Shown here: one piece after another, positions 1 to 37,994 of the stretch
How the letters are laid out: every line of letters starts with the position of its first letter
How positions within the stretch are numbered: position 1 is the first letter of the stretch
Assembly: GCA_031363325.1 (NCBI GenBank)
Contig: JANLUE010001505.1
Coordinates: 1-37,994, forward strand
Direction of reading: 5' to 3'
Origin: Gemmataceae bacterium
Lineage (GTDB): Bacteria > Planctomycetota > Planctomycetia > Gemmatales > Gemmataceae
DNA: 37,994 bases
Notes under the pieces: generated by a model
The model's database searches: none
The model's input: only the letters and a program-made list of their open reading frames with translations
What the model was told of the DNA's origin: nothing
Translations under genes and position numbers: made by a program

Positions 1-164
1 TCGCGTGCTTGGCCCGCCAATCTCCCCAGCCAACCTGACCGAGCTTCAGGCCGCCCGACCGCGCGCATAGAATGGACAGCTACTCGCGTACTGCCGAGCG
101 GAGGGCTGTGCGGCGAAAGAATCCAGGTGCAGGAAGTTGAAAAATACGCACATCCCTTTCACAC

Positions 165-1616
165 TCACCCAATCTTCTGCCACTTCCTTCCGTCTCTCGC
201 CAGCAACTCGTCGCCGCTCGCGGGGCCGTCGCTGCCGCTCGCGTAGCTCTGGATCGGCGGGCCATTGGCCGACTCGGTGGCTTTGATCAAGGGGTCCATG
301 ATTTCCCAGGAACGCTCGATCTCGTCGCCGCGCATGAACAGCGATGCGTCTCCCTGGAGCGCGTCCAACAGCAGGCGTTCGTAGGCTTCGGGCAGAGCGC
401 CGTAAGTGCCCTTGTAGTCGAAGAACAGGTCGCGCGATTGCAAGGCGCTGCCGTCGATCGATGGCACTTTCGTTTGAAACGTGAGCTTGATCCCCTCGTT
501 CGGTTGCACGACGATCGTCAGCCGATTCGGCTCGGGTTCGTGGCCGGCGAGTTGCGGGAACAGGCGGAACGGCGGGTCGCGGAACTGGATCGCGACTTCG
601 CTGTAACGGCTTCGCAGGGCTTTGCCGCTTCGCAAATAGAACGGCACGCCCTTCCAGCGCCAGTTTTCGATTTGCAGCTTCACGGCCGCGTACGTCGGCG
701 TTCGCGACGTCTTCGGCACGCCGGGTTCGTTCAAATACCCCTCGTATTGCCCGAGCGCCACGCAGGCGCACGCTTCATCGGCCGATGGGGCCACGATCGA
801 ATCGAGCACTTTGACTTTTTCATTGCGAAGTCGATCGGAAGTGAGTCGACTCGGGGGCTCCATGGCGACGAGAGTCATCACCTGGAGCAAATGGCTCTGG
901 ATCATGTCGCGCAGGACGCCGCTCGTGTCGTAGTAACCGGCCCGCTTGCCGACCGGAACCTTCTCGGCCACCGTGATCTGCACGTGGTCGATGTAGCGCC
1001 GATTCCAGAGCGGCTCGAACATCGAGTTGGCGAGCCGAAACACCAGGATGTTCTGAACCGTGTCTTTGCCGAGGTAGTGATCGATGCGATAGATCTGTTT
1101 TTCGCGGAAGTGTTGATGCAGTTCTTCATTGACCTTGAGCGCACTGGGCACGTCGTGGCCGAAGGGCTTCTCGACGACGAGCCGCCGGAAGCCGCCGTCT
1201 TCCTTGGTGAAGCCGGCCTCGCCGAGTCGGCCGGCGATCTTGGTGTAGAGTTCCGGCGCGACGGAGAAATAGTAAAGCCGATCGCCGCCCTTGTCGCCTT
1301 CGTGCTTCTTGAGCCAGTCGGCCAGGTGTTGCACGCCACCCGGCTCGGCCGCGTCGCCCGGCACGTAGTGCAATCGCCGGGCGAAGCGGTTCCACGTGCC
1401 GGGGTACCAGCTCTCCTCCATGGCGACGATCGCTTCTTTGACCTTCGGCTCCATCAATTGGCGGAACGCCTCGGACGTGTAGTTCGTTCGCGCCACACCG
1501 ACGACGTTCGCGTCCTCGGGCAACAGGCCCATCGAATCGAGCCGAAACAGGGCGGGGATGAGCTTGCGCGAAGTCAGGTCGCCGGACGCGCCGAAGATAA
1601 TGATCGTGGCTGGCAT
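165..1616 (-). CDS. zwf: glucose-6-phosphate 1-dehydrogenase
   Basis: Full-length 483-aa ORF. It has the N-terminal dinucleotide-binding motif [13 protein letters not shown] and the family signature RIDHYLGKD. Confidence 0.95.
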
Positions 1617-1679
1617 GTGGCCTCAATTCGGGGGGTGACGTTGCGTCTTCCAGTGTTTTATTGGTAGGGGAGCGCCAAC

Positions 1680-2133
1680 TCAGCGGTCGAGGTTCTGGAA
1701 ATTGGCCCGAGCCATGGCGGCGAACTCGGCGTTGTCCTCGGTACATTTACGAATCTTCGATTCGACTTGGGCCAGTTGATTGACAAATCGAGCATCGGAG
1801 ACGCTTCGAAGTATGTCGCGAAAATCGAGAGTTTGGCGCAGGACGTCGCAAGGGGAACAGGTTCTTCTTGATTGCTCATTGCAGCGATGACACGACCAGG
1901 AGATTCGACCACTCGTAGGCAAGCCAGAAATACCCCGGACGCGAGAGAGGGTCGGAAGCGCGTTGCTTGACTCCGGACTTTGGCCGAAAGTGTTCGACCG
2001 CGCCGAACGCGACGTGGAGGAAGGCCGATTCGCAAAACGCGCATTTCGAGTGCTGAGCGACGACGAGCGCGTCCTTGACAACCTTGTTCGCGTAGATCGA
2101 TTTCTTGAATTGAAACTGGATTGCGCCATTCAC
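1680..2133 (-). pseudogene. HNH endonuclease of the type found beside ABC-like ATPases, disrupted by local frameshifts
   Basis: ORF 1876..2133 reads ...KCAFCES...VEHFRPK...YEWSNLL and then hits a stop. The expected SCHRCN core lies in a second frame over about 8 codons. KKNLFPL resumes in the first frame. The C-terminal part continues in the frame of ORF 1680..2129. Confidence 0.55.
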
Positions 2134-2212
2134 ATGCTCTCGAACGAGCGTTTCTTTCTCGGCTCGACCGCGAGATTCGAGGATCGCGGGAGCAGCAGGT
2201 TGCGAATGCGAA

Positions 2213-2550
2213 TCATTGGGCGAGACCGAGCTCCTTCTTCAGCAAATCCATTGTTCGACGCATTTCGGCTCGTTCCTTGACCTAGCCGCCGTGTTTCCCA
2301 CGGGCAAATCGCCGATCTTCTCTTCAAGCTCCGCCACGCGCCGGCGGTCGGCCGGTGTGAGTTTCGACTTGGTCAGAAGGCTCTGACGCTCTTCCAACAC
2401 GGGCTCCATCCATTGTGGACGTGTCGTCGGTAACCCGAACAAGTCGCTCGTCAGAATCTGATCGACGCGCCAGTTTCGGATGTTGTCGACTTCGTTGTCG
2501 ATCACAACATGATCGCCTTCGCGGCGCAAAACGGCTAGTAACACAGCCAT
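2213..2550 (-). pseudogene. possible C-terminal fragment of an ABC/AAA-type ATPase (hypothetical)
   Basis: About 103 aa from the ATG at 2550: MAVLLAVLRREGDHVVIDNEVDN...WRVDQILTSDLFGL...ELEEKIGDLP. VVIDNE resembles a Walker-B region. No Walker-A region exists, because the Uma2 gene occupies the upstream space. A plausible C-terminus (AEMRRTMDLLKKELGLAQ) lies in another frame. Confidence 0.3.
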
Positions 2551-2719
2551 GAACAGAAACGGCTCAGTGCGACGAGCCGTTTCTGTTCCCGGTCGGGAGG
2601 TGGGAGATAGACAATTCGCAATCGCTACGTCGGAGGAGAAGCGAACGAGCTGTGATCGGGTCGAATCGAGATTTCCATGGCAACGCCGCGCGCGGTTCGA
2701 CAAACGATTTCGCTTCGAT

Positions 2720-3493
2720 CTACGGATTCGTCCGGGATTTCGCGAGCATCGCGTTCAAGCGGGCGACCTCGGCTTCCGCCAAGTCGGCCCGTCCTTTCTC
2801 CGTCTCGGCCCGGTGCATCTCCGCTTCCGCCCGCAGTCGCTCGGCCTTCGCCCGTTCCGATCCGGTCGGCAGCACGCGACCCTCTTTGTCGAAGAACCGC
2901 AGCCACTTCGCGTCGTAGCCGCTAATCTCGCCCGGCCACGAGCCCAGGAACAGCTCCAGTTCGTCGCAATACAGTCGCCCACGCTCGTCGGGTCGAATTG
3001 GCACGTAGCGCTTCTTTTCCAGCCGCCAACCTTCGAGCACGTTCGTGTCCGGGTCGAAGACGAAATAGTTGCCGACCTTCAGAATTTCCCGGTAGATCTT
3101 GGACTTCGGCCCGACATCCTCTTGTTTGGTCGAGCGCGACAGGAGTTCGATCACCACGTCGGGCGTCTTGAGGTCTTCTTCCCATACGACCCAATAGTCT
3201 CGCATCGGCTGACGGTGCGTGTCCCACACGAAGAAGAAGTCCGGGCCGCGGAAGTCTTTGTTCCGCACCTGCTCCGGGCTGTAGTAGATGAACATGTTGC
3301 CGCCGACGTAATAGTCGGTTCGGCCCGCCAGATAGTCGTCGATCTGTTCGATGAGGAGCGTCATGCACCGGAGGTGCCAGTGACTTTCCATGGGCACTCC
3401 GTCCGATTCGACGAAGGGCAACGACTCGAGCTCCGCCAGGAGGCGTTCCGAGCCGCAGTCAGGTACCTTCGGGGTCACAGTGGCTGTGCTCAT
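2720..3493 (-). CDS. Uma2-family (DUF820) PD-(D/E)xK-like endonuclease
   Basis: Typical Uma2 layout: ...ESHWHLRCMTLL...YYVGGNMFIYY...PDFFFVW...PDVVIELLSRSTKQEDVGPKSKIYREILKVGNYFVFDP. A charged coiled-coil tail follows. The ATG at 3493 is preferred over the GTG at 3502. Confidence 0.85.
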   Translation of the reverse strand: MSTATVTPKVPDCGSERLLAELESLPFVESDGVPMESHWHLRCMTLLIEQIDDYLAGRTDYYVGGNMFIYYSPEQVRNKDFRGPDFFFVWDTHRQPMRDYWVVWEEDLKTPDVVIELLSRSTKQEDVGPKSKIYREILKVGNYFVFDPDTNVLEGWRLEKKRYVPIRPDERGRLYCDELELFLGSWPGEISGYDAKWLRFFDKEGRVLPTGSERAKAERLRAEAEMHRAETEKGRADLAEAEVARLNAMLAKSRTNP

Positions 3494-3515
3494 CTCTCTC
3501 ACAATGAAATTGGGC

Positions 3516-4985
3516 CTACCCCTTCGGCTCCCTCAAAATCCGAATCATGTTCTTTTTGTACGCCTCGACGCCAGGTTGGCCGTACGGGTTCACGCCCAAC
3601 AGTCGGCCTTCCACGACGGTGGCCAACATCAACATTTGCATCACCTGGCCCATCGTGTGTTCGGAGAGGGTCGGCAGGATAAGTTCGCTCGTGGCGCGGG
3701 CCGATTCGGCGTAGGCCTGGTTTGTGCCCTGGTAGGCGGCGTTCAGCACGTCGGGGAGCGTTTTACGGGCCAGCGAGTTCAGGTCGTCTTCGTTGCGGTC
3801 GGCCATGCCGATCTGAATTGGCGCGTGGCGGGTGCCCTTCACGAACACGTTGTTGATCAGCTTGTCCCGCGTGCCATCCTGATGCTGTTGGCCACGCGAG
3901 TGCAAGTCGCGCGTCTGCACAACGGTGATCGGCGTCGGGCCTTTACCCTGCTTGCCTAACGACTCCGAGAGGAGTTGGTCGTACCACCAGCCGAGCGCTT
4001 CGAGTTTCTTCGACCAGACGGCCATCACTCGCGTGTGCTTGCCGAGTTCCTCCGACATCAGGTGATTCACGGCGGCATATTGCAGAACGGGGTTCCGTTC
4101 GAATGGCTCTTCGAGGAACCGCCGCGTCATCGTCGAGGCACCGAGAAGGAGCGCGAGCGTATCGAGCCCCAGGATCGCGGCGGGCAAGAGGCCGACGGCC
4201 GTGAAGACCGAGAATCGACCGCCGACGCCATCGGGGATCTTGAGGACTTCGTTGTCGGCGAAGCCGTCGGCCACGCACAGGTCGCGAAGCTTGCCGGCCG
4301 GGCCCGTCACGGGAACGATGTAATGCCGCAGTTCCTGGGGGTTGTTGCCGTAGAACCGAGCCAGTTCCGCCCGCACGACGCGATAGATGCTCGCGGTCTC
4401 AAGTGTCCCGCCCGACTTGGAGATGACGACCGCTCCCCAACGTTCGGCCCGGAGCTCGGGGTCGACGCAGGTGTTCTCCAACAGGTCGAGCAGGTCTTGA
4501 AGCGCGTCGTTATCGACCGCGTTGCCTTCGAAGTACATGCGCGGCTTGCCGAGCCGCATGCGATCGGGAAGTTCGTTGTGGTAAGTTTGACCGAGTGCGT
4601 CGAAGAGGGCCTTCGCGCCGAGGTACGAGCCGCCGATCCCAAGCACGACCACACGATCCACGTTCTCACGCAGTTTCGTGGCCTGGGCCATGATCTTGCC
4701 GAGTTCGCTGTTCTCTCCTTTGCGGCGATACTGATCCATCAACTTGGCGGGCAAGTCGATGAACCCCGTATCGAGGGGGAGCATCTTGGGCGGAACATTC
4801 GCCTGCGATTGACGTTCGGCCGCGACCTGTTGGCGGACTTGCATCAGCTGCTGTTTGACCGCTTCGAGCCGTTCCGGCCGAAGATAATGCGCCGACTGGA
4901 GTTCCGCGAGGGGAGTGAACGCATCCGCGTGCGGCGTGAGCAGCCCGGCATAATTGAATTCAATCGCTTCGTCGGGGAGCTGCAT
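3516..4985 (-). CDS. pgi: glucose-6-phosphate isomerase
   Basis: 489 aa from the ATG at 4985 (MQLPDEAIEF...). SIS-domain motif VVVLGIGGSYLGAKAL. The longer 747-aa ORF would overlap apgM and its extension is Arg/Ser/Pro-rich junk. Confidence 0.9.
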   Translation of the reverse strand: MQLPDEAIEFNYAGLLTPHADAFTPLAELQSAHYLRPERLEAVKQQLMQVRQQVAAERQSQANVPPKMLPLDTGFIDLPAKLMDQYRRKGENSELGKIMAQATKLRENVDRVVVLGIGGSYLGAKALFDALGQTYHNELPDRMRLGKPRMYFEGNAVDNDALQDLLDLLENTCVDPELRAERWGAVVISKSGGTLETASIYRVVRAELARFYGNNPQELRHYIVPVTGPAGKLRDLCVADGFADNEVLKIPDGVGGRFSVFTAVGLLPAAILGLDTLALLLGASTMTRRFLEEPFERNPVLQYAAVNHLMSEELGKHTRVMAVWSKKLEALGWWYDQLLSESLGKQGKGPTPITVVQTRDLHSRGQQHQDGTRDKLINNVFVKGTRHAPIQIGMADRNEDDLNSLARKTLPDVLNAAYQGTNQAYAESARATSELILPTLSEHTMGQVMQMLMLATVVEGRLLGVNPYGQPGVEAYKKNMIRILREPKG

Positions 4986-5091
4986 GTCGGCCGCCGGTTC
5001 GGTACGGACGCGCGGCGGGGCGCGCACCCCAACCCACGTTCCAAACTCGACAATACTGTACGTCACTTTCGGCCGGGCGTAAACTCCCCGC

Positions 5092-6294
5092 ATGAACATA
5101 CATGAACTGATCGCCGACCTGCGCGAAAGCAACGACTCGAAGATAATCTTGCTCGTGGCCGACGGACTCGGTGGCCTGCCGCTCGAACCCGGCGGCAAGA
5201 CCGAGCTCGAAACCGCCCGCACGCCGAACCTCGATTCGTGTGCGAAGGCCGGCACTTGCGGGTCGAGCATTCCTGTCCTGCCGGGTATCACGCCGGGTAG
5301 TGGGCCTGGGCACCTTGGGCTATTTGGGTACGACCCGCTCGAGTATCGAATCGGCCGGGGCATCCTCGAAGCGCTCGGGATCAACTTCGCAGTCGGAGCG
5401 AAGGACGTGGCCGTCCGCGGCAACTTTGTCACGCTCGAGAACGGGCTCATCAAGGATCGCCGGGCTGGCCGACCTACGACCGAACGATGTATCGCGATGG
5501 TCGAGAAGATGCGCCAGATCAAGGTGTCCGGCGTCGAGGTGTTCGTCGAGGCGGTCAAGGAACATCGCTTCGTCGCGGTATTCCGTGGCGATGGCCTCGG
5601 CGATCGCGTGAACGACACCGACCCCCAGGCCGTTGGCGTGAAGCCGCTCACGGCCGAGGGGGCGGACGAACCATCGAAGCGGACGGCCGTCGCCGTGAAC
5701 GAGTTCATCACCCAGGTCGGCCGCCTATTGAAAGATGACGCCCCAACGAACGGCTGCACGTTGCGTGGCTTCGCGCGCTATCCGAAGATCGGCACGATGC
5801 AGGAAGTGTACGGCCTCAAGGCGGCGGCCATCGCGGTCTACCCGATGTACAAGGGCCTGGCCCGACTGGTCGGCATGGACGTACTCGACGCGGGCGAGAC
5901 GCTCGACTCGCAGGTCGCGACGCTAAAACGAGTCTGGGGCCAATTCGATTTCTTCTTCCTCCACTACAAGTACACCGACAGCACCGGCGAGGACGGCAAT
6001 TTCCCGAAGAAAGTCGAGATGATCGAGAAGCTCGACGCCGCGATCCCCGGCATGTTGGAATTGAATCCGGACGTGTTCATCGTGACCGGCGACCACAGCA
6101 CGCCGAGCAAGATGAAGTCGCACTCGTGGCACCCGGTGCCGACACTCATCCGAGCAAAGATGGCCCGGACGGACTCGGTCACGGAGTTCGGCGAAGAAGC
6201 GTGCCTCCGCGGCGGCCTCGGCCAATTTGAAGCGAAACACCTGATGCTCTTGGCCATGGCCCACGCGGGGCGACTCGGGAAGTATGGGGCGTGA
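5092..6294 (+). CDS. apgM: cofactor-independent phosphoglycerate mutase, archaeal type
   Basis: 400 aa. It has ILLVADGLGG, RFVAVFRG, FFFLHYKYTDSTGEDG and IVTGDHSTP, all typical of the ApgM family. Confidence 0.9.
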   Translation: MNIHELIADLRESNDSKIILLVADGLGGLPLEPGGKTELETARTPNLDSCAKAGTCGSSIPVLPGITPGSGPGHLGLFGYDPLEYRIGRGILEALGINFAVGAKDVAVRGNFVTLENGLIKDRRAGRPTTERCIAMVEKMRQIKVSGVEVFVEAVKEHRFVAVFRGDGLGDRVNDTDPQAVGVKPLTAEGADEPSKRTAVAVNEFITQVGRLLKDDAPTNGCTLRGFARYPKIGTMQEVYGLKAAAIAVYPMYKGLARLVGMDVLDAGETLDSQVATLKRVWGQFDFFFLHYKYTDSTGEDGNFPKKVEMIEKLDAAIPGMLELNPDVFIVTGDHSTPSKMKSHSWHPVPTLIRAKMARTDSVTEFGEEACLRGGLGQFEAKHLMLLAMAHAGRLGKYGA

Positions 6295-6333
6295 TTATCT
6301 CGCTCTAAGCTTGATCGACAGGCCGCCCGCCCG

Positions 6334-7491
6334 ATGGAAGTTCGATCCATGAGGCGTTGGAGTCTCAACATCGTTCGGTTGTTACTCGCGACGCTCGCGC
6401 TCGCGAGCGTCTGGGTTCATCGATTGACTCCAACTCCCGACCGGACGATTCAAACGGCGGCGAAGCGTTACCGCGACGATTCGACGGGTCTCCGAACGGC
6501 CTGGACGCTCCGGACAATTTCAGACGACCAACGACAAGTCATCTGGGAAAAGTCGGTTGGCGATCATTTTGATTCCGATGATTGGCTCGAATTGATCGAC
6601 CTCGACACGGGTACCAATTGTTCGCCGGCCCATTGGTCGATTCCAGCGCGATATGCCGGCCCGGCGCGGTCGCATCGTGGCCCGGCCTCGTTCGCACATC
6701 TCTTGCACAACCGCGAGGGACGGGAATTCCTGCTCGACGCAAACGCGTGGCGAAGTTTGGATAACCGATTTCGGGCCGCCATGGCGCTCGAAGACGACCC
6801 GGAGCCGGCGTTGCCGAGTACTCTTCGGTTCAGTTCCGACGCGCGTTTTCTCGAATACCAGACACTTGGCGATCGGCCGATGTGGTTCGTCGATTGCTTT
6901 TCTGGTGATGCAATTGTCGTCGAGGAAACCCGAACGGGCCAACGAATTGCGAAGTTCGACAACGGAAGTTACTTCGGTCACTCCCACAGTTTGTTCCTCG
7001 TGGACGAGCGGCCCGGAAACCGTTTCGACGAACAACTCCTCCTCACGATGCGCGACGTGCGCGCCGACATCGCGAGATTCGAACTCTTGCTTCCATCGCG
7101 TCCGGTGGCGTTGACGTTTAACGATCGATACGTGATCGCACAGTTGAGCACGAGCACCCAATGGTGGGACGCGACCAACGGTCGTTTGCTCGGCGAGTAC
7201 CCGGCCCAGGCGACCCCTTGGTTTGTCGAGAACGGCCAGACCGCCGTCTTTCAAAGTCGAATTACCGGCGATTTTGAGTACTTCGACGCCTGGACCGGCG
7301 AGTCGCGCGAAACGTGGAATCCGCTCGGGATCGGCCGTCCCAGCGACCTGATCTTCGCAATCTGGCCTCGACCCGCCGAATCGTATGCCGTGCAGTCCCC
7401 TAAGTCATTCCGACGAACCAATGGTCGTGTGACTCGAATTCTCGACCGACTCAACGTGGACCGTCCCAATTCACGCGAAGGCGATTCCTAG
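6334..7491 (+). CDS. hypothetical membrane-anchored or secreted protein
   Basis: 385-aa ORF with an N-terminal hydrophobic segment (IVRLLLATLALASVWV). No recognisable catalytic motif. Confidence 0.55.
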   Translation: MEVRSMRRWSLNIVRLLLATLALASVWVHRLTPTPDRTIQTAAKRYRDDSTGLRTAWTLRTISDDQRQVIWEKSVGDHFDSDDWLELIDLDTGTNCSPAHWSIPARYAGPARSHRGPASFAHLLHNREGREFLLDANAWRSLDNRFRAAMALEDDPEPALPSTLRFSSDARFLEYQTLGDRPMWFVDCFSGDAIVVEETRTGQRIAKFDNGSYFGHSHSLFLVDERPGNRFDEQLLLTMRDVRADIARFELLLPSRPVALTFNDRYVIAQLSTSTQWWDATNGRLLGEYPAQATPWFVENGQTAVFQSRITGDFEYFDAWTGESRETWNPLGIGRPSDLIFAIWPRPAESYAVQSPKSFRRTNGRVTRILDRLNVDRPNSREGDS

Positions 7492-7730
7492 TGTTCGATG
7501 TCGGCGCGCGGCGAACCTTTGGCCGGGTCCCCGGCGATTTGGCTGCGATATCTCTCAATCACCAATGGCTCGCGACGCTCAACTCGGATGGACTCGTCCG
7601 TATCTGGGAATTGCCTTTACATCGACCTTGGGGTCGCGCGATCCTCAGTTCGGCCTACGCCGCGGCCGCGATGTGGTTCATGTTGAGCGTTTGGCGCTAT
7701 CGAGTTCGACGAAAGGTTGAGAAGGAGTGA
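7491..7730 (+). CDS. hypothetical protein with one WD40-like repeat and a C-terminal TM helix
   Basis: 79-aa ORF from a GTG that overlaps the upstream TAG by 1 nt (taGtg). It contains LATLNSDGLVRIWEL and the hydrophobic AILSSAYAAAAMWFMLSVW. Confidence 0.4.
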   Translation: MFDVGARRTFGRVPGDLAAISLNHQWLATLNSDGLVRIWELPLHRPWGRAILSSAYAAAAMWFMLSVWRYRVRRKVEKE

Positions 7731-7929
7731 CCGTGTTTGGACGTGAGCGCCATTCGAGATGATGCTGCGACCCCTCCGGGGTCGTGCGGGTCTGGCGATT
7801 GCAAACCGGGGAATGGGGATAAAGCTACTTCTCTGATTTTCGGCTTTGGAATGTCACCTTCGATGATCTTTGGTGGATTCCCCCACAATCTATTCTGGGA
7901 AGAGACCCGGCAAAAGTGCGTTCGTGAAA

Positions 7930-7956
7930 TAGCCCTCTCGCTTCGCGAGAGGGCTA
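7930..7956 (-). terminator. hairpin between convergent genes (putative terminator)
   Basis: tagccctctcgc-ttc-gcgagagggcta forms a perfect 12-bp stem. On the minus strand it lies 13 nt after the stop of the 1730-aa gene and is followed by UUUCACG, a weak U-tract. Confidence 0.5.
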
Positions 7957-7968
7957 CGCGGCCAACTG

Positions 7969-10900
7969 TCAGTTCCCCGTCCGATTGAACTCCAAGGCGT
8001 TGATGACGGCCAACGGGTCCTGACCGCCGTTGTCGGCGATCCGCACGGTGAGTTGCCCGTCGCTGACTCGCACCGAGTAGGTCTGCTTGTGGAACTGGCC
8101 CGCCGACGTGTTCAAATTGTTCTCGCGACGACTGCCTTCCAGGTACAGTTGCATGCGGTCGCGACGAATCGAGTGGTCGCCCATCGTGACGGTCACCGAG
8201 TAGGTTCCGTTCGGCACGTTCACCGAGAACGTGCCATCCGCCGTCGCGTTGAAGTCCCGATTCACGCTGTTCGCCGGGCTGCCCCGATCGACCGACGAAA
8301 TGGTTCCAGCCGACCAGCCGAAGCCATCGAAGTTGTTGTGGATAGTTCCCGCATGAACGCGCGTGAAGCCGGAGACGACGGGCGAGTTGGCAGTCCCGAA
8401 ATCGAACTTGGCACTCGTGAAGGTTCGGCGTTCGTCGTCCGTCACGGTCACGCCGGCCGAGTTCGGGAAGAAGCCGGCGGCCGAGGCCGTGATCGTGACC
8501 GACTGCGGTCCATCGAGGATGGTATCGTTGATGGCCGAGACGCGGAACGTCACGGACGACTTGCCGGCCGGGATGGTGACCGTCGCTGGCACGCGGGCTT
8601 CGGTCGTATCACTGCTCGCCAGTGTCACGACCAGGGCGGAAACCGTCGAACCGCTTCGAGTGACCGTGCCGGTCGCCGCGTTGGTCCCGGCCGCCTCGCT
8701 GAAGGTCGTCGGGTTGATCGACAGCGTGAGGAACTCTTCGTTGTCGGTAACGGACACGTTCGTCGAAGCAGACGTGTAGTTGACCGCCGACACGGAGATC
8801 GTGACGGTCTGCGTCAAGTCGGCGATCGTGTCGTCGACGGCGGTCACCGGGAACGTGGCCGACGCCTGGCCGGCCGGGATCGTGACAGTCGTCGGGACGG
8901 TCGCTTCGGACGTATCGTTGCTCGACAGGTTCACGGTGACCGGCAGGCTCAGGTCGCCCGTGCGTGTCACGGTGCCGGTCGCCGCGTTCGATCCGGCCGT
9001 CTCGCTGAAGGTGCTCGGTGCGATGGACAGTGTCAGCCGGTCGGCGACTTTCTTGATCGTCATCGCGTTGATCGCGACTTTGTTCGTGGCCCCGCCCAGA
9101 TCCTTGAACCGGGCGGTCAACTGGCCGTCGAGGATCGACACGACGTAAGTTCGAGTCACGGTGGAACCAATCGCGTCGACGGTGTCGACCGGCGTTCCTT
9201 CGAACGAAACCTGCATCTGGTCGAACGTGAGGCCCGCCTGGGCGCCAAAGGTCACGGTGACTTCGTAGGTTCCGGTCGGAAGGTCGGCGGCGAACGTCGA
9301 GTCGGCCGTGTCGATGTAATCTTCGAGGAGGGGATCGTTGAAGCCCGAGTACCAGCCGTACCGATCGGCGCCGCTCGTCCAGCCCGTGCGCGTGTAGACG
9401 TTGTAATCCTGGGTGTATTCGACGAGCGAGTAGCCCGCTGGCTGGGTCGAGAAGTAGACGCCGAAGTCAAGATACAGGTCGGCGTACGGCGGCGTGCCGG
9501 TCGATTGATCGCCGAAGTTCAAGTTGTCCCGGACGACGCCACGAACGCCCTGGGACAGATAGAACCCAGGTCGCGTGTCGTTCGCGCCGTAGAGCTTACG
9601 CACTTCGTCGATGTCGAGAACCGAAAGGTTCGTGTACTCGCCGAACAGGTTCGGGCTCATGACGGCGGGCAAGGTGTACGGCACTCCGGTCGTGTGGGCG
9701 ACGCCGATCGAGTGCCCGATTTCATGAAGGGCCACCGAGAAGTAGTCGTAGGCCGATTGTTGGCCGTTCCCGATGGTCAGGTCCCAGGTCTCGGCGAAGT
9801 CCATCCAGACGACGCCGCTGGACATGTTGCTCGGGCCGCCGCTGCCGAACGATGCCGCCCCAAGCACGCCGTTCGGGAGACTGGATAGGCCGAGGGCCGC
9901 GAGGTCGCCCGTCCCAATCGTGATGATGTCCGCCGTCGGGGCAGTGGTGTTTCGTGTGAAGCGAATCTTGCCGCCGGTCGCTTGTTCCCAGCCATCGAGG
10001 GCCGTACGAACGAGCGCTTGCTGTTCCGGTGAGATGGAGTTCGAGTAACCGTTCCAATCCCGGAAGTCGTACCAGAGATCGGTCACGTTCGGCGTCGACG
10101 GGTCTCGATCGGCCCAGGACCCGTAACTCGGCTCGAACCCGGTCGCACCGGAGTAGACGCTGTTCCCCAGAGTCGGCGAGGTGGTTCGCCAGTAGGGGGC
10201 CGGCCGTTCCGAGACGACATAGGGCCCCGGATCGCGAGCCTTCAGTGTGAAGTGTCCGTCGACGTCGGTCGTGGCCTGTGGCTCCTGGGTATCGGGCGAA
10301 CCGTTGGCGTTCAGGTCCAGGAACATCGTCCAGCCGGGCAGGCCGGGCTCGCCGACGTCTTGCGTGCCGTTGCCGTTCAGGTCGTTGTACTTGGTGCCCT
10401 GGAACACGGCGGGCTTGAACTGGAAGCCCAGATCGTTGCCCGATGAGTTTCCGTCGGCGGCCAGGTTGATCGTGTAGGCCGCATTGTTGGCCGGGTACGT
10501 CTGAAGCGTGTCCACGCGCGTGAGTAGGCGAACAGAGTAGGTGCCGGGATTGAGTCCCGTGAAACGATACGTGCCAAATCCGTTCGTGCGGTACGCTGGC
10601 TCGCCGGAGTCGAGCAGCGCGTTGGTGTTCAAGTCGAGATACGCGACCTGATCTTCGCGAGGGAACCCGCTGAGTGTTTGGCCGTCGCCGATCGCATCTT
10701 CAATGATCGAACCCGAAATTTCTCCCGGCAAGGGTCGGCTGCCGAAGTCGAGGTTGCCGCGGACATCGTTGATCTGAACGGTCACGGAATTGGCCGCGGC
10801 CGTCTGCGAATACAACTCGGTGGAATAGATTCCCGCCAGCGTGCCGACGACCAGTCGCGGCGTCGGGGCCATCGTATAACTCAGCGCGAACTGGCCGTAG

Positions 10901-13161
10901 AACCAGGGGGCGTTGTCGAGGCCCCGGTCGAATGGGGCCCACGTGGCGCCGCCATCGAGGGTGCGGACAATGCGTTGGCCCGCCTCGCGGGCGTAGACGA
11001 TTCGATCGTCGAAGCGATCGACGACCGGTTCGTACATGCCGGAGACGAAGCTCGGGGCCGCTCCTCCGGTCCAGGTCTGTCCCCCGTCCGTCGAGAGATA
11101 GGTGAACGAAGCCGGGAAGGCGTTGCCGTTCGTTATGTAAACTTTGTTCGCATCGGTGGTCGACGTGCCGACGCCAGAGCCATTGAACTTGGTGGGCAAA
11201 CCGTTCTCGCCGGACCCGGCGAAAGTCCAGGTGACGCCGTTGTCCGCGCTGCGCAGGACGCCGCCGACTTGCGGAACCTGATTCGATTGATCGGTGAGAG
11301 TTGCAATCAAAACATCGCTGTTGGCGAGGCGCTCGACATCATTGATGATCGTCGAGTAGGGGTTGGGGGCCTGAACGTAGGCCACGGTCCAGTTGAGGCC
11401 GCCGTCCGTCGTGCGCCAGATGGAGGCCTTGTACCAGAGATCGGAGGTGGCGCCGTTCGGGCCGTTCTGGCCGACCGCGATGATCAGACTCGGGTCCGTC
11501 GGGCTGAAGGCGAGTGCCCGCACGTCGGAGTCGAGGGAACCCGGAATCAGATCGGGCCCGATCGCGGTCCAGGTTCCATTCGAGGCGCGGCGGTACAGGC
11601 CTTCACGACCGGCCGAATTGGAGACACTGGCGGCGACATAGGCCGTCCCGTTCGGCGAATACTTGGCCAGCATGAACTTCGAGCCGCCGATCGACTCCCG
11701 GTTCCAGGTCGCGCCGCCGTTCGTCGAACGCATCACCCCGCCGCTATTGAGCCCGGAGTAGGTCAGCAGCATTTCGGACGGGTTCATTGGGTTGACCGCG
11801 ACCGATGTGGTCGCGAACTCGCTGATGCCGGCCGTGGACGAAGCGAACGTCGCCCCACCGTCCGTGCTCGCGAGCACGCCAAACTGGCCCGTCGACGCGA
11901 GGACCTTGCTCCCGACGAAGCGGACTTCGTTGACGAGCGCGCCGGCCGTGCCAGCGACATGGAACGCCCAGGTCGCTCCGCCATCGGTCGAACGGTAGAC
12001 GCCGTCCCGTTCCGTGCCGGCCACGAGGATCGACGGGTTGGCCGGGTCGATGGCGATCGAGCGCGCGAAGCCTTCCGGCCACGAGTTCGAGAGCGAAGTC
12101 CAGGATTGGCCAAAATCGGTGGAGCGACGAACACCGAACGAGTTGCCGAAGAACGGCGTGCCGCCAGCCACGTACAGATCGCCGCCCGAGAACTTGACAT
12201 CGAACACCGGCCCGCCCGGCAGGTCGCCCGTGCTGTTCTGCCAGCTCGCGCCCCCGTTCGTCGTCGTGAACACGCCGAACGGCCCAAACCCAACGCCATA
12301 GGCGATGGCGATTTGTTGCGGGTTCGCCGGGTTGAACGCGATCCGGCTCGGTGCCATGTTGGTCGACCCGCCGGGCGTGGCGTTCGTCCAGGTCGCCCCG
12401 CCGTCCGTGGACTTCCAGATGGTCTTCGGCTGTTGACCGAACCCGGACTCGAGCCCGACGAACAGAATGTTCGGGTCGGTCGGATGTGTGCCGATCGCCA
12501 ACACGAGTTGATAGTTTTCGTTGGCGATGTCGGACTTCGTCCAGGTCGCGCCGTCGTCGGTGCTTTTGAACAGCCCGGAGAAGGTGCCTGCGAAAGCGAC
12601 TCCGTTGACCGCGTAGACCACCGCGTGGACTTCATTGTCCTTGAAGAACGAGATTTCGTTCCAGGTCGTGCCGCCATCGGTCGAGCGGTACAGCCCGCCG
12701 TGACCGGTCGTCGTTTCCGAATCGACGGCCGCGAGGACGATGTTCGAGTTGCCCGGCGCCACGGCCGTCGCGACGACATCGCCGCCGAATGGGCCAATCG
12801 TCTTCCACGCGGACGAGGCCGCGTTGGTGGGAGAAACCGGCCCGGAGCGCGGCGACGTGTGGACCCAGCCCGCGTCCAGTGCTTGCACGACCGCGTACGT
12901 CCCGGCCGCCAACCCGGTGAAGGAGTAACTTCCGTCGGCTCCGGACGTGAGGCTCGATTCACCGGCGTCGAACTGGCGATTGCCGTTCGTATCCAGGTAC
13001 ACGGTCCGACCCGCGAGGGCCGGATCGCCAGGATCGCGAACGCCGTTTGCATTGAGGTCCTGCCAGACGGTCCCTTGAAGAGTGGCCGGTGCGAGACGGC
13101 ATTCGAGGGTGTCCAGGTGCAAACGACGGTTGCGCGACGCGGAAACGCGAGAGTGAAACAT
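7969..13161 (-). CDS. giant multidomain exoprotein: SdrD-B/Cna-B-like domains, BNR/Asp-box beta-propeller region, matrixin-type zinc metalloprotease, two Calx-beta domains, two CBM-like beta-sandwich domains
   Basis: 1730-aa ORF. It has many S-x-D-G-G-x-T-W Asp-boxes and repeated 'DLNANG...GxY' SdrD-B-like units. The zinc motif HEIGHSIGVAH sits at 9694..9726. Two tandem Calx-beta-like units match (TVTIPAGQASATFPVTAVDD / TVTIPAGKSSVTFRVSAINDT). Two paralogous C-terminal modules match (GTYEVTVTFG...DGQLTARFKD / GTYSVTVTMGD...DGQLTVRIAD). Confidence 0.85.
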   Translation of the reverse strand: MFHSRVSASRNRRLHLDTLECRLAPATLQGTVWQDLNANGVRDPGDPALAGRTVYLDTNGNRQFDAGESSLTSGADGSYSFTGLAAGTYAVVQALDAGWVHTSPRSGPVSPTNAASSAWKTIGPFGGDVVATAVAPGNSNIVLAAVDSETTTGHGGLYRSTDGGTTWNEISFFKDNEVHAVVYAVNGVAFAGTFSGLFKSTDDGATWTKSDIANENYQLVLAIGTHPTDPNILFVGLESGFGQQPKTIWKSTDGGATWTNATPGGSTNMAPSRIAFNPANPQQIAIAYGVGFGPFGVFTTTNGGASWQNSTGDLPGGPVFDVKFSGGDLYVAGGTPFFGNSFGVRRSTDFGQSWTSLSNSWPEGFARSIAIDPANPSILVAGTERDGVYRSTDGGATWAFHVAGTAGALVNEVRFVGSKVLASTGQFGVLASTDGGATFASSTAGISEFATTSVAVNPMNPSEMLLTYSGLNSGGVMRSTNGGATWNRESIGGSKFMLAKYSPNGTAYVAASVSNSAGREGLYRRASNGTWTAIGPDLIPGSLDSDVRALAFSPTDPSLIIAVGQNGPNGATSDLWYKASIWRTTDGGLNWTVAYVQAPNPYSTIINDVERLANSDVLIATLTDQSNQVPQVGGVLRSADNGVTWTFAGSGENGLPTKFNGSGVGTSTTDANKVYITNGNAFPASFTYLSTDGGQTWTGGAAPSFVSGMYEPVVDRFDDRIVYAREAGQRIVRTLDGGATWAPFDRGLDNAPWFYGQFALSYTMAPTPRLVVGTLAGIYSTELYSQTAAANSVTVQINDVRGNLDFGSRPLPGEISGSIIEDAIGDGQTLSGFPREDQVAYLDLNTNALLDSGEPAYRTNGFGTYRFTGLNPGTYSVRLLTRVDTLQTYPANNAAYTINLAADGNSSGNDLGFQFKPAVFQGTKYNDLNGNGTQDVGEPGLPGWTMFLDLNANGSPDTQEPQATTDVDGHFTLKARDPGPYVVSERPAPYWRTTSPTLGNSVYSGATGFEPSYGSWADRDPSTPNVTDLWYDFRDWNGYSNSISPEQQALVRTALDGWEQATGGKIRFTRNTTAPTADIITIGTGDLAALGLSSLPNGVLGAASFGSGGPSNMSSGVVWMDFAETWDLTIGNGQQSAYDYFSVALHEIGHSIGVAHTTGVPYTLPAVMSPNLFGEYTNLSVLDIDEVRKLYGANDTRPGFYLSQGVRGVVRDNLNFGDQSTGTPPYADLYLDFGVYFSTQPAGYSLVEYTQDYNVYTRTGWTSGADRYGWYSGFNDPLLEDYIDTADSTFAADLPTGTYEVTVTFGAQAGLTFDQMQVSFEGTPVDTVDAIGSTVTRTYVVSILDGQLTARFKDLGGATNKVAINAMTIKKVADRLTLSIAPSTFSETAGSNAATGTVTRTGDLSLPVTVNLSSNDTSEATVPTTVTIPAGQASATFPVTAVDDTIADLTQTVTISVSAVNYTSASTNVSVTDNEEFLTLSINPTTFSEAAGTNAATGTVTRSGSTVSALVVTLASSDTTEARVPATVTIPAGKSSVTFRVSAINDTILDGPQSVTITASAAGFFPNSAGVTVTDDERRTFTSAKFDFGTANSPVVSGFTRVHAGTIHNNFDGFGWSAGTISSVDRGSPANSVNRDFNATADGTFSVNVPNGTYSVTVTMGDHSIRRDRMQLYLEGSRRENNLNTSAGQFHKQTYSVRVSDGQLTVRIADNGGQDPLAVINALEFNRTGN

Positions 13162-13293
13162 CGAACGGCCTTGTCGAGTTTTCGGTGGAAGGGGGTAAAC
13201 TACCGAAGCAAGTGCCCGCCAGTCAAAAGAGAAGTCTGAGAATTTCGGGATTATTGTCCGGGCGAAACTGGCCCATCGAAAACGGAGTCACAC

Positions 13294-14169
13294 ATGCGTA
13301 ACCTCTTGGCCTTTGCACTCGCGATCTTCGCGCAGACCACATTCGCCGCCGAGCCGCTGCGGATCATTTGCTTCGGCGCTCCTCCCGACGATTGCGAATT
13401 GAAGGCCGCCGGGACCGGGGCCCTGTGGGCGGCCCAGGGGCACAAGGTGAAGTTCGTTTCCGTGACGAATGGCGACATCGGGCACTGGCGCGAGTCCGGG
13501 CCGGCGCTCGCCAAACGGCGCAGGGCCGAGGTGGAAGCGGCCGACAAGTCGCTCGGCATCACGACCGAGATTCTCGAGATCCACGATGGCGAACTCGAAC
13601 CAACGCTCGCCAACCGCAAGACGATCACCCGGCTGATCCGCGAGTGGAACGCCGACATCGTAATGTCGCATCGGCCGAACGACTATCACCCCGACCATCG
13701 CTACACCGGCGTTCTCGTTCAGGATGCCGCGTTCATGGTGGCCGTCCCGCGCTTCCTCCCCGACGTGCCGCCCCTCAAGCGGAACCCCGTCTTCCTGTAC
13801 TACTCGGATCGATTCCAGAAACCGAACCCGTTCCGTCCCGACGTGGTCGTGTCGATTGATGCCGTCGAGGAAGCGAAGGTCGCGGCCCTCGAACGCATGG
13901 AGTCGCAATTCCTGGAGGGCGGCGCCGTCGGCGGGCCGGAACTGATCCCGGCGGACGAGGCGGGGCGAACCAAGCGTCGCGCCGAGGTTCGAGCGATGTT
14001 TCAGAATCGCGACCGTCAGTCGGCGAAGCTCTATCGCGACAAGCTGGTCGAACTGTACGGCGACCGGGGAAGTAAAGTCGAGTTCGCCGAAGCGTTTGAA
14101 GTCTGCGAGTACGGCCGGCAACCGGACGCGGCCGAACTCCGCCGCTTGTTTCCACTCGGCGAGAAATAG
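13294..14169 (+). CDS. PIG-L/LmbE-family deacetylase with signal peptide
   Basis: 291 aa. Signal peptide MRNLLAFALAIFAQTTFAAEP. LmbE-like motifs GAPPDD (normally AHPDD) and HRPNDYHPDHR. Confidence 0.75.
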   Translation: MRNLLAFALAIFAQTTFAAEPLRIICFGAPPDDCELKAAGTGALWAAQGHKVKFVSVTNGDIGHWRESGPALAKRRRAEVEAADKSLGITTEILEIHDGELEPTLANRKTITRLIREWNADIVMSHRPNDYHPDHRYTGVLVQDAAFMVAVPRFLPDVPPLKRNPVFLYYSDRFQKPNPFRPDVVVSIDAVEEAKVAALERMESQFLEGGAVGGPELIPADEAGRTKRRAEVRAMFQNRDRQSAKLYRDKLVELYGDRGSKVEFAEAFEVCEYGRQPDAAELRRLFPLGEK

Positions 14170-14346
14170 CGCGTCGGGCGTCCGATCACTTGGCCCAGGT
14201 AATTCATTTCGACCCGAACGGCCAAACGGGTCGTGCGGGCTTCGCCGACTGCTTGGTCCGCATGTGCCGACGATTCGGGATGACACGGCGGCCAATATTT
14301 CGTAAGAATTCTGTTGCCTTACCGACACACCTCAGCGCGCAGGGAC

Positions 14347-15513
14347 ATGAGTCAAGGAACCATAACCCCTTCTCTTTCCCCATCGACATTCCACCCCGAC
14401 GTGGCCCCCGAGCCGGCGCACGAACGCACCGGCCCGGATCGTCGGCCCAAGTTCCCGGCCGACAACGGCTTTCAGGCCGCCGTCCGCAATCGCGTCAACG
14501 CCTACTTCCGTGAGACCGGCCTGAGCGAACGCGACTGCCTCGGCATGTACTTGAAGACGCTGTTCATCCTCGTCTGGATCGGCGTTTCGTACGCGCTCCT
14601 GATGACGACGAACACGCTCCTGGTCGCCTTCCCGGCCGCCATTTCGCTCGCCCTGGCCATGGCGGCCGTCGGTTTCTCGATCCAACATGACGGCGGGCAC
14701 CACGCCTATTCTCGTCGCGAGTGGATCAACCGACTCGCCGCCCGCTCACTCGACATGATGGGCGCGAGCAGCTACCTGTGGAACTGGAAGCACGTCGTCT
14801 TCCATCACACCTACTCGAACGTGCCCGGCCAGGACACGGACATCGAACTCGGGGCCGCGATCCGCGTTTGCCCGCAGCAGAAACGACGTTGGTTCCATCG
14901 CTGGCAACATCTCTACCTGTTCCCGATGTACGGCGTGACGGCCGCCCGCTGGCATCTGTACGGCGACTTCAAGGAAGTCGCCACCGGCCAGATGGGCCCG
15001 CACAAGATCCCCCGGCCAAAGGGTAAGGACCTGGCCGTCTTCGTCCTCGGCAAGCTCTGGTCGTGCGGCCTGTTCATTGTGGTCCCGGCGCTCTTTCAGC
15101 CGCTCTGGCTCGTGATCCTTTTCTACTTGTTCGTGACCTGGATCATGGGTGTCGTGATGAGCGTCGTGTTCCAACTCGCTCACTGCGTGGGCGAAGCGGA
15201 CTTCCCGGACCCGAACCCGGAAACGTTCCGCTTCGATCGCCCCTGGGCCGTCCATCAGGTCGAGACGACCGTGGACTTCGCGCGCGACAACCGGGTACTC
15301 TCGTGGTGGCTCGGCGGGTTGAATTTCCAGATTGAACATCACCTGATGCCGCAGGTGTGCCACATCCATTACCCGGCCCTGTCGAAGATCGTCGAAGCGA
15401 CCTGCGCCGAGTACGGCGTCCGCTACCGGGCGCATCGCACGTTCATGGGCGGCATGCACGCCCACTACAGTTGGCTCCGCGAAATGGGGCGACCGGAACC
15501 CGTCGCGGGCTGA
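14347..15513 (+). CDS. membrane fatty-acid desaturase with a QxxHH third histidine box
   Basis: Histidine boxes HDGGHH, HVVFHHTYSN and QIEHHL, plus several hydrophobic segments. The ATG at 14347 is preferred over the TTG at 14314. Confidence 0.85.
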   Translation: MSQGTITPSLSPSTFHPDVAPEPAHERTGPDRRPKFPADNGFQAAVRNRVNAYFRETGLSERDCLGMYLKTLFILVWIGVSYALLMTTNTLLVAFPAAISLALAMAAVGFSIQHDGGHHAYSRREWINRLAARSLDMMGASSYLWNWKHVVFHHTYSNVPGQDTDIELGAAIRVCPQQKRRWFHRWQHLYLFPMYGVTAARWHLYGDFKEVATGQMGPHKIPRPKGKDLAVFVLGKLWSCGLFIVVPALFQPLWLVILFYLFVTWIMGVVMSVVFQLAHCVGEADFPDPNPETFRFDRPWAVHQVETTVDFARDNRVLSWWLGGLNFQIEHHLMPQVCHIHYPALSKIVEATCAEYGVRYRAHRTFMGGMHAHYSWLREMGRPEPVAG

Positions 15514-15663
15514 GGCCACGGATGACCTCGCGCCGGGAGCCGTTTCTCTGGCCTCGTTCGGCCAGCGGCCGATGCGACTCGGCTCACCATTTCGAATCGG
15601 GCGACGGAACGCCGTTCGCAGTTTACGGAGCCTTCAAAACGTCCGAAATTCAGGAGGTCGCTC

Positions 15664-17112
15664 ATGAGTTCGGAAACACCTCACACCGGATGGTTGGTCC
15701 CTGTCACGATGGGTCGAATCGGATGGGCGGTTGTTATTCTCTTGATCACACTGGCGGGACTTTGGCCGGTGTTGTGGCGGAATGGATTCGGATCGGACGA
15801 GCTCGAACATTACACAGCGAAGTATACTTGGCAATCAAACCAGACCGCTCATCTCATGATGGGCTTTTGCTTCATGACTCTCTTTTGGTGGGGATGCGTT
15901 CGTCGGCGGCGGAAGCCCGACGCTTCTGTGACAATAGAAGCCAACCCGATCCGCAAGTTGGCCGGGTGGTTTCGAGCGCGGCCAGTCCTTTGGCCGTTTG
16001 CAGCTATTCTGGTGAAAGACTTCGTGTTCGACGTGCTCAAGGACCTGTTGGCGACGGCCTGCTCGCCGATTTGGCCGAACTGGTCGAGCCTTTATTTCGA
16101 CGCGATCACCGATGACCTCTTCTGGTTCACCGGCTTCGGCTTCGCGCTGTTCGTGATCGGATGGCGGGCGTCAGGTCGTGTGAATTGGAAATGTGCGCTC
16201 GGGCTGTTTGTCGGCTTCCTGCTCGGAGCTCTCGGCTGTGGCGGCTTCTGGACTGCCCAAAAAGACTCGTTCGATCGCTCCGGGCTGCCTCTCAATTACA
16301 AGCGTCTGACGCACGTCGCCGGCGAAGTGAGGTTGGTCGGCGACCGCGACACGGCGAAGTCCACAATGCGGCGAATCCAGACGGAGGCCCAGGCCGGGCG
16401 ACCCGTCCACATCGTGATTTTCGGCGGTGCCCCTGGTCCAAGGACAGAACTCGCGGTCGCCATCGGGTGCGAGTACGTGTTTCGCCTCGACGATTGGCGT
16501 TGGTCGGGGTCAACGACCGTCCTTCATTCATCGGCCGTGCATCTGCTCGAAGACCCAGGCCGGGTCTGGGCGGTTGATTCTCCAAGCCGATGTCTGGTGG
16601 TCATTGGATTGGATACGGCCACGGTCCCACCCATCGACGCCCTGGTCGAATCGGCCATCGCCGCCAAGAAGCCGGAGCTCGTGAGCGTCGGGATTCGCAA
16701 TCAACTCGATCTGGCCCGTTTCTTCGCGCTCAAGGGTCATCCGAAGGCCGAACTTTACAAGAAGGATGTACCGCTCGACGAAGACGCTCTCCGATTTCTT
16801 CAAACAACGTACATCCCCGATCCGGACCCCGAACGGTCGCTGCCCGATATCGAGGATCGCATCCTGCGTGTTCGATCGGCCGTTCAAACTCGATCGACGC
16901 CGTTCCGAACGCTTGGCGCGGCGGCGCGAGAAAAAGGGATCGCCACGGTCTGGTCCCTGGCGGAAACGCCGACCTGGCTCGGACATCATTGCACGCCGGC
17001 CGAGGAGGCCATCCATCGGGCCAACGACCGGGAGGCCTGGATCCATTCGCTTGCCTACCTGTTGGGGATCAAGCCCGACGGGTTTATTCGCCTGGAATTG
17101 GAGGCTCCATGA
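15664..17112 (+). CDS. hypothetical polytopic membrane protein with a soluble C-terminal domain
   Basis: 482-aa ORF. About 5 hydrophobic helices by eye in the first 210 aa. The C-terminal domain has a degenerate P-loop-like IFGGAPGPRTELAVAIG and the Walker-B-like CLVVIGLD. Its stop overlaps the tyrosinase start (ATGA). Confidence 0.6.
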   Translation: MSSETPHTGWLVPVTMGRIGWAVVILLITLAGLWPVLWRNGFGSDELEHYTAKYTWQSNQTAHLMMGFCFMTLFWWGCVRRRRKPDASVTIEANPIRKLAGWFRARPVLWPFAAILVKDFVFDVLKDLLATACSPIWPNWSSLYFDAITDDLFWFTGFGFALFVIGWRASGRVNWKCALGLFVGFLLGALGCGGFWTAQKDSFDRSGLPLNYKRLTHVAGEVRLVGDRDTAKSTMRRIQTEAQAGRPVHIVIFGGAPGPRTELAVAIGCEYVFRLDDWRWSGSTTVLHSSAVHLLEDPGRVWAVDSPSRCLVVIGLDTATVPPIDALVESAIAAKKPELVSVGIRNQLDLARFFALKGHPKAELYKKDVPLDEDALRFLQTTYIPDPDPERSLPDIEDRILRVRSAVQTRSTPFRTLGAAAREKGIATVWSLAETPTWLGHHCTPAEEAIHRANDREAWIHSLAYLLGIKPDGFIRLELEAP

Positions 17113-18509
17113 CCTTGAGTCGCCGCGAGCTCCTGGGGACCGGCGTGGCGTTCGCGCTCGGTGAACGATCGTTCGCCCAGGCGGCACCCCGCGTCCGCCG
17201 CGATATCGCGGGCCTCAAGGCAAACGCCCCGGACATCGAGGCGTTGGCGGCCGGCATCAAAGCCATGCGCGCGAAGCCGCCGAACGACCCGCTGAACTGG
17301 AAAAACTTTGCCGAGCGTCACGGCCGCCTCGATTCACGTGTGACGACTGACTGCCAACATGGTTCGTGGTTCTTTTTGCCGTGGCATCGGGCTTACGTGC
17401 ACCGATTCGAGCAAGCGATCGCCGAGCTTTCGGGACACAAGGCCTTCGCACTTCCGTTTTGGGCATGGGAACGCGACTTCGCGATGCCCAAATTGTTCGA
17501 CGCGGGTGGCGTGCCCGAATTCGACAATCCCACGCGGGCGGGCAAGCCCAACGCCGGCCGCAAGAACCCGAAGGCCTTTCCGCAGGCCATCGTAAAGACG
17601 AAGTTCAGCAAGCGGGCACTCGAACTGTTGCTGAACTCGCCGGACTTTGCGACGTTCGCCGGCGGCGATCCAGACGACAAAATCGTCGGAGCCTTTGCGG
17701 GGGCACTTGAGAACAATCAACATCGGTACATTCACGAATGGGTCGATGGCGACATGGGAGAGGCGGGCTGTCCGTTCGACCCGATCTTTTGGCTCCACCA
17801 TTCAAACGTGGACCGGCTCTGGGATGCGTGGGCCCGCATCAATCCAAAGCGGCACCCTGCCGCGAAAAGTTGGCTCGACAAGACCTTTCCAAGTGTGAGT
17901 CCCGACGCCACGAAGCCGCTCCGCGTACGCGACCTGCTCGGCGACCAACTTGGCTACATCTATGAAGGGACTCGGGCCGCAGGCGATATGAGCCCAGTTT
18001 CGGCGACTTCCAAGACCTCGATCGGCTTGCAGGCTCCGTCCGGAGCTTGGACGCGAATGACGGAAGGCGATCTGGCGGCCACTCCAAGGGCCGCCAAAAA
18101 CGCGGGTGCCCTGTTCGCATCGGCCCTCGACGAGCGAGGGACCAGTCGAGTCCGGCTTCGACTTCGAAAGCTCAATCCCAAGGCTGATCCTCGGGCGATT
18201 CTCGAAGTTTATCTCGCCATCGACGCCAAGCCGATCAAGCCGGATCCCGAAGGCCCGGCGTTTGCCGGCTCGGTTTCCGTCGCCGAGCGATGGATGTCGG
18301 CCGACGAACACGGCCATGGCCCCGGGGGCGTCGCACTCGACGTGACGCTACCCTTCCGCGAACTCACGCGACCGCTCAATGGCAAACTGCCACCCGACAT
18401 GACGGTTCGTTTCGTCCCGCGAACCGTGGGCGGCGAGTCGTGGCGCGGCGAGTGGAAAGACCTCGTCCCGACCGAAGTGACTTTTGACGTCGTCCAGCCG
18501 GGCGAGTAA
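17109..18509 (+). CDS. Tat-exported tyrosinase / polyphenol oxidase (type-3 copper) with C-terminal lid domain
   Basis: Twin-arginine signal MTLSRRELLGTGVAFAL. CuA motif HGSWFFLPWHRAYVHRFE. CuB motif HRYIHEW...DPIFWLHHSNVDRLW. About 150 aa of C-terminal extension. The ATG at 17109 is in frame within the longer ORF 16590..18509. Confidence 0.9.
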   Translation: MTLSRRELLGTGVAFALGERSFAQAAPRVRRDIAGLKANAPDIEALAAGIKAMRAKPPNDPLNWKNFAERHGRLDSRVTTDCQHGSWFFLPWHRAYVHRFEQAIAELSGHKAFALPFWAWERDFAMPKLFDAGGVPEFDNPTRAGKPNAGRKNPKAFPQAIVKTKFSKRALELLLNSPDFATFAGGDPDDKIVGAFAGALENNQHRYIHEWVDGDMGEAGCPFDPIFWLHHSNVDRLWDAWARINPKRHPAAKSWLDKTFPSVSPDATKPLRVRDLLGDQLGYIYEGTRAAGDMSPVSATSKTSIGLQAPSGAWTRMTEGDLAATPRAAKNAGALFASALDERGTSRVRLRLRKLNPKADPRAILEVYLAIDAKPIKPDPEGPAFAGSVSVAERWMSADEHGHGPGGVALDVTLPFRELTRPLNGKLPPDMTVRFVPRTVGGESWRGEWKDLVPTEVTFDVVQPGE

Positions 18510-18581
18510 CGGAGTCGCGATCGCCCTTGGAGGCCGTCGAGAAATCGGCTATATGGTTAACTGAGGATTTGGGCCGCCGAT

Positions 18582-19091
18582 ATGTGTCGAGTACTCACCG
18601 CGATTGTCACGCTGCTTCTGGCATTCGCCGGCCTCGGTCGAAGCACCGACCCACCGGCCGAAAAATCGATCACTTCCAAGACCGCGACCGTTGATGTCGA
18701 ATTGACCGAGGACATACGGACGGTGCTCGCCCGCGCCGTGGCGGGTGAATCCGATCGACCGGCTCGTCTGGTCGTTCGAGGCCTGCGGTCGCCTGAAGGT
18801 TGGAATGGGCGAAATGCGGTCCGGGTGTTTGTCAACAAAGCGGACGCGACGGCGGAGACACCTGTCGAGTCGTCGAACTACGTGTGGGAATTTGGTCTCG
18901 ACCGTACGGACCCCGACAAACCGAAAAACGTCGGCATGGATTTGCTCGGGCCATTGAAGGCCATCAAATGGCAGCCCGGCGACAAGATTCAACTCACCTT
19001 CGTGCTCGTCTCGGGCGATGGGGCCGCGCTTCCGGCGGAAACGAAAGTCCCTTTCCGCGATGTCGTTCTCTCGACCACTCCTCCCAAATAA
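18582..19091 (+). CDS. small secreted protein resembling the tyrosinase/PPO C-terminal (KFDV-like) domain
   Basis: 169 aa. Signal peptide MCRVLTAIVTLLLAFAGLG. The pattern ARLVVRGLRSP...VRVFVNKAD...QLTFVLVSGDG...VPFRDVVL parallels the C-terminal part of the adjacent tyrosinase (VRLRLRKLNP...LEVYLAID...VRFVPRTVGGE...EVTFDVV). Confidence 0.5.
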   Translation: MCRVLTAIVTLLLAFAGLGRSTDPPAEKSITSKTATVDVELTEDIRTVLARAVAGESDRPARLVVRGLRSPEGWNGRNAVRVFVNKADATAETPVESSNYVWEFGLDRTDPDKPKNVGMDLLGPLKAIKWQPGDKIQLTFVLVSGDGAALPAETKVPFRDVVLSTTPPK

Positions 19092-19250
19092 CTCGACGCG
19101 GTGAGTTCGCCGCGACGCCTATTCTCGGGTTCGCGTCCTCCCTTTGCCCGACCGTCGCCCATCTGCTACACTTCACTCTACCTACCGGCCCACGCTCGCA
19201 ATCGCCCACCATCGCCCACCGAATTGACTCTCCGCACTCCGGGTGAACGC

Positions 19251-22200
19251 ATGTTCCTTCGTCGATTCGTACTGGCTGCCTTGTTCGCCGCCGCTCTGCC
19301 GCTCGCGGCCCAGGAGAAGATTCCGGCCGGACGCACCGTCGCCAAGCTCGACGCCTGGCCAGCGACGATCGAACTGAAGCACACGTTCGACTACGCACAA
19401 ATTCTGCTCACCGCCACGCTCGACAACGGCGATTCGGTCGACGTCACGCGGATCGCCAAGCTTGAAGTGCCGGCGATCGTCAAGGCGACGTCGGCCGGGC
19501 TCGTTCGGCCCGTGGCCGAGGGTAGCGGGGCGATCAAGGCATCGATCGAAGGCAAGTCGCTCGAAGTGCCGACGAAGGTTTCGGGCTTGAAGACCCGCTA
19601 CGAAGCGTCCTTCGTCACCGATGTCGCGCCAGCCATGTCGAAGCTCGGCTGCAATGCCGGCACCTGCCACGGTTCGCTCGACGGCAAGAACGGCTTCAAG
19701 CTTTCGCTCCGCGGGTACGACCCGCTGTACGATCATCGAGCCCTGACCGATGATCTTGAAGGGCGTCGCTTCAACCGGGCCGCCCCGGACCGAAGTTTGA
19801 TGCTCATGAAGCCGGGTGGGGCCGTTCCGCACGCAGGCGGCATCGTGTGGCAGCCGGGCGACCCGTACTACGAACTCGTCAAGACGTGGATCTCCGAAGG
19901 CGTGAAGCTCGACCTGAGTTCGCCGCGCGTCGCCAGCCTCGAAGTTCTGCCGAAAGACCCGATCATCCCGGCCATCGGCCTCAAGCAGCAGTTCGCCGTG
20001 TACGCCAAGTACACCGATGGCAAGGTTCGCGACGTGACGGCCGAAGCGTTTATCGATAGCGCCAATACCGAAGTGGCGACCGTCGATAAGACCGGTCTGG
20101 TCACGACGGTTCGTCGTGGCGAAGCGACGATGCTCGCCCGCTACGAAGGGGCCTATTCCGCGAGTACGCTCGTGAGCATGGGCGACCGCTCCGGCTTCAC
20201 CTGGTCGAACCCGCCTCAGTTCAATCACCTGGACGGGCTCGTCTACGAGAAACTCAAGCGCGTAAAGGTATTGCCGAGCGAGTTGTGTTCGGACGCGGAC
20301 TTCGTGCGCCGAATTCACATTGACCTGATCGGCCTGCCGCCGGAGCCCGCTGTGGTCCGTTCGTTCCTGGCCGACGCTCGAGCCACGCAGGTCAAGCGCG
20401 ATGCCTTGATCGACGCGCTCGTCGGGTCGCCGGAGTACATCGAACACTGGACGAGCAAATGGGCCGACATGCTCCAGGTGAACCGCAAGTTCCTGGGCGA
20501 TGTCGGCGCGAAAGCGTTGCGAGACTACATTCGCAAGGCCGTCGCCGAAAACACCCCCTACGACAAGTTCGCCCGCGCGGTATTGACGGAGAGCGGCTCG
20601 AACGCCGAGAAGCCGGCCGCCGCGTACTACAAGGTTCTCCGCGAGCCCGATGCCGCCATGGAGAACACGACGCACCTGTTCCTGGCGATTCGCTTCAATT
20701 GCAACAAGTGCCACGACCATCCGTTCGAGCGCTGGACCCAGGATCAGTACTATTCGCTGGCCTCGTTCTTCGCGCAGGTCGGTCGGGCCGAGGACCCGAA
20801 GTACAAGGGCCAACGAATTGGCGGTAGTGCGGTTGAAGGGGCCGTCCCGCTCGTCGAAGTGATCTCGGATACGGGGGGTGGTGAAGTCACGCACATCCGC
20901 ACGGGGCAGACGGCCAAGCCATCCTTCCCGTACACCCACAAGGATTTGCCGACCGGCAAGGAGCCGCGTCGCGAGCAGGTCGCGAAGTGGATTACTTCGC
21001 GCGACAACCCGTACTTCGCGAAGAGCTACGTTAACCGCATCTGGAGCTACCTGACGGGCGTCGGCATCATCGAGCCGGTGGACGACATCCGGGCCGGCAA
21101 CCCGCCGACGAACCCGGCCCTGCTCGATCGCCTGTCGAAGGACTTCATGGAGAGCAACTTCGACGTCCAGAAGATGATCAAGACGATCTGCAAGAGTCGC
21201 ACGTATCAACTCGCCGTGTCCACCAACAAATGGAACGACGGAGACGACATCAACTATTCGCACGCGTTGGCCCGTCGCCTGCCCGCCGAGGTGCTGTACG
21301 ACGCGATCCACCGCGTGACCGGGTCGGCCTCGCGCTTGCCCGGTTTGCCGGTCGGTGCGCGGGCGTCGCAGGTGCTCGATGGCACCGTCGACTTGCCGAG
21401 TGGGTTCCTCGATCTGTTCGGCAAGCCGGTCCGCGAGAGCGCCTGCGAATGCGAGCGCTCGAACAGCATGATGCTTGGGCCGGTTTTGAACCTGGTGAAC
21501 GGGCCGATCGTCGGCGATGCCCTGCGCGACCCGGCCAATCGCCTCGGCAAGATCGCGGCGGCCAACCCGGACGACAAGAAGTTCGTCGAAGAAGTGTACC
21601 TCGCCATTCTGAATCGCCTGCCCTCGGCGAAGGAACTCGAAATTGGCCTGCGCGCCGTCAACGAAGGCATGGCCGACCACGCGACGCAGACGGCCGAGTT
21701 CGCCGGCAAAATGAAGACGTTCAAGGATCACGAAGCGAAGGTCGATGCCCGTCAGACCAACTGGGAACGCGGGATTTCCGAAGCCCCGACGTGGGAGTTG
21801 CTCACGCCGACGACCGTGGCCTCGATCAACAAGGCGAAGTTGAACATCAACAAGGCCGATCAAACGGTCCTCGTCAACGGCCCGAATCCCGAGAAGGAAA
21901 CCTACACGGTCACCTTCAAGTCCAAGCTCGCGCTGGTCACCGCCCTGCGGCTCGAAGCGCTGTCCGACCCGACTCTGCCGGCGCAAGGCCCCGGCCGGGC
22001 CGATAACGGCAACTTCGTGCTCGGCGAATTCACCGTGAAGGCCGGCCCGTCCGAGAAACCGATGGAATCGAAGTCGATCGTTTTGCACAGGCCGGTCGCC
22101 ACGTTCTCGCAGGAGGGCTACCCAATCGCCAACGTGCTCGATGGCAACCCGACGACCGGGTGGGCGATCTCGCCGCAGATTGGCAAGTCGCAATCGGCCC

Positions 22201-22562
22201 TGTTCGAGTTGAAGGACGTGCTGACCTACGAGAAGGGCACGTTGTTCACGATCACCCTGAAGCACGAGTTCGGCCAGAAGCACACGATCGGCAAGTTCCG
22301 CGTCTCGGCCACGTCGGACGCGCAACCGAAACTCGCTGACGGCGTGCCGGAGAACCTGCGAAAGCTGATCGCCATCCCCGCCGCCAAGCGAACCGACGCC
22401 CAGAAGGCGGAGATACAAAACATTCACCGCTCGCAGGACGCGGAGTATCAGCGACTTGCGGGCACGGTCGCGCTGCCGCCGCCAAGCGACAAGCGCGTCA
22501 CGGGTGCCCAGGACCTGGCGTGGGCGCTGATCAACAGCCCGGCGTTCCTGTTCAACCATTGA
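19251..22562 (+). CDS. DUF1549/DUF1553 (PSCyt/PSD1-type) planctomycete protein with Ig-like domain
   Basis: About 1103 aa from the ATG at 19251. Signal peptide MFLRRFVLAALFAAALPLAA. It has SKLGCNAGTCHGS, FNCNKCHDHPFERWTQDQYY and the C-terminal ...NSPAFLFNH typical of this family. Confidence 0.85.
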   Translation: MFLRRFVLAALFAAALPLAAQEKIPAGRTVAKLDAWPATIELKHTFDYAQILLTATLDNGDSVDVTRIAKLEVPAIVKATSAGLVRPVAEGSGAIKASIEGKSLEVPTKVSGLKTRYEASFVTDVAPAMSKLGCNAGTCHGSLDGKNGFKLSLRGYDPLYDHRALTDDLEGRRFNRAAPDRSLMLMKPGGAVPHAGGIVWQPGDPYYELVKTWISEGVKLDLSSPRVASLEVLPKDPIIPAIGLKQQFAVYAKYTDGKVRDVTAEAFIDSANTEVATVDKTGLVTTVRRGEATMLARYEGAYSASTLVSMGDRSGFTWSNPPQFNHLDGLVYEKLKRVKVLPSELCSDADFVRRIHIDLIGLPPEPAVVRSFLADARATQVKRDALIDALVGSPEYIEHWTSKWADMLQVNRKFLGDVGAKALRDYIRKAVAENTPYDKFARAVLTESGSNAEKPAAAYYKVLREPDAAMENTTHLFLAIRFNCNKCHDHPFERWTQDQYYSLASFFAQVGRAEDPKYKGQRIGGSAVEGAVPLVEVISDTGGGEVTHIRTGQTAKPSFPYTHKDLPTGKEPRREQVAKWITSRDNPYFAKSYVNRIWSYLTGVGIIEPVDDIRAGNPPTNPALLDRLSKDFMESNFDVQKMIKTICKSRTYQLAVSTNKWNDGDDINYSHALARRLPAEVLYDAIHRVTGSASRLPGLPVGARASQVLDGTVDLPSGFLDLFGKPVRESACECERSNSMMLGPVLNLVNGPIVGDALRDPANRLGKIAAANPDDKKFVEEVYLAILNRLPSAKELEIGLRAVNEGMADHATQTAEFAGKMKTFKDHEAKVDARQTNWERGISEAPTWELLTPTTVASINKAKLNINKADQTVLVNGPNPEKETYTVTFKSKLALVTALRLEALSDPTLPAQGPGRADNGNFVLGEFTVKAGPSEKPMESKSIVLHRPVATFSQEGYPIANVLDGNPTTGWAISPQIGKSQSALFELKDVLTYEKGTLFTITLKHEFGQKHTIGKFRVSATSDAQPKLADGVPENLRKLIAIPAAKRTDAQKAEIQNIHRSQDAEYQRLAGTVALPPPSDKRVTGAQDLAWALINSPAFLFNH

Positions 22563-22572
22563 GCGACGGCCA

Positions 22573-22695
22573 ATGACGACTGATGAGTTCTTCCAGTTTC
22601 TGGAAGAGTAGTAGCCGGCCGAACCGGAGAGTGAGATCGCGTCGCTCAAGGCCGAGATCGGCGTGCGGTTGCCCGAGGATTACCGCCAGTACTCC
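22573..22695 (+). pseudogene. N-terminal remnant of an SMI1/KNR4 (SUKH-1)-like gene with two in-frame TAG codons
   Basis: Reads MTTDEFFQFLEE-TAG-TAG-PAEPESEIASLKAEIGVRLPEDYRQY. The '...I..lE..iGv.LPeDYr.f' pattern is the hallmark N-terminus of SUKH-1 proteins. Similarity is lost after about 22695. Confidence 0.4.
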
Positions 22696-22816
22696 TCGAC
22701 CGCCCAGTCGAGCGTGTCGACATCCAGGGCTTCCGGTTCCCCCACCGGGTCGATCAACGCCGTCGTGTTCCCAACCGCGTCGAACGTCAACGCCGAGCGA
22801 AAAGCCAACGCCTGGG

Positions 22817-23260
22817 TCATTCCGTCTTGTGATTTTTGCGCCACGTGTTAGGCATAGACAGTTGAACATAAGGCTGCCAACCAAGCCATACAAAATCGGA
22901 CTCATTTAGGTCATGCAGTGGTTTGTTTGCCTTTTGCTTTTCGACCTCTGACATGAATATGTCAATTGCACTTCTGATTGCCTCGTCAACAGACTTTCCG
23001 ATTCCGCAACTATGTTCAATACACTGGGTGACGGAATTGAATACATGGACGTTTGGCACCGCTTGAAATTCGCCACCTCCCATGTCCAACACTTTCAGGG
23101 TCCAGCACCCGAACGGCAATTGTTCGTAAGTGGAAACGTCATAATAGCCGACCACTCGGTCCACACGGAAGCGACCGAATTGCGGATGACGATATTCACG
23201 CCGAACGTCGGCGTCATTCTCATTCATTTTTCCGTGATCCAGATGAGACAATTTCGTCAT
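22817..23260 (-). CDS. hypothetical protein in a low-GC island
   Basis: 147-aa ORF in a region of about 32-45% GC (hand counts of 60-nt lines), against about 67% in the neighbouring nagA. No recognisable motif. Confidence 0.5.
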   Translation of the reverse strand: MTKLSHLDHGKMNENDADVRREYRHPQFGRFRVDRVVGYYDVSTYEQLPFGCWTLKVLDMGGGEFQAVPNVHVFNSVTQCIEHSCGIGKSVDEAIRSAIDIFMSEVEKQKANKPLHDLNESDFVWLGWQPYVQLSMPNTWRKNHKTE

Positions 23261-23340
23261 TTAGTATATCAATATCACTACCACATGGGACCGACTCGGT
23301 CTTCGCCCGATTCGACCAGTTCCGATGCAGAACTTTCGAT

Positions 23341-23718
23341 TCACTCCGAATTCAAACTCGCCAGAATCGAGGTTCGGATTTTCCTAAGCAACTCAACACA
23401 CTGTTGGACGGTCAATCTTGAGATCATTAGACATTCTGCGTCGTTATAACCTAGTTCCGATATCAATACTGAGAGCGACAAGTAGCAAATCCTCAATTCA
23501 ATTGATGTTTTAATCGGTGCTTCTAGACTCACTAATTCCTTCGACGGCTCTATCGTTTTGATGCACTCGCTCAACTCTTCATGCATTCTATGCATTGCTT
23601 CGATTTCATGACTTGTGCAAGGTGGCTTTGGCACAACGGAGAATGGGATCTCCGCACACCAAGTCAAAGCTTGAGAAATCGCACAGATCTCGTCGCGTGT
23701 GAGAACCATGTTTTTCAA
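23341..23718 (-). CDS. hypothetical protein in a low-GC island
   Basis: 125-aa ORF starting 51 nt downstream of the nagA stop on the same strand. AT-rich codon usage and no recognisable motif. Confidence 0.5.
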   Translation of the reverse strand: MKNMVLTRDEICAISQALTWCAEIPFSVVPKPPCTSHEIEAMHRMHEELSECIKTIEPSKELVSLEAPIKTSIELRICYLSLSVLISELGYNDAECLMISRLTVQQCVELLRKIRTSILASLNSE

Positions 23719-23769
23719 ATCCGTTCGGGCGAGACCCAGGTCGGCGATGGCTGTGCCAACTGCCCTCCC

Positions 23770-24888
23770 TCAATAGACCGCACGCACCTCCATCGCCCCG
23801 CCATCCCAATCGAACAACATCACCGGACCGACACTGCCAACCTTCAATTCCCACGGCGGCAATCCGAGTAACTCACGTGGGCGGGCGCTGGCCATGTCGA
23901 TCGCGTCGGCCAACGTCACGCCGGCCATGCGAATCAACTCGCCGATACAAGTGTCCGTGAACACGCCGGAGCCGGCCAAATACGGGGTTCCCGAGAGAAC
24001 CACTTTGCCGCCCGGAAGGACTTCGAGGTCGGTGCCCCATTCCGAATAGTGGCCGGGCGGCAGGCCCGCGAGGGAACTCGCGTCGCAGGTCACGATGGTG
24101 CGACGGGGGGTCTTCACGCGGACGATCGATTTCACGACGCTCGCGGGCAGGTGGTGGCCGTCCGGGATCAGGCTCGCCCACAATTCGTCGGCCGCGAGTT
24201 GTTCCCACAGGTAGTTGTCGTGGCGCGGCAAGACCGCGTGCGAGCCGTTGCCGAGATGCGTGCTCAGTCGAGCCCCGGCCGCGATGCCGGCGCGAATGTC
24301 GGCCGGGCTCGCGGCCGTGTGGCCGATCGCGACCGTCACACCCTCCCTGGTCAACGCTTCGATAAACGCGAGTGCCCCCGGTCGTTCCGGGGCGAGCGTC
24401 ACGAGCCGAATCCGTCCGCCGGCGGCGTCCTGCCAGCGGCGGAATTCATCGAGGTTCGGGTCGCGGACTTGGGCCTTCGGGTGCGCGCCGCGTGGGCCAT
24501 CTTCACCAGCGATGTACGGGCCTTCCAGATGAAAACCTGGCACGGCGGCCGCGATAACCGGGTCGGCTTCGATAGCTCGAACGAGCGTCTTCAGGCCGTG
24601 TTCGATTGAAGCGAAATCGTTCGTGATGAGCGTTGGCAACAGGCCGGCGATGCCGTGCGTGCGACATTCGGCCACGACTCGCGCGACTTCGTCGGTCGTC
24701 AGTCGTGGCGAATTAAAACTGACCCCGAGCCCGCCGTTGATTTGCAAATCGAACAGCGCGGGTGAAATCCAGTCGGCTTCGCGATCGGCCGGTTCGTTCG
24801 TCGCCGGGCCGATCGAGACGATGCGCCCGGCCTCGTGCCGAACGTCGAGGCGTTCGCCGGTCGCATAATGGCGAGCCCGGAGGAGCAC
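23770..24888 (-). CDS. nagA: N-acetylglucosamine-6-phosphate deacetylase
   Basis: 372 aa with a GTG start. It has FDLQINGGLG (E. coli-type QxN instead of HxH), FHLEGPY, AIGHT, THLGNG and the amidohydrolase fold pattern. Confidence 0.88.
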   Translation of the reverse strand: MLLRARHYATGERLDVRHEAGRIVSIGPATNEPADREADWISPALFDLQINGGLGVSFNSPRLTTDEVARVVAECRTHGIAGLLPTLITNDFASIEHGLKTLVRAIEADPVIAAAVPGFHLEGPYIAGEDGPRGAHPKAQVRDPNLDEFRRWQDAAGGRIRLVTLAPERPGALAFIEALTREGVTVAIGHTAASPADIRAGIAAGARLSTHLGNGSHAVLPRHDNYLWEQLAADELWASLIPDGHHLPASVVKSIVRVKTPRRTIVTCDASSLAGLPPGHYSEWGTDLEVLPGGKVVLSGTPYLAGSGVFTDTCIGELIRMAGVTLADAIDMASARPRELLGLPPWELKVGSVGPVMLFDWDGGAMEVRAVY

Positions 24889-24889
24889 G

Positions 24890-26074
24890 TCACGCCCTCA
24901 AAATGAAACACTTCAAGTACGACGTTTCGAGACAACTGACGGCCACTGGGTGATCGGGGGCCGCGCCACGGCGATCGAGAATCTGCACGTCGCGACGTTC
25001 CTCGCCGACCACCCGAGCGATCAAGTCCGTCAGCGGCTCCGGCCCGATCAGGCCCGAGCAACAACAGAAGACGAGATACCCACCGGGCTCCGTGACCTTC
25101 AAGCCTTGCTTGATGAGTTGCCAGTAGCCCCGCATCGCCTCGGGGATTGAGGCCCGGTTGCGGGCGAATTTCGGTGGGTCGAGCACGACGACGCCAAACG
25201 TTCGACCCGCTTGCACGGACGCATCCAGGAATTTGAATACGTCCGCTTTGGTGAACGTGAGTTGGCTGAGGCCGTTCCGCTCGGCGTTCTTGCGCGCGAG
25301 CGCGAGCGCGGGCTCCGAGACATCGATGCCGTCGACGGCCGTCGCCCCGGCCCGGGCGGCGTGAATACCGAAACCGCCCGTGTAACAGAACGCATCGAGC
25401 ACGGTTCGACCGGCGGCCAGTCGCGCCACCGCTCGACGGTTGTCGCGTTGATCGTGATAGAAGCCGGTCTTCTGGCCCTCGGCGATGTTCACTTGAAACG
25501 AGAGCCCGTCTTCGTCGATCGCGAGGTTGGCCGAGGGCAGTTCGCCAGCGAGCAAGCCATCCTGAAGAGTCAGTCCTTCGAGGGCCCCGACGCCCTTCTC
25601 GGTCCGCACGTAGATGCCGCGCGGTTGGATCAATTCGTTGAGCACGTCCGCGATCATGTCGCGACGGCCGGCGATGCCCAGGGCCGTCAGTTGGATCGTC
25701 AGGTAGCCGGCGTATTCGTCGATCGTGCAACCCGAGAGGCCATCCGCTTCGCTGAACGCGAGTCGGCAACCGCGATTCGGCCCACGCAGCCCCAGGGCTT
25801 CGCGCAGGCTGATCGCCCTGGCCAGGCGAGCGCGGAAGAAGTCGCGATCGAGGGGGAGTTCGGGCACCCAGGAGTACAGGCGAACGCGAATCTTGCTTTG
25901 GGCGTTGAAGAGGCCGCGAGCGATGAAGTTGCCGGCACTCGAATGGACATCGACTTCGGCACCGTCCGGCGGGTCGCCGTCCACGCGCTCGATCGTACCG
26001 GCGTAGACCCACGGATGGCGGTTCAAGGACGGTTGGGCCCGCTTGGGCTTCAACGTGACGATCGGGACGGCCAT
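24890..26074 (-). CDS. rlmI: PUA-domain class I SAM-dependent rRNA (cytosine-C5) methyltransferase, RlmI-like
   Basis: 394 aa. N-terminal HPWVYAGTI...FIARGLFNAQSKIRVRLYSW. SAM-binding region VLDAFCYTGGFGIHAA...IDVSE. VVLDPPKFA motif. Confidence 0.85.
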   Translation of the reverse strand: MAVPIVTLKPKRAQPSLNRHPWVYAGTIERVDGDPPDGAEVDVHSSAGNFIARGLFNAQSKIRVRLYSWVPELPLDRDFFRARLARAISLREALGLRGPNRGCRLAFSEADGLSGCTIDEYAGYLTIQLTALGIAGRRDMIADVLNELIQPRGIYVRTEKGVGALEGLTLQDGLLAGELPSANLAIDEDGLSFQVNIAEGQKTGFYHDQRDNRRAVARLAAGRTVLDAFCYTGGFGIHAARAGATAVDGIDVSEPALALARKNAERNGLSQLTFTKADVFKFLDASVQAGRTFGVVVLDPPKFARNRASIPEAMRGYWQLIKQGLKVTEPGGYLVFCCCSGLIGPEPLTDLIARVVGEERRDVQILDRRGAAPDHPVAVSCLETSYLKCFILRA

Positions 26075-26518
26075 TTACGCCAGGTTCTCTTCGACGGCCC
26101 GGATGTACTCGAGCGTGCGTGGCAGATCGCCGGCCGTCGTTCGGCAGCGAACCAGGGCCTTCACGCGGACGAGTAGTTCGGCCTTGTTGATCGGCTTGGT
26201 GAGAAAATCGTCAGTGCCGACATCGACGGCTCGATCGATGTCGACGTGCTGGTCGAGGGCCGTCACCATGAGCACGCCGACGGACCGAGTGGCCGGGTTG
26301 GCGCGAATCGCTCGACAGACCTCGAAGCCGCTGAGCTTCGGCATCATGACATCGAGCAAGACCACGTCCGGCTTCCATTCGCTGACAGCCTTGAGCGCCT
26401 CGTCGCCATTGGACGCGATCCGCGTCTCGTAGGTCGTCTCGGCGAGGTACGCCTCCAGGAGCTCCGCCCCCTGGGGATTGTCCTCGGCGATCAGAATTCG
26501 GGCGGGTGTGGCGCTCAC
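26075..26518 (-). CDS. single-domain response regulator (CheY-like receiver)
   Basis: 147 aa. It has ILIAEDN, the phospho-acceptor context VVLLDVMMPKLSG, and DDFLTKP. There is no output domain. Confidence 0.9.
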   Translation of the reverse strand: MSATPARILIAEDNPQGAELLEAYLAETTYETRIASNGDEALKAVSEWKPDVVLLDVMMPKLSGFEVCRAIRANPATRSVGVLMVTALDQHVDIDRAVDVGTDDFLTKPINKAELLVRVKALVRCRTTAGDLPRTLEYIRAVEENLA

Positions 26519-26667
26519 GACCGAGTCTCACCTGCCGAGATTCGGCATCGCAGATAGTGTACGGCGCGAGCGTTCGGGTTCCGCGACTTCGAGTGGCGGC
26601 AACCAAACCGGCCTTCCAAATTTCCCGGCACCGAACTATGTCCCCTTCCGTCCCGGGAGTTCCGCCA

Positions 26668-27474
26668 ATGCGCCGTTGCGCCCTGTCCACGTTCGTGCTG
26701 TTTCTCGCCTGCGCCGGTGGCGCGTCGGCGCAACAGGGGATTCCGTTTGTGCCGCCCAAGCCGCTCGGTGGGCCGATCGTCGGGCCGGATGGCAAGGTCT
26801 TGTCGGGGCTCGACCGCGAGGTTTCGCCGTGGAGCGGCGGGGCGGAACTCGGCATTTCAGGGAGCGACGGCAACTCGCGCGTGCTGAAGATTCGCGCGGG
26901 GCTCGATTTGAAATACGACTCGCCAGAAGACGTTTTCACCTTCAACGGCTTCTACGGCCTGTCGCAACAGGACGACGTTCTGAACGAGAACAAAGCCTTG
27001 CTCACGGCCCGCAACGAAATTCCGTTCGACGAAGTGTGGGCCTGGTTCTCGCAAGCGCAACTCGAATACGACGACTTCCGCGTGGTCGATCTGCGGCTCG
27101 CGCTCCATTCGGGCGTGTCGTACACGGCCATCAAGGACGAGAAGTCGCTGTTGAAGTTGCGGGCGGGCATCGGTGCCGCCCGCGAGATCGGCGGCGTGAA
27201 CCAGCGCTGGCTGCCCGAAGCCCAATTCGGCTTCGACTACGAATACAAACTCTCCGATCGCTCGAAGCTCATCGCCGCGGCGGACTATTACCCGGACCTG
27301 AAGAATTTCAGCCACTATCGCATCCGCGGCCGCATTTCCTTCGATACGTTGATCGACCCGGAGCACGGCATCCTGCTGCGAATTGGTGCTCAGGAGCGCT
27401 ACGACAGCGTCCCCGGCGGCGGAATCCGACGAAACGACCTGGATTACTACATCACATTGTTGATGCGGTTCTGA
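26668..27474 (+). CDS. DUF481 (YdiY-like) outer-membrane beta-barrel protein
   Basis: Signal peptide MRRCALSTFVLFLACAGGASA. Alternating-pattern beta strands and the C-terminal ...DLDYYITLLMRF. An alternative ATG lies at 26638. Confidence 0.75.
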   Translation: MRRCALSTFVLFLACAGGASAQQGIPFVPPKPLGGPIVGPDGKVLSGLDREVSPWSGGAELGISGSDGNSRVLKIRAGLDLKYDSPEDVFTFNGFYGLSQQDDVLNENKALLTARNEIPFDEVWAWFSQAQLEYDDFRVVDLRLALHSGVSYTAIKDEKSLLKLRAGIGAAREIGGVNQRWLPEAQFGFDYEYKLSDRSKLIAAADYYPDLKNFSHYRIRGRISFDTLIDPEHGILLRIGAQERYDSVPGGGIRRNDLDYYITLLMRF

Positions 27475-27640
27475 TCTCAACCCCATCCGGCAGCTAACGC
27501 GCTTACGCTTAAGCAGCCGGTTCGCCGTTTCGTGTTTGGCGACAGTCATTGACCCGCTACGACTTCCTGAAATCATGGTAACGCAATACACCGGGCGATT
27601 ACGTGTCCGGTGTATTGCGTTCGACAATCGTCCCCCTTCA

Positions 27641-30600
27641 TCACACCGATCGCTTCACGTCAAATACATCGCGATCAACGACATCGAGCCCATCGACCGA
27701 GATCAGGTCCACGCTGCCATCGCGAGAGATGACCTGGTCCGCGTCGGCCCCGCCGACCATCGTGTCGCGGCCCGTCCAGCCGATCAGGGTGTCGTTGCCC
27801 GATCCGCCATCGAGCGAATCGTTGCCGGCCCCGCCATGCAAGAAGTCCCCCTGGGCCCCGCCGATCAGGGTGTCGTTGCCATCGTCTCCGAAGAACAGGC
27901 CCTTCCAGAACGCGCCGGCCGTCGCGTCCATCTCGATCCGATCGTTGCCGCCCAGGCCGTAGACCGTGACGGTTTCGCCTTCGAGATAGTTGAAGCGAAT
28001 CTCCTGACCGTTCAGCGTGACAACCGCGACCGGGTCGCCGTTACCATCGACTTCGCGCTTCACGAGGATCACATCGTTGCCAGCGGTACCTTCGATGACG
28101 AAGCCGTCTTCATCCGCCCCGAGGTTGACGATGTCGCCGCCCGGGTTCGGAGCCGAATCGTTGCCCGCGTTGCCGAACAATCGATCGAGGCCGGCCCCGC
28201 CGATCAACGTGTCGTTGCCCGCGTTGCCGACCAGCGAGTCGTCGCCAAGACCGCCGAGCAGCGAGTCTGCGTTCGAGCCGCCCAGGATCGTGTCGTTGCC
28301 GGCCGCCCCATCAATCGTCGTTCGGCCCGAGAACGCCGTCGCGTCGATCGTCTGGCTGGCCGCGTCGCCCGTGATCAGGGCTTGCTCGAAATCGGAGATC
28401 GTGTCGGTCCCCTCGGAGATCATCGACGCGTCGGTCAACGTGATGGTCGTCGCGTTCGAGATCACGCGGATCGTATCGACCCCGTTGCCGCCATCGAGAA
28501 CATCGTCTCCCTTGGCCCCGGCGATTCGATCGTTCGCGTTGCCGCCTTGAACGGTCGCTTGACCCGAGAAATCGCCGAGGAAGACGTCGTTGTTGTTTCC
28601 GTTGACGAGCCGCAGGTTGAGTTTCTCCAACCCACCCAGGGCATCGACGACGGCCGCCCCGCCGTTGTCGGTGAAGACCGTGGCGACGTCGCTCATCGAG
28701 AACGTCATGCGGTTGTTCGACTGCAGGACTTCGTCGAAGGTGTCGATCCCGGAGCCGCCCTGAACGGTGTCTTTCCCCGTCCCGCCGGTCAGCACATCGT
28801 TGTCGCCGCCTCCGGAAACGTTGTCGTCTCCCGATCCGCCGATGACCGTATCGTCCCCGACTCCGCCACTGAGAACGTCGTTGGACCCTTGCCCATCGAG
28901 CCGATCGTTGCCGGCGTTTCCGGTCAGCGAATCGTCGCCGACTCCGCCCTGAATATCGTCTCCGGCCGACCCGCCGATCAGGTTGTCGTTTCCGTTCGCG
29001 CCGACGAGCGTGACCGGCCCATCGAAGTTGGCCGCGTTCATGGAGTTGTTGCCGACGCTCCCGACGAGTTGAGCGGCCTCGATGCTCTGCAAGGCATATT
29101 GATGGTTGCCCCCGATCCCATCGACGTTGATGAACAGGGCGGTGTTCGTGAGGCTGAAGTCCGCGTTCGCGCTTTCGGACAGGATGTCGTCCCCGGCCCC
29201 GCCATCGATCGAGTCATCTCCGAGATTGCCCACGATCGAATCGAGCCCCTGGCCCCCGAAAATCGAGTCGGCCTTCACGCCGCCGAACAACGAATCGTTC
29301 CCAAGGCCGCCGTTCAGAGTCACCGGCCCGGAAAAGGCCTGGGCGCTGATGCGGTTGTTGGCGTCGGTTCCATCGAGTTGAGCCCGATCGATCTGGGTGT
29401 GCGTGTCGCGTCCTTCGCCGTCGAAGATTGTGTTCGTGATCAACCCGTTCAAGGCGATCGTCGCGTCGAGTCGGTCGTTTCCGAGCCCGCCATCGATGCT
29501 ATCGTCTCCTTCGCCGCCGCGAATCGTATCGTCGCCGAGCCCGCCGAGCAGCGTGTCCTTGCCGTCGCGACCACTGATCGAATCGTCGCCGTTTTCGCCT
29601 TCGATGCGATCGGCCCCGCGACCGCCCGTCAGGAAATCGCCGCCCTTGCCGCCCTTGATGGTTGCGTTGCCATTGAACGTGAGGGCACTGATCTGGTTCA
29701 CGGCGTCGCTGCCCGTGAGCACGGCCCGTTCGATCGATGTGAAGGTAACCAGCTCGACGCCGGGGTTGCGTGTGAAGTTGACGTCGCTCAGGAACCCATC
29801 GTTGCTGATCGATGCGACCAGCACGTCCGAGCCCCCGCCGCCATTCAGCGTCGCCTTGCCCGTGAAGGCCGTCACATTGAAGCTATCGTTCCCGGTGCCG
29901 GCGTTGATCTCGATCTCCTCGACGGCCGTCAACGAATCGGTGCCAACGCCAACGAGTTGCGTGTTTGCCAGGACGAACGCAGTCGCTGTGTTTGATCCGT
30001 TCTCGAAGACCCGGTCCGTTCCTTGACCACCGTTGAACGTGTCGTTGCCCGAGGACCCGAACATTGTGTCCTTACCATCGTTTCCGGTGAACAGATCGTT
30101 TCCGGCCGCTCCGTTGAGAACATCGTCGTTTGAGCCGCCGACGAGGGTATCGTTGCCGAGCCCGCCGGAAAGCGTGACCTTGCCATCGAACGCGGCCGCG
30201 TTTAGGTTGTTGTTCCCGTTGCCGCCGGTCAAGTTGGCGAGTTCGACTCCGTTGACTTGATCCAGTCCAACGCCGGCCAGGGTCGTGTTCGTGAGCGTGA
30301 AGCTCACGTTGGCCGTCTCGGTGATCTGGTCGGTCCCGAGCCCGCCGATCAGCACATCGTTTCCGGTGGAGCCCGTCAGGGTATCGTCGTCTTGCCCGCC
30401 ATCGAGGAGGTCGTCGCCGAGTCGTCCATCGATGGAGTCGTTGCCGATCCCACCGACCAGCACGTCTTTGCCATTCGACCCGACGATCGTGTCGTTCCCG
30501 GAGCCTCCATCAATGTTGACGTTTTGCGAGAAGAAACTCGTGTTGAGTGCGGACGCGTTGATGGTATCCGCGCCACCATTTCCATTGACGATGAGTCCGA

Positions 30601-30811
30601 ACGTATCGGAGAGCGTGTGCCCTGTGTTGGCGTTATTGACCTGGATCGCGCCGTTGCTCAGCGAGCGCACGGTGATCAGGTCGTTGGCCGCGTCCCCGGT
30701 GACGGTCAGGATGCCGTTCGAGAACGAGACCGTGAACGCGGGCACGATGCGATCGCCGAGCGATTCGAGGTTCAGGCGGAACTTGCGATTCTTGCGCTTG
30801 AGCTGGCTCAT
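27641..30811 (-). CDS. large RTX-type calcium-binding repeat protein (hemolysin-type GGxGxD nonapeptides)
   Basis: 1056 aa from the ATG at 30811 (MSQLKRKNRKFRLNLESLGDRIVPA...). Dozens of GGxGNDxLxG-type repeats run throughout. Confidence 0.85.
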   Translation of the reverse strand: MSQLKRKNRKFRLNLESLGDRIVPAFTVSFSNGILTVTGDAANDLITVRSLSNGAIQVNNANTGHTLSDTFGLIVNGNGGADTINASALNTSFFSQNVNIDGGSGNDTIVGSNGKDVLVGGIGNDSIDGRLGDDLLDGGQDDDTLTGSTGNDVLIGGLGTDQITETANVSFTLTNTTLAGVGLDQVNGVELANLTGGNGNNNLNAAAFDGKVTLSGGLGNDTLVGGSNDDVLNGAAGNDLFTGNDGKDTMFGSSGNDTFNGGQGTDRVFENGSNTATAFVLANTQLVGVGTDSLTAVEEIEINAGTGNDSFNVTAFTGKATLNGGGGSDVLVASISNDGFLSDVNFTRNPGVELVTFTSIERAVLTGSDAVNQISALTFNGNATIKGGKGGDFLTGGRGADRIEGENGDDSISGRDGKDTLLGGLGDDTIRGGEGDDSIDGGLGNDRLDATIALNGLITNTIFDGEGRDTHTQIDRAQLDGTDANNRISAQAFSGPVTLNGGLGNDSLFGGVKADSIFGGQGLDSIVGNLGDDSIDGGAGDDILSESANADFSLTNTALFINVDGIGGNHQYALQSIEAAQLVGSVGNNSMNAANFDGPVTLVGANGNDNLIGGSAGDDIQGGVGDDSLTGNAGNDRLDGQGSNDVLSGGVGDDTVIGGSGDDNVSGGGDNDVLTGGTGKDTVQGGSGIDTFDEVLQSNNRMTFSMSDVATVFTDNGGAAVVDALGGLEKLNLRLVNGNNNDVFLGDFSGQATVQGGNANDRIAGAKGDDVLDGGNGVDTIRVISNATTITLTDASMISEGTDTISDFEQALITGDAASQTIDATAFSGRTTIDGAAGNDTILGGSNADSLLGGLGDDSLVGNAGNDTLIGGAGLDRLFGNAGNDSAPNPGGDIVNLGADEDGFVIEGTAGNDVILVKREVDGNGDPVAVVTLNGQEIRFNYLEGETVTVYGLGGNDRIEMDATAGAFWKGLFFGDDGNDTLIGGAQGDFLHGGAGNDSLDGGSGNDTLIGWTGRDTMVGGADADQVISRDGSVDLISVDGLDVVDRDVFDVKRSV

Positions 30812-31080
30812 GACGTTGACTCCGAGACGATGGATGATGGCGGTCCGCGAAGGAATGAGCCCGTAACCCGAGCGTGCGAACGGAATTCGCCCAGGGGAGC
30901 TGGCCGGAACCGTGTTCGCCGGCCGCGATGATTGCGTTGTGATTGGCGTCTCCGACGCCGCCGAGACTTGCCGTGTCCCTACCAACTACCTGGCCGGCCC
31001 GCGGAGAAGTGTGACCGGAATCGATCGGAGGCGAGCGAATCGTTGTCGGTCAATGAGTAACCAGTACTGAGAAATCACTC

Positions 31081-31155
31081 ACCACAAAGGACACAAATAT
31101 CACAAAGCATCGAATTGGATTCTTCTAACTTTGTGATCTTTGTGTCCTTTGTGGT
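31081..31155. repeat. 27-bp near-perfect inverted repeat built from 9-bp-spaced CACAAAG units
   Basis: The left arm is ACCACAAAGGACACAAATATCACAAAG. The right arm is CTTTGTGATCTTTGTGTCCTTTGTGGT, with one mismatch. The loop is 21 nt. Each arm carries 3 copies of CACAAA(G/T) at 9-bp spacing. Confidence 0.9.
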
Positions 31156-31190
31156 CAATTGGATTGTGTTCTCAACATGCATCGCGCGGC

Positions 31191-31260
31191 ACTGAGTACT
31201 GAGTACTGAGTACTGAGTACTGAGTACTGAGTACTGAGTACTCAATACTCAGTACTCAAT
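31191..31260. repeat. heptanucleotide microsatellite (ACTGAGT)x7 followed by ACTCAAT-ACTCAGT-ACTCAAT
   Basis: Counted directly: seven perfect tandem ACTGAGT units at 31191..31239. Three units of the reverse-complement type follow at 31240..31260. The last one overlaps the kinase stop codon (31256..31258). Confidence 0.95.
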
Positions 31261-34006
31261 CGTCCTTGACGCGTCGCGTCGACTGGGTCAGTTGTTTGAA
31301 TTCGTCCGTCGCAATTATTTCGGCGAAGACCGCGTCGTTGCGGAGACGCGACCAGTCTCGCAGGCCGCGATTGGACGCCACACCCAGGGCGATCAACGCT
31401 TGTCGGTGATGGATACGAACGAAGGCTTGCTCGGCCGGCGTATTCCCAAATCGGGCCGCCACACGTAGGGCGAATCGAGCCTGGCGTATGGCCAGATCCA
31501 CGTCGGGCGCGCGAAAGGAATTGAGATACGTCGCGAGATCGGAAGCTTCACCAATCGACTTCCGCCGCAGGAGCAAGTCGCCCAGGTCGATTTGCCAGGC
31601 CACGATCGCCTGGGCGTGGCGTGAGTTCTTCGGTTCGAGCCGATAGACCGCCTCGATCTCGACCTTGGCGTCGCGCATGGCCACGACCGCGTCGTCCAGT
31701 CGCTTCGGGTTCTTCGAGAGATAGACGCCCAGTCGATGGGCGATTTCGCCCGCCCGATACCGGGCGGCCAGGCCGGCGGGGTAGCGCTTCAGGTAGTCGC
31801 GCATGATCCGCAGGGCGGCCCGATAGTTCGACTCCGCATCGGGATCGCCGACGCGTTCTTGCGTTCGCGCCAGCACGGCCATCACATTACTTTCGACGTT
31901 CAGATACTTCGGGTTCACGTTCAGGCGTTGATGAATGTCCGCGATGCGCTCGACGAGGGGCCGCATCATCGTCAACGATTCCGGGTATTGACGTGACTGA
32001 TAGAGCAAACGTGCTCGCTCCGCGACAATGGAAATGGCCGCCCACTGATACATTTCATTGTGCGGGAATTCGTTGGCCAGTTCCTCGACGATCGGTTGGG
32101 CGTCGTCGAGCGATTCGCAGCGAAAGACCGGCAGCCGATTCGACTCCAACGCGTACACCCCGAGGATCGCCTCACACAATCGAAAGCGAGCGGCCGGCGA
32201 TGGGTTCTTGGCCCGACCTGCGCTCCGAAGTTCCTGGAACGCTTGCTCGTACACGAGGTCGGCCTCCGCACCGCGATCCTGTCGAACGAGTGAGATCGCC
32301 CGAATCGCGAGCGTCGACCCATAGCCGCTTCGATACTCCGCGTCGTCCGGCGCTTCGACGAGCAACTGTCGGAAGAGCGCCTCGGCCTTGTCCAAACTCG
32401 CGTTCGCCGCCGCGAAGTCCATAAACCCGAGCGACGTATCCGCGTCGTCCGAATACGCCACCGCCAGCAAATAGCGAATGTCCCGTTCGTCGCGAAGCTC
32501 GGCACGCAGTTCGTTCAACGCTTCGATGGTGTCGCGAACATGGACGCGACGAAGTTGAACGCCTTCCGAAACCTCGGTCGAAAGTTGATGGAAGACTTGC
32601 CGGCGACGATCGAAGGTTTGCAGTAGATGGCCGAAGTTTCCATCGGCCCGATCCTTCGCCTGCCGGGCCTGGTCCGCTTCCCGGTCGGCCCGTTCTTGCT
32701 CGGCGCGGGCGTGGTCCAGGGCCTTGACGAGTTTGTCGTTCGCCGTCTCGACCTGGGAGTTCTTGAAGAACAGGACGCACGTCGTGCCGGCGAGAGCGAG
32801 AATCAATCCGACGATCGCGGTCGTGACGATTTGCCGATGGCGCTTGGCCCATTTCTTGGCGTGCTGCCAGGCGGACGGGCGCTTCGCGAGAATGGGCCGA
32901 TTGTCCAGGAATCGCCGCAAATCGTCGGCCAGGTCCCGCGCGGTTCGATAGCGCTCGTCCGGGTCCTTGGCCATCGCCTTGCGGACGATCACGTCCAATT
33001 CTTCCGGCACGTTGCGATCGACGAGGCGAACGGAAGGCGGTTCGCGCTCGGAGATTTGCCGCAGCAATTGCTCGCGGGTCTCGCCCGGATACGCCGGCCC
33101 GAGCGTCAGCATTTCGTAGAGCGTCACGCCGAGCGAATAGACATCGCAACGATGATCGACCGGCCCCGGCCGAAGCGTCGCCTGCTCGGGGCTCATGTAC
33201 CGGAGCGTGCCGACCACGTCACCGGTCATCGTTAGGCGAACATCGCTCCGCACGTGGGCGAGTCCGAAGTCCGTAACCCAGACCTGGCCGTCCGGGTCGA
33301 TGATCAAGTTCGCCGGCTTGATGTCGCGATGGATGACGCCGTTGGCGTGCGCGTACTCGAGCGCCTCGGCCGCCTGGACGCCGCAGCGCGCGACCCAGGG
33401 GTAGTAATCCGCCTTGCGGCCCGAGCGAACCGTCGAAAGCAACCCCTGGGGAGGCGTCGTGTCGCCTTCGATCGGCGCGGGCTTCGTCGTCCGCAACTCC
33501 GCGATCACCTCGGCGACCGTATGGCCATCGATGAACTGCATCGCGTAGAAATGCACGCCGCGATCGGTGCCGATGCCATAGACCGGGACGATGTTCGTGT
33601 GATGCAGTTGCCCGGCGGCCTGAGCTTCCGTCTTGAACCTTTGCAATTGTCGTTGATCGAGCGCGGCCGCGAAGGGGAGAACCTTCAACGCGACGCGTCG
33701 ACTCAGGCTGATCTGTTCCGCCTCGTAGACGACGCCCATCCCGCCGCGACCGACCTGACGAACGATGCGAAAGTCGCCGAGTTGACCGGGCGCGCCGTCT
33801 TCGGTCGAACTGGGCAACGCGTCCTGATCCGGGGCCCGCATCGCGGCCAGGGTGGGAAACATCTGGCGAATGAAGTTCGCGATCCGGGGATACCGCTGGG
33901 TGTATTCCTCGATCGTCGGCGCGTCGCCGCGCGCGAGGCGATCGAGGAACTCGTCCGCGACCTGGGCCATCAACGATTCAACCGAAACGTCTTCCGCGGT
34001 GGTCAC
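31256..34006 (-). CDS. membrane Ser/Thr protein kinase with C-terminal TPR-like sensor region
   Basis: 916 aa with a GTG start. Kinase motifs VALKVL, HRDIKPANLI, DFGLA and YMSPEQ. One TM helix (IVTTAIVGLILALAGTTCVLFF). Long helical-repeat C-terminus. Confidence 0.9.
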   Translation of the reverse strand: MTTAEDVSVESLMAQVADEFLDRLARGDAPTIEEYTQRYPRIANFIRQMFPTLAAMRAPDQDALPSSTEDGAPGQLGDFRIVRQVGRGGMGVVYEAEQISLSRRVALKVLPFAAALDQRQLQRFKTEAQAAGQLHHTNIVPVYGIGTDRGVHFYAMQFIDGHTVAEVIAELRTTKPAPIEGDTTPPQGLLSTVRSGRKADYYPWVARCGVQAAEALEYAHANGVIHRDIKPANLIIDPDGQVWVTDFGLAHVRSDVRLTMTGDVVGTLRYMSPEQATLRPGPVDHRCDVYSLGVTLYEMLTLGPAYPGETREQLLRQISEREPPSVRLVDRNVPEELDVIVRKAMAKDPDERYRTARDLADDLRRFLDNRPILAKRPSAWQHAKKWAKRHRQIVTTAIVGLILALAGTTCVLFFKNSQVETANDKLVKALDHARAEQERADREADQARQAKDRADGNFGHLLQTFDRRRQVFHQLSTEVSEGVQLRRVHVRDTIEALNELRAELRDERDIRYLLAVAYSDDADTSLGFMDFAAANASLDKAEALFRQLLVEAPDDAEYRSGYGSTLAIRAISLVRQDRGAEADLVYEQAFQELRSAGRAKNPSPAARFRLCEAILGVYALESNRLPVFRCESLDDAQPIVEELANEFPHNEMYQWAAISIVAERARLLYQSRQYPESLTMMRPLVERIADIHQRLNVNPKYLNVESNVMAVLARTQERVGDPDAESNYRAALRIMRDYLKRYPAGLAARYRAGEIAHRLGVYLSKNPKRLDDAVVAMRDAKVEIEAVYRLEPKNSRHAQAIVAWQIDLGDLLLRRKSIGEASDLATYLNSFRAPDVDLAIRQARFALRVAARFGNTPAEQAFVRIHHRQALIALGVASNRGLRDWSRLRNDAVFAEIIATDEFKQLTQSTRRVKDD

Positions 34007-34629
34007 AGTTCACCTTCGGTTTCGGAAAACAACTGCCGATGGAGGCGAACGATGGCCCGGCTGTGGCGCTTGCGGGCGGCCGCCGGGTCGATGCCGAGCA
34101 GATAGGCCGCCTCTTCGTGCGAGAGCCCTTCGAAGACCCGCAGGACGATCACTTCGCGGTCGGCCGGGTCCAATCGATCAACCGCGTCGCGAACCCGGCC
34201 GGCGAGTTCCTCGCGGCTGACTTGCTGGCTCGGCGTCGAGTTCGTACCCGGCAACTGCAAGGCGAGTTGGAGGAACGAATCGTCCGGGATGCGGACTTCC
34301 CGTCCGGTGGCCCGTCGGGCCGTTGTCAGATGATAGCGACGCAGCTTGCTCATCCGCTCGGCAGCCAGTTGCCGGAGCCAGAGCCGAAACGGTACGTCCG
34401 GGTTCTCGATATACGCCTGGAACCGCCGCAGCGCCTCGAGTTGAGTCTCCTGAACGATGTCCGAGGCATCGACCCGTTGCCGGAGGCGATCGTCCATGCG
34501 GAACTGGATCATCCGAACCAGGTACGGCCGATAATGTTCGAACAAGCGGTTGAACGCGACGGCGTCGCCCGTCCTGGCTCGAACGAGCAGGCTCGCGGTC
34601 TCGGCGGTGTCCGGCGCAGGCTCCGGCAT
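34003..34629 (-). CDS. ECF-type RNA polymerase sigma-70 factor
   Basis: 208 aa. Region 2 (FNRLFEHYRPYLVRMI...DIVQETQLEALR) and region 4 (REVIVLRVFEGLSHEEAAYLLGIDPAAARKRHSRAIVRL). The stop overlaps the kinase GTG start (GTGA). Confidence 0.9.
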   Translation of the reverse strand: MPEPAPDTAETASLLVRARTGDAVAFNRLFEHYRPYLVRMIQFRMDDRLRQRVDASDIVQETQLEALRRFQAYIENPDVPFRLWLRQLAAERMSKLRRYHLTTARRATGREVRIPDDSFLQLALQLPGTNSTPSQQVSREELAGRVRDAVDRLDPADREVIVLRVFEGLSHEEAAYLLGIDPAAARKRHSRAIVRLHRQLFSETEGEL

Positions 34630-34706
34630 GGCAGTCCCCTACCTACTCTTGGCCGGGCCGCCGGCAGATGTGACCGAGTATTTGGAGAATTCCAAATGGC
34701 TTTGGC

Positions 34707-34732
34707 ATTGCCACCAGAATCCAATTGCCACC
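34707..34732. repeat. direct repeat ATTGCCACC x2 (17-bp spacing) upstream of the ECF sigma gene
   Basis: ATTGCCACC occurs at 34707..34715 and 34724..34732, which is 78-103 nt upstream of the sigma start codon on the minus strand. Confidence 0.8.
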
Positions 34733-34761
34733 GTTAGCGCGGCTGGTGGGAAATGGTTGCG

Positions 34762-34800
34762 TTTGCACTCCCACGGCTACTAGGGTCGTGGGAATGCAAA
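34762..34800 (-). terminator. hairpin 5 nt downstream of the selenoprotein-candidate stop
   Basis: tttgcactcccacg-N11-cgtgggaatgcaaa forms a 14-bp stem with one mismatch. No clear U-tract follows, so terminator function is uncertain. Confidence 0.35.
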
Positions 34801-34805
34801 CTCGC

Positions 34806-37136
34806 TCAGGGCACGAACACGTTGTCCCGCTCGAGCGGCAACTGGAACGCGTCGGCCACGCGAGTCATGTAGTGGCAGCGACACGCCCACCAGATCACAT
34901 CAATGGCCCGGTCGGGGCCGAAGTGACGCTTCAACTCCTCAATGTCCTTCGATGTGATGTTCCACGGCTCCCGGGACATCTTGCGAGCGTAGGCGAAGGC
35001 GACGCGCTCGGCCGGCGGGAAGCCGGTCCAGTCGCCGTCGGCCAACTTCTGCGTTCGTTCCCGGATGGCTTTGTCGTCGAGGCCCGCGACCGCGAGCAGC
35101 ATTTCGGTATGCCCCATTCAGTAAAAGCACTGAATTTCTCGGGTGATCACCCAAAACAAGAGTTCCTCGAAGACGCGGTCTTGTTTGGAGTCCTCGGCGA
35201 ACCAACGCATCCCGCCGGTCCACGGGGCGGCCAGGATCGGCGAATGGCCCAGGCATACGAGGCTCCACTTGATCCGCAACGGCTTGGCGTCCTTGGACAT
35301 GTACTTTTTCACGTCGTCGAACGTCGGGACCGAGACGCGCGGCTCACGGGCCTTCTGGGCGTCCATGAATTTTTGCAGGCCCGCGAAGTCGATGCTCCGC
35401 CAGTCCGGGTCCGTCACGCGTTCGAGTGTCGCGTCGGCGATCGCTTCGATCTTTGGTCGGGGCGGCGGGTTGCCGCCCTCCCACGGCTTCTGAAAACGTA
35501 CCCCGGTGGGCGGACCGTCGGGCAGGTCGGCGACGCCGAGCGAATGGAGCATCCGATCCTGGAAGTTGCCGAACGCCACCAATTGCACGAGCGCGACGAG
35601 CTTCGGGTCGCCGAGGTCCGTGCGGACGGCGGCCATTTGTTCGTCGGTCACCTTGTAGGCTGCGAGCGTGAGTTGCCGCGCCAACTTGAGAATACGCCGA
35701 GTTTCTTCGGTGAGTGCGGCCTGATCGCCGAGCATCGATTTCACTTCCGCATCCGTCCCGCCGGCCAACTTCAGGTCGGCGAGCGCGACTTCCTTCGAGG
35801 CCGGACAGCGGAGCACGTCGGCCACGGTCCAGCGAGCCATCGCCCGGAGCTTCGGATCGAGCGGGCTCTTGGTGCGATGTAGGTCGTCGAGTTCGAGGTA
35901 GGTGGCCGTCGCCCGGGGCAGCGAACGCGCGGTGATCTTCGCCCAGGCCGGCATTGGCCCGCCCTGACCGGTCGTCGCGAGCGGCAACTTGGTCCAGGCC
36001 TCCGTCGAAGGCGGCATCGGGAATCGTTGGGCCATCGCGCGTTCCTCGGCCAAGTACACGGCGATCTGCTGTTCCAGTTCGCCGGGCTTGAAGCCGAACG
36101 GGCCACGGCCGCCCTTGTACGCGACCTTGCCCGCCCGATCGATGAAATAGAGCCGATCCGGCATGCCGCTATACAGGTGGCCGACGTGGTCGTCGATTTT
36201 GTCGACGACCAGGGGGATCGTCATCTTGAGGGCGGCGCAACATTGCGACGCGACTTCGACGCGCTCCGCGTCCGTGGTCGGTTGATCGAACGTGACGCCC
36301 GCCTTGTCGTTCGAGGCGATGCGCCAGCCGCTCGTCGGGTGCGCTTCCCGCACGTAGACGTTGATGAATTGAACCTGATCGCCGTAGATCTGATGCAGAC
36401 GTTCGAGGCGCCCAAACTGGGCGCGATACGGGCCTCAGGTAAAGCTCCCGAAAATGAGCACCACCGGCTTCTTGTCCCGGCAGTCGCTCAAGGTGTAGGT
36501 TCGCTTGCCATCGAAGCTCGTCAGCGTGAAGTCCGGCGCTGCACTCTCGTGTTTCGGCCCTTCGGCACCGGAACCAAGTTCGCCCGTCATCAAGCCAATC
36601 AGAAGCGTGGCGGTCGATGGGCCGCCTCCACCAGGCGGCGGGCTCTTTGGGGGCGGTGGGAAAAGCAATTGACGCAGGTCGTCCGGCTCCATCGTGTCTT
36701 TGCAGCCGGTCGCCCGATCGAACAGGCCGGTCCATTCCGCTTTATTTAGTTTGCGGTCGGCGTTCTGGTCGCCGCGTCGAACGAGCGATCCCGCGATCGC
36801 CATCTGCTTCGAGTAGGTGCTACCGTCGGACCAGTCGAAATCGTCGGCCGTGATGAAGCCATCGCCATCCCGGTCAAGAGCTTTGAACGCCATCGCCGGC
36901 CCACCAAACTCGTCGGCGGAGACGCGGCCGTTCTTGTCGCGGTCGAACTGCTTCTGGAATCGAGCCCAGGAGTAGCGAACGTGGCTGTCCTTGAACCAGC
37001 CATCGCCCGGCCCCATCTGCGAGCCGGACAGGACGGCGTCGAGCATCTGCAAGAACTCGCCCCGCGGGCGAGTCGGCGGGTCGGCGAGGCCGATGGTCGG
37101 GAGGAATGCCATGAGTGCGAGCGGAAGTCGGGACAT
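34806..37136 (-). CDS. predicted secreted selenoprotein: signal peptide, EF-hands, deiodinase-like thioredoxin fold, tandem AhpD/CMD-like domains; two in-frame UGA codons read as Sec
   Basis: Three ORFs (36435..37172, 35118..36353, 34806..35117) are contiguous in one frame, separated only by TGA at 36435..37 and 35118..20. Conserved domains run straight across both TGAs: FGSFT-U-GPY...VYVREAHPTSGW, and ITREIQCFY-U-MGHTEMLL. The total is 776 aa from the ATG at 37136 (MSRLPLALMAFLPTIGLA). Confidence 0.7.
35082..35097 (-). promoter_or_regulatory. candidate SECIS hairpin for UGA-2
   Basis: The mRNA reads GCUCGC-GGUC-GCGGGC: a 6-bp stem including one G-U pair, with loop GGUC. The loop G residues are 27-28 nt after the UGA. 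Confidence 0.45.
36408..36424 (-). promoter_or_regulatory. candidate SECIS hairpin for UGA-1
   Basis: The mRNA reads GCGCCCA-GUU-UGGGCGC: a 7-bp perfect stem in a 17-nt element that begins at the 11th nt after the UGA. Confidence 0.55.
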
Positions 37137-37168
37137 ACGCAAAATTCCGGATCGGGCGCTCGGTCGAA

Positions 37169-37390
37169 TCAAGCTTTCGTCGATTCCGTCGTTCGGTTTC
37201 GCAGGTATTCTCGCAGCGCCGCATTGACCGCCGCCTCGTCCGCGAAGGCGGCAGCGACATCGTCCGCGAGACGAACCACACGAAGTCGCTCGCGATATCG
37301 ATCGAAGTATTTGCCGCGGACAACGCCTCGCAACGAACGAAAGTCGTAGTCCGACCGCAACTCGTCACTCGATTCAGGGGAAGTTGCCAT
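37169..37390 (-). CDS. brnA: BrnA-like antitoxin
   Basis: 73 aa from the ATG at 37390 (MATSPESSDELRSDYDFRSLRGVVRGKY...). The '(D/E)YDF...RG' pattern is typical of antitoxins paired with BrnT. It overlaps brnT by 17 nt. Confidence 0.65.
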   Translation of the reverse strand: MATSPESSDELRSDYDFRSLRGVVRGKYFDRYRERLRVVRLADDVAAAFADEAAVNAALREYLRNRTTESTKA

Positions 37391-37655
37391 CTTCGTAGTC
37401 CTTTCGCTCACCACGATTTGCTTCTCGCGCACTGATGATTCGAATTCGACCATCACGGTCGGTGTGAGATACGATGATCACACGGCCGCCATTTGACAAC
37501 CCCACTGTAATGTACCGATCTTCGTCGTCCGAGTGATCGGGATCGAAACCCGTCGCGGCCAATGGATCGCCGAAGACCGTCATCGCATCGCCAAAGGTGA
37601 CATCGTGTTTCCGGGCATTCGCATCCGCCTTCTCATCGTCCCATTCGAACTCCAT
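37374..37655 (-). CDS. brnT: BrnT-family (DUF497) toxin
   Basis: 93 aa. MEFEWDDEKADANARKHDVTFGDAMTVFGDP...RIISAREANRGERKDYE is the classic BrnT signature. Confidence 0.85.
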   Translation of the reverse strand: MEFEWDDEKADANARKHDVTFGDAMTVFGDPLAATGFDPDHSDDEDRYITVGLSNGGRVIIVSHTDRDGRIRIISAREANRGERKDYEDGNFP

Positions 37656-37717
37656 AACGGCTCCACGAACTTTGCATATTGCACTTGACCGTCGCCTTTG
37701 GAAGCCCGGAAACTCAA

Positions 37718-37994
37718 CTACTTTTTCCCCGCCCCCTGCTTCAACTCCATCACGCGGTCCACGTTCGGCACCTCATATTCCTCGGTGCCCGCGTCCTTGC
37801 CCGGCCAGCGGACGGTCAACTTGTCGACTTTCTCCACAAAGCCGAGGCCGAAGGTCACGGTCAATTCGCTCTGGCTCAGGTAGCCGCGGCCCGAGACGAC
37901 GTCGCGGGACTGCACTTTGCCGCCCGCTTCGATCGTCACGGTAGCCCCGATGGCCGAGCGGTTCGACTTTTTGCCGTCGCCTTGCAGGTTCAGT
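37718..37994 (-). CDS. ASPIC/UnbV domain protein (CRTAC1 family), C-terminal part; 5' end lies outside the window
   Basis: SGRGYLSQSELTVTFGLG...VDKLTVRWPG matches the UnbV_ASPIC C-terminal motif. The frame stays open to the window edge. Confidence 0.7.
   Translation of the reverse strand, partial: LNLQGDGKKSNRSAIGATVTIEAGGKVQSRDVVSGRGYLSQSELTVTFGLGFVEKVDKLTVRWPGKDAGTEEYEVPNVDRVMELKQGAGKK

Follow-up and report, generated by a model that had tools for sequence, protein, structure and literature searches.

A planctomycete gene with two in-frame UGA codons, probably encoding a two-selenocysteine protein with deiodinase-like and AhpD-like domains

Selenoproteins of both the deiodinase-like and the AhpD-like kind have been on record since 2005, the bacterial deiodinase-like family (PF00837) from the work of Zhang, Fomenko & Gladyshev (2005, PMC1088965), and this family also appears in a 2026 review (PMC13188914). 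Its members are thioredoxin-fold homologues with a catalytic selenocysteine (Sec) encoded by UGA, Cys-containing homologues and a SECIS element directly downstream, and the locus described here is like them in each of these respects. However, the catalogued family comes from marine plankton and has one Sec in a UxxC motif, whereas the present protein is planctomycete, of largely soil and freshwater origin, and reads T-U-G-P-[YF] with no nearby Cys. It also differs by a predicted signal peptide and EF-hands (the architecture of NF038285), a fused double AhpD-like module and a second Sec. The AhpD-like, CMD-like and ‘hypothetical protein 1’ (NF041238) CxxU selenoproteins are all-helical proteins with a C-x-x-U motif, in which Sec/Cys pairs are common. 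The second putative Sec of our protein lies in such a setting, and its local context, C-F-Y-U, is the one from which NF041238 takes its name, but the motif here runs on into M-G-H instead of T and belongs to a tandem of two domains of about 410 residues. Single bacterial polypeptides are also known whose Sec residues, at least two in number, are spread over different domains, among them an AhpD domain that contains CxxU, and in which every Sec depends on a SECIS of its own; our locus shares this layout, although the partner is deiodinase-like and the lineage planctomycete. We found no description of a double-Sec fusion of deiodinase-like and AhpD-like domains, and no mention of this Sec combination, in the review (PMC13188914) or in the other literature searched.

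The vertebrate deiodinases Dio1-3 (PDB 4TR3 and 9H48) are 28-30% identical to the deiodinase-like domain, have Sec at the same position and share its Ser, Thr, Tyr, Glu, His, Trp and Arg active-site residues. In contrast to these enzymes, the planctomycete protein has no vertebrate-type N-terminal membrane anchor and lacks both the candidate resolving Cys and the second of the relay His residues, and the SECIS is inside the coding region rather than in the 3’ UTR. Thyroid hormones are not expected as a substrate here.

The window, by which we mean the whole stretch of 37,994 nucleotides analyzed, had been the subject of an earlier note which claimed that an in-frame UGA on the minus strand (36437..36435) splits a deiodinase-like domain at its redox residue, that the frame runs on into ORF 35118..36353, and that nucleotides +11 to +27 after this UGA (plus-strand 36424..36408) form a SECIS-like hairpin. 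The sequence statements all held: the frame reads ...KKPVVLIFGSFT upstream of the UGA and GPYRAQFGRLERLHQIYGDQVQFINVYVREAHPTSGWRI... after it, with no further stop into ORF 35118..36353, and the hairpin has the perfect 7-bp stem and GUU loop that were claimed. The selenoprotein reading agreed with the results in every testable part but was incomplete. ORF 35118..36353 is indeed in frame, but the UGA that closes it (35120..35118) is itself probably recoded and is followed by a hairpin at 35097..35082 that had been overlooked; two Sec codons, two SECIS elements and the AhpD-like fusion had thus been missed. Translation of the one minus-strand frame 37136..34806 gave two internal UGAs, at codons 234 and 673 (439 codons apart), with a third UGA as its end. 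The features of the gene, as we read it, are as follows.

34806..37136, minus strand: complete recoded gene, 776 codons plus stop in a single frame
37136, minus strand: presumed ATG start; N-terminus MSRLPLALMAFLPTIGLADPP..., signal-peptide-like
36735..36944, minus strand: putative EF-hand calcium-binding region, loops DRDKNGRVSADEF and DRDGDGFITADDF plus a weaker third
36069..36545, minus strand: deiodinase-like domain, peroxiredoxin-type thioredoxin fold, residues 198-356
36435..36437, minus strand: UGA #1, codon 234, very probably selenocysteine at the catalytic position, FGSFT-U-GPY
36408..36424, minus strand: candidate SECIS #1, GCGCCCA-GUU-UGGGCGC, 7-bp stem, UGA-to-loop distance 17 nt
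35523..35915, minus strand: first AhpD/CMD-like domain, residues about 408-538
34809..35339, minus strand: second AhpD-like domain, residues about 600-776, redox motif C670-F-Y-U673-M-G-H676
35118..35120, minus strand: UGA #2, codon 673, probable selenocysteine in the CxxU motif
35082..35097, minus strand: candidate SECIS #2, GCUCGC-GGUC-GCGGGC, 6-bp stem, UGA-to-loop distance 26 nt
34806..34808, minus strand: terminal UGA, genuine stop, without a SECIS-type hairpin

We read the locus as a single gene for a 776-residue redox selenoprotein, probably exported and putatively calcium-binding, with two Sec residues, and we give this two-Sec reading a probability of about 0.9. The ATG at 37136 was chosen as the likely start on the basis of the hydrophobic N-termini of homologues, and an upstream TTG at 37172 is a possible alternative. 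Homologues of 820-840 aa span 97% of the recoded protein, and orthologues stop at the position of the terminal UGA or within about 15 codons of it, using TGA, TAA or TAG. The EF-hand region matched Pfam EF-hand_1/5/6/7 and the calcium-binding proteins 2M7N and 1JFJ in the PDB.

The deiodinase assignment in the earlier note was borne out by profile and structure searches. The recoded protein scored 91.8 bits with Pfam T4_deiodinase (PF00837; E=5e-26, cutoff 27) and 439.5 bits with NCBIfam NF038285 deiodinase_rel (cutoff 250), the latter over residues 25-364, a span that takes in the EF-hand region. It matched mouse Dio3 (4TR3, E=7e-29) and 9H48 by sequence, and the 4TR3 alignment placed UGA #1 opposite the catalytic Sec position (Cys in the crystallized protein), as the earlier note had proposed. 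A structural model, made on a 49%-identical Cys/Cys homologue (P0007; redox cysteines Cys270 and Cys712/715; pTM 0.62) and not on the window protein, superposed on 9H48 at TM 0.81 (rmsd 3.0 Å) and on 4TR3 at TM 0.77 (rmsd 2.3 Å), consistent with a deiodinase fold. The residues aligned with the deiodinase relay and substrate residues, whose roles have been described (PMC11592359), are conserved, namely Ser231, Thr233, Tyr261, Glu264, His266, Trp271 and Arg344. Only positions 234, 670 and 673 were invariant as Cys or Sec in 58 sequences, suggesting that the deiodinase domain is without a resolving Cys of its own. The same alignment showed Pro286 and Ile/Leu at the positions of the second relay His and the candidate resolving Cys of Dio, which we take to be His219 and Cys239 in the numbering of Dio3.

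The C-terminal part of the protein consists of two AhpD-like domains. The first has no intact CxxC/U motif and a single Cys (C444); it scored 20.8 bits with Pfam CMD (PF02627, cutoff 23) and 46.4 bits with TIGR01926 (cutoff 81.8), and matched the AhpD/CMD chains 2IJC, 2O4D and 6K40 in the PDB by sequence. The second carries the redox motif C670-F-Y-U673-M-G-H676-x-E678, in a region that the homologue model shows as helical at pLDDT >90, and C670, Y672, C673, M674, G675, H676 and E678 were invariant in the 58 sequences. This domain gave a weak match to NF041238 ‘AhpD_rel_CFYUT (seleno)protein’ (23.8 bits against a cutoff of 175, residues 669-770) and matched the CMD-fold protein Bmp8 (6OHI) at E=1e-3. 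Scores for PF02627, TIGR01926 and NF041238 were all below the curated cut-offs, and at the level of sequence the module is a distant relative of the AhpD/CMD models and not a member. Both domains were part of a match to human Sestrin2 (5CUF, 5DJ4, 5T0N), which we take to be a fused pair of AhpD-like domains. In the homologue model, the C-terminal module superposed on Sestrin2 over about 425 columns at TM 0.60 (E about 4e-6), and each chain has two AhpD-type halves. However, identity to Sestrin2 was about 15%, the rmsd was 9-14 Å and the recoded protein had no Pfam Sestrin match, and the link, as modelled, is a resemblance of fold and architecture only, not membership.

Relatives of the protein numbered 376 among GTDB species representatives, and we compared 84 loci, comprising three metagenome/MAG contigs, 80 GTDB species representatives and the window; the closest relative is in a Gemmataceae MAG (DATFWZ01, SMAG_U9504). 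TGA was present at site 1 in 19 loci and TGC/TGT in 55; at site 2 the counts were 43 and 42, respectively, and two more TGA forms (L008 and L073) were found later. TGA occurred at both homologous positions in independent contigs and across GTDB species. The Cys that the earlier note had suggested looking for opposite UGA #1 was present, the orthologues reading FGNFTCGPF in the 55 loci versus FGSFT-UGA-GP[YF]R in the 19, so that the Sec forms have the vertebrate-like context FGS.TU and the Cys forms FGN.TC. No extra stops were found between the sites in 57 of the 59 same-order loci, pointing to a conserved UGA and not to the scattered stops that the note had named as a sign of decay; one relative (L017) has an internal frameshifted stretch. 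The dN/dS ratio was 0.12-0.51 over three segments and lowest after UGA #2 (0.12-0.33 in the tail), and by this sequence measure all three segments are under purifying selection. Sec was found at site 1 only together with Sec at site 2, but all site-1 Sec forms belong to one clade; the pattern is thus effectively a single event, and we discounted it as evidence of coupling. Where the deiodinase-like and AhpD-like modules are fused, either order occurs, and at least 10 species encode them as separate adjacent genes, so that the gene in the window is a fusion. A signal-peptide-like N-terminus was evident in at least seven of the 20 products of those adjacent genes. Tundrisphaera lichenicola P12 (L079) is an example with two adjacent genes, Cys at site 1 and TGA at site 2, and Zavarzinella formosa DSM 19928 (L016) has a Cys/Cys homologue.

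We evaluated the hairpins against the published bSECIS criteria (PMC13188914), which ask for a loop of 3-9 nt, a stem of 4-16 bp, a G in the first two loop positions, a UGA-to-loop distance of 16-37 nt and an MFE of at most -7.5 kcal/mol. Both internal UGAs are followed by hairpins within these limits, at -12.0 kcal/mol for UGA #1 (spacing 17, stem 7, loop GUU) and -8.7 kcal/mol for UGA #2 (spacing 26, stem 6, loop GGUC), and the terminal UGA failed them. Rfam, at gathering and at permissive thresholds, returned no SECIS family for either hairpin, and only chance-level matches to p27_CRE, Pseudomon-Rho and Pab19. The 66-nt fold at UGA #1 had z=-1.8, and 7.9% of the 977 UGA triplets in the window (62% G+C) precede a hairpin that passes the bSECIS constraints, so that the SECIS #1 hairpin by itself is weak evidence. 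It is the comparative evidence that lifts it above chance. Across the 19 species with TGA at site 1, 96% of the cells in the SECIS #1 helix were paired; two pairs showed compensatory changes, and pair 15-29 occurred as GC (9), AU (5), UA (3) and CG (1) without breaks. None of 500 shuffles reached the score, slid registers collapsed, and RNAalifold gave the same helix. The hairpin was absent from the Cys forms (MFE -10.4 kcal/mol in Sec forms vs -3.2 in Cys forms). The covariation thus supports the earlier note in reading the 17-nt hairpin as a bacterial SECIS. SECIS #2 was likewise absent from the Cys forms (MFE -9.6 vs -3.2 kcal/mol) and had the same bases in 42 of the 43 species with the Sec form; L051 differed by a C-G to G-C swap. 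Synonymous sites at SECIS #2 are frozen in Sec forms only, with a third-codon-position entropy of 0.11 bits as against 1.34 in Cys forms; since the element hardly varies it is almost without covariation, which rests on that single sequence. The hairpins also leave an imprint on the protein, which reads R[AS]QFG in Sec forms vs R..[YF]P in Cys forms, and LLAVAGL vs LLEVAGL. SECIS #2 is frozen across orders, and we also observed its hairpin, with unchanged spacing, in a paralogous family of selenoproteins.

The search for the Sec machinery covered the window and the fetched loci. A Pfam scan of the 30 window ORFs and a tRNA-Sec search recovered no selA, selB, selD or tRNA-Sec in the 38-kb window, and there were no Sec-insertion genes or tRNA-Sec in the 83 fetched loci. 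All four of selA, selB, selC and selD have been reported for Gemmata obscuriglobus and Isosphaera pallida (PMC4807772, S8 Table). These two species belong to families that carry TGA forms.

If the UGAs were true stops, the locus would be a decaying pseudogene or three small genes of 245, 411 and 103 codons with coincidental hairpins. Automatic gene callers have annotated the relatives in this way, about 8% of UGA triplets have a bSECIS-like hairpin after them by chance, and the frameshifted stretch in L017 could be taken for decay. However, such stops would cut one conserved fold at its redox residue, where 55 and 42 orthologues have Cys, and 19 and 45 species keep TGA at these codons in frames that are otherwise intact. 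The low dN/dS after UGA #2 and the hairpin bases that are frozen or covarying in TGA forms only also argue against true stops. Moreover, no in-frame start follows UGA #1 until 27 codons downstream, and a product made separately would thus be missing this part of the domain. We regard this explanation as barely credible. The UGAs might instead be read through without selenium, by near-cognate insertion of Cys or Trp or by SelB-independent suppression, or TGA might be a sequencing or assembly error for TGC or TGT, and the failure to find Sec machinery in the 38-kb window would suit these readings. Against them, dozens of genomes that were assembled independently have these TGAs, the conserved hairpins lie at canonical spacing with G in the apical loop, matching the published SECIS criteria, and selABCD is present in relatives of the same families. 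TGA ends 10 of the 12 other genes in the window and is the normal stop here; general suppression is unlikely because TGA is the ordinary terminator for most genes. Read-through without selenium, or an error, is in our judgment very improbable. The Sec/Cys counts, the intact frames, dN/dS and TGA usage led us to reject the pseudogene, split-gene, sequencing-error and code-reassignment readings, and UGA #1 very probably encodes selenocysteine, within a genuine and conserved redox-enzyme gene of planctomycetes.

In the mechanism that we propose for the two-Sec protein, SelB carrying Sec-tRNA(Sec) would bind the hairpins 11-27 nt and 21-36 nt downstream and insert selenocysteine at UGA #1 and UGA #2, and translation would end at the third UGA, which has no hairpin. 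The product would consist of a signal peptide, EF-hands, a deiodinase/peroxiredoxin-like fold with the catalytic Sec, and a Sestrin2-like AhpD pair whose second copy would hold C-x-x-U-x-x-H. The likeliest chemistry would be a two-centre relay, like that of the peroxiredoxin AhpC with the reductase AhpD. In this relay, the single Sec in the deiodinase-like domain would attack an oxidant, either peroxide or a halogenated or other electrophilic substrate, and the CxxU centre in the AhpD-like module would then resolve the oxidized selenium. We infer SelB-dependent insertion at this locus, export, calcium binding, the relay and its substrate from these features, and we place a peroxidase-type relay specifically at somewhat less than an even chance. 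Mycobacterial AhpC/AhpD is a peroxiredoxin with a CxxC reductase. By analogy, both systems would have one reactive chalcogen on a peroxiredoxin-type fold and an AhpD-fold CxxC/U partner, and the partners are encoded together in mycobacteria and fused or adjacent here. Our proteins differ in using, as proposed, selenium for sulfur at one or both centres, in a partner that is deiodinase-like and not AhpC, and in being apparently exported, with EF-hands.

The same two-Sec protein could instead carry out reductive dehalogenation, in which Sec would remove the halogen of an aromatic compound bearing iodine or bromine and would then be regenerated by the AhpD-like CxxU module. The conserved deiodinase relay and substrate residues (Ser231 to Arg344 above) and the vertebrate-like FGS.TU context of the Sec forms would be in keeping with such a reaction, as would the match of the Sec-bearing AhpD-like domain to ‘Debrominase Bmp8’ (6OHI). 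Bmp8 reportedly shares a thiol-based dehalogenation strategy with the deiodinases. However, the Bmp8 match is weak, at best on a par with the generic AhpD/CMD matches, and the equivalents of Dio3 His219 and Cys239 are Pro and Ile/Leu. There were no halogenase or organohalide-related genes near the gene, and its neighbours (an ECF sigma factor, a Ser/Thr kinase, BrnT and RTX genes) were not conserved beside the relatives and so give no operon clue. In addition, the discoverers of the bacterial deiodinase-like proteins expected a generic redox role in 2005 (PMC1088965). We therefore consider dehalogenation unlikely as the function of this protein.

The most specific form of our proposal, a previously uncatalogued, secreted, Ca2+-binding and self-contained two-selenium relay formed by fusion of a deiodinase-type domain with a double-AhpD module like that of Sestrin, is tentative and in our view rather doubtful. 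If true, it would provide a tractable bacterial system that spans hundreds of species and includes Sec/Sec, Cys/Sec and Cys/Cys variants found in nature. It would tell what role deiodinase-like proteins had before thyroid hormones, whether peroxide reduction or dehalogenation, and would reveal what AhpD/Sestrin-type modules reduce. Sec and Cys can be compared cleanly in this family at two redox centres that would interact, and the fusion or adjacency of the modules gives a concrete and testable hypothesis for the function of bacterial deiodinase homologues; knowledge of selenocysteine decoding is unchanged. Shorter database entries stop or start exactly at the UGAs, and gene callers break the Sec forms into two or three ORFs. 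Because the genes are split or truncated in this way, this widespread planctomycete protein is misannotated wherever selenium is used.

On re-reading of the sequence, the minus-strand ORF 37172..36435 ended ...KKPVVLIFGSFT-TGA, and every coordinate in the earlier note was correct. Translation bore out its claim that the frame stays open after this UGA, with no further stop into the downstream ORF. The downstream ORF (36353..35118) likewise ends in TGA and continues in frame with ATG GGG CAT... (...REIQCFY-TGA-MGHTEM...), a second in-frame UGA that the earlier note had overlooked. The features of the resulting single frame are listed below, with bSECIS constraints taken from the 2026 review (PMC13188914).

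37136 to 34806, minus strand: frame of 776 codons, from ATG to the third TGA
36437..36435, minus strand: UGA#1, codon 234
36424..36408, minus strand: SECIS#1, +11..+27 after UGA#1, GCGCCCA-GUU-UGGGCGC, 7-bp stem, GUU loop; -12.0 kcal/mol; UGA-to-loop 17 nt; passes bSECIS criteria
35120..35118, minus strand: UGA#2, codon 673
35097..35082, minus strand: SECIS#2, GCUCGC-GGUC-GCGGGC; -8.7 kcal/mol; UGA-to-loop 26 nt; passes bSECIS criteria
34808..34806, minus strand: terminal UGA; no qualifying hairpin downstream, bSECIS criteria failed

The proposed SECIS-like hairpin and its spacing after UGA#1 thus satisfied the published constraints. E. coli fdhF has a SECIS with the same apical loop, GGUC, as SECIS#2. 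Such elements are described as having a stem of 6-8 bp and a conserved G in the loop, ~20 nt beyond the UGA. The criteria are also satisfied after approximately 7.9% of all the window's UGA triplets, and therefore the hairpin alone is weak proof. A perfect 13-bp hairpin at 7929..7957 (minus strand; GUAGCCCUCUCGC-GAA-GCGAGAGGGCUAU), just past the TGA stop of a 1730-aa BNR/matrixin-domain gene (7969..13161), looks like an intrinsic terminator and formally passes too, so the criteria are unspecific by themselves. A strong 15-bp hairpin (34761..34801, minus strand; GUUUGCAUUCCCACG...CGUGGGAGUGCAAAC) begins 5 nt past the terminal UGA, with ~-26 kcal/mol for the 60-nt fold and no U-tract after it; its likely role is to terminate transcription or to stabilise the mRNA.

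A protein search yielded 561 homologues. The full-length ones (820-840 aa; Gemmata, Zavarzinella, Pirellula), named 'deiodinase family protein' in the database, carry Cys at the positions homologous to UGA#1 (site 1) and UGA#2 (site 2). In entries of ~700 aa, Cys occupies site 1 and the sequence stops at ...CFY. The relatives of highest identity (65-68%) are fragments of 431 aa covering the stretch from UGA#1 to UGA#2. Contig DNA of three related loci, whose genes were broken into pieces by gene callers, carries TGA at both sites (L001, L002) or at site 2 alone, with TGC at site 1 (L003). From 376 relatives in a scan of GTDB species representatives, nearly all labelled Planctomycetota (a few bins have other labels), 80 loci were retained.

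Codons and contexts at the two sites over 84 loci
Site 1 codons: TGA 19, TGC 48, TGT 7
Site 1 context: with TGA, FGSFT-U-GP[YF]R[AS]QFG (QSG in L006); with Cys, FGNFTCGPFR
Site 2 codons: TGA 43 (+2 found later), TGC 39, TGT 3
Site 2 context: with TGA, CFY-U-[MA]GH; with Cys, mostly CNYCMGH

Orthologues therefore place Cys opposite UGA#1. The same-order loci comprised 37 Cys/Cys, 11 Sec/Sec, 11 Cys/Sec and no Sec/Cys forms (site 1/site 2). Several MAGs with this planctomycete-specific gene (L006, L020, L046, L056) have record titles of Alcaligenaceae, Byssovorax or Candidatus Kuenenia; the Alcaligenaceae and Byssovorax labels, at least, look like binning or classification errors.

The decisive support for the SECIS elements came from the comparative signal. 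Across 19 species, 96% of SECIS#1 cells were paired; pair 15-29 was GC (9), AU (5), UA (3) or CG (1) with zero breaks, and pair 16-28 was UA, GC, GU or UG. None of 500 shuffles reached the covariation score, every slid register collapsed, and RNAalifold independently predicted the helix. Some compensating changes convert Arg to His or Gln in the protein (L001, L002, L004), indicating that the RNA constraint overrides the protein. SECIS#2 did not differ by a single base among 42 of 43 species, and the remaining one carries a C-G to G-C swap. With the Cys-form genes as an internal control, third-position entropy inside the hairpin was 0.50 bits for Sec against 1.72 for Cys at site 1, and 0.11 against 1.34 at site 2; the corresponding hairpin minimum free energies were -10.4 against -3.2 and -9.6 against -3.2 kcal/mol. 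Outside the hairpins, the third-position entropies of Sec and Cys forms were much closer: 1.20 and 1.63 bits for site 1, 1.18 and 1.24 bits for site 2.

Of the window's 12 other confidently called genes, 10 stop at TGA; the genetic code is thus standard. The dN/dS values against five relatives (N-terminal segment 0.17-0.51, middle 0.21-0.45, tail 0.12-0.33) indicate that all three segments are translated. Pseudogene decay, three separate genes or sequencing error could each be put forward for a frame interrupted by TGA; all three are contradicted by the same two TGAs being kept across dozens of independently assembled genomes. Scattered stops were not a feature of the relatives, as 57 of 59 same-order loci have zero extra stops between the sites. 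A single additional stop is present in L032, and L017:3623-4952 (Sec/Sec, long-read Gemmataceae MAG) contains an out-of-frame stretch with three stops, flanked by correctly framed parts, which may reflect paired indel errors in the assembly or an early stage of decay.

The results make a genuine selenoprotein gene the well-supported reading, and we infer SelB-dependent recoding at UGA#1 and UGA#2 in this organism with high confidence. SelB with Sec-tRNA(Sec) would bind SECIS#1 and SECIS#2 and decode the two UGAs, and the third UGA would end translation. No selA, selB, selD or tRNA-Sec was found within the 38-kb window or the related loci examined; TGA forms occur in Gemmataceae and Isosphaeraceae, and each of these families has a member reported to carry selA, selB, selC and selD, G. 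obscuriglobus in the former and I. pallida in the latter (PMC4807772).

In the product, Pfam recognised EF-hands, placed T4_deiodinase at residues 198-356 (E=5e-26) and gave a weak match to CMD. NCBIfam NF038285 'deiodinase_rel' scored 439.5 bits over residues 25-364 (cutoff 250 bits), and the C-terminus weakly matched AhpD-type '(seleno)protein' models, among them NF041238 'AhpD_rel_CFYUT'. The family profile matched mouse Dio3 (4TR3, E=7e-29), Dio2 (9H48) and AhpD/CMD structures. FGnftCGPf aligned with FGSCTCPPF of Dio3, which places UGA#1 opposite the catalytic Sec position, as proposed in the earlier note. An AlphaFold model of a Cys/Cys homologue (49% identical) was confident (pLDDT 90, pTM 0.62); its middle domain superposed on Dio2 (TM 0.81) and Dio3 (TM 0.77), and ~425 columns of its C-terminal part matched human Sestrin2 (TM 0.60), a fused pair of AhpD-like domains. 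Judged from its sequence, the N-terminus of the window protein looks like a signal peptide. Of the Cys/Sec positions, 234, 670 and 673 alone were invariant among 58 sequences, which leaves the deiodinase-like domain without an intrinsic resolving Cys.

With moderate confidence, and by analogy to the peroxiredoxin AhpC with AhpD, the enzyme may be an exported, Ca2+-binding relay. The Sec of the deiodinase/Prx-like domain would react with the substrate, and the oxidised selenium would then be resolved by the CxxU centre of the AhpD/Sestrin-like module. A rival and less probable function, reductive dehalogenation, is suggested by the conserved deiodinase active-site residues and by a weak profile match of the last domain to the CMD-fold debrominase Bmp8 (6OHI).

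Bacterial deiodinase-like proteins and the AhpD-like, CMD-like and 'hypothetical protein 1' CxxU proteins have been selenoprotein families since 2005 (PMC1088965), and a 2022 review and the 2026 review (PMC13188914) give them one Sec each. The window gene differs in having two Sec and both domains fused. Our search of these catalogues turned up no deiodinase/AhpD double selenoprotein, no selenoprotein of EF-hand or Sestrin-like type and no reference to Planctomycetes. Multi-Sec fusions are known, e.g. an arsenite methyltransferase/AhpD-domain protein with three Sec. The gene is a new domain combination from already known families. Its value lies in annotation and in serving as a model system to compare Sec with Cys; the mechanism is not surprising.

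A neighbour-joining tree built on the deiodinase domain put every site-1 Sec form in one clade. Sec at this site thus has a single origin, and the lack of Sec/Cys forms is effectively one event. The site-2 Sec forms fell into at least five clades with identical SECIS in all, suggesting that Sec is ancestral there and was replaced repeatedly by Cys. At least 10 species encode the deiodinase-like and AhpD-like modules as two neighbouring genes, with either one first, and therefore the window gene is a fusion of a two-gene pair; at least 7 of 20 products of those pairs have an evident signal-peptide-like N-terminus. Reverse-order fusions, long and of Cys form, were also found (P0001).

A paralogous AhpD-like family, of which the window has no copy, adjoins many related genes and shows its own Sec/Cys pair: ...SR[AV]NNC[HY]Y-TGA-LGHQE[HR]KLAVAGL (L051:3473, L075:4205 and L080:1410, in the flanks of related loci) versus ...NNCQYC[LIM]GHQE (L016, L018, L022, L023, L026, L027, L029, L032, L034, L077, L082, L083). 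In the TGA forms the frames are open either side of the UGA, and a GCUCGC-GGUC-GCGGGC hairpin lies at +21..+36, as at UGA#2, in L051 and L075; L080 has the variant GCUCGC-AGUU-GCGGGC at the same spacing.

Elsewhere in the window, a 639-aa tyrosinase-domain protein (16590..18509, plus strand) and a 1114-aa RTX (HemolysinCabind) repeat protein (27641..30985, minus strand) have no evident link to the selenoprotein gene. Downstream of that gene lie a planctomycete-type ECF sigma factor (34003..34629, minus strand; directly adjacent) and a Ser/Thr kinase of 916 aa that is extended far at its C-terminus (31256..34006, minus strand). Their 4-nt stop-start overlap suggests translational coupling; relatives do not keep these two genes next to the selenoprotein gene. 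Directly upstream is a BrnT-type ribonuclease toxin (37374..37655, minus strand; Pfam E=2e-26), overlapped by a 95-aa ORF (37169..37456, minus strand) whose stop codon shares bases with the alternative TTG start codon of the selenoprotein ORF and which could be the BrnA-like antitoxin of BrnT.

Follow-up and report, generated by a model that had tools for sequence, protein, structure and literature searches.

A conserved SECIS-like hairpin follows the second in-frame UGA of a probably exported, predicted two-selenocysteine protein in Planctomycetota

The second in-frame UGA (UGA-2) of a planctomycete gene is very probably a selenocysteine (Sec) codon served by its own conserved SECIS hairpin, inside one probably exported redox protein that would contain two Sec residues. 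The gene lies on the minus strand of the 37,994-nucleotide stretch of DNA that was analysed (hereafter the window), spans 34806..37136 and has 776 sense codons, closed by a TGA at 34806..34808. Three ORF pieces make up one minus-strand frame that is broken by two TGAs. Numbered from the ATG at 37136, UGA-1 (36435..36437) is Sec234 and UGA-2 (35118..35120) is Sec673; this ATG was used as the start, and a TTG at 37172 is an alternative. As the initial annotation stated, ORF 35118..36353 (minus strand) ends ...FWVITREIQCFY and then TGA at 35120..35118, and ORF 34806..35117 (MGHTEMLLAVAGL...) opens at the next codon after UGA-2 with the frame unchanged. The GC content at third codon positions (GC3) is 0.77-0.87 across all three ORF pieces. 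When the window was scanned for in-frame TGAs flanked by coding signal upstream as well as downstream, UGA-1 and UGA-2 were the only ones recovered; a third scan candidate at 8354 is an antisense artefact. A reassigned genetic code in which UGA is a sense codon was ruled out, since TGA is the ordinary stop of 12 of the 17 confident genes in the window, including this one.

UGA-2 lies within the sequence Q-C-F-Y-U-M-G-H, and TGA is paired with Cys codons among the homologs. A pairing of Cys and Sec forms had been anticipated for the orthologs, and it is evident in a single column: among 97 homologous planctomycete sites, 33 have TGA and 64 have TGC or TGT, whereas none has TAA or TAG. The Cys forms read C-x-Y-C-M-G-H-C at this site. 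Complete genomes with the TGA form include Tundrisphaera lichenicola P12 (NZ_CP195106.1, where the site is near 2.78 Mb), a Gemmataceae genome (OZ245717.1) and an Isosphaeraceae genome (BPJS01000001.1). The BLASTP alignment runs across UGA-2 without interruption (CFY-X-MGH against CFYCMGH) and places it on Cys310 of a Tundrisphaera homolog (P0050; 57% identity over 181 aa, E 6e-77). Among the 120 protein matches listed, about 65 are full-length and read C[FNP]YCMGHC, and about 55 stop exactly at ...TRELQCFY (57-68% identity). Full-length Cys/Cys homologs with the same architecture exist, as do mixed Cys/Sec forms.

If UGA-2 were a true stop, the locus would specify more than one polypeptide, among them the product of a 103-aa ORF that begins at the adjoining ATG and is maybe translationally coupled, or the gene would be a decaying pseudogene. 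An ATG does directly follow the TGA, public gene calls are split in the same way with the 103-aa ORF abutting the stop, and a GenBank MAG record (P0023) labels the truncated piece a CMD family protein. However, the Met after the site is an invariant internal residue of CxxCMGH in the 64 Cys forms, and a split at this point would sever the redox motif and its helix. The 103-aa tail is 52-81% identical to its orthologs, a conservation equal to that of the 74 aa preceding the TGA, and purifying selection acts on both flanks of UGA-2. All 33 of 33 genes have TGA as the internal stop, whereas their terminal stops differ (TGA, TAG and TAA). A conserved and co-varying hairpin, moreover, accompanies the TGA forms only. 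Against this evidence, genuine termination at UGA-2 is extremely unlikely.

The hairpin that follows UGA-2 is located at 35082..35097 (minus strand), within the codons (L)-L-A-V-A-G. Its placement by the initial annotation was accurate: GCUCGC-GGUC-GCGGGC at 35097..35082 occupies nucleotides 24-39 counted from the U of UGA and forms a 6-bp stem (GCUCGC/GCGGGC), and the G, G and U of the GGUC loop are at 27-29 nucleotides after the UGA. The folding energy is -8.7 to -9.5 kcal/mol, with 26 nucleotides between the UGA and the loop. The published bSECIS model (PMC13188914, Fig. 2) specifies a loop of 3-9 nucleotides, a stem of 4-16 bp, a spacing of 16-37 nucleotides, a G in the first two loop positions and a minimum free energy of at most -7.5 kcal/mol, and the UGA-2 hairpin falls within these published constraints.

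The initial annotation had considered two stops on redox-active residues, each followed by a hairpin, hard to put down to random nonsense mutations. Taken alone, the UGA-2 hairpin is not beyond chance: the folding energy of the 50-60 nucleotides past UGA-2 is no better than that of dinucleotide shuffles (z +0.2 to +0.9), and 0.24 occurrences of its 14-mer are expected in the window when one mismatch is allowed. Folding energy alone was therefore dropped as evidence and comparative analysis was used instead, which places the hairpin far beyond chance. The 14-mer CTCGCGGTCGCGGG is found in 35 copies in 873 kb of related planctomycete loci, and all 35 are located exactly 24 nucleotides after an in-frame TGA. 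Among the 120 metagenome stretches listed, at least 113 have the sequence in a CxYU[ML]GH context. A scan of 34000..37994 with Rfam at permissive E-values returned chance-level matches only, and was uninformative because none of the matches was a SECIS family. Conservation of the hairpin in orthologs that keep the UGA, on which the initial annotation had staked its reading, was observed in 33 of 33 TGA forms with 99.5% of the cells paired, and the Cys forms are without it.

Because the block after the TGA is coding, one may ask whether its conservation reflects an amino-acid or codon-usage constraint on L-A-V-A-G and no RNA structure at all. V-A-G-L is indeed kept in the Cys forms too, and variation is confined to two of the six stem pairs. 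Yet the same amino acids are encoded by many synonymous codons in the Cys forms and by one in the Sec forms: 32 of 33 Sec forms spell V-A as GTC-GCG, versus 10 of 53 Cys forms (P = 1e-13, Fisher's exact test, uncorrected for phylogeny). The changes in the stem are also two-sided. Compensatory changes are seen at two stem pairs, 24-39 (GC in 26 sequences, CG in 3, UA in 1 and UG in 1) and 27-36 (CG in 31 and GC in 1), and the observed score was reached by 0 of 500 shuffles. Furthermore, the same hairpin serves a paralogous AhpD-like family (CxYU-LGHQ), in which the stem is kept and the loop is changed to AGUU. These observations leave a purely coding constraint scarcely credible. In the Sec forms, an Ala (GCG) replaces the Glu (GAA or GAG) of the Cys forms, and the Ala codon completes the stem.

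UGA-1 shows a similar pattern. It lies in F-G-S-F-T-U-G-P-Y, within the Pfam T4_deiodinase and NF038285 matches, and its homologous site has TGA in 28 sequences and TGC or TGT in 58. The SECIS-like hairpin of UGA-1 is located at 36408..36424 (minus strand; GCGCCCA-GUU-UGGGCGC), with an energy of -12 kcal/mol and 17 nucleotides from the UGA to the loop. Among the 28 Sec forms, the CCCA/UGGG core is kept and two basal pairs co-vary; the Cys forms are without this hairpin as well.

No selA, selB or selD gene and no tRNA-Sec was detected in either the 38-kb window or the fetched loci: ARAGORN detected one tRNA-Thr only in the window and the 873 kb of loci, and Pfam detected no sel gene among the 19 window ORFs. 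Sec decoding in this organism is for that reason something we infer. The same observation would agree with a recoding of UGA-2 other than as Sec, namely hairpin-stimulated read-through by a near-cognate tRNA (Trp, Cys or Arg), and hairpins are in general able to stimulate read-through. Several features nevertheless argue for Sec. UGA-2 occupies a redox-active Cys column, and Sec/Cys exchange is well established in the families of both domains (PMC1088965, PMC2398784, PMC13188914), as the initial annotation had stated for the AhpD-like proteins. The spacing, loop size and loop G/U of the hairpin fit the bacterial SECIS model, and UGA-1 in the same protein is on the deiodinase Sec position with a SECIS-like hairpin. 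In addition, full sets of Sec-insertion genes have been reported in the relatives Gemmata obscuriglobus and Isosphaera pallida (PMC4807772). Non-Sec read-through is thus highly unlikely.

Read through both UGAs, the product is probably one exported chain of 776 residues, as judged from its sequence, with a signal peptide, EF-hands, a deiodinase-like domain and a sestrin-like AhpD tandem. The probable signal peptide (37083..37136, minus strand, as are all the domains below; MSRLPLALMAFLPTIGLA) was assigned from its hydrophobic N-terminus, and hydrophobic leaders likewise begin the homologs. It is followed by a calcium-binding EF-hand pair (36744..36893, aa 82-131), matched by EF-hand_1, EF-hand_5, EF-hand_6 and EF-hand_7 (E 1e-7 to 2e-6), and by a deiodinase-like domain of peroxiredoxin-like thioredoxin fold (36069..36545, aa 198-356; PF00837 E 5e-26, AhpC-TSA E 2e-6). 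NF038285 (deiodinase_rel) covers aa 25-364 with 439.5 bits, which is above its curated cut-off of 250. The first AhpD-like subdomain (35523..35915, aa 408-538) was matched by TIGR01926 and by Pfam CMD (E 4e-4), and has a degenerate C-P-A-S in place of CxxC. The second and active AhpD-like subdomain, with the CxxU, is at 34827..35165 (aa 658-770) and was assigned from sub-threshold NCBIfam matches, hhalign and the predicted fold.

The initial annotation had assigned the U-bearing domain to the CMD/AhpD family, which was borne out for the position of the U in the second-Cys column of these proteins but not for recognition by the Pfam model. In an HMM search of the read-through protein, Pfam CMD gave no match to aa 560-776; on the full protein it matched only aa 408-475, in the C-P-A-S subdomain, with 20.8 bits against a cut-off of 23. 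Among the AhpD-family NCBIfam models, NF041238 (AhpD_rel_CFYUT; E 2e-5) covers the motif with 23.8-24 bits against a curated cut-off of 175, and TIGR01926 (E 5e-5) does so with 23 bits against 81.8; all such scores for the U-bearing domain are far under the cut-offs. Because Pfam CMD is blank on this domain, the column was placed via homologs, hhalign and PDB profile matches. hhalign related subdomain 1 to subdomain 2 with 97.8% probability, and a PDB search with the homolog profile recovered PA0269 and other CMD/AhpD structures over the first AhpD-like subdomain only. The UGA had been proposed to fall on the catalytic Cys column, and it does so by chained alignments, an assignment that is transitive and not direct: from U to Cys310 of P0050, to the subdomain-1 column and to the second Cys of CAYC in PA0269 (2o4d). 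The AF2 model of P0050, which is a Cys homolog, is all-helical (pLDDT 89), with C307-C310 at the start of helix 308-320. Foldseek matched this model to Sestrin2 over the full length and to the AhpD-core structures 2prr, 6k40, 3c1l and 2gmy. A His is invariant at +3 from the U (U-M-G-H), whereas PA0269 and Mycobacterium tuberculosis AhpD have it at +4, a position taken here by Cys, Thr, Ser, Val or another small residue. The sub-threshold NCBIfam matches, the profile comparisons and the predicted model support the reading of the U-bearing domain as a divergent AhpD-like domain of the AhpD/CMD superfamily (PF02627, TIGR00778 core) that forms the second half of a sestrin-like tandem.

Selenoproteins of the AhpD-like CxxU type have been on record since 2005 and are a textbook bacterial family, as are the deiodinase-like ones. 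The AhpD-like/CMD CxxU selenoproteins (COG2128, TIGR01926, PF02627; surveys of the Sargasso Sea and GOS data, PMC1088965, PMC2398784) share with the present protein the helical domain, a CxxC in which Sec replaces the second Cys, Cys homologs elsewhere and a small SECIS hairpin just past the UGA. Unlike in those families, the U domain here scores far under the cut-offs, is the second of a tandem and is fused to a second Sec domain. NF041238, which is the Sargasso Sea "hypothetical protein 1" (PMC13188914), matches the motif region better than any other NCBIfam model. The C-F-Y-U core is common to both, but the motif here continues with M-G-H and not with T; the U-bearing domain is not a member of NF041238, because it reaches 24 bits only. 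One metagenome relative reads CFYUTGHA. With regard to the bacterial deiodinase-like selenoproteins (PF00837, NF038285), the first 364 residues clearly belong to the family, with UGA-1 in FGSxT-U-xP. NF038285 spans the EF-hand and deiodinase regions only, whereas the present protein continues for about 410 more residues that hold the tandem AhpD-like module with the second Sec. In structure, the predicted AhpD-like module is matched best by human Sestrin2 (5t0n, 5dj4; TM 0.5-0.6, E 1e-5), and both are pseudo-dimers of two AhpD-like halves in a single chain. Sestrin2, however, is a eukaryotic leucine sensor without Sec and is 10-12% identical, so that the resemblance is one of fold only.

What may be new is that the AhpD-like module is fused to a deiodinase-like selenoprotein domain, so that the chain would have two Sec; this fused form seems undescribed. 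Our literature searches found no description of a deiodinase-like/AhpD fusion and no planctomycete selenoproteome. According to the passages of a multi-Sec table, there are bacterial proteins with two to three Sec in which an AhpD CxxU domain is joined to a further domain that carries Sec; the partner domains in those passages differ, and a deiodinase-like/AhpD-like pairing is absent from them. A "Prx-like 3 / Unknown_3 (CxxC)" fusion is mentioned in the GOS survey. The deiodinase-like and AhpD-like modules are fused in 51 loci, the window included, a count that is biased by the selection of loci; in others they are encoded by neighboring genes.

Of the best explanation, the data demonstrate that Sec and Cys forms are paired, that the TGA is conserved, that the hairpin is conserved and co-varies, and which domains the protein has. 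If decoding proceeds as in other bacteria, SelB with Sec-tRNA(Sec) would bind the hairpin at 35097..35082, and Sec would be inserted at UGA-2 instead of termination. In C670-x-x-U673, Sec would then replace the second, nucleophilic Cys of AhpD. The substrate of Sec234 might be a peroxide or a halogenated compound, and the AhpD-like CxxU might resolve or re-reduce Sec234. In M. tuberculosis, the thioredoxin-fold peroxiredoxin AhpC is partnered by AhpD, whose CxxC uses its second Cys as the nucleophile; the two are separate cytoplasmic Cys proteins and are reduced via lipoamide. The Foldseek matches include the structure 1knc from this system. Sec234 and Sec673 could tentatively be viewed as an internal redox relay of the AhpC-AhpD kind, a parallel that has somewhat less than an even chance of being right. 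Unlike AhpC-AhpD, the present protein would be one exported chain with Sec predicted in both centers. The analysis identified no reductant for such an exported protein. Calcium binding may regulate the protein.

On a broader reading, the gene would represent an undescribed subfamily of exported, calcium-binding deiodinase-like/tandem-AhpD fusions with two Sec and a Se-Se or Se-S relay, widespread in soil and freshwater Planctomycetota; we regard this as plausible, at a little short of even odds. This subfamily reading also includes a SECIS element written in the codons L-A-V-A-G, which required the Glu-to-Ala change and is shared with the paralogous AhpD-like family.

Current understanding is not overturned by these results, but the gene has consequences for sequence records. 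Gene callers and GenBank MAG records cut the gene at both TGAs and leave two or three pieces, so that this planctomycete family is deposited in fragmented form and too few selenoproteins are counted for the phylum. The signature of hairpin plus TGA is specific (35 of 35 copies in the loci and at least 120 metagenome stretches) and offers a handle to find and repair such genes. If true, the exported chain with two Sec would be a compact model for the resolution of a selenenic acid or selenenylsulfide by a second selenol, for which the mixed Cys/Sec forms would be natural controls. Since each module has a relative that removes halogens, iodothyronine deiodinase in one case and the CMD-family debrominase Bmp8 in the other, the enzyme might be thought a reductive dehalogenase, which we consider unlikely. 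A literature search on Bmp8, debrominase and deiodinase returned nothing usable amid papers on mammalian BMP8B. Bmp8 is among the matches of both the PDB profile search and the Foldseek fold search.

The three minus-strand ORF pieces at 37172/37136..36438, 36353..35121 and 35117..34809 share a common reading frame, and exactly two TGA codons lie between them, at 36437..36435 (UGA-1, Sec234) and 35120..35118 (UGA-2, Sec673). UGA-2 is preceded by ...FWVITREIQCFY and followed by MGHTEMLLAVAGL..., as the initial annotation had it. Each piece has a GC3 of 0.77-0.87 and distributes GC over the codon positions as real genes do (the window is 62% GC), and a scan for TGA codons with coding signal on both sides returned only UGA-1 and UGA-2, plus one antisense artefact. 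The arrangement of in-frame TGA and hairpin noticed at first reading is confirmed. Of the window's 17 confident genes, 12, the selenoprotein gene among them, also end in TGA, which indicates that the standard genetic code is used and rules out reassignment of UGA as a sense codon.

Proteins were searched with the C-terminal half as a query, U being replaced by C, and the best 120 matches were sorted. About 55 of them, from metagenomes and a Gemmataceae MAG, are 57-68% identical and stop exactly at ...TRE(L/N/S)QCFY; about 65, from Isosphaeraceae, Tundrisphaera, Paludisphaera and others, are 44-49% identical and read on through C-[FNP]-Y-C-M-G-H-C. We also obtained 80 planctomycete loci by scanning species-representative genomes. 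In the DNA, the UGA-2 site is TGA in 33 sequences (the window counted), TGC or TGT in 64, and TAA or TAG in none. A BLASTP alignment runs without a gap across UGA-2 onto Cys310 of a Tundrisphaera sp. TA3 protein (57% identity over 181 aa, E = 6e-77), and the proposal that the UGA falls on a Cys position is well supported by both results. The 103-residue tail past UGA-2 is 52-81% identical to its orthologues, and its conservation equals or exceeds that of the 74 residues upstream. Unlike the internal TGA, the terminal stops of the orthologous genes differ (TGA, TAG and TAA). The residue following M-G-H, in the column that holds the catalytic His of AhpD, is always Cys in the Cys forms; among the listed matches of the metagenome Sec forms (L082-L201) it is C in 25, T in 24, S in 23, G in 7, A in 4 and V in 3. 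One of these listed matches reads CFYUTGHA, near the "CFYUT" motif of NF041238.

The hairpin GCUCGC-GGUC-GCGGGC lies at 35097..35082 on the minus strand, nucleotides 24-39 from the U of UGA-2, with the sequence and place reported earlier. By itself it is not beyond chance: folding of the 50-60 nt past UGA-2 is no more stable than that of dinucleotide shuffles (z = +0.2 to +0.9), and an Rfam search gave nothing informative on it. Support comes from comparison with relatives. CUCGC-GGUC-GCGGG stands at the same distance in 33 of 33 TGA forms, so the hairpin is kept wherever the UGA is kept, and 99.5% of the cells in the stem alignment are paired, a value that neither any of 500 shuffles nor any slid register approaches. 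At pair 24-39, 26 sequences have G-C, 3 have C-G, 1 has U-A and 1 has U-G, and pair 27-36 shows one flip from C-G to G-C. The stem is encoded by the codons for L-A-V-A-G, of which V-A is GTC-GCG in 32 of 33 Sec forms versus 10 of 53 Cys forms (P = 1e-13, Fisher test, kinship ignored). The stem-completing codon is Ala (GCG) in Sec forms but Glu (GAA/GAG) in Cys forms, and the mean local folding energy is -10.2 versus -4.8 kcal/mol. All 35 copies of the 14-mer CTCGCGGTCGCGGG in 873 kb of loci sit 24 nt past an in-frame TGA. Scanning metagenomes for TGA followed by GGNCAY and the 14-mer matched at least 120 stretches, among which at least 113 have the C-x-Y-U-[M/L]-G-H context. The hairpin fits the published bacterial SECIS model (PMC13188914) on every count: its 4-nt loop begins G-G-U, its stem has 6 bp, its spacing to the UGA is 26 nt, and it folds at -8.7 to -9.5 kcal/mol. 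Judged by these alignments, it is a conserved RNA element tied to the TGA.

UGA-1 (36435..36437, minus strand) behaves in the same way. It lies in FGSFT-U-GPY, a deiodinase-like active site, and relatives carry 28 TGA versus 58 TGC/TGT at this site within FG(S/N)xT-[U/C]-(G/P)P. Sec forms continue with NNCCCA-GUU-UGGGNN, in which two basal pairs co-vary, and the hairpin is missing from Cys forms. In the window it is GCGCCCA-GUU-UGGGCGC (36408..36424, minus strand; 7 bp, loop GUU, 17 nt off the UGA, -12 kcal/mol).

Recoding has good support, and selenocysteine is very probably inserted at UGA-2 under the direction of the adjacent hairpin. The selenocysteine call in the initial annotation was correct and well reasoned; some doubt is left because neither the window nor the fetched loci hold sel genes or tRNA-Sec. 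Complete Sec-insertion gene sets have been reported for Gemmata obscuriglobus and Isosphaera pallida (PMC4807772).

An HMM search with CMD/AhpD models, suggested as a way to show that the UGA falls on the catalytic Cys, does not do so directly. Pfam CMD has no match on the U-bearing part (aa 560-776); in the full protein it covers only aa 408-475, under its cut-off, where the first AhpD-like subdomain has its motif decayed to C-P-A-S. The NCBIfam models NF041238 and TIGR01926 match the motif region at E of about 1e-5, both far under their cut-offs. A profile of full-length Cys homologues matched solved CMD/AhpD-family proteins in the PDB over subdomain 1 (PA0269 (2ijc, 2o4d), Bmp8, 2pfx and 6k40). 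Since hhalign pairs subdomain 1 with subdomain 2 (97.8% probability, E = 8e-13), U, the second Cys of C-x-Y-C, lines up with the second Cys of C-A-Y-C in PA0269. The invariant His of the U-bearing motif is at +3 from U, not +4. AlphaFold gives a confident, all-helical model for the Tundrisphaera homologue (pLDDT 89, pTM 0.91), with C307-C310 at the start of a helix. In a PDB fold search the best match of this model is human Sestrin2 (TM 0.5-0.6), whose single chain contains two AhpD-like halves, followed by AhpD-core proteins; the tandem module is closer to Sestrin2 than to any bacterial structure. The AhpD-like assignment of the U-bearing domain holds despite the failure of Pfam CMD. The bromopyrrole debrominase Bmp8 (6ohi, 6ohj) is among sequence and fold matches alike.

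The whole protein has a predicted N-terminal hydrophobic leader, an EF-hand pair, a deiodinase-like, peroxiredoxin-like domain that is a clear member of NF038285 (439.5 bits, cut-off 250) and the C-terminal tandem AhpD-like module. The 51 fused loci (the window counted) comprise 15 Sec/Sec and 32 Cys/Cys forms and four (L011, L019, L042 and L077) that combine a Cys at the deiodinase site with a Sec at the AhpD site; the converse was found in 0 of 51. The two modules are neighbouring genes in L051, L056 and L063, AhpD-like preceding deiodinase-like, and stand-alone AhpD-like genes with TGA also occur, e.g., in cultured Tundrisphaera lichenicola P12. In AhpC-AhpD the nucleophile is the second Cys of AhpD. 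By analogy, the C-x-x-U might resolve or re-reduce oxidised Sec234 of the peroxiredoxin-like domain, a tentative reading that we hold at somewhat less than even confidence. Fusion in some genomes and adjacency in others fit such functional coupling, with co-occurrence biased by the picking of loci via the deiodinase part. A dehalogenase role instead of a redox relay is speculative. A paralogous AhpD-like family of two domains in the same genomes, FWIVSRxNNCxY-U-LGHQExKLAVAGL, matches Pfam CMD (E = 1e-8) and also shows Sec/Cys pairs; its members, with C-x-Y-U-L-G-H-Q on the plus strand at L023:2456, L042:3473, L055:4205 and L059:3708, carry the UGA-2 type of SECIS hairpin with unchanged spacing, the loop in L059 being AGUU, not GGUC.

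Papers of 2005-2008 (PMC1088965, PMC2398784) described CxxU selenoproteins of the AhpD-like and CMD-domain kinds, as well as "hypothetical protein 1" and the deiodinase-like selenoproteins of bacteria. The 2026 review (PMC13188914) places all of these among 119 families and subfamilies, equates NF041238, "AhpD_rel_CFYUT" (alkylhydroperoxidase-related selenoprotein), with the Sargasso "hypothetical protein 1", and assigns 2-3 Sec residues to a small subset only. Neither a deiodinase-like/AhpD-like double selenoprotein nor the tandem AhpD form turned up in the available text of these three papers, and NCBIfam has no model spanning the deiodinase-like/AhpD-like architecture; public records hold the gene as separate pieces. 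The UGA-2 finding is useful for annotation and of moderate specialist interest, with no surprise in principle.

A perfect 15-bp hairpin, UUUGCAUUCCCACG...CGUGGGAGUGCAAA (34761..34801, minus strand), begins 5 nt past the TGA that ends the selenoprotein gene; the surrounding 76 nt fold at -27.9 kcal/mol (z = -4.4 versus shuffles). The hairpin lacks a U-tract and may be a terminator or a regulatory element in front of the ECF-type sigma factor gene that lies directly downstream of the selenoprotein gene (34003..34629, minus). The sigma factor gene overlaps by 4 nt the gene of a Ser/Thr protein kinase of 916 aa, whose C-terminal repeat region is long (31256..34006, minus), a pairing typical for planctomycetes. 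Just upstream of the selenoprotein gene is a BrnT-family ribonuclease toxin gene (37374..37655, minus; E = 2e-26), overlapped by a 95-aa ORF with no Pfam match (37169..37456, minus), presumably the antitoxin. The window also encodes an RTX calcium-binding repeat protein with 13 repeat stretches (27641..30985, minus), a 1730-aa ORF (7969..13161, minus), a PSCyt2/PSD1 (DUF1549/DUF1553) protein (19101..22562, plus) and a tyrosinase-domain protein (16590..18509, plus), and its gene content is consistent with Planctomycetota.

Follow-up and report, generated by a model that had tools for sequence, protein, structure and literature searches.

Organization of the locus

One long reading frame occupies the minus strand from position 37136 to 34806 of the window, by which we mean the whole 37,994-nucleotide stretch of DNA that was analysed. 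Translation in this direction meets exactly two internal TGA codons, in the contexts FGSFT*GPY (codon 234) and CFY*MGH (codon 673), and besides these the 776 codons contain no further stop or frameshift. ORF calling alone breaks the gene into pieces of 245/233, 411 and 103 amino acids. The preliminary description of this DNA had proposed a 776-codon frame with both UGAs decoded and gave no strand; translation confirmed the frame on the minus strand, and all motifs quoted there (the N-terminus, three EF-hand loops, the Pro/Gly linker, VLRCPASKE and CFYU) were found. The plus-strand reading of 34806-37136 yielded no coherent ORF and was dropped. The features of the locus are the following.

34806..37136, minus: whole gene, 776 sense codons and a TGA stop at 34806-34808; predicted Sec at codons 234 and 673
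37083..37136, minus: signal-peptide-like N-terminus, residues 1-18, MSR followed by hydrophobic LPLALMAFLPTIGLA (sequence inspection)
36729..36971, minus: EF-hand region (Pfam EF-hand_1/5/6/7)
36909-36944, minus: EF1 loop, DRDKNGRVSADE, canonical in the window
36840-36875, minus: EF2 loop, DRDGDGFITADD, canonical in the window
36735-36770, minus: EF3 loop, DQNADRKLNKAE, degenerate
36615..36662, minus: Pro/Gly linker, residues 159-174, FPPPPKSPPPGGGGPS
36069..36545, minus: deiodinase-family thioredoxin-fold domain, residues 198-356, with the signatures FGSFT-U-GPY, VYVREAHPTSGW and GGRGPFGF
36435..36437, minus: UGA1, predicted Sec234; its column holds the catalytic Sec in mouse Dio3 and an invariant Cys in FGNFT-C-G homologues
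36408..36424, minus: predicted SECIS 1, 7-bp stem GCGCCCA/UGGGCGC with a GUU loop, beginning 10 nt past UGA1
35517..35984, minus: AhpD/CMD-fold repeat 1, approximately residues 385-540, degenerate motif VLRCPASKE, single Cys444
34845..35261, minus: AhpD/CMD-fold repeat 2, approximately residues 626-764, redox motif C670-F-Y-U673-M-G-H676
35118..35120, minus: UGA2, predicted Sec673; Cys-form homologues have the second Cys of their CxYC-MGH motif here
35082..35097, minus: predicted SECIS 2, 6-bp stem GCUCGC/GCGGGC with a GGUC loop, beginning 20 nt past UGA2
34761..34801, minus: 15-bp hairpin, 4 nt past the stop
34003-34629, minus: ECF sigma gene, downstream neighbour
31256-34006, minus: Ser/Thr kinase gene

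The third TGA (34806-34808) is, judged from the ends of related proteins, the true stop. The three closest relatives end at equal length (103 amino acids), and all homologues terminate 2-20 residues past a conserved ExxNVF motif. The possibility that this codon, which is also followed by a hairpin, is an additional Sec codon was ruled out because the ends of the homologues coincide with it, many of them at TAA or TAG. The hairpin itself (-26.5 kcal/mol, z -3.9, 0/200 shuffles) probably acts at the transcript end or as a stabilising element, setting this gene apart from that of the ECF sigma factor. It has no U-tract, and a terminator scan of it gave no call. It is not a dispersed repeat, as within the window only its own two arms matched.

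The gene had been correctly placed directly upstream of an ECF sigma / Ser-Thr kinase pair on the same strand, from which a role in envelope stress had been surmised. This suggestion could not be upheld: the sigma gene was adjacent in only 1 of 82 loci and the kinase gene in 3 of 82, and the strong hairpin stands between the genes. The pair was therefore ruled out as a functional partner.

N-terminal region

The N-terminus reads MSRLPLALMAFLPTIGLA, and homologues throughout the family begin with comparable hydrophobic segments. In the AlphaFold model of a Cys/Cys homologue (P0007, 49 % identical to the window protein; pLDDT 90.5) a helix spans residues 2-16 and is followed by a low-confidence linker. 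A TTG at 37172 is an alternative start, which would merely extend the n-region. Upstream of related loci there recurs a cassette with genes for a prepilin-type DUF1559 protein and for a lipoprotein. The proposed Sec-type signal peptide is thus present as a signal-like segment, by inspection of the sequence and of homologue N-termini only, and we infer that the protein is exported.

EF-hands were defined as 12-residue DxDxDG-type loops with ligands at positions 1, 3, 5 and 12 and helices on both sides. The predicted loops EF1 and EF2 of the window are of this kind; in EF3 an Arg replaces Gly6. Family-wide, EF2 and EF3 are conserved and EF1 is canonical in a subset only. The homologue model shows helices in this part of the protein. 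Pfam and the conservation of the loops bear out the earlier assignment of EF-hands, which would be expected to bind Ca2+.

Selenocysteine codons and SECIS elements

In the alignment, site 1 is Cys in all 93 homologues that cover it, and site 2 is Cys in 78, with a further 43 proteins terminating at that site. Across 82 related loci the codons at both sites are either TGA or TGY. The two-TGA layout was found in at least 14 distinct related loci of 45-68 % identity, in which the protein is conserved past each TGA, and also in 15 metagenome contigs. Residue changes adjoining each site go with Sec (S/N at position -3 and F/N in CxY).

Bacterial SECIS elements are stem-loops just 3' of the UGA with a G in a small apical loop approximately 16-37 nt from it. 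Both UGAs are followed by such a structure, the loop G lying 18 nt past the codon in the first hairpin and 27 nt past it in the second. SECIS 1, which occurs once in the window, was present in 36 of 36 distinct Sec-form loci, 32 of them with 7/7 pairs, and Cys forms had at most 5/7. In the covariation analysis 97.6 % of cells were paired, with 28 compensatory cells (0/500 shuffles). For SECIS 2 the six pairs and the GGUC loop were found in 40 of 40 Sec-form loci and in more than 120 metagenome contigs, as against 2-5/6 pairs in Cys forms; all cells were paired (100 %), six were compensatory (0/500 shuffles), and synonymous positions were frozen. Since the hairpins are confined to TGA forms and carry compensatory changes, they are, on this comparative evidence, bacterial SECIS elements. 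Single-sequence folding 3' of each UGA did not differ significantly from shuffles (z -0.34 and +1.19), so that the case for SECIS comes entirely from the comparison between loci.

If the TGAs were genuine stops, the locus would hold either three small genes or a pseudogene in decay, and the organism would not decode Sec. Gene callers do cut all Sec-form relatives at these codons, the free energies of the single hairpins are unexceptional, a gathering search of the window against Rfam gave no match, and selA, selB, selC, selD and tRNA-Sec were found neither in the 38-kb window nor in the sequences flanking 49 related loci. The Rfam result is uninformative on these hairpins, however, and the missing Sec genes are equally so, linkage not being required. 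Genuine stops would also have to be reconciled with the position of both TGAs on invariant catalytic Cys columns, with two-TGA relatives whose sequence continues to be conserved beyond the codons, with hairpins strictly linked to TGA, and with the Sec-linked residue changes beside each site. Moreover, the first stop would sever the thioredoxin fold at its active site, the next start lying 28 codons downstream, inside the domain. We regard this explanation as very improbable. Almost certainly, as far as can be judged from comparative sequence analysis, the frame encodes one genuine two-Sec selenoprotein with EF-hand, deiodinase-family and AhpD-like domains. The Cys-aligned UGAs and the two hairpins thus speak for the single read-through polypeptide of the preliminary description. 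Its remark that bacterial genes with two Sec codons are uncommon is fair, though a 2026 review names several families with two to three Sec.

Deiodinase-like domain

The read-through translation scored well above the cut-offs of both relevant families. PF00837 matched with an E value of 5e-26 (91.8 bits, cut-off 27), and NF038285 with 439.5 bits (cut-off 250) over residues 25-364, that is, the EF-hands plus the deiodinase domain, using 340 of its 347 positions. The S-x-T-U context, the EAHPxDGW and GGRGPxG signatures, seen in residue-level alignment to Dio3 and Dio2, and the thioredoxin fold with the deiodinase insertion agree with this assignment. The core of mouse Dio3 matched with an E value of 7e-19, with U at the Dio3 Sec position and the motifs EAHPxxGW and GGRGPxG in common; other thioredoxin-family structures gave approximately 1e-4, about 15 orders of magnitude weaker. 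In a Foldseek search with the thioredoxin domain of the homologue model, Dio3/Dio2 (4tr3/9h48) were the best matches (TM 0.77-0.81), ahead of ResA and peroxiredoxins. The deiodinase-like thioredoxin fold that had been proposed is therefore borne out by Pfam, the Dio3 core and the structural matches, and the Pfam annotation sustained the EF-hand and deiodinase assignments together. Matches to Pfam Redoxin and AhpC-TSA were weak, the latter (28.4 bits) lying beneath the much stronger deiodinase match, and FGSFT-U stands in place of the peroxiredoxin motif PxxxTxxC of an AhpC/AhpD-type peroxidase. The protein does not belong to that system, though it may function in a similar manner.

An alternative is a periplasmic thiol-disulfide (or Se/S-compound) oxidoreductase of the ResA/TlpA/DsbE type, with disulfides of proteins or small molecules as substrates and without peroxide or halogen chemistry. 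Foldseek ranks ResA, DsbE and TlpA-like proteins right behind the deiodinases, homologues carry the JGI label 'thiol-disulfide isomerase/thioredoxin', and the predicted export as well as the weak Redoxin and AhpC-TSA matches would suit such an enzyme. Its defining CxxC is, however, replaced by an active site with one redox residue (T-U-G-P), the deiodinase-specific motifs are conserved, and the sequence similarity to thioredoxin-family structures is far below that to Dio3 (see above). We consider this alternative improbable.

Tandem AhpD-like repeats

The C-terminal half was earlier described as two CMD/AhpD-like repeats, of which the first has a degenerate motif and the second a CxxU, and this description held in profile and structural comparisons. 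Repeat 1 gave PDB profile matches to 2ijc, 2o4d and 6k40 AhpD with E values of approximately 1e-8. For repeat 2 the sole solved relative was the debrominase Bmp8 (6ohi; profile E 2.5e-6, single-sequence E 0.001), whose CMYCxxH aligns with CFYUxxH in the common CxxCxxH spacing; the peroxidase-related 2oyo requires a gap (CxxCxxxH). The C-terminal half of the homologue model, made up of helical bundles, superposed on Sestrin2 with TM 0.60 over approximately 426 columns at 14-16 % identity (Foldseek). The pTM of this model is 0.63, which suggests that its domain packing is uncertain.

Family-level matches were weaker. For repeat 1 Pfam CMD scored 23.8 bits against a threshold of 23, which is borderline, and TIGR01926 scored 46-50 bits in two stretches, under its cut-off of 81.8. 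NF041238 (AhpD_rel_CFYUT) matched repeat 2 weakly, and membership in it was ruled out by scores of 23.8-26.4 bits against a cut-off of 175, covering only profile positions 234-337 of 357. By these profile comparisons both repeats are members of the AhpD/CMD superfamily and not of the TIGR01926 or NF041238 families.

Occurrence of the fusion and of its Sec and Cys forms

The same architecture is encoded in at least 589 species genomes, almost all of them of Planctomycetota, and its homologues form 561 database clusters. The fusion is thus among the commonest planctomycete multidomain redox proteins. The preliminary description did not recognise it as a described architecture, a view that does not stand: NF038285 is curated, and full-length Cys forms already bear the NCBI name 'deiodinase family protein' (e.g. 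WP_020472650.1). A literature search found no paper on this deiodinase-AhpD fusion and none on the Sec trait in Planctomycetes. Source samples were mostly soil or freshwater.

The survey of Planctomycetota that had been suggested showed Cys/Cys, Cys/Sec and Sec/Sec forms (deiodinase site/AhpD site) and never Sec/Cys. The counts were 15 for U/U, 9 for C/U, approximately 25 for C/C and 0 for U/C (Fisher p 8e-7, uncorrected for phylogeny). The deiodinase and AhpD modules may be fused, may be encoded by neighbouring genes in either order, or may occur separately, and in unfused neighbouring pairs a U-type deiodinase gene was never found beside a C-type AhpD gene. The existence of fused, unfused and permuted variants, together with the one-way coupling of Sec, suggests that the deiodinase centre and the AhpD CxxU/CxxC centre cooperate. 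Stand-alone U-type deiodinase_rel genes also occur, with no AhpD partner in the flanks examined; the AhpD module is therefore not obligatory.

Relation to known proteins

The closest named proteins are the NF038285 members WP_020472650.1 of Zavarzinella formosa (830 aa) and WP_146679299.1 of Pirellula sp. SH-Sr6A (826 aa), which have the full architecture; identity between the window protein and named planctomycete 'deiodinase family protein' entries is 41-49 % over 97 % of the length. The named entries are Cys/Cys, whereas the window gene has predicted Sec at both centres and two SECIS elements and appears as three ORFs in gene calls. The NF038285 model spans the N-terminal 347 positions only, and its name carries no selenoprotein flag.

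With bacterial deiodinase-like selenoproteins (PF00837; Zhang et al. 2005, Sargasso Sea, and 2008, GOS) and mammalian Dio3/Dio2 the protein has in common the Sec position and the motifs FGSxTU, YxxEAHPxxGW and GGRGPxG. A SECIS with a G in a small apical loop was reported for the bacterial family (Zhang et al. 2005), and those of the window are alike. In the 2026 review the deiodinase-like family is single-Sec; the window protein adds EF-hands, a double AhpD module and a second Sec. Unlike animal deiodinases it has neither membrane anchor nor dimerisation segment, and thyroid hormones are not its expected substrates; a thyroid-hormone role for bacterial deiodinase-like proteins was doubted before (Zhang et al. 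2005).

The all-helical fold and CxxU are found in AhpD-like selenoproteins (TIGR01926, NF041238 and the Sargasso 'hypothetical protein 1'), and the name of NF041238 even contains C-F-Y-U, the literal motif of repeat 2. In the window protein, by contrast, two repeats stand in tandem, the first of them degenerate, and the module is joined to a deiodinase fold. A two-fold pseudo-symmetric double AhpD like that of the C-terminal half is known from human Sestrin2 (PMC4674687), in which the redox-active half is N-terminal; in the window protein it is the C-terminal repeat. Bmp8 (6ohi/6ohj) differs in being a cytoplasmic single-domain Cys enzyme of a biosynthetic gene cluster. As to multi-Sec proteins, families catalogued in the 2026 review likewise have two Sec in one bacterial polypeptide, and one also uses an AhpD-domain CxxU, with differing partner domains; in the passages of the review retrieved by term search the deiodinase/AhpD combination was not among the multi-Sec families. 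Taken as a whole, this is not a new kind of system, as precedents exist for each of its elements: both domains, both Sec positions, bacterial SECIS recoding and proteins with several Sec.

Proposed function

We favour, with a probability of roughly 0.6, a periplasmic two-centre selenol relay whose substrate is left open. In such a relay SelB-dependent recoding at the two SECIS hairpins would insert Sec234 and Sec673. Sec234 would act as the nucleophile on an electrophilic atom, most likely a hydroperoxide oxygen as in peroxiredoxin/AhpC, alternatively a halogen, and would be converted to Se-OH (or Se-X). C670-x-x-U673 would then resolve this intermediate by forming a selenenylsulfide or diselenide, in the way that AhpC is recycled by AhpD, and would itself be re-reduced by an external periplasmic thiol donor. 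Repeat 1 would serve as a catalytically degenerate structural partner in an intramolecular pseudo-dimer, and the EF-hands might lend the exported protein stability or regulate it. The relay's direction, substrate and reductant are all inferred.

Precedent for such a division of labour is the mycobacterial pair in which AhpD is adaptor and reductant for AhpC, the peroxiredoxin-type nucleophile being recycled by the CxxC of AhpD (PMC3141380). The window protein is proposed to work likewise; it differs in being one chain, in its predicted export, in Sec, and in its deiodinase-type nucleophile domain. The N-terminal AhpD-like domain of Sestrin2 reduces alkylhydroperoxides (PMC4674687), and in GOS reads Prx-like and AhpD-like selenoprotein genes were found adjacent (PMC2398784). 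Peroxide is only a modest favourite as the substrate, at less than even odds, because the motif is of the deiodinase type S-x-T-U (not T-x-x-C) and the closest solved relative is a debrominase.

An alternative keeps the relay architecture and makes the protein a periplasmic thiol/selenol-dependent reductive dehalogenase, or else a protein that scavenges halogenated or hypohalite-derived compounds. In this scheme Sec234 takes X+ off C-X (or N-X), as in mammalian deiodinases, and the Bmp8-like CxxU would recycle Se-X or dehalogenate by itself. The thioredoxin domain is indeed specifically of the deiodinase family, in its E values as well as in its top structural matches, and the catalytic repeat has a single solved relative, Bmp8, with the CxxCxxH spacing in common. 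Bmp8 is a tetrabromopyrrole debrominase, and the mechanism proposed for it is dehalogenation with oxidation of its cysteines to a disulfide and release of HBr (PMC5577590). The two known cofactor-free thiol/selenol dehalogenation chemistries would thus be joined in one protein. On the other hand, Bmp8 is a distant relative (single-sequence E 0.001), the great majority of AhpD-fold CxxC proteins are reductases of peroxides or disulfides, and bacterial deiodinase-like proteins were regarded as generic redox proteins (Zhang et al. 2005). Halogenase, haloperoxidase and organohalide-metabolism genes are not among the conserved neighbours, and the samples come mostly from soil and freshwater rather than from halogen-rich marine habitats. 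We think this alternative unlikely. Its extension to the whole family, as widespread cofactor-free periplasmic selenol/thiol dehalogenases or halogenated-compound scavengers in which the Sec rule reflects an obligatory Se-Se/Se-S relay, is doubtful as well.

Implications

Sec forms of the fusion are now annotated as two or three 'hypothetical' or 'alkylhydroperoxidase' ORFs. Recognition of the SECIS signatures would repair the annotation of the Sec/Sec and Cys/Sec forms, known from at least 14 related loci as well as from more than 120 metagenome contigs. The prokaryotic selenoproteome catalogue, in which the deiodinase-like and AhpD-like families are kept separate as single-Sec proteins, would gain a double selenoprotein. 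The function of a bacterial deiodinase homologue becomes assayable, with peroxide versus organohalogen as substrate, in the presence or absence of the AhpD module and of Ca2+. Should the dehalogenase reading be true, deiodinase-type Sec attack on a halogen and Bmp8-type CxxC/CxxU chemistry, the sole cofactor-free chemistries known for this reaction, would be combined in one exported protein. The bacterial 'deiodinase-like' proteins, orphans for 20 years, would then have a function, and there would be a pointer to the evolutionary origin of thyroid-hormone deiodination.

Reading frame and decoding of the two UGA codons

Read as the reverse complement, positions 34806-37136 contain 776 sense codons interrupted by two TGAs and closed by a third, and every motif quoted in the preliminary description was found in the read-through translation. 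The plus-strand reading was rejected because its translation is incoherent, and these coordinates are therefore meaningful on the minus strand only. A mechanical ORF list presents the gene as three abutting same-frame pieces (36435..37172, 35118..36353 and 34806..35117). The two internal stop codons, UGA1 (site 1) in the deiodinase centre and UGA2 (site 2) in the second AhpD repeat, are located as follows.

Internal TGA codons of the studied gene
36435-36437, minus strand: TGA 1, codon 234, context FGSFT-TGA-GPY
35118-35120, minus strand: TGA 2, codon 673, context CFY-TGA-MGH

Judged from the homologous sequences, the third TGA is the true stop, since termination occurs at or near the same place throughout: the closest relatives stop at the same residue position as the studied gene, and the other homologues do so 2-20 residues from the ExxNVF motif, which is conserved; TAA or TAG is often their stop codon.

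The read-through protein, used as query, yielded 561 homologous clusters, the best 120 of which were aligned. Among these 120, site 1 was occupied by Cys in all 93 sequences covering it (FGNFT-C-G), and site 2 by Cys in 78 sequences (C-x-Y-C-MGHCEM). There are also 43 database proteins that terminate exactly at '...CFY', and nine of them are about 430 aa long, beginning just past site 1 and stopping at site 2. These protein ends and starts at both sites are the footprint of gene callers halting at Sec codons. In the DNA of 82 related loci (L001-L082), site 1 is invariably FGS-FT-TGA-G or FGN-FT-TGY-G, and site 2 is CFY-TGA-MGH or C[N/P/...]Y-TGY-MGH. The Sec or Cys state co-varies with the neighbouring residues (FGS-FT-U versus FGN-FT-C, and CFY-U versus CNY-C). 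No selA, selB, selC or selD gene was found in the 38-kb window or in the fetched flanks of the related loci.

SECIS hairpins

Each UGA is followed by a hairpin (SECIS1 and SECIS2, respectively). SECIS1, a 7-bp hairpin of the form NNNCCCA-GUU-UGGGNNN, begins 10 nt past UGA1 in every Sec form. All seven pairs are formed in 32 of 36 distinct Sec-form sequences, against at most five of seven in the 49 Cys forms; 97.6 % of the cells of the alignment are paired, and 28 cells carry double-sided changes (GC, AU, CG or UA at one pair). The observed value was reached by none of 500 shuffles, and pairing collapses in slid registers. SECIS2 (GCUCGC-GGUC-GCGGGC) begins 20 nt past UGA2 and was present in all 40 Sec forms with six of six pairs and an identical loop, Cys forms having two to five pairs; its variants are few and compensatory (CUGGC/GCCGG, or an A..U or C..G closing pair). 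In the Leu-Ala-Val-Ala-Gly stretch encoded by SECIS2 the synonymous third positions are invariant although the proteins are just 40-68 % identical, which indicates selection at the RNA level.

Both hairpins have a small G-containing apical loop, and such a loop is a recognition feature of bacterial SECIS elements (PMC1088965). The single-sequence folding energy of neither hairpin was significant and no Rfam model matched them, so that the case for two SECIS elements is built on the comparison between loci, on which it is strong. The two decoded UGAs of the preliminary description thus both fall on Cys columns of the homologues, each with a covarying hairpin specific to Sec forms, and the gene is a single frame with two recoded UGAs.

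Domain composition

In the N-terminal half, Pfam matched T4_deiodinase (residues 198-356, E 5e-26) as well as EF-hand models, and the NCBIfam model NF038285 'deiodinase_rel' matched residues 25-364 with 439.5 bits (cut-off 250), which means that the EF-hand plus deiodinase unit is already curated as a family. When compared with solved structures, the Trx-like domain matched the mouse Dio3 catalytic core (E 7e-19) and Dio2 (6e-17), and generic thioredoxin-family proteins at about 1e-4 only. UGA1 falls on the Sec position of Dio3, and the signatures Y-[VI]-x-EAHP-x-x-GW and GGRGP-x-G are common to the studied protein and deiodinases. The second EF-hand (residues 88-99) is conserved across the whole family; the third is conserved in the family and degenerate in the studied protein, where Arg occupies the Gly6 position, and the first is canonical in the studied protein and not conserved in the family. 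Judged from its sequence, the protein would be exported and bind Ca2+.

The C-terminal half gave a marginal Pfam match (CMD, 23.8 bits) and scored under the cut-offs of TIGR01926 and NF041238. A profile made from 15 family members and searched against solved structures gave AhpD-fold matches for both repeats: PA0269, AhpD 6k40 and related entries at about 1e-8 for repeat 1, and as sole match the debrominase Bmp8 (6ohi, 2.5e-6) for repeat 2. The CMYCxxH motif of Bmp8 aligned with CFYUxxH of repeat 2, and the single Cys444 of repeat 1 with the leading Cys in the CxxC of PA0269. Structure modelling was performed on the database homologue P0007, a Cys/Cys form 49 % identical to the studied protein, with the three exact pieces from the window in the alignment (mean pLDDT 90.5, pTM 0.63). 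In Foldseek searches with this model the α/β domain matched Dio3 and Dio2 best (TM 0.77-0.81), and the whole C-terminal half, over about 426 columns, resembled human Sestrin2 (TM 0.60), a two-fold pseudo-symmetric double AhpD-fold protein (PMC4674687). Family, profile and model matches establish the domain identities, and with them the domain parsing proposed earlier, including the degenerate first repeat, is correct.

Distribution and Sec/Cys variants

When one genome was scanned for each species, at least 589 had a relative; among the matches listed almost all belonged to Planctomycetota (Gemmataceae, Pirellulales, Isosphaeraceae, Planctomycetaceae and others), the best being a Gemmataceae MAG with 67 % identity. 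With the state at site 1/site 2 given as U (Sec) or C (Cys), the fused deiodinase-to-AhpD genes of the 82 loci comprised U/U at 14 distinct loci besides the window, C/U at 9, C/C at about 25 and no U/C (p = 8e-7 in a naive Fisher test that ignores shared ancestry). The two modules were also found as neighbouring genes in either order, and no U-type deiodinase gene was paired with a C-type AhpD gene among these unfused neighbours; the U-type deiodinase_rel gene occurs alone as well. That the deiodinase and AhpD modules are genetically linked is shown by their fusion, by their occurrence as permuted neighbours and by the coupling of their Sec states. Taking fused and neighbouring pairs of L001-L082 together, Sec usage is one-directional, Sec in the deiodinase centre never being combined with Cys in the AhpD centre, in counts uncorrected for phylogeny. 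In L056, L059, L060 and L070 the modules follow in deiodinase-to-AhpD order in different reading frames, which may reflect an assembly frameshift, separate overlapping genes or programmed frameshifting.

The UGA2 plus SECIS2 signature was found in more than 120 metagenome contigs among the matches listed, chiefly from soil and freshwater; those long enough to judge were fused U/U (15), fused C/U (2), unfused (18) and AhpD-only (17). Publicly, the Cys forms are named 'deiodinase family protein' or 'Iodothyronine deiodinase' (WP_020472650.1, WP_146679299.1), and the truncated pieces of Sec forms 'alkylhydroperoxidase family enzyme' or 'hypothetical protein'.

Paralogues of about 890-920 aa apparently consist of AhpD-like repeats only, with a CPYC-MGH motif and a long extension at the C-terminus; CMD is their only Pfam match. 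They were seen in L030, L032, L040, L062, L066, L072 and L080, often directly downstream of the deiodinase/AhpD gene, and among the database proteins as P0016, P0030 and P0033 (about 890 aa); an example is a carboxymuconolactone decarboxylase family protein of Aquisphaera giovannonii (WP_148594328.1).

Genomic context

The features surrounding the studied gene are listed below; the tyrosinase, desaturase, PSCyt2/PSD1 and BNR/Sortilin/matrixin genes are typical planctomycete content.

Features of the window around the studied gene
7969-13161: 1730-aa BNR/Sortilin/matrixin multidomain protein
14314-15513, plus strand: fatty-acid desaturase (PF00487)
16590-18509, plus strand: 639-aa tyrosinase copper domain protein (PF00264, E 1e-33)
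19101-22562: PSCyt2/PSD1 (DUF1549/DUF1553) protein
27641-30985, minus strand: 1114-aa protein with 14 RTX calcium-binding nonapeptide stretches (PF00353, E 6e-85)
31256-34006, minus strand: Ser/Thr kinase
34003-34629, minus strand: ECF sigma factor
34761-34801: near-perfect 15-bp inverted repeat, GTTTGCATTCCCACG ... CGTGGGAGTGCAAAC, between stop and sigma gene (-26.5 kcal/mol, z -3.9)
37169-37456, minus strand: 95-aa ORF, presumably BrnA antitoxin
37374-37655, minus strand: BrnT toxin gene (PF04365), overlapping the 95-aa ORF
37718-37939, minus strand: C-terminus of an ASPIC/UnbV protein (PF07593), beyond the BrnT/BrnA pair and running off the window end

The ECF sigma and kinase genes lie, as previously described, on the same strand as the studied gene. 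The envelope-stress role suggested from their adjacency found no comparative support: such neighbours occurred at one and three of the 82 loci, respectively, as weak matches, and a hairpin (34761-34801) precedes the sigma gene. This hairpin starts 4 nt past the TGA stop, lacks a U-tract and has no further copy in the window. The RTX protein gene adjoins the far side of the kinase gene and encodes another predicted exported Ca2+-binding protein.

At about 30 of the 82 loci a recurrent same-strand cassette is located directly upstream of the deiodinase/AhpD gene, in the order prepilin-type DUF1559 protein (PF07596 plus N_methyl PF07963), small lipoprotein of about 140 aa without Pfam match, deiodinase/AhpD gene (e.g. 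L012:4281-8100, L041:4304-8000, L024, L025, L040 and L062); two or three tandem cassettes were found in L029, L040, L051 and L062. An ASPIC/FG-GAP protein, similar in kind to the ASPIC/UnbV protein at the window end, is encoded upstream at about 15 loci (e.g. L009, L011-L015, L068 and L073). The window copy is without the DUF1559 cassette and has the BrnT/presumed BrnA pair (37169-37655, minus strand) immediately upstream; because relatives usually carry the cassette or the ASPIC/FG-GAP gene there, the pair may be an insertion.

Proposed mechanism and relation to known selenoproteins

In the mechanism that we propose, Sec234 of the deiodinase fold would act as primary nucleophile and be recycled by the CxxU of the second AhpD repeat, with repeat 1 as a putative structural pseudo-dimer partner. 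The proposed CxxU role mirrors that of AhpD in the recycling of AhpC (PMC3141380), and the paired genes for Prx-like and AhpD-like selenoproteins in GOS reads (PMC2398784) fit with it. As substrate, peroxide would be the conservative choice, because the fold is Trx/Prx-like, because AhpD and Sestrin offer precedents, and in view of how Sec is typically used. Reductive dehalogenation, although we consider it unlikely, is kept as a serious rival because the nucleophile motif is of the deiodinase and not the Prx type, and because the closest solved relative of the catalytic repeat 2 is the debrominase Bmp8, proposed to oxidise its Cys residues and release HBr (PMC5577590).

Metagenomic studies have reported deiodinase-like and AhpD-like CxxU selenoproteins from 2005 onwards (PMC1088965, PMC2398784). 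In the passages available of a 2026 review each is listed as a single-Sec family, and several other double or triple selenoproteins are mentioned there without the deiodinase plus AhpD combination. The one library searched yielded no description of the fusion, of the Sec/Sec form or of the SECIS elements, though such descriptions may exist elsewhere. The earlier view of an undescribed architecture is not supported: the N-terminal unit is curated as NF038285, and full-length Cys forms already carry public names. All components and the recoding mechanism are already established, and nothing is mechanistically unprecedented. The studied gene is a real, recurrent and mis-annotated double selenoprotein derived from two known selenoprotein families; recognising it as such repairs annotation across a large family and offers a practical starting point for working out what bacterial deiodinase homologues do.
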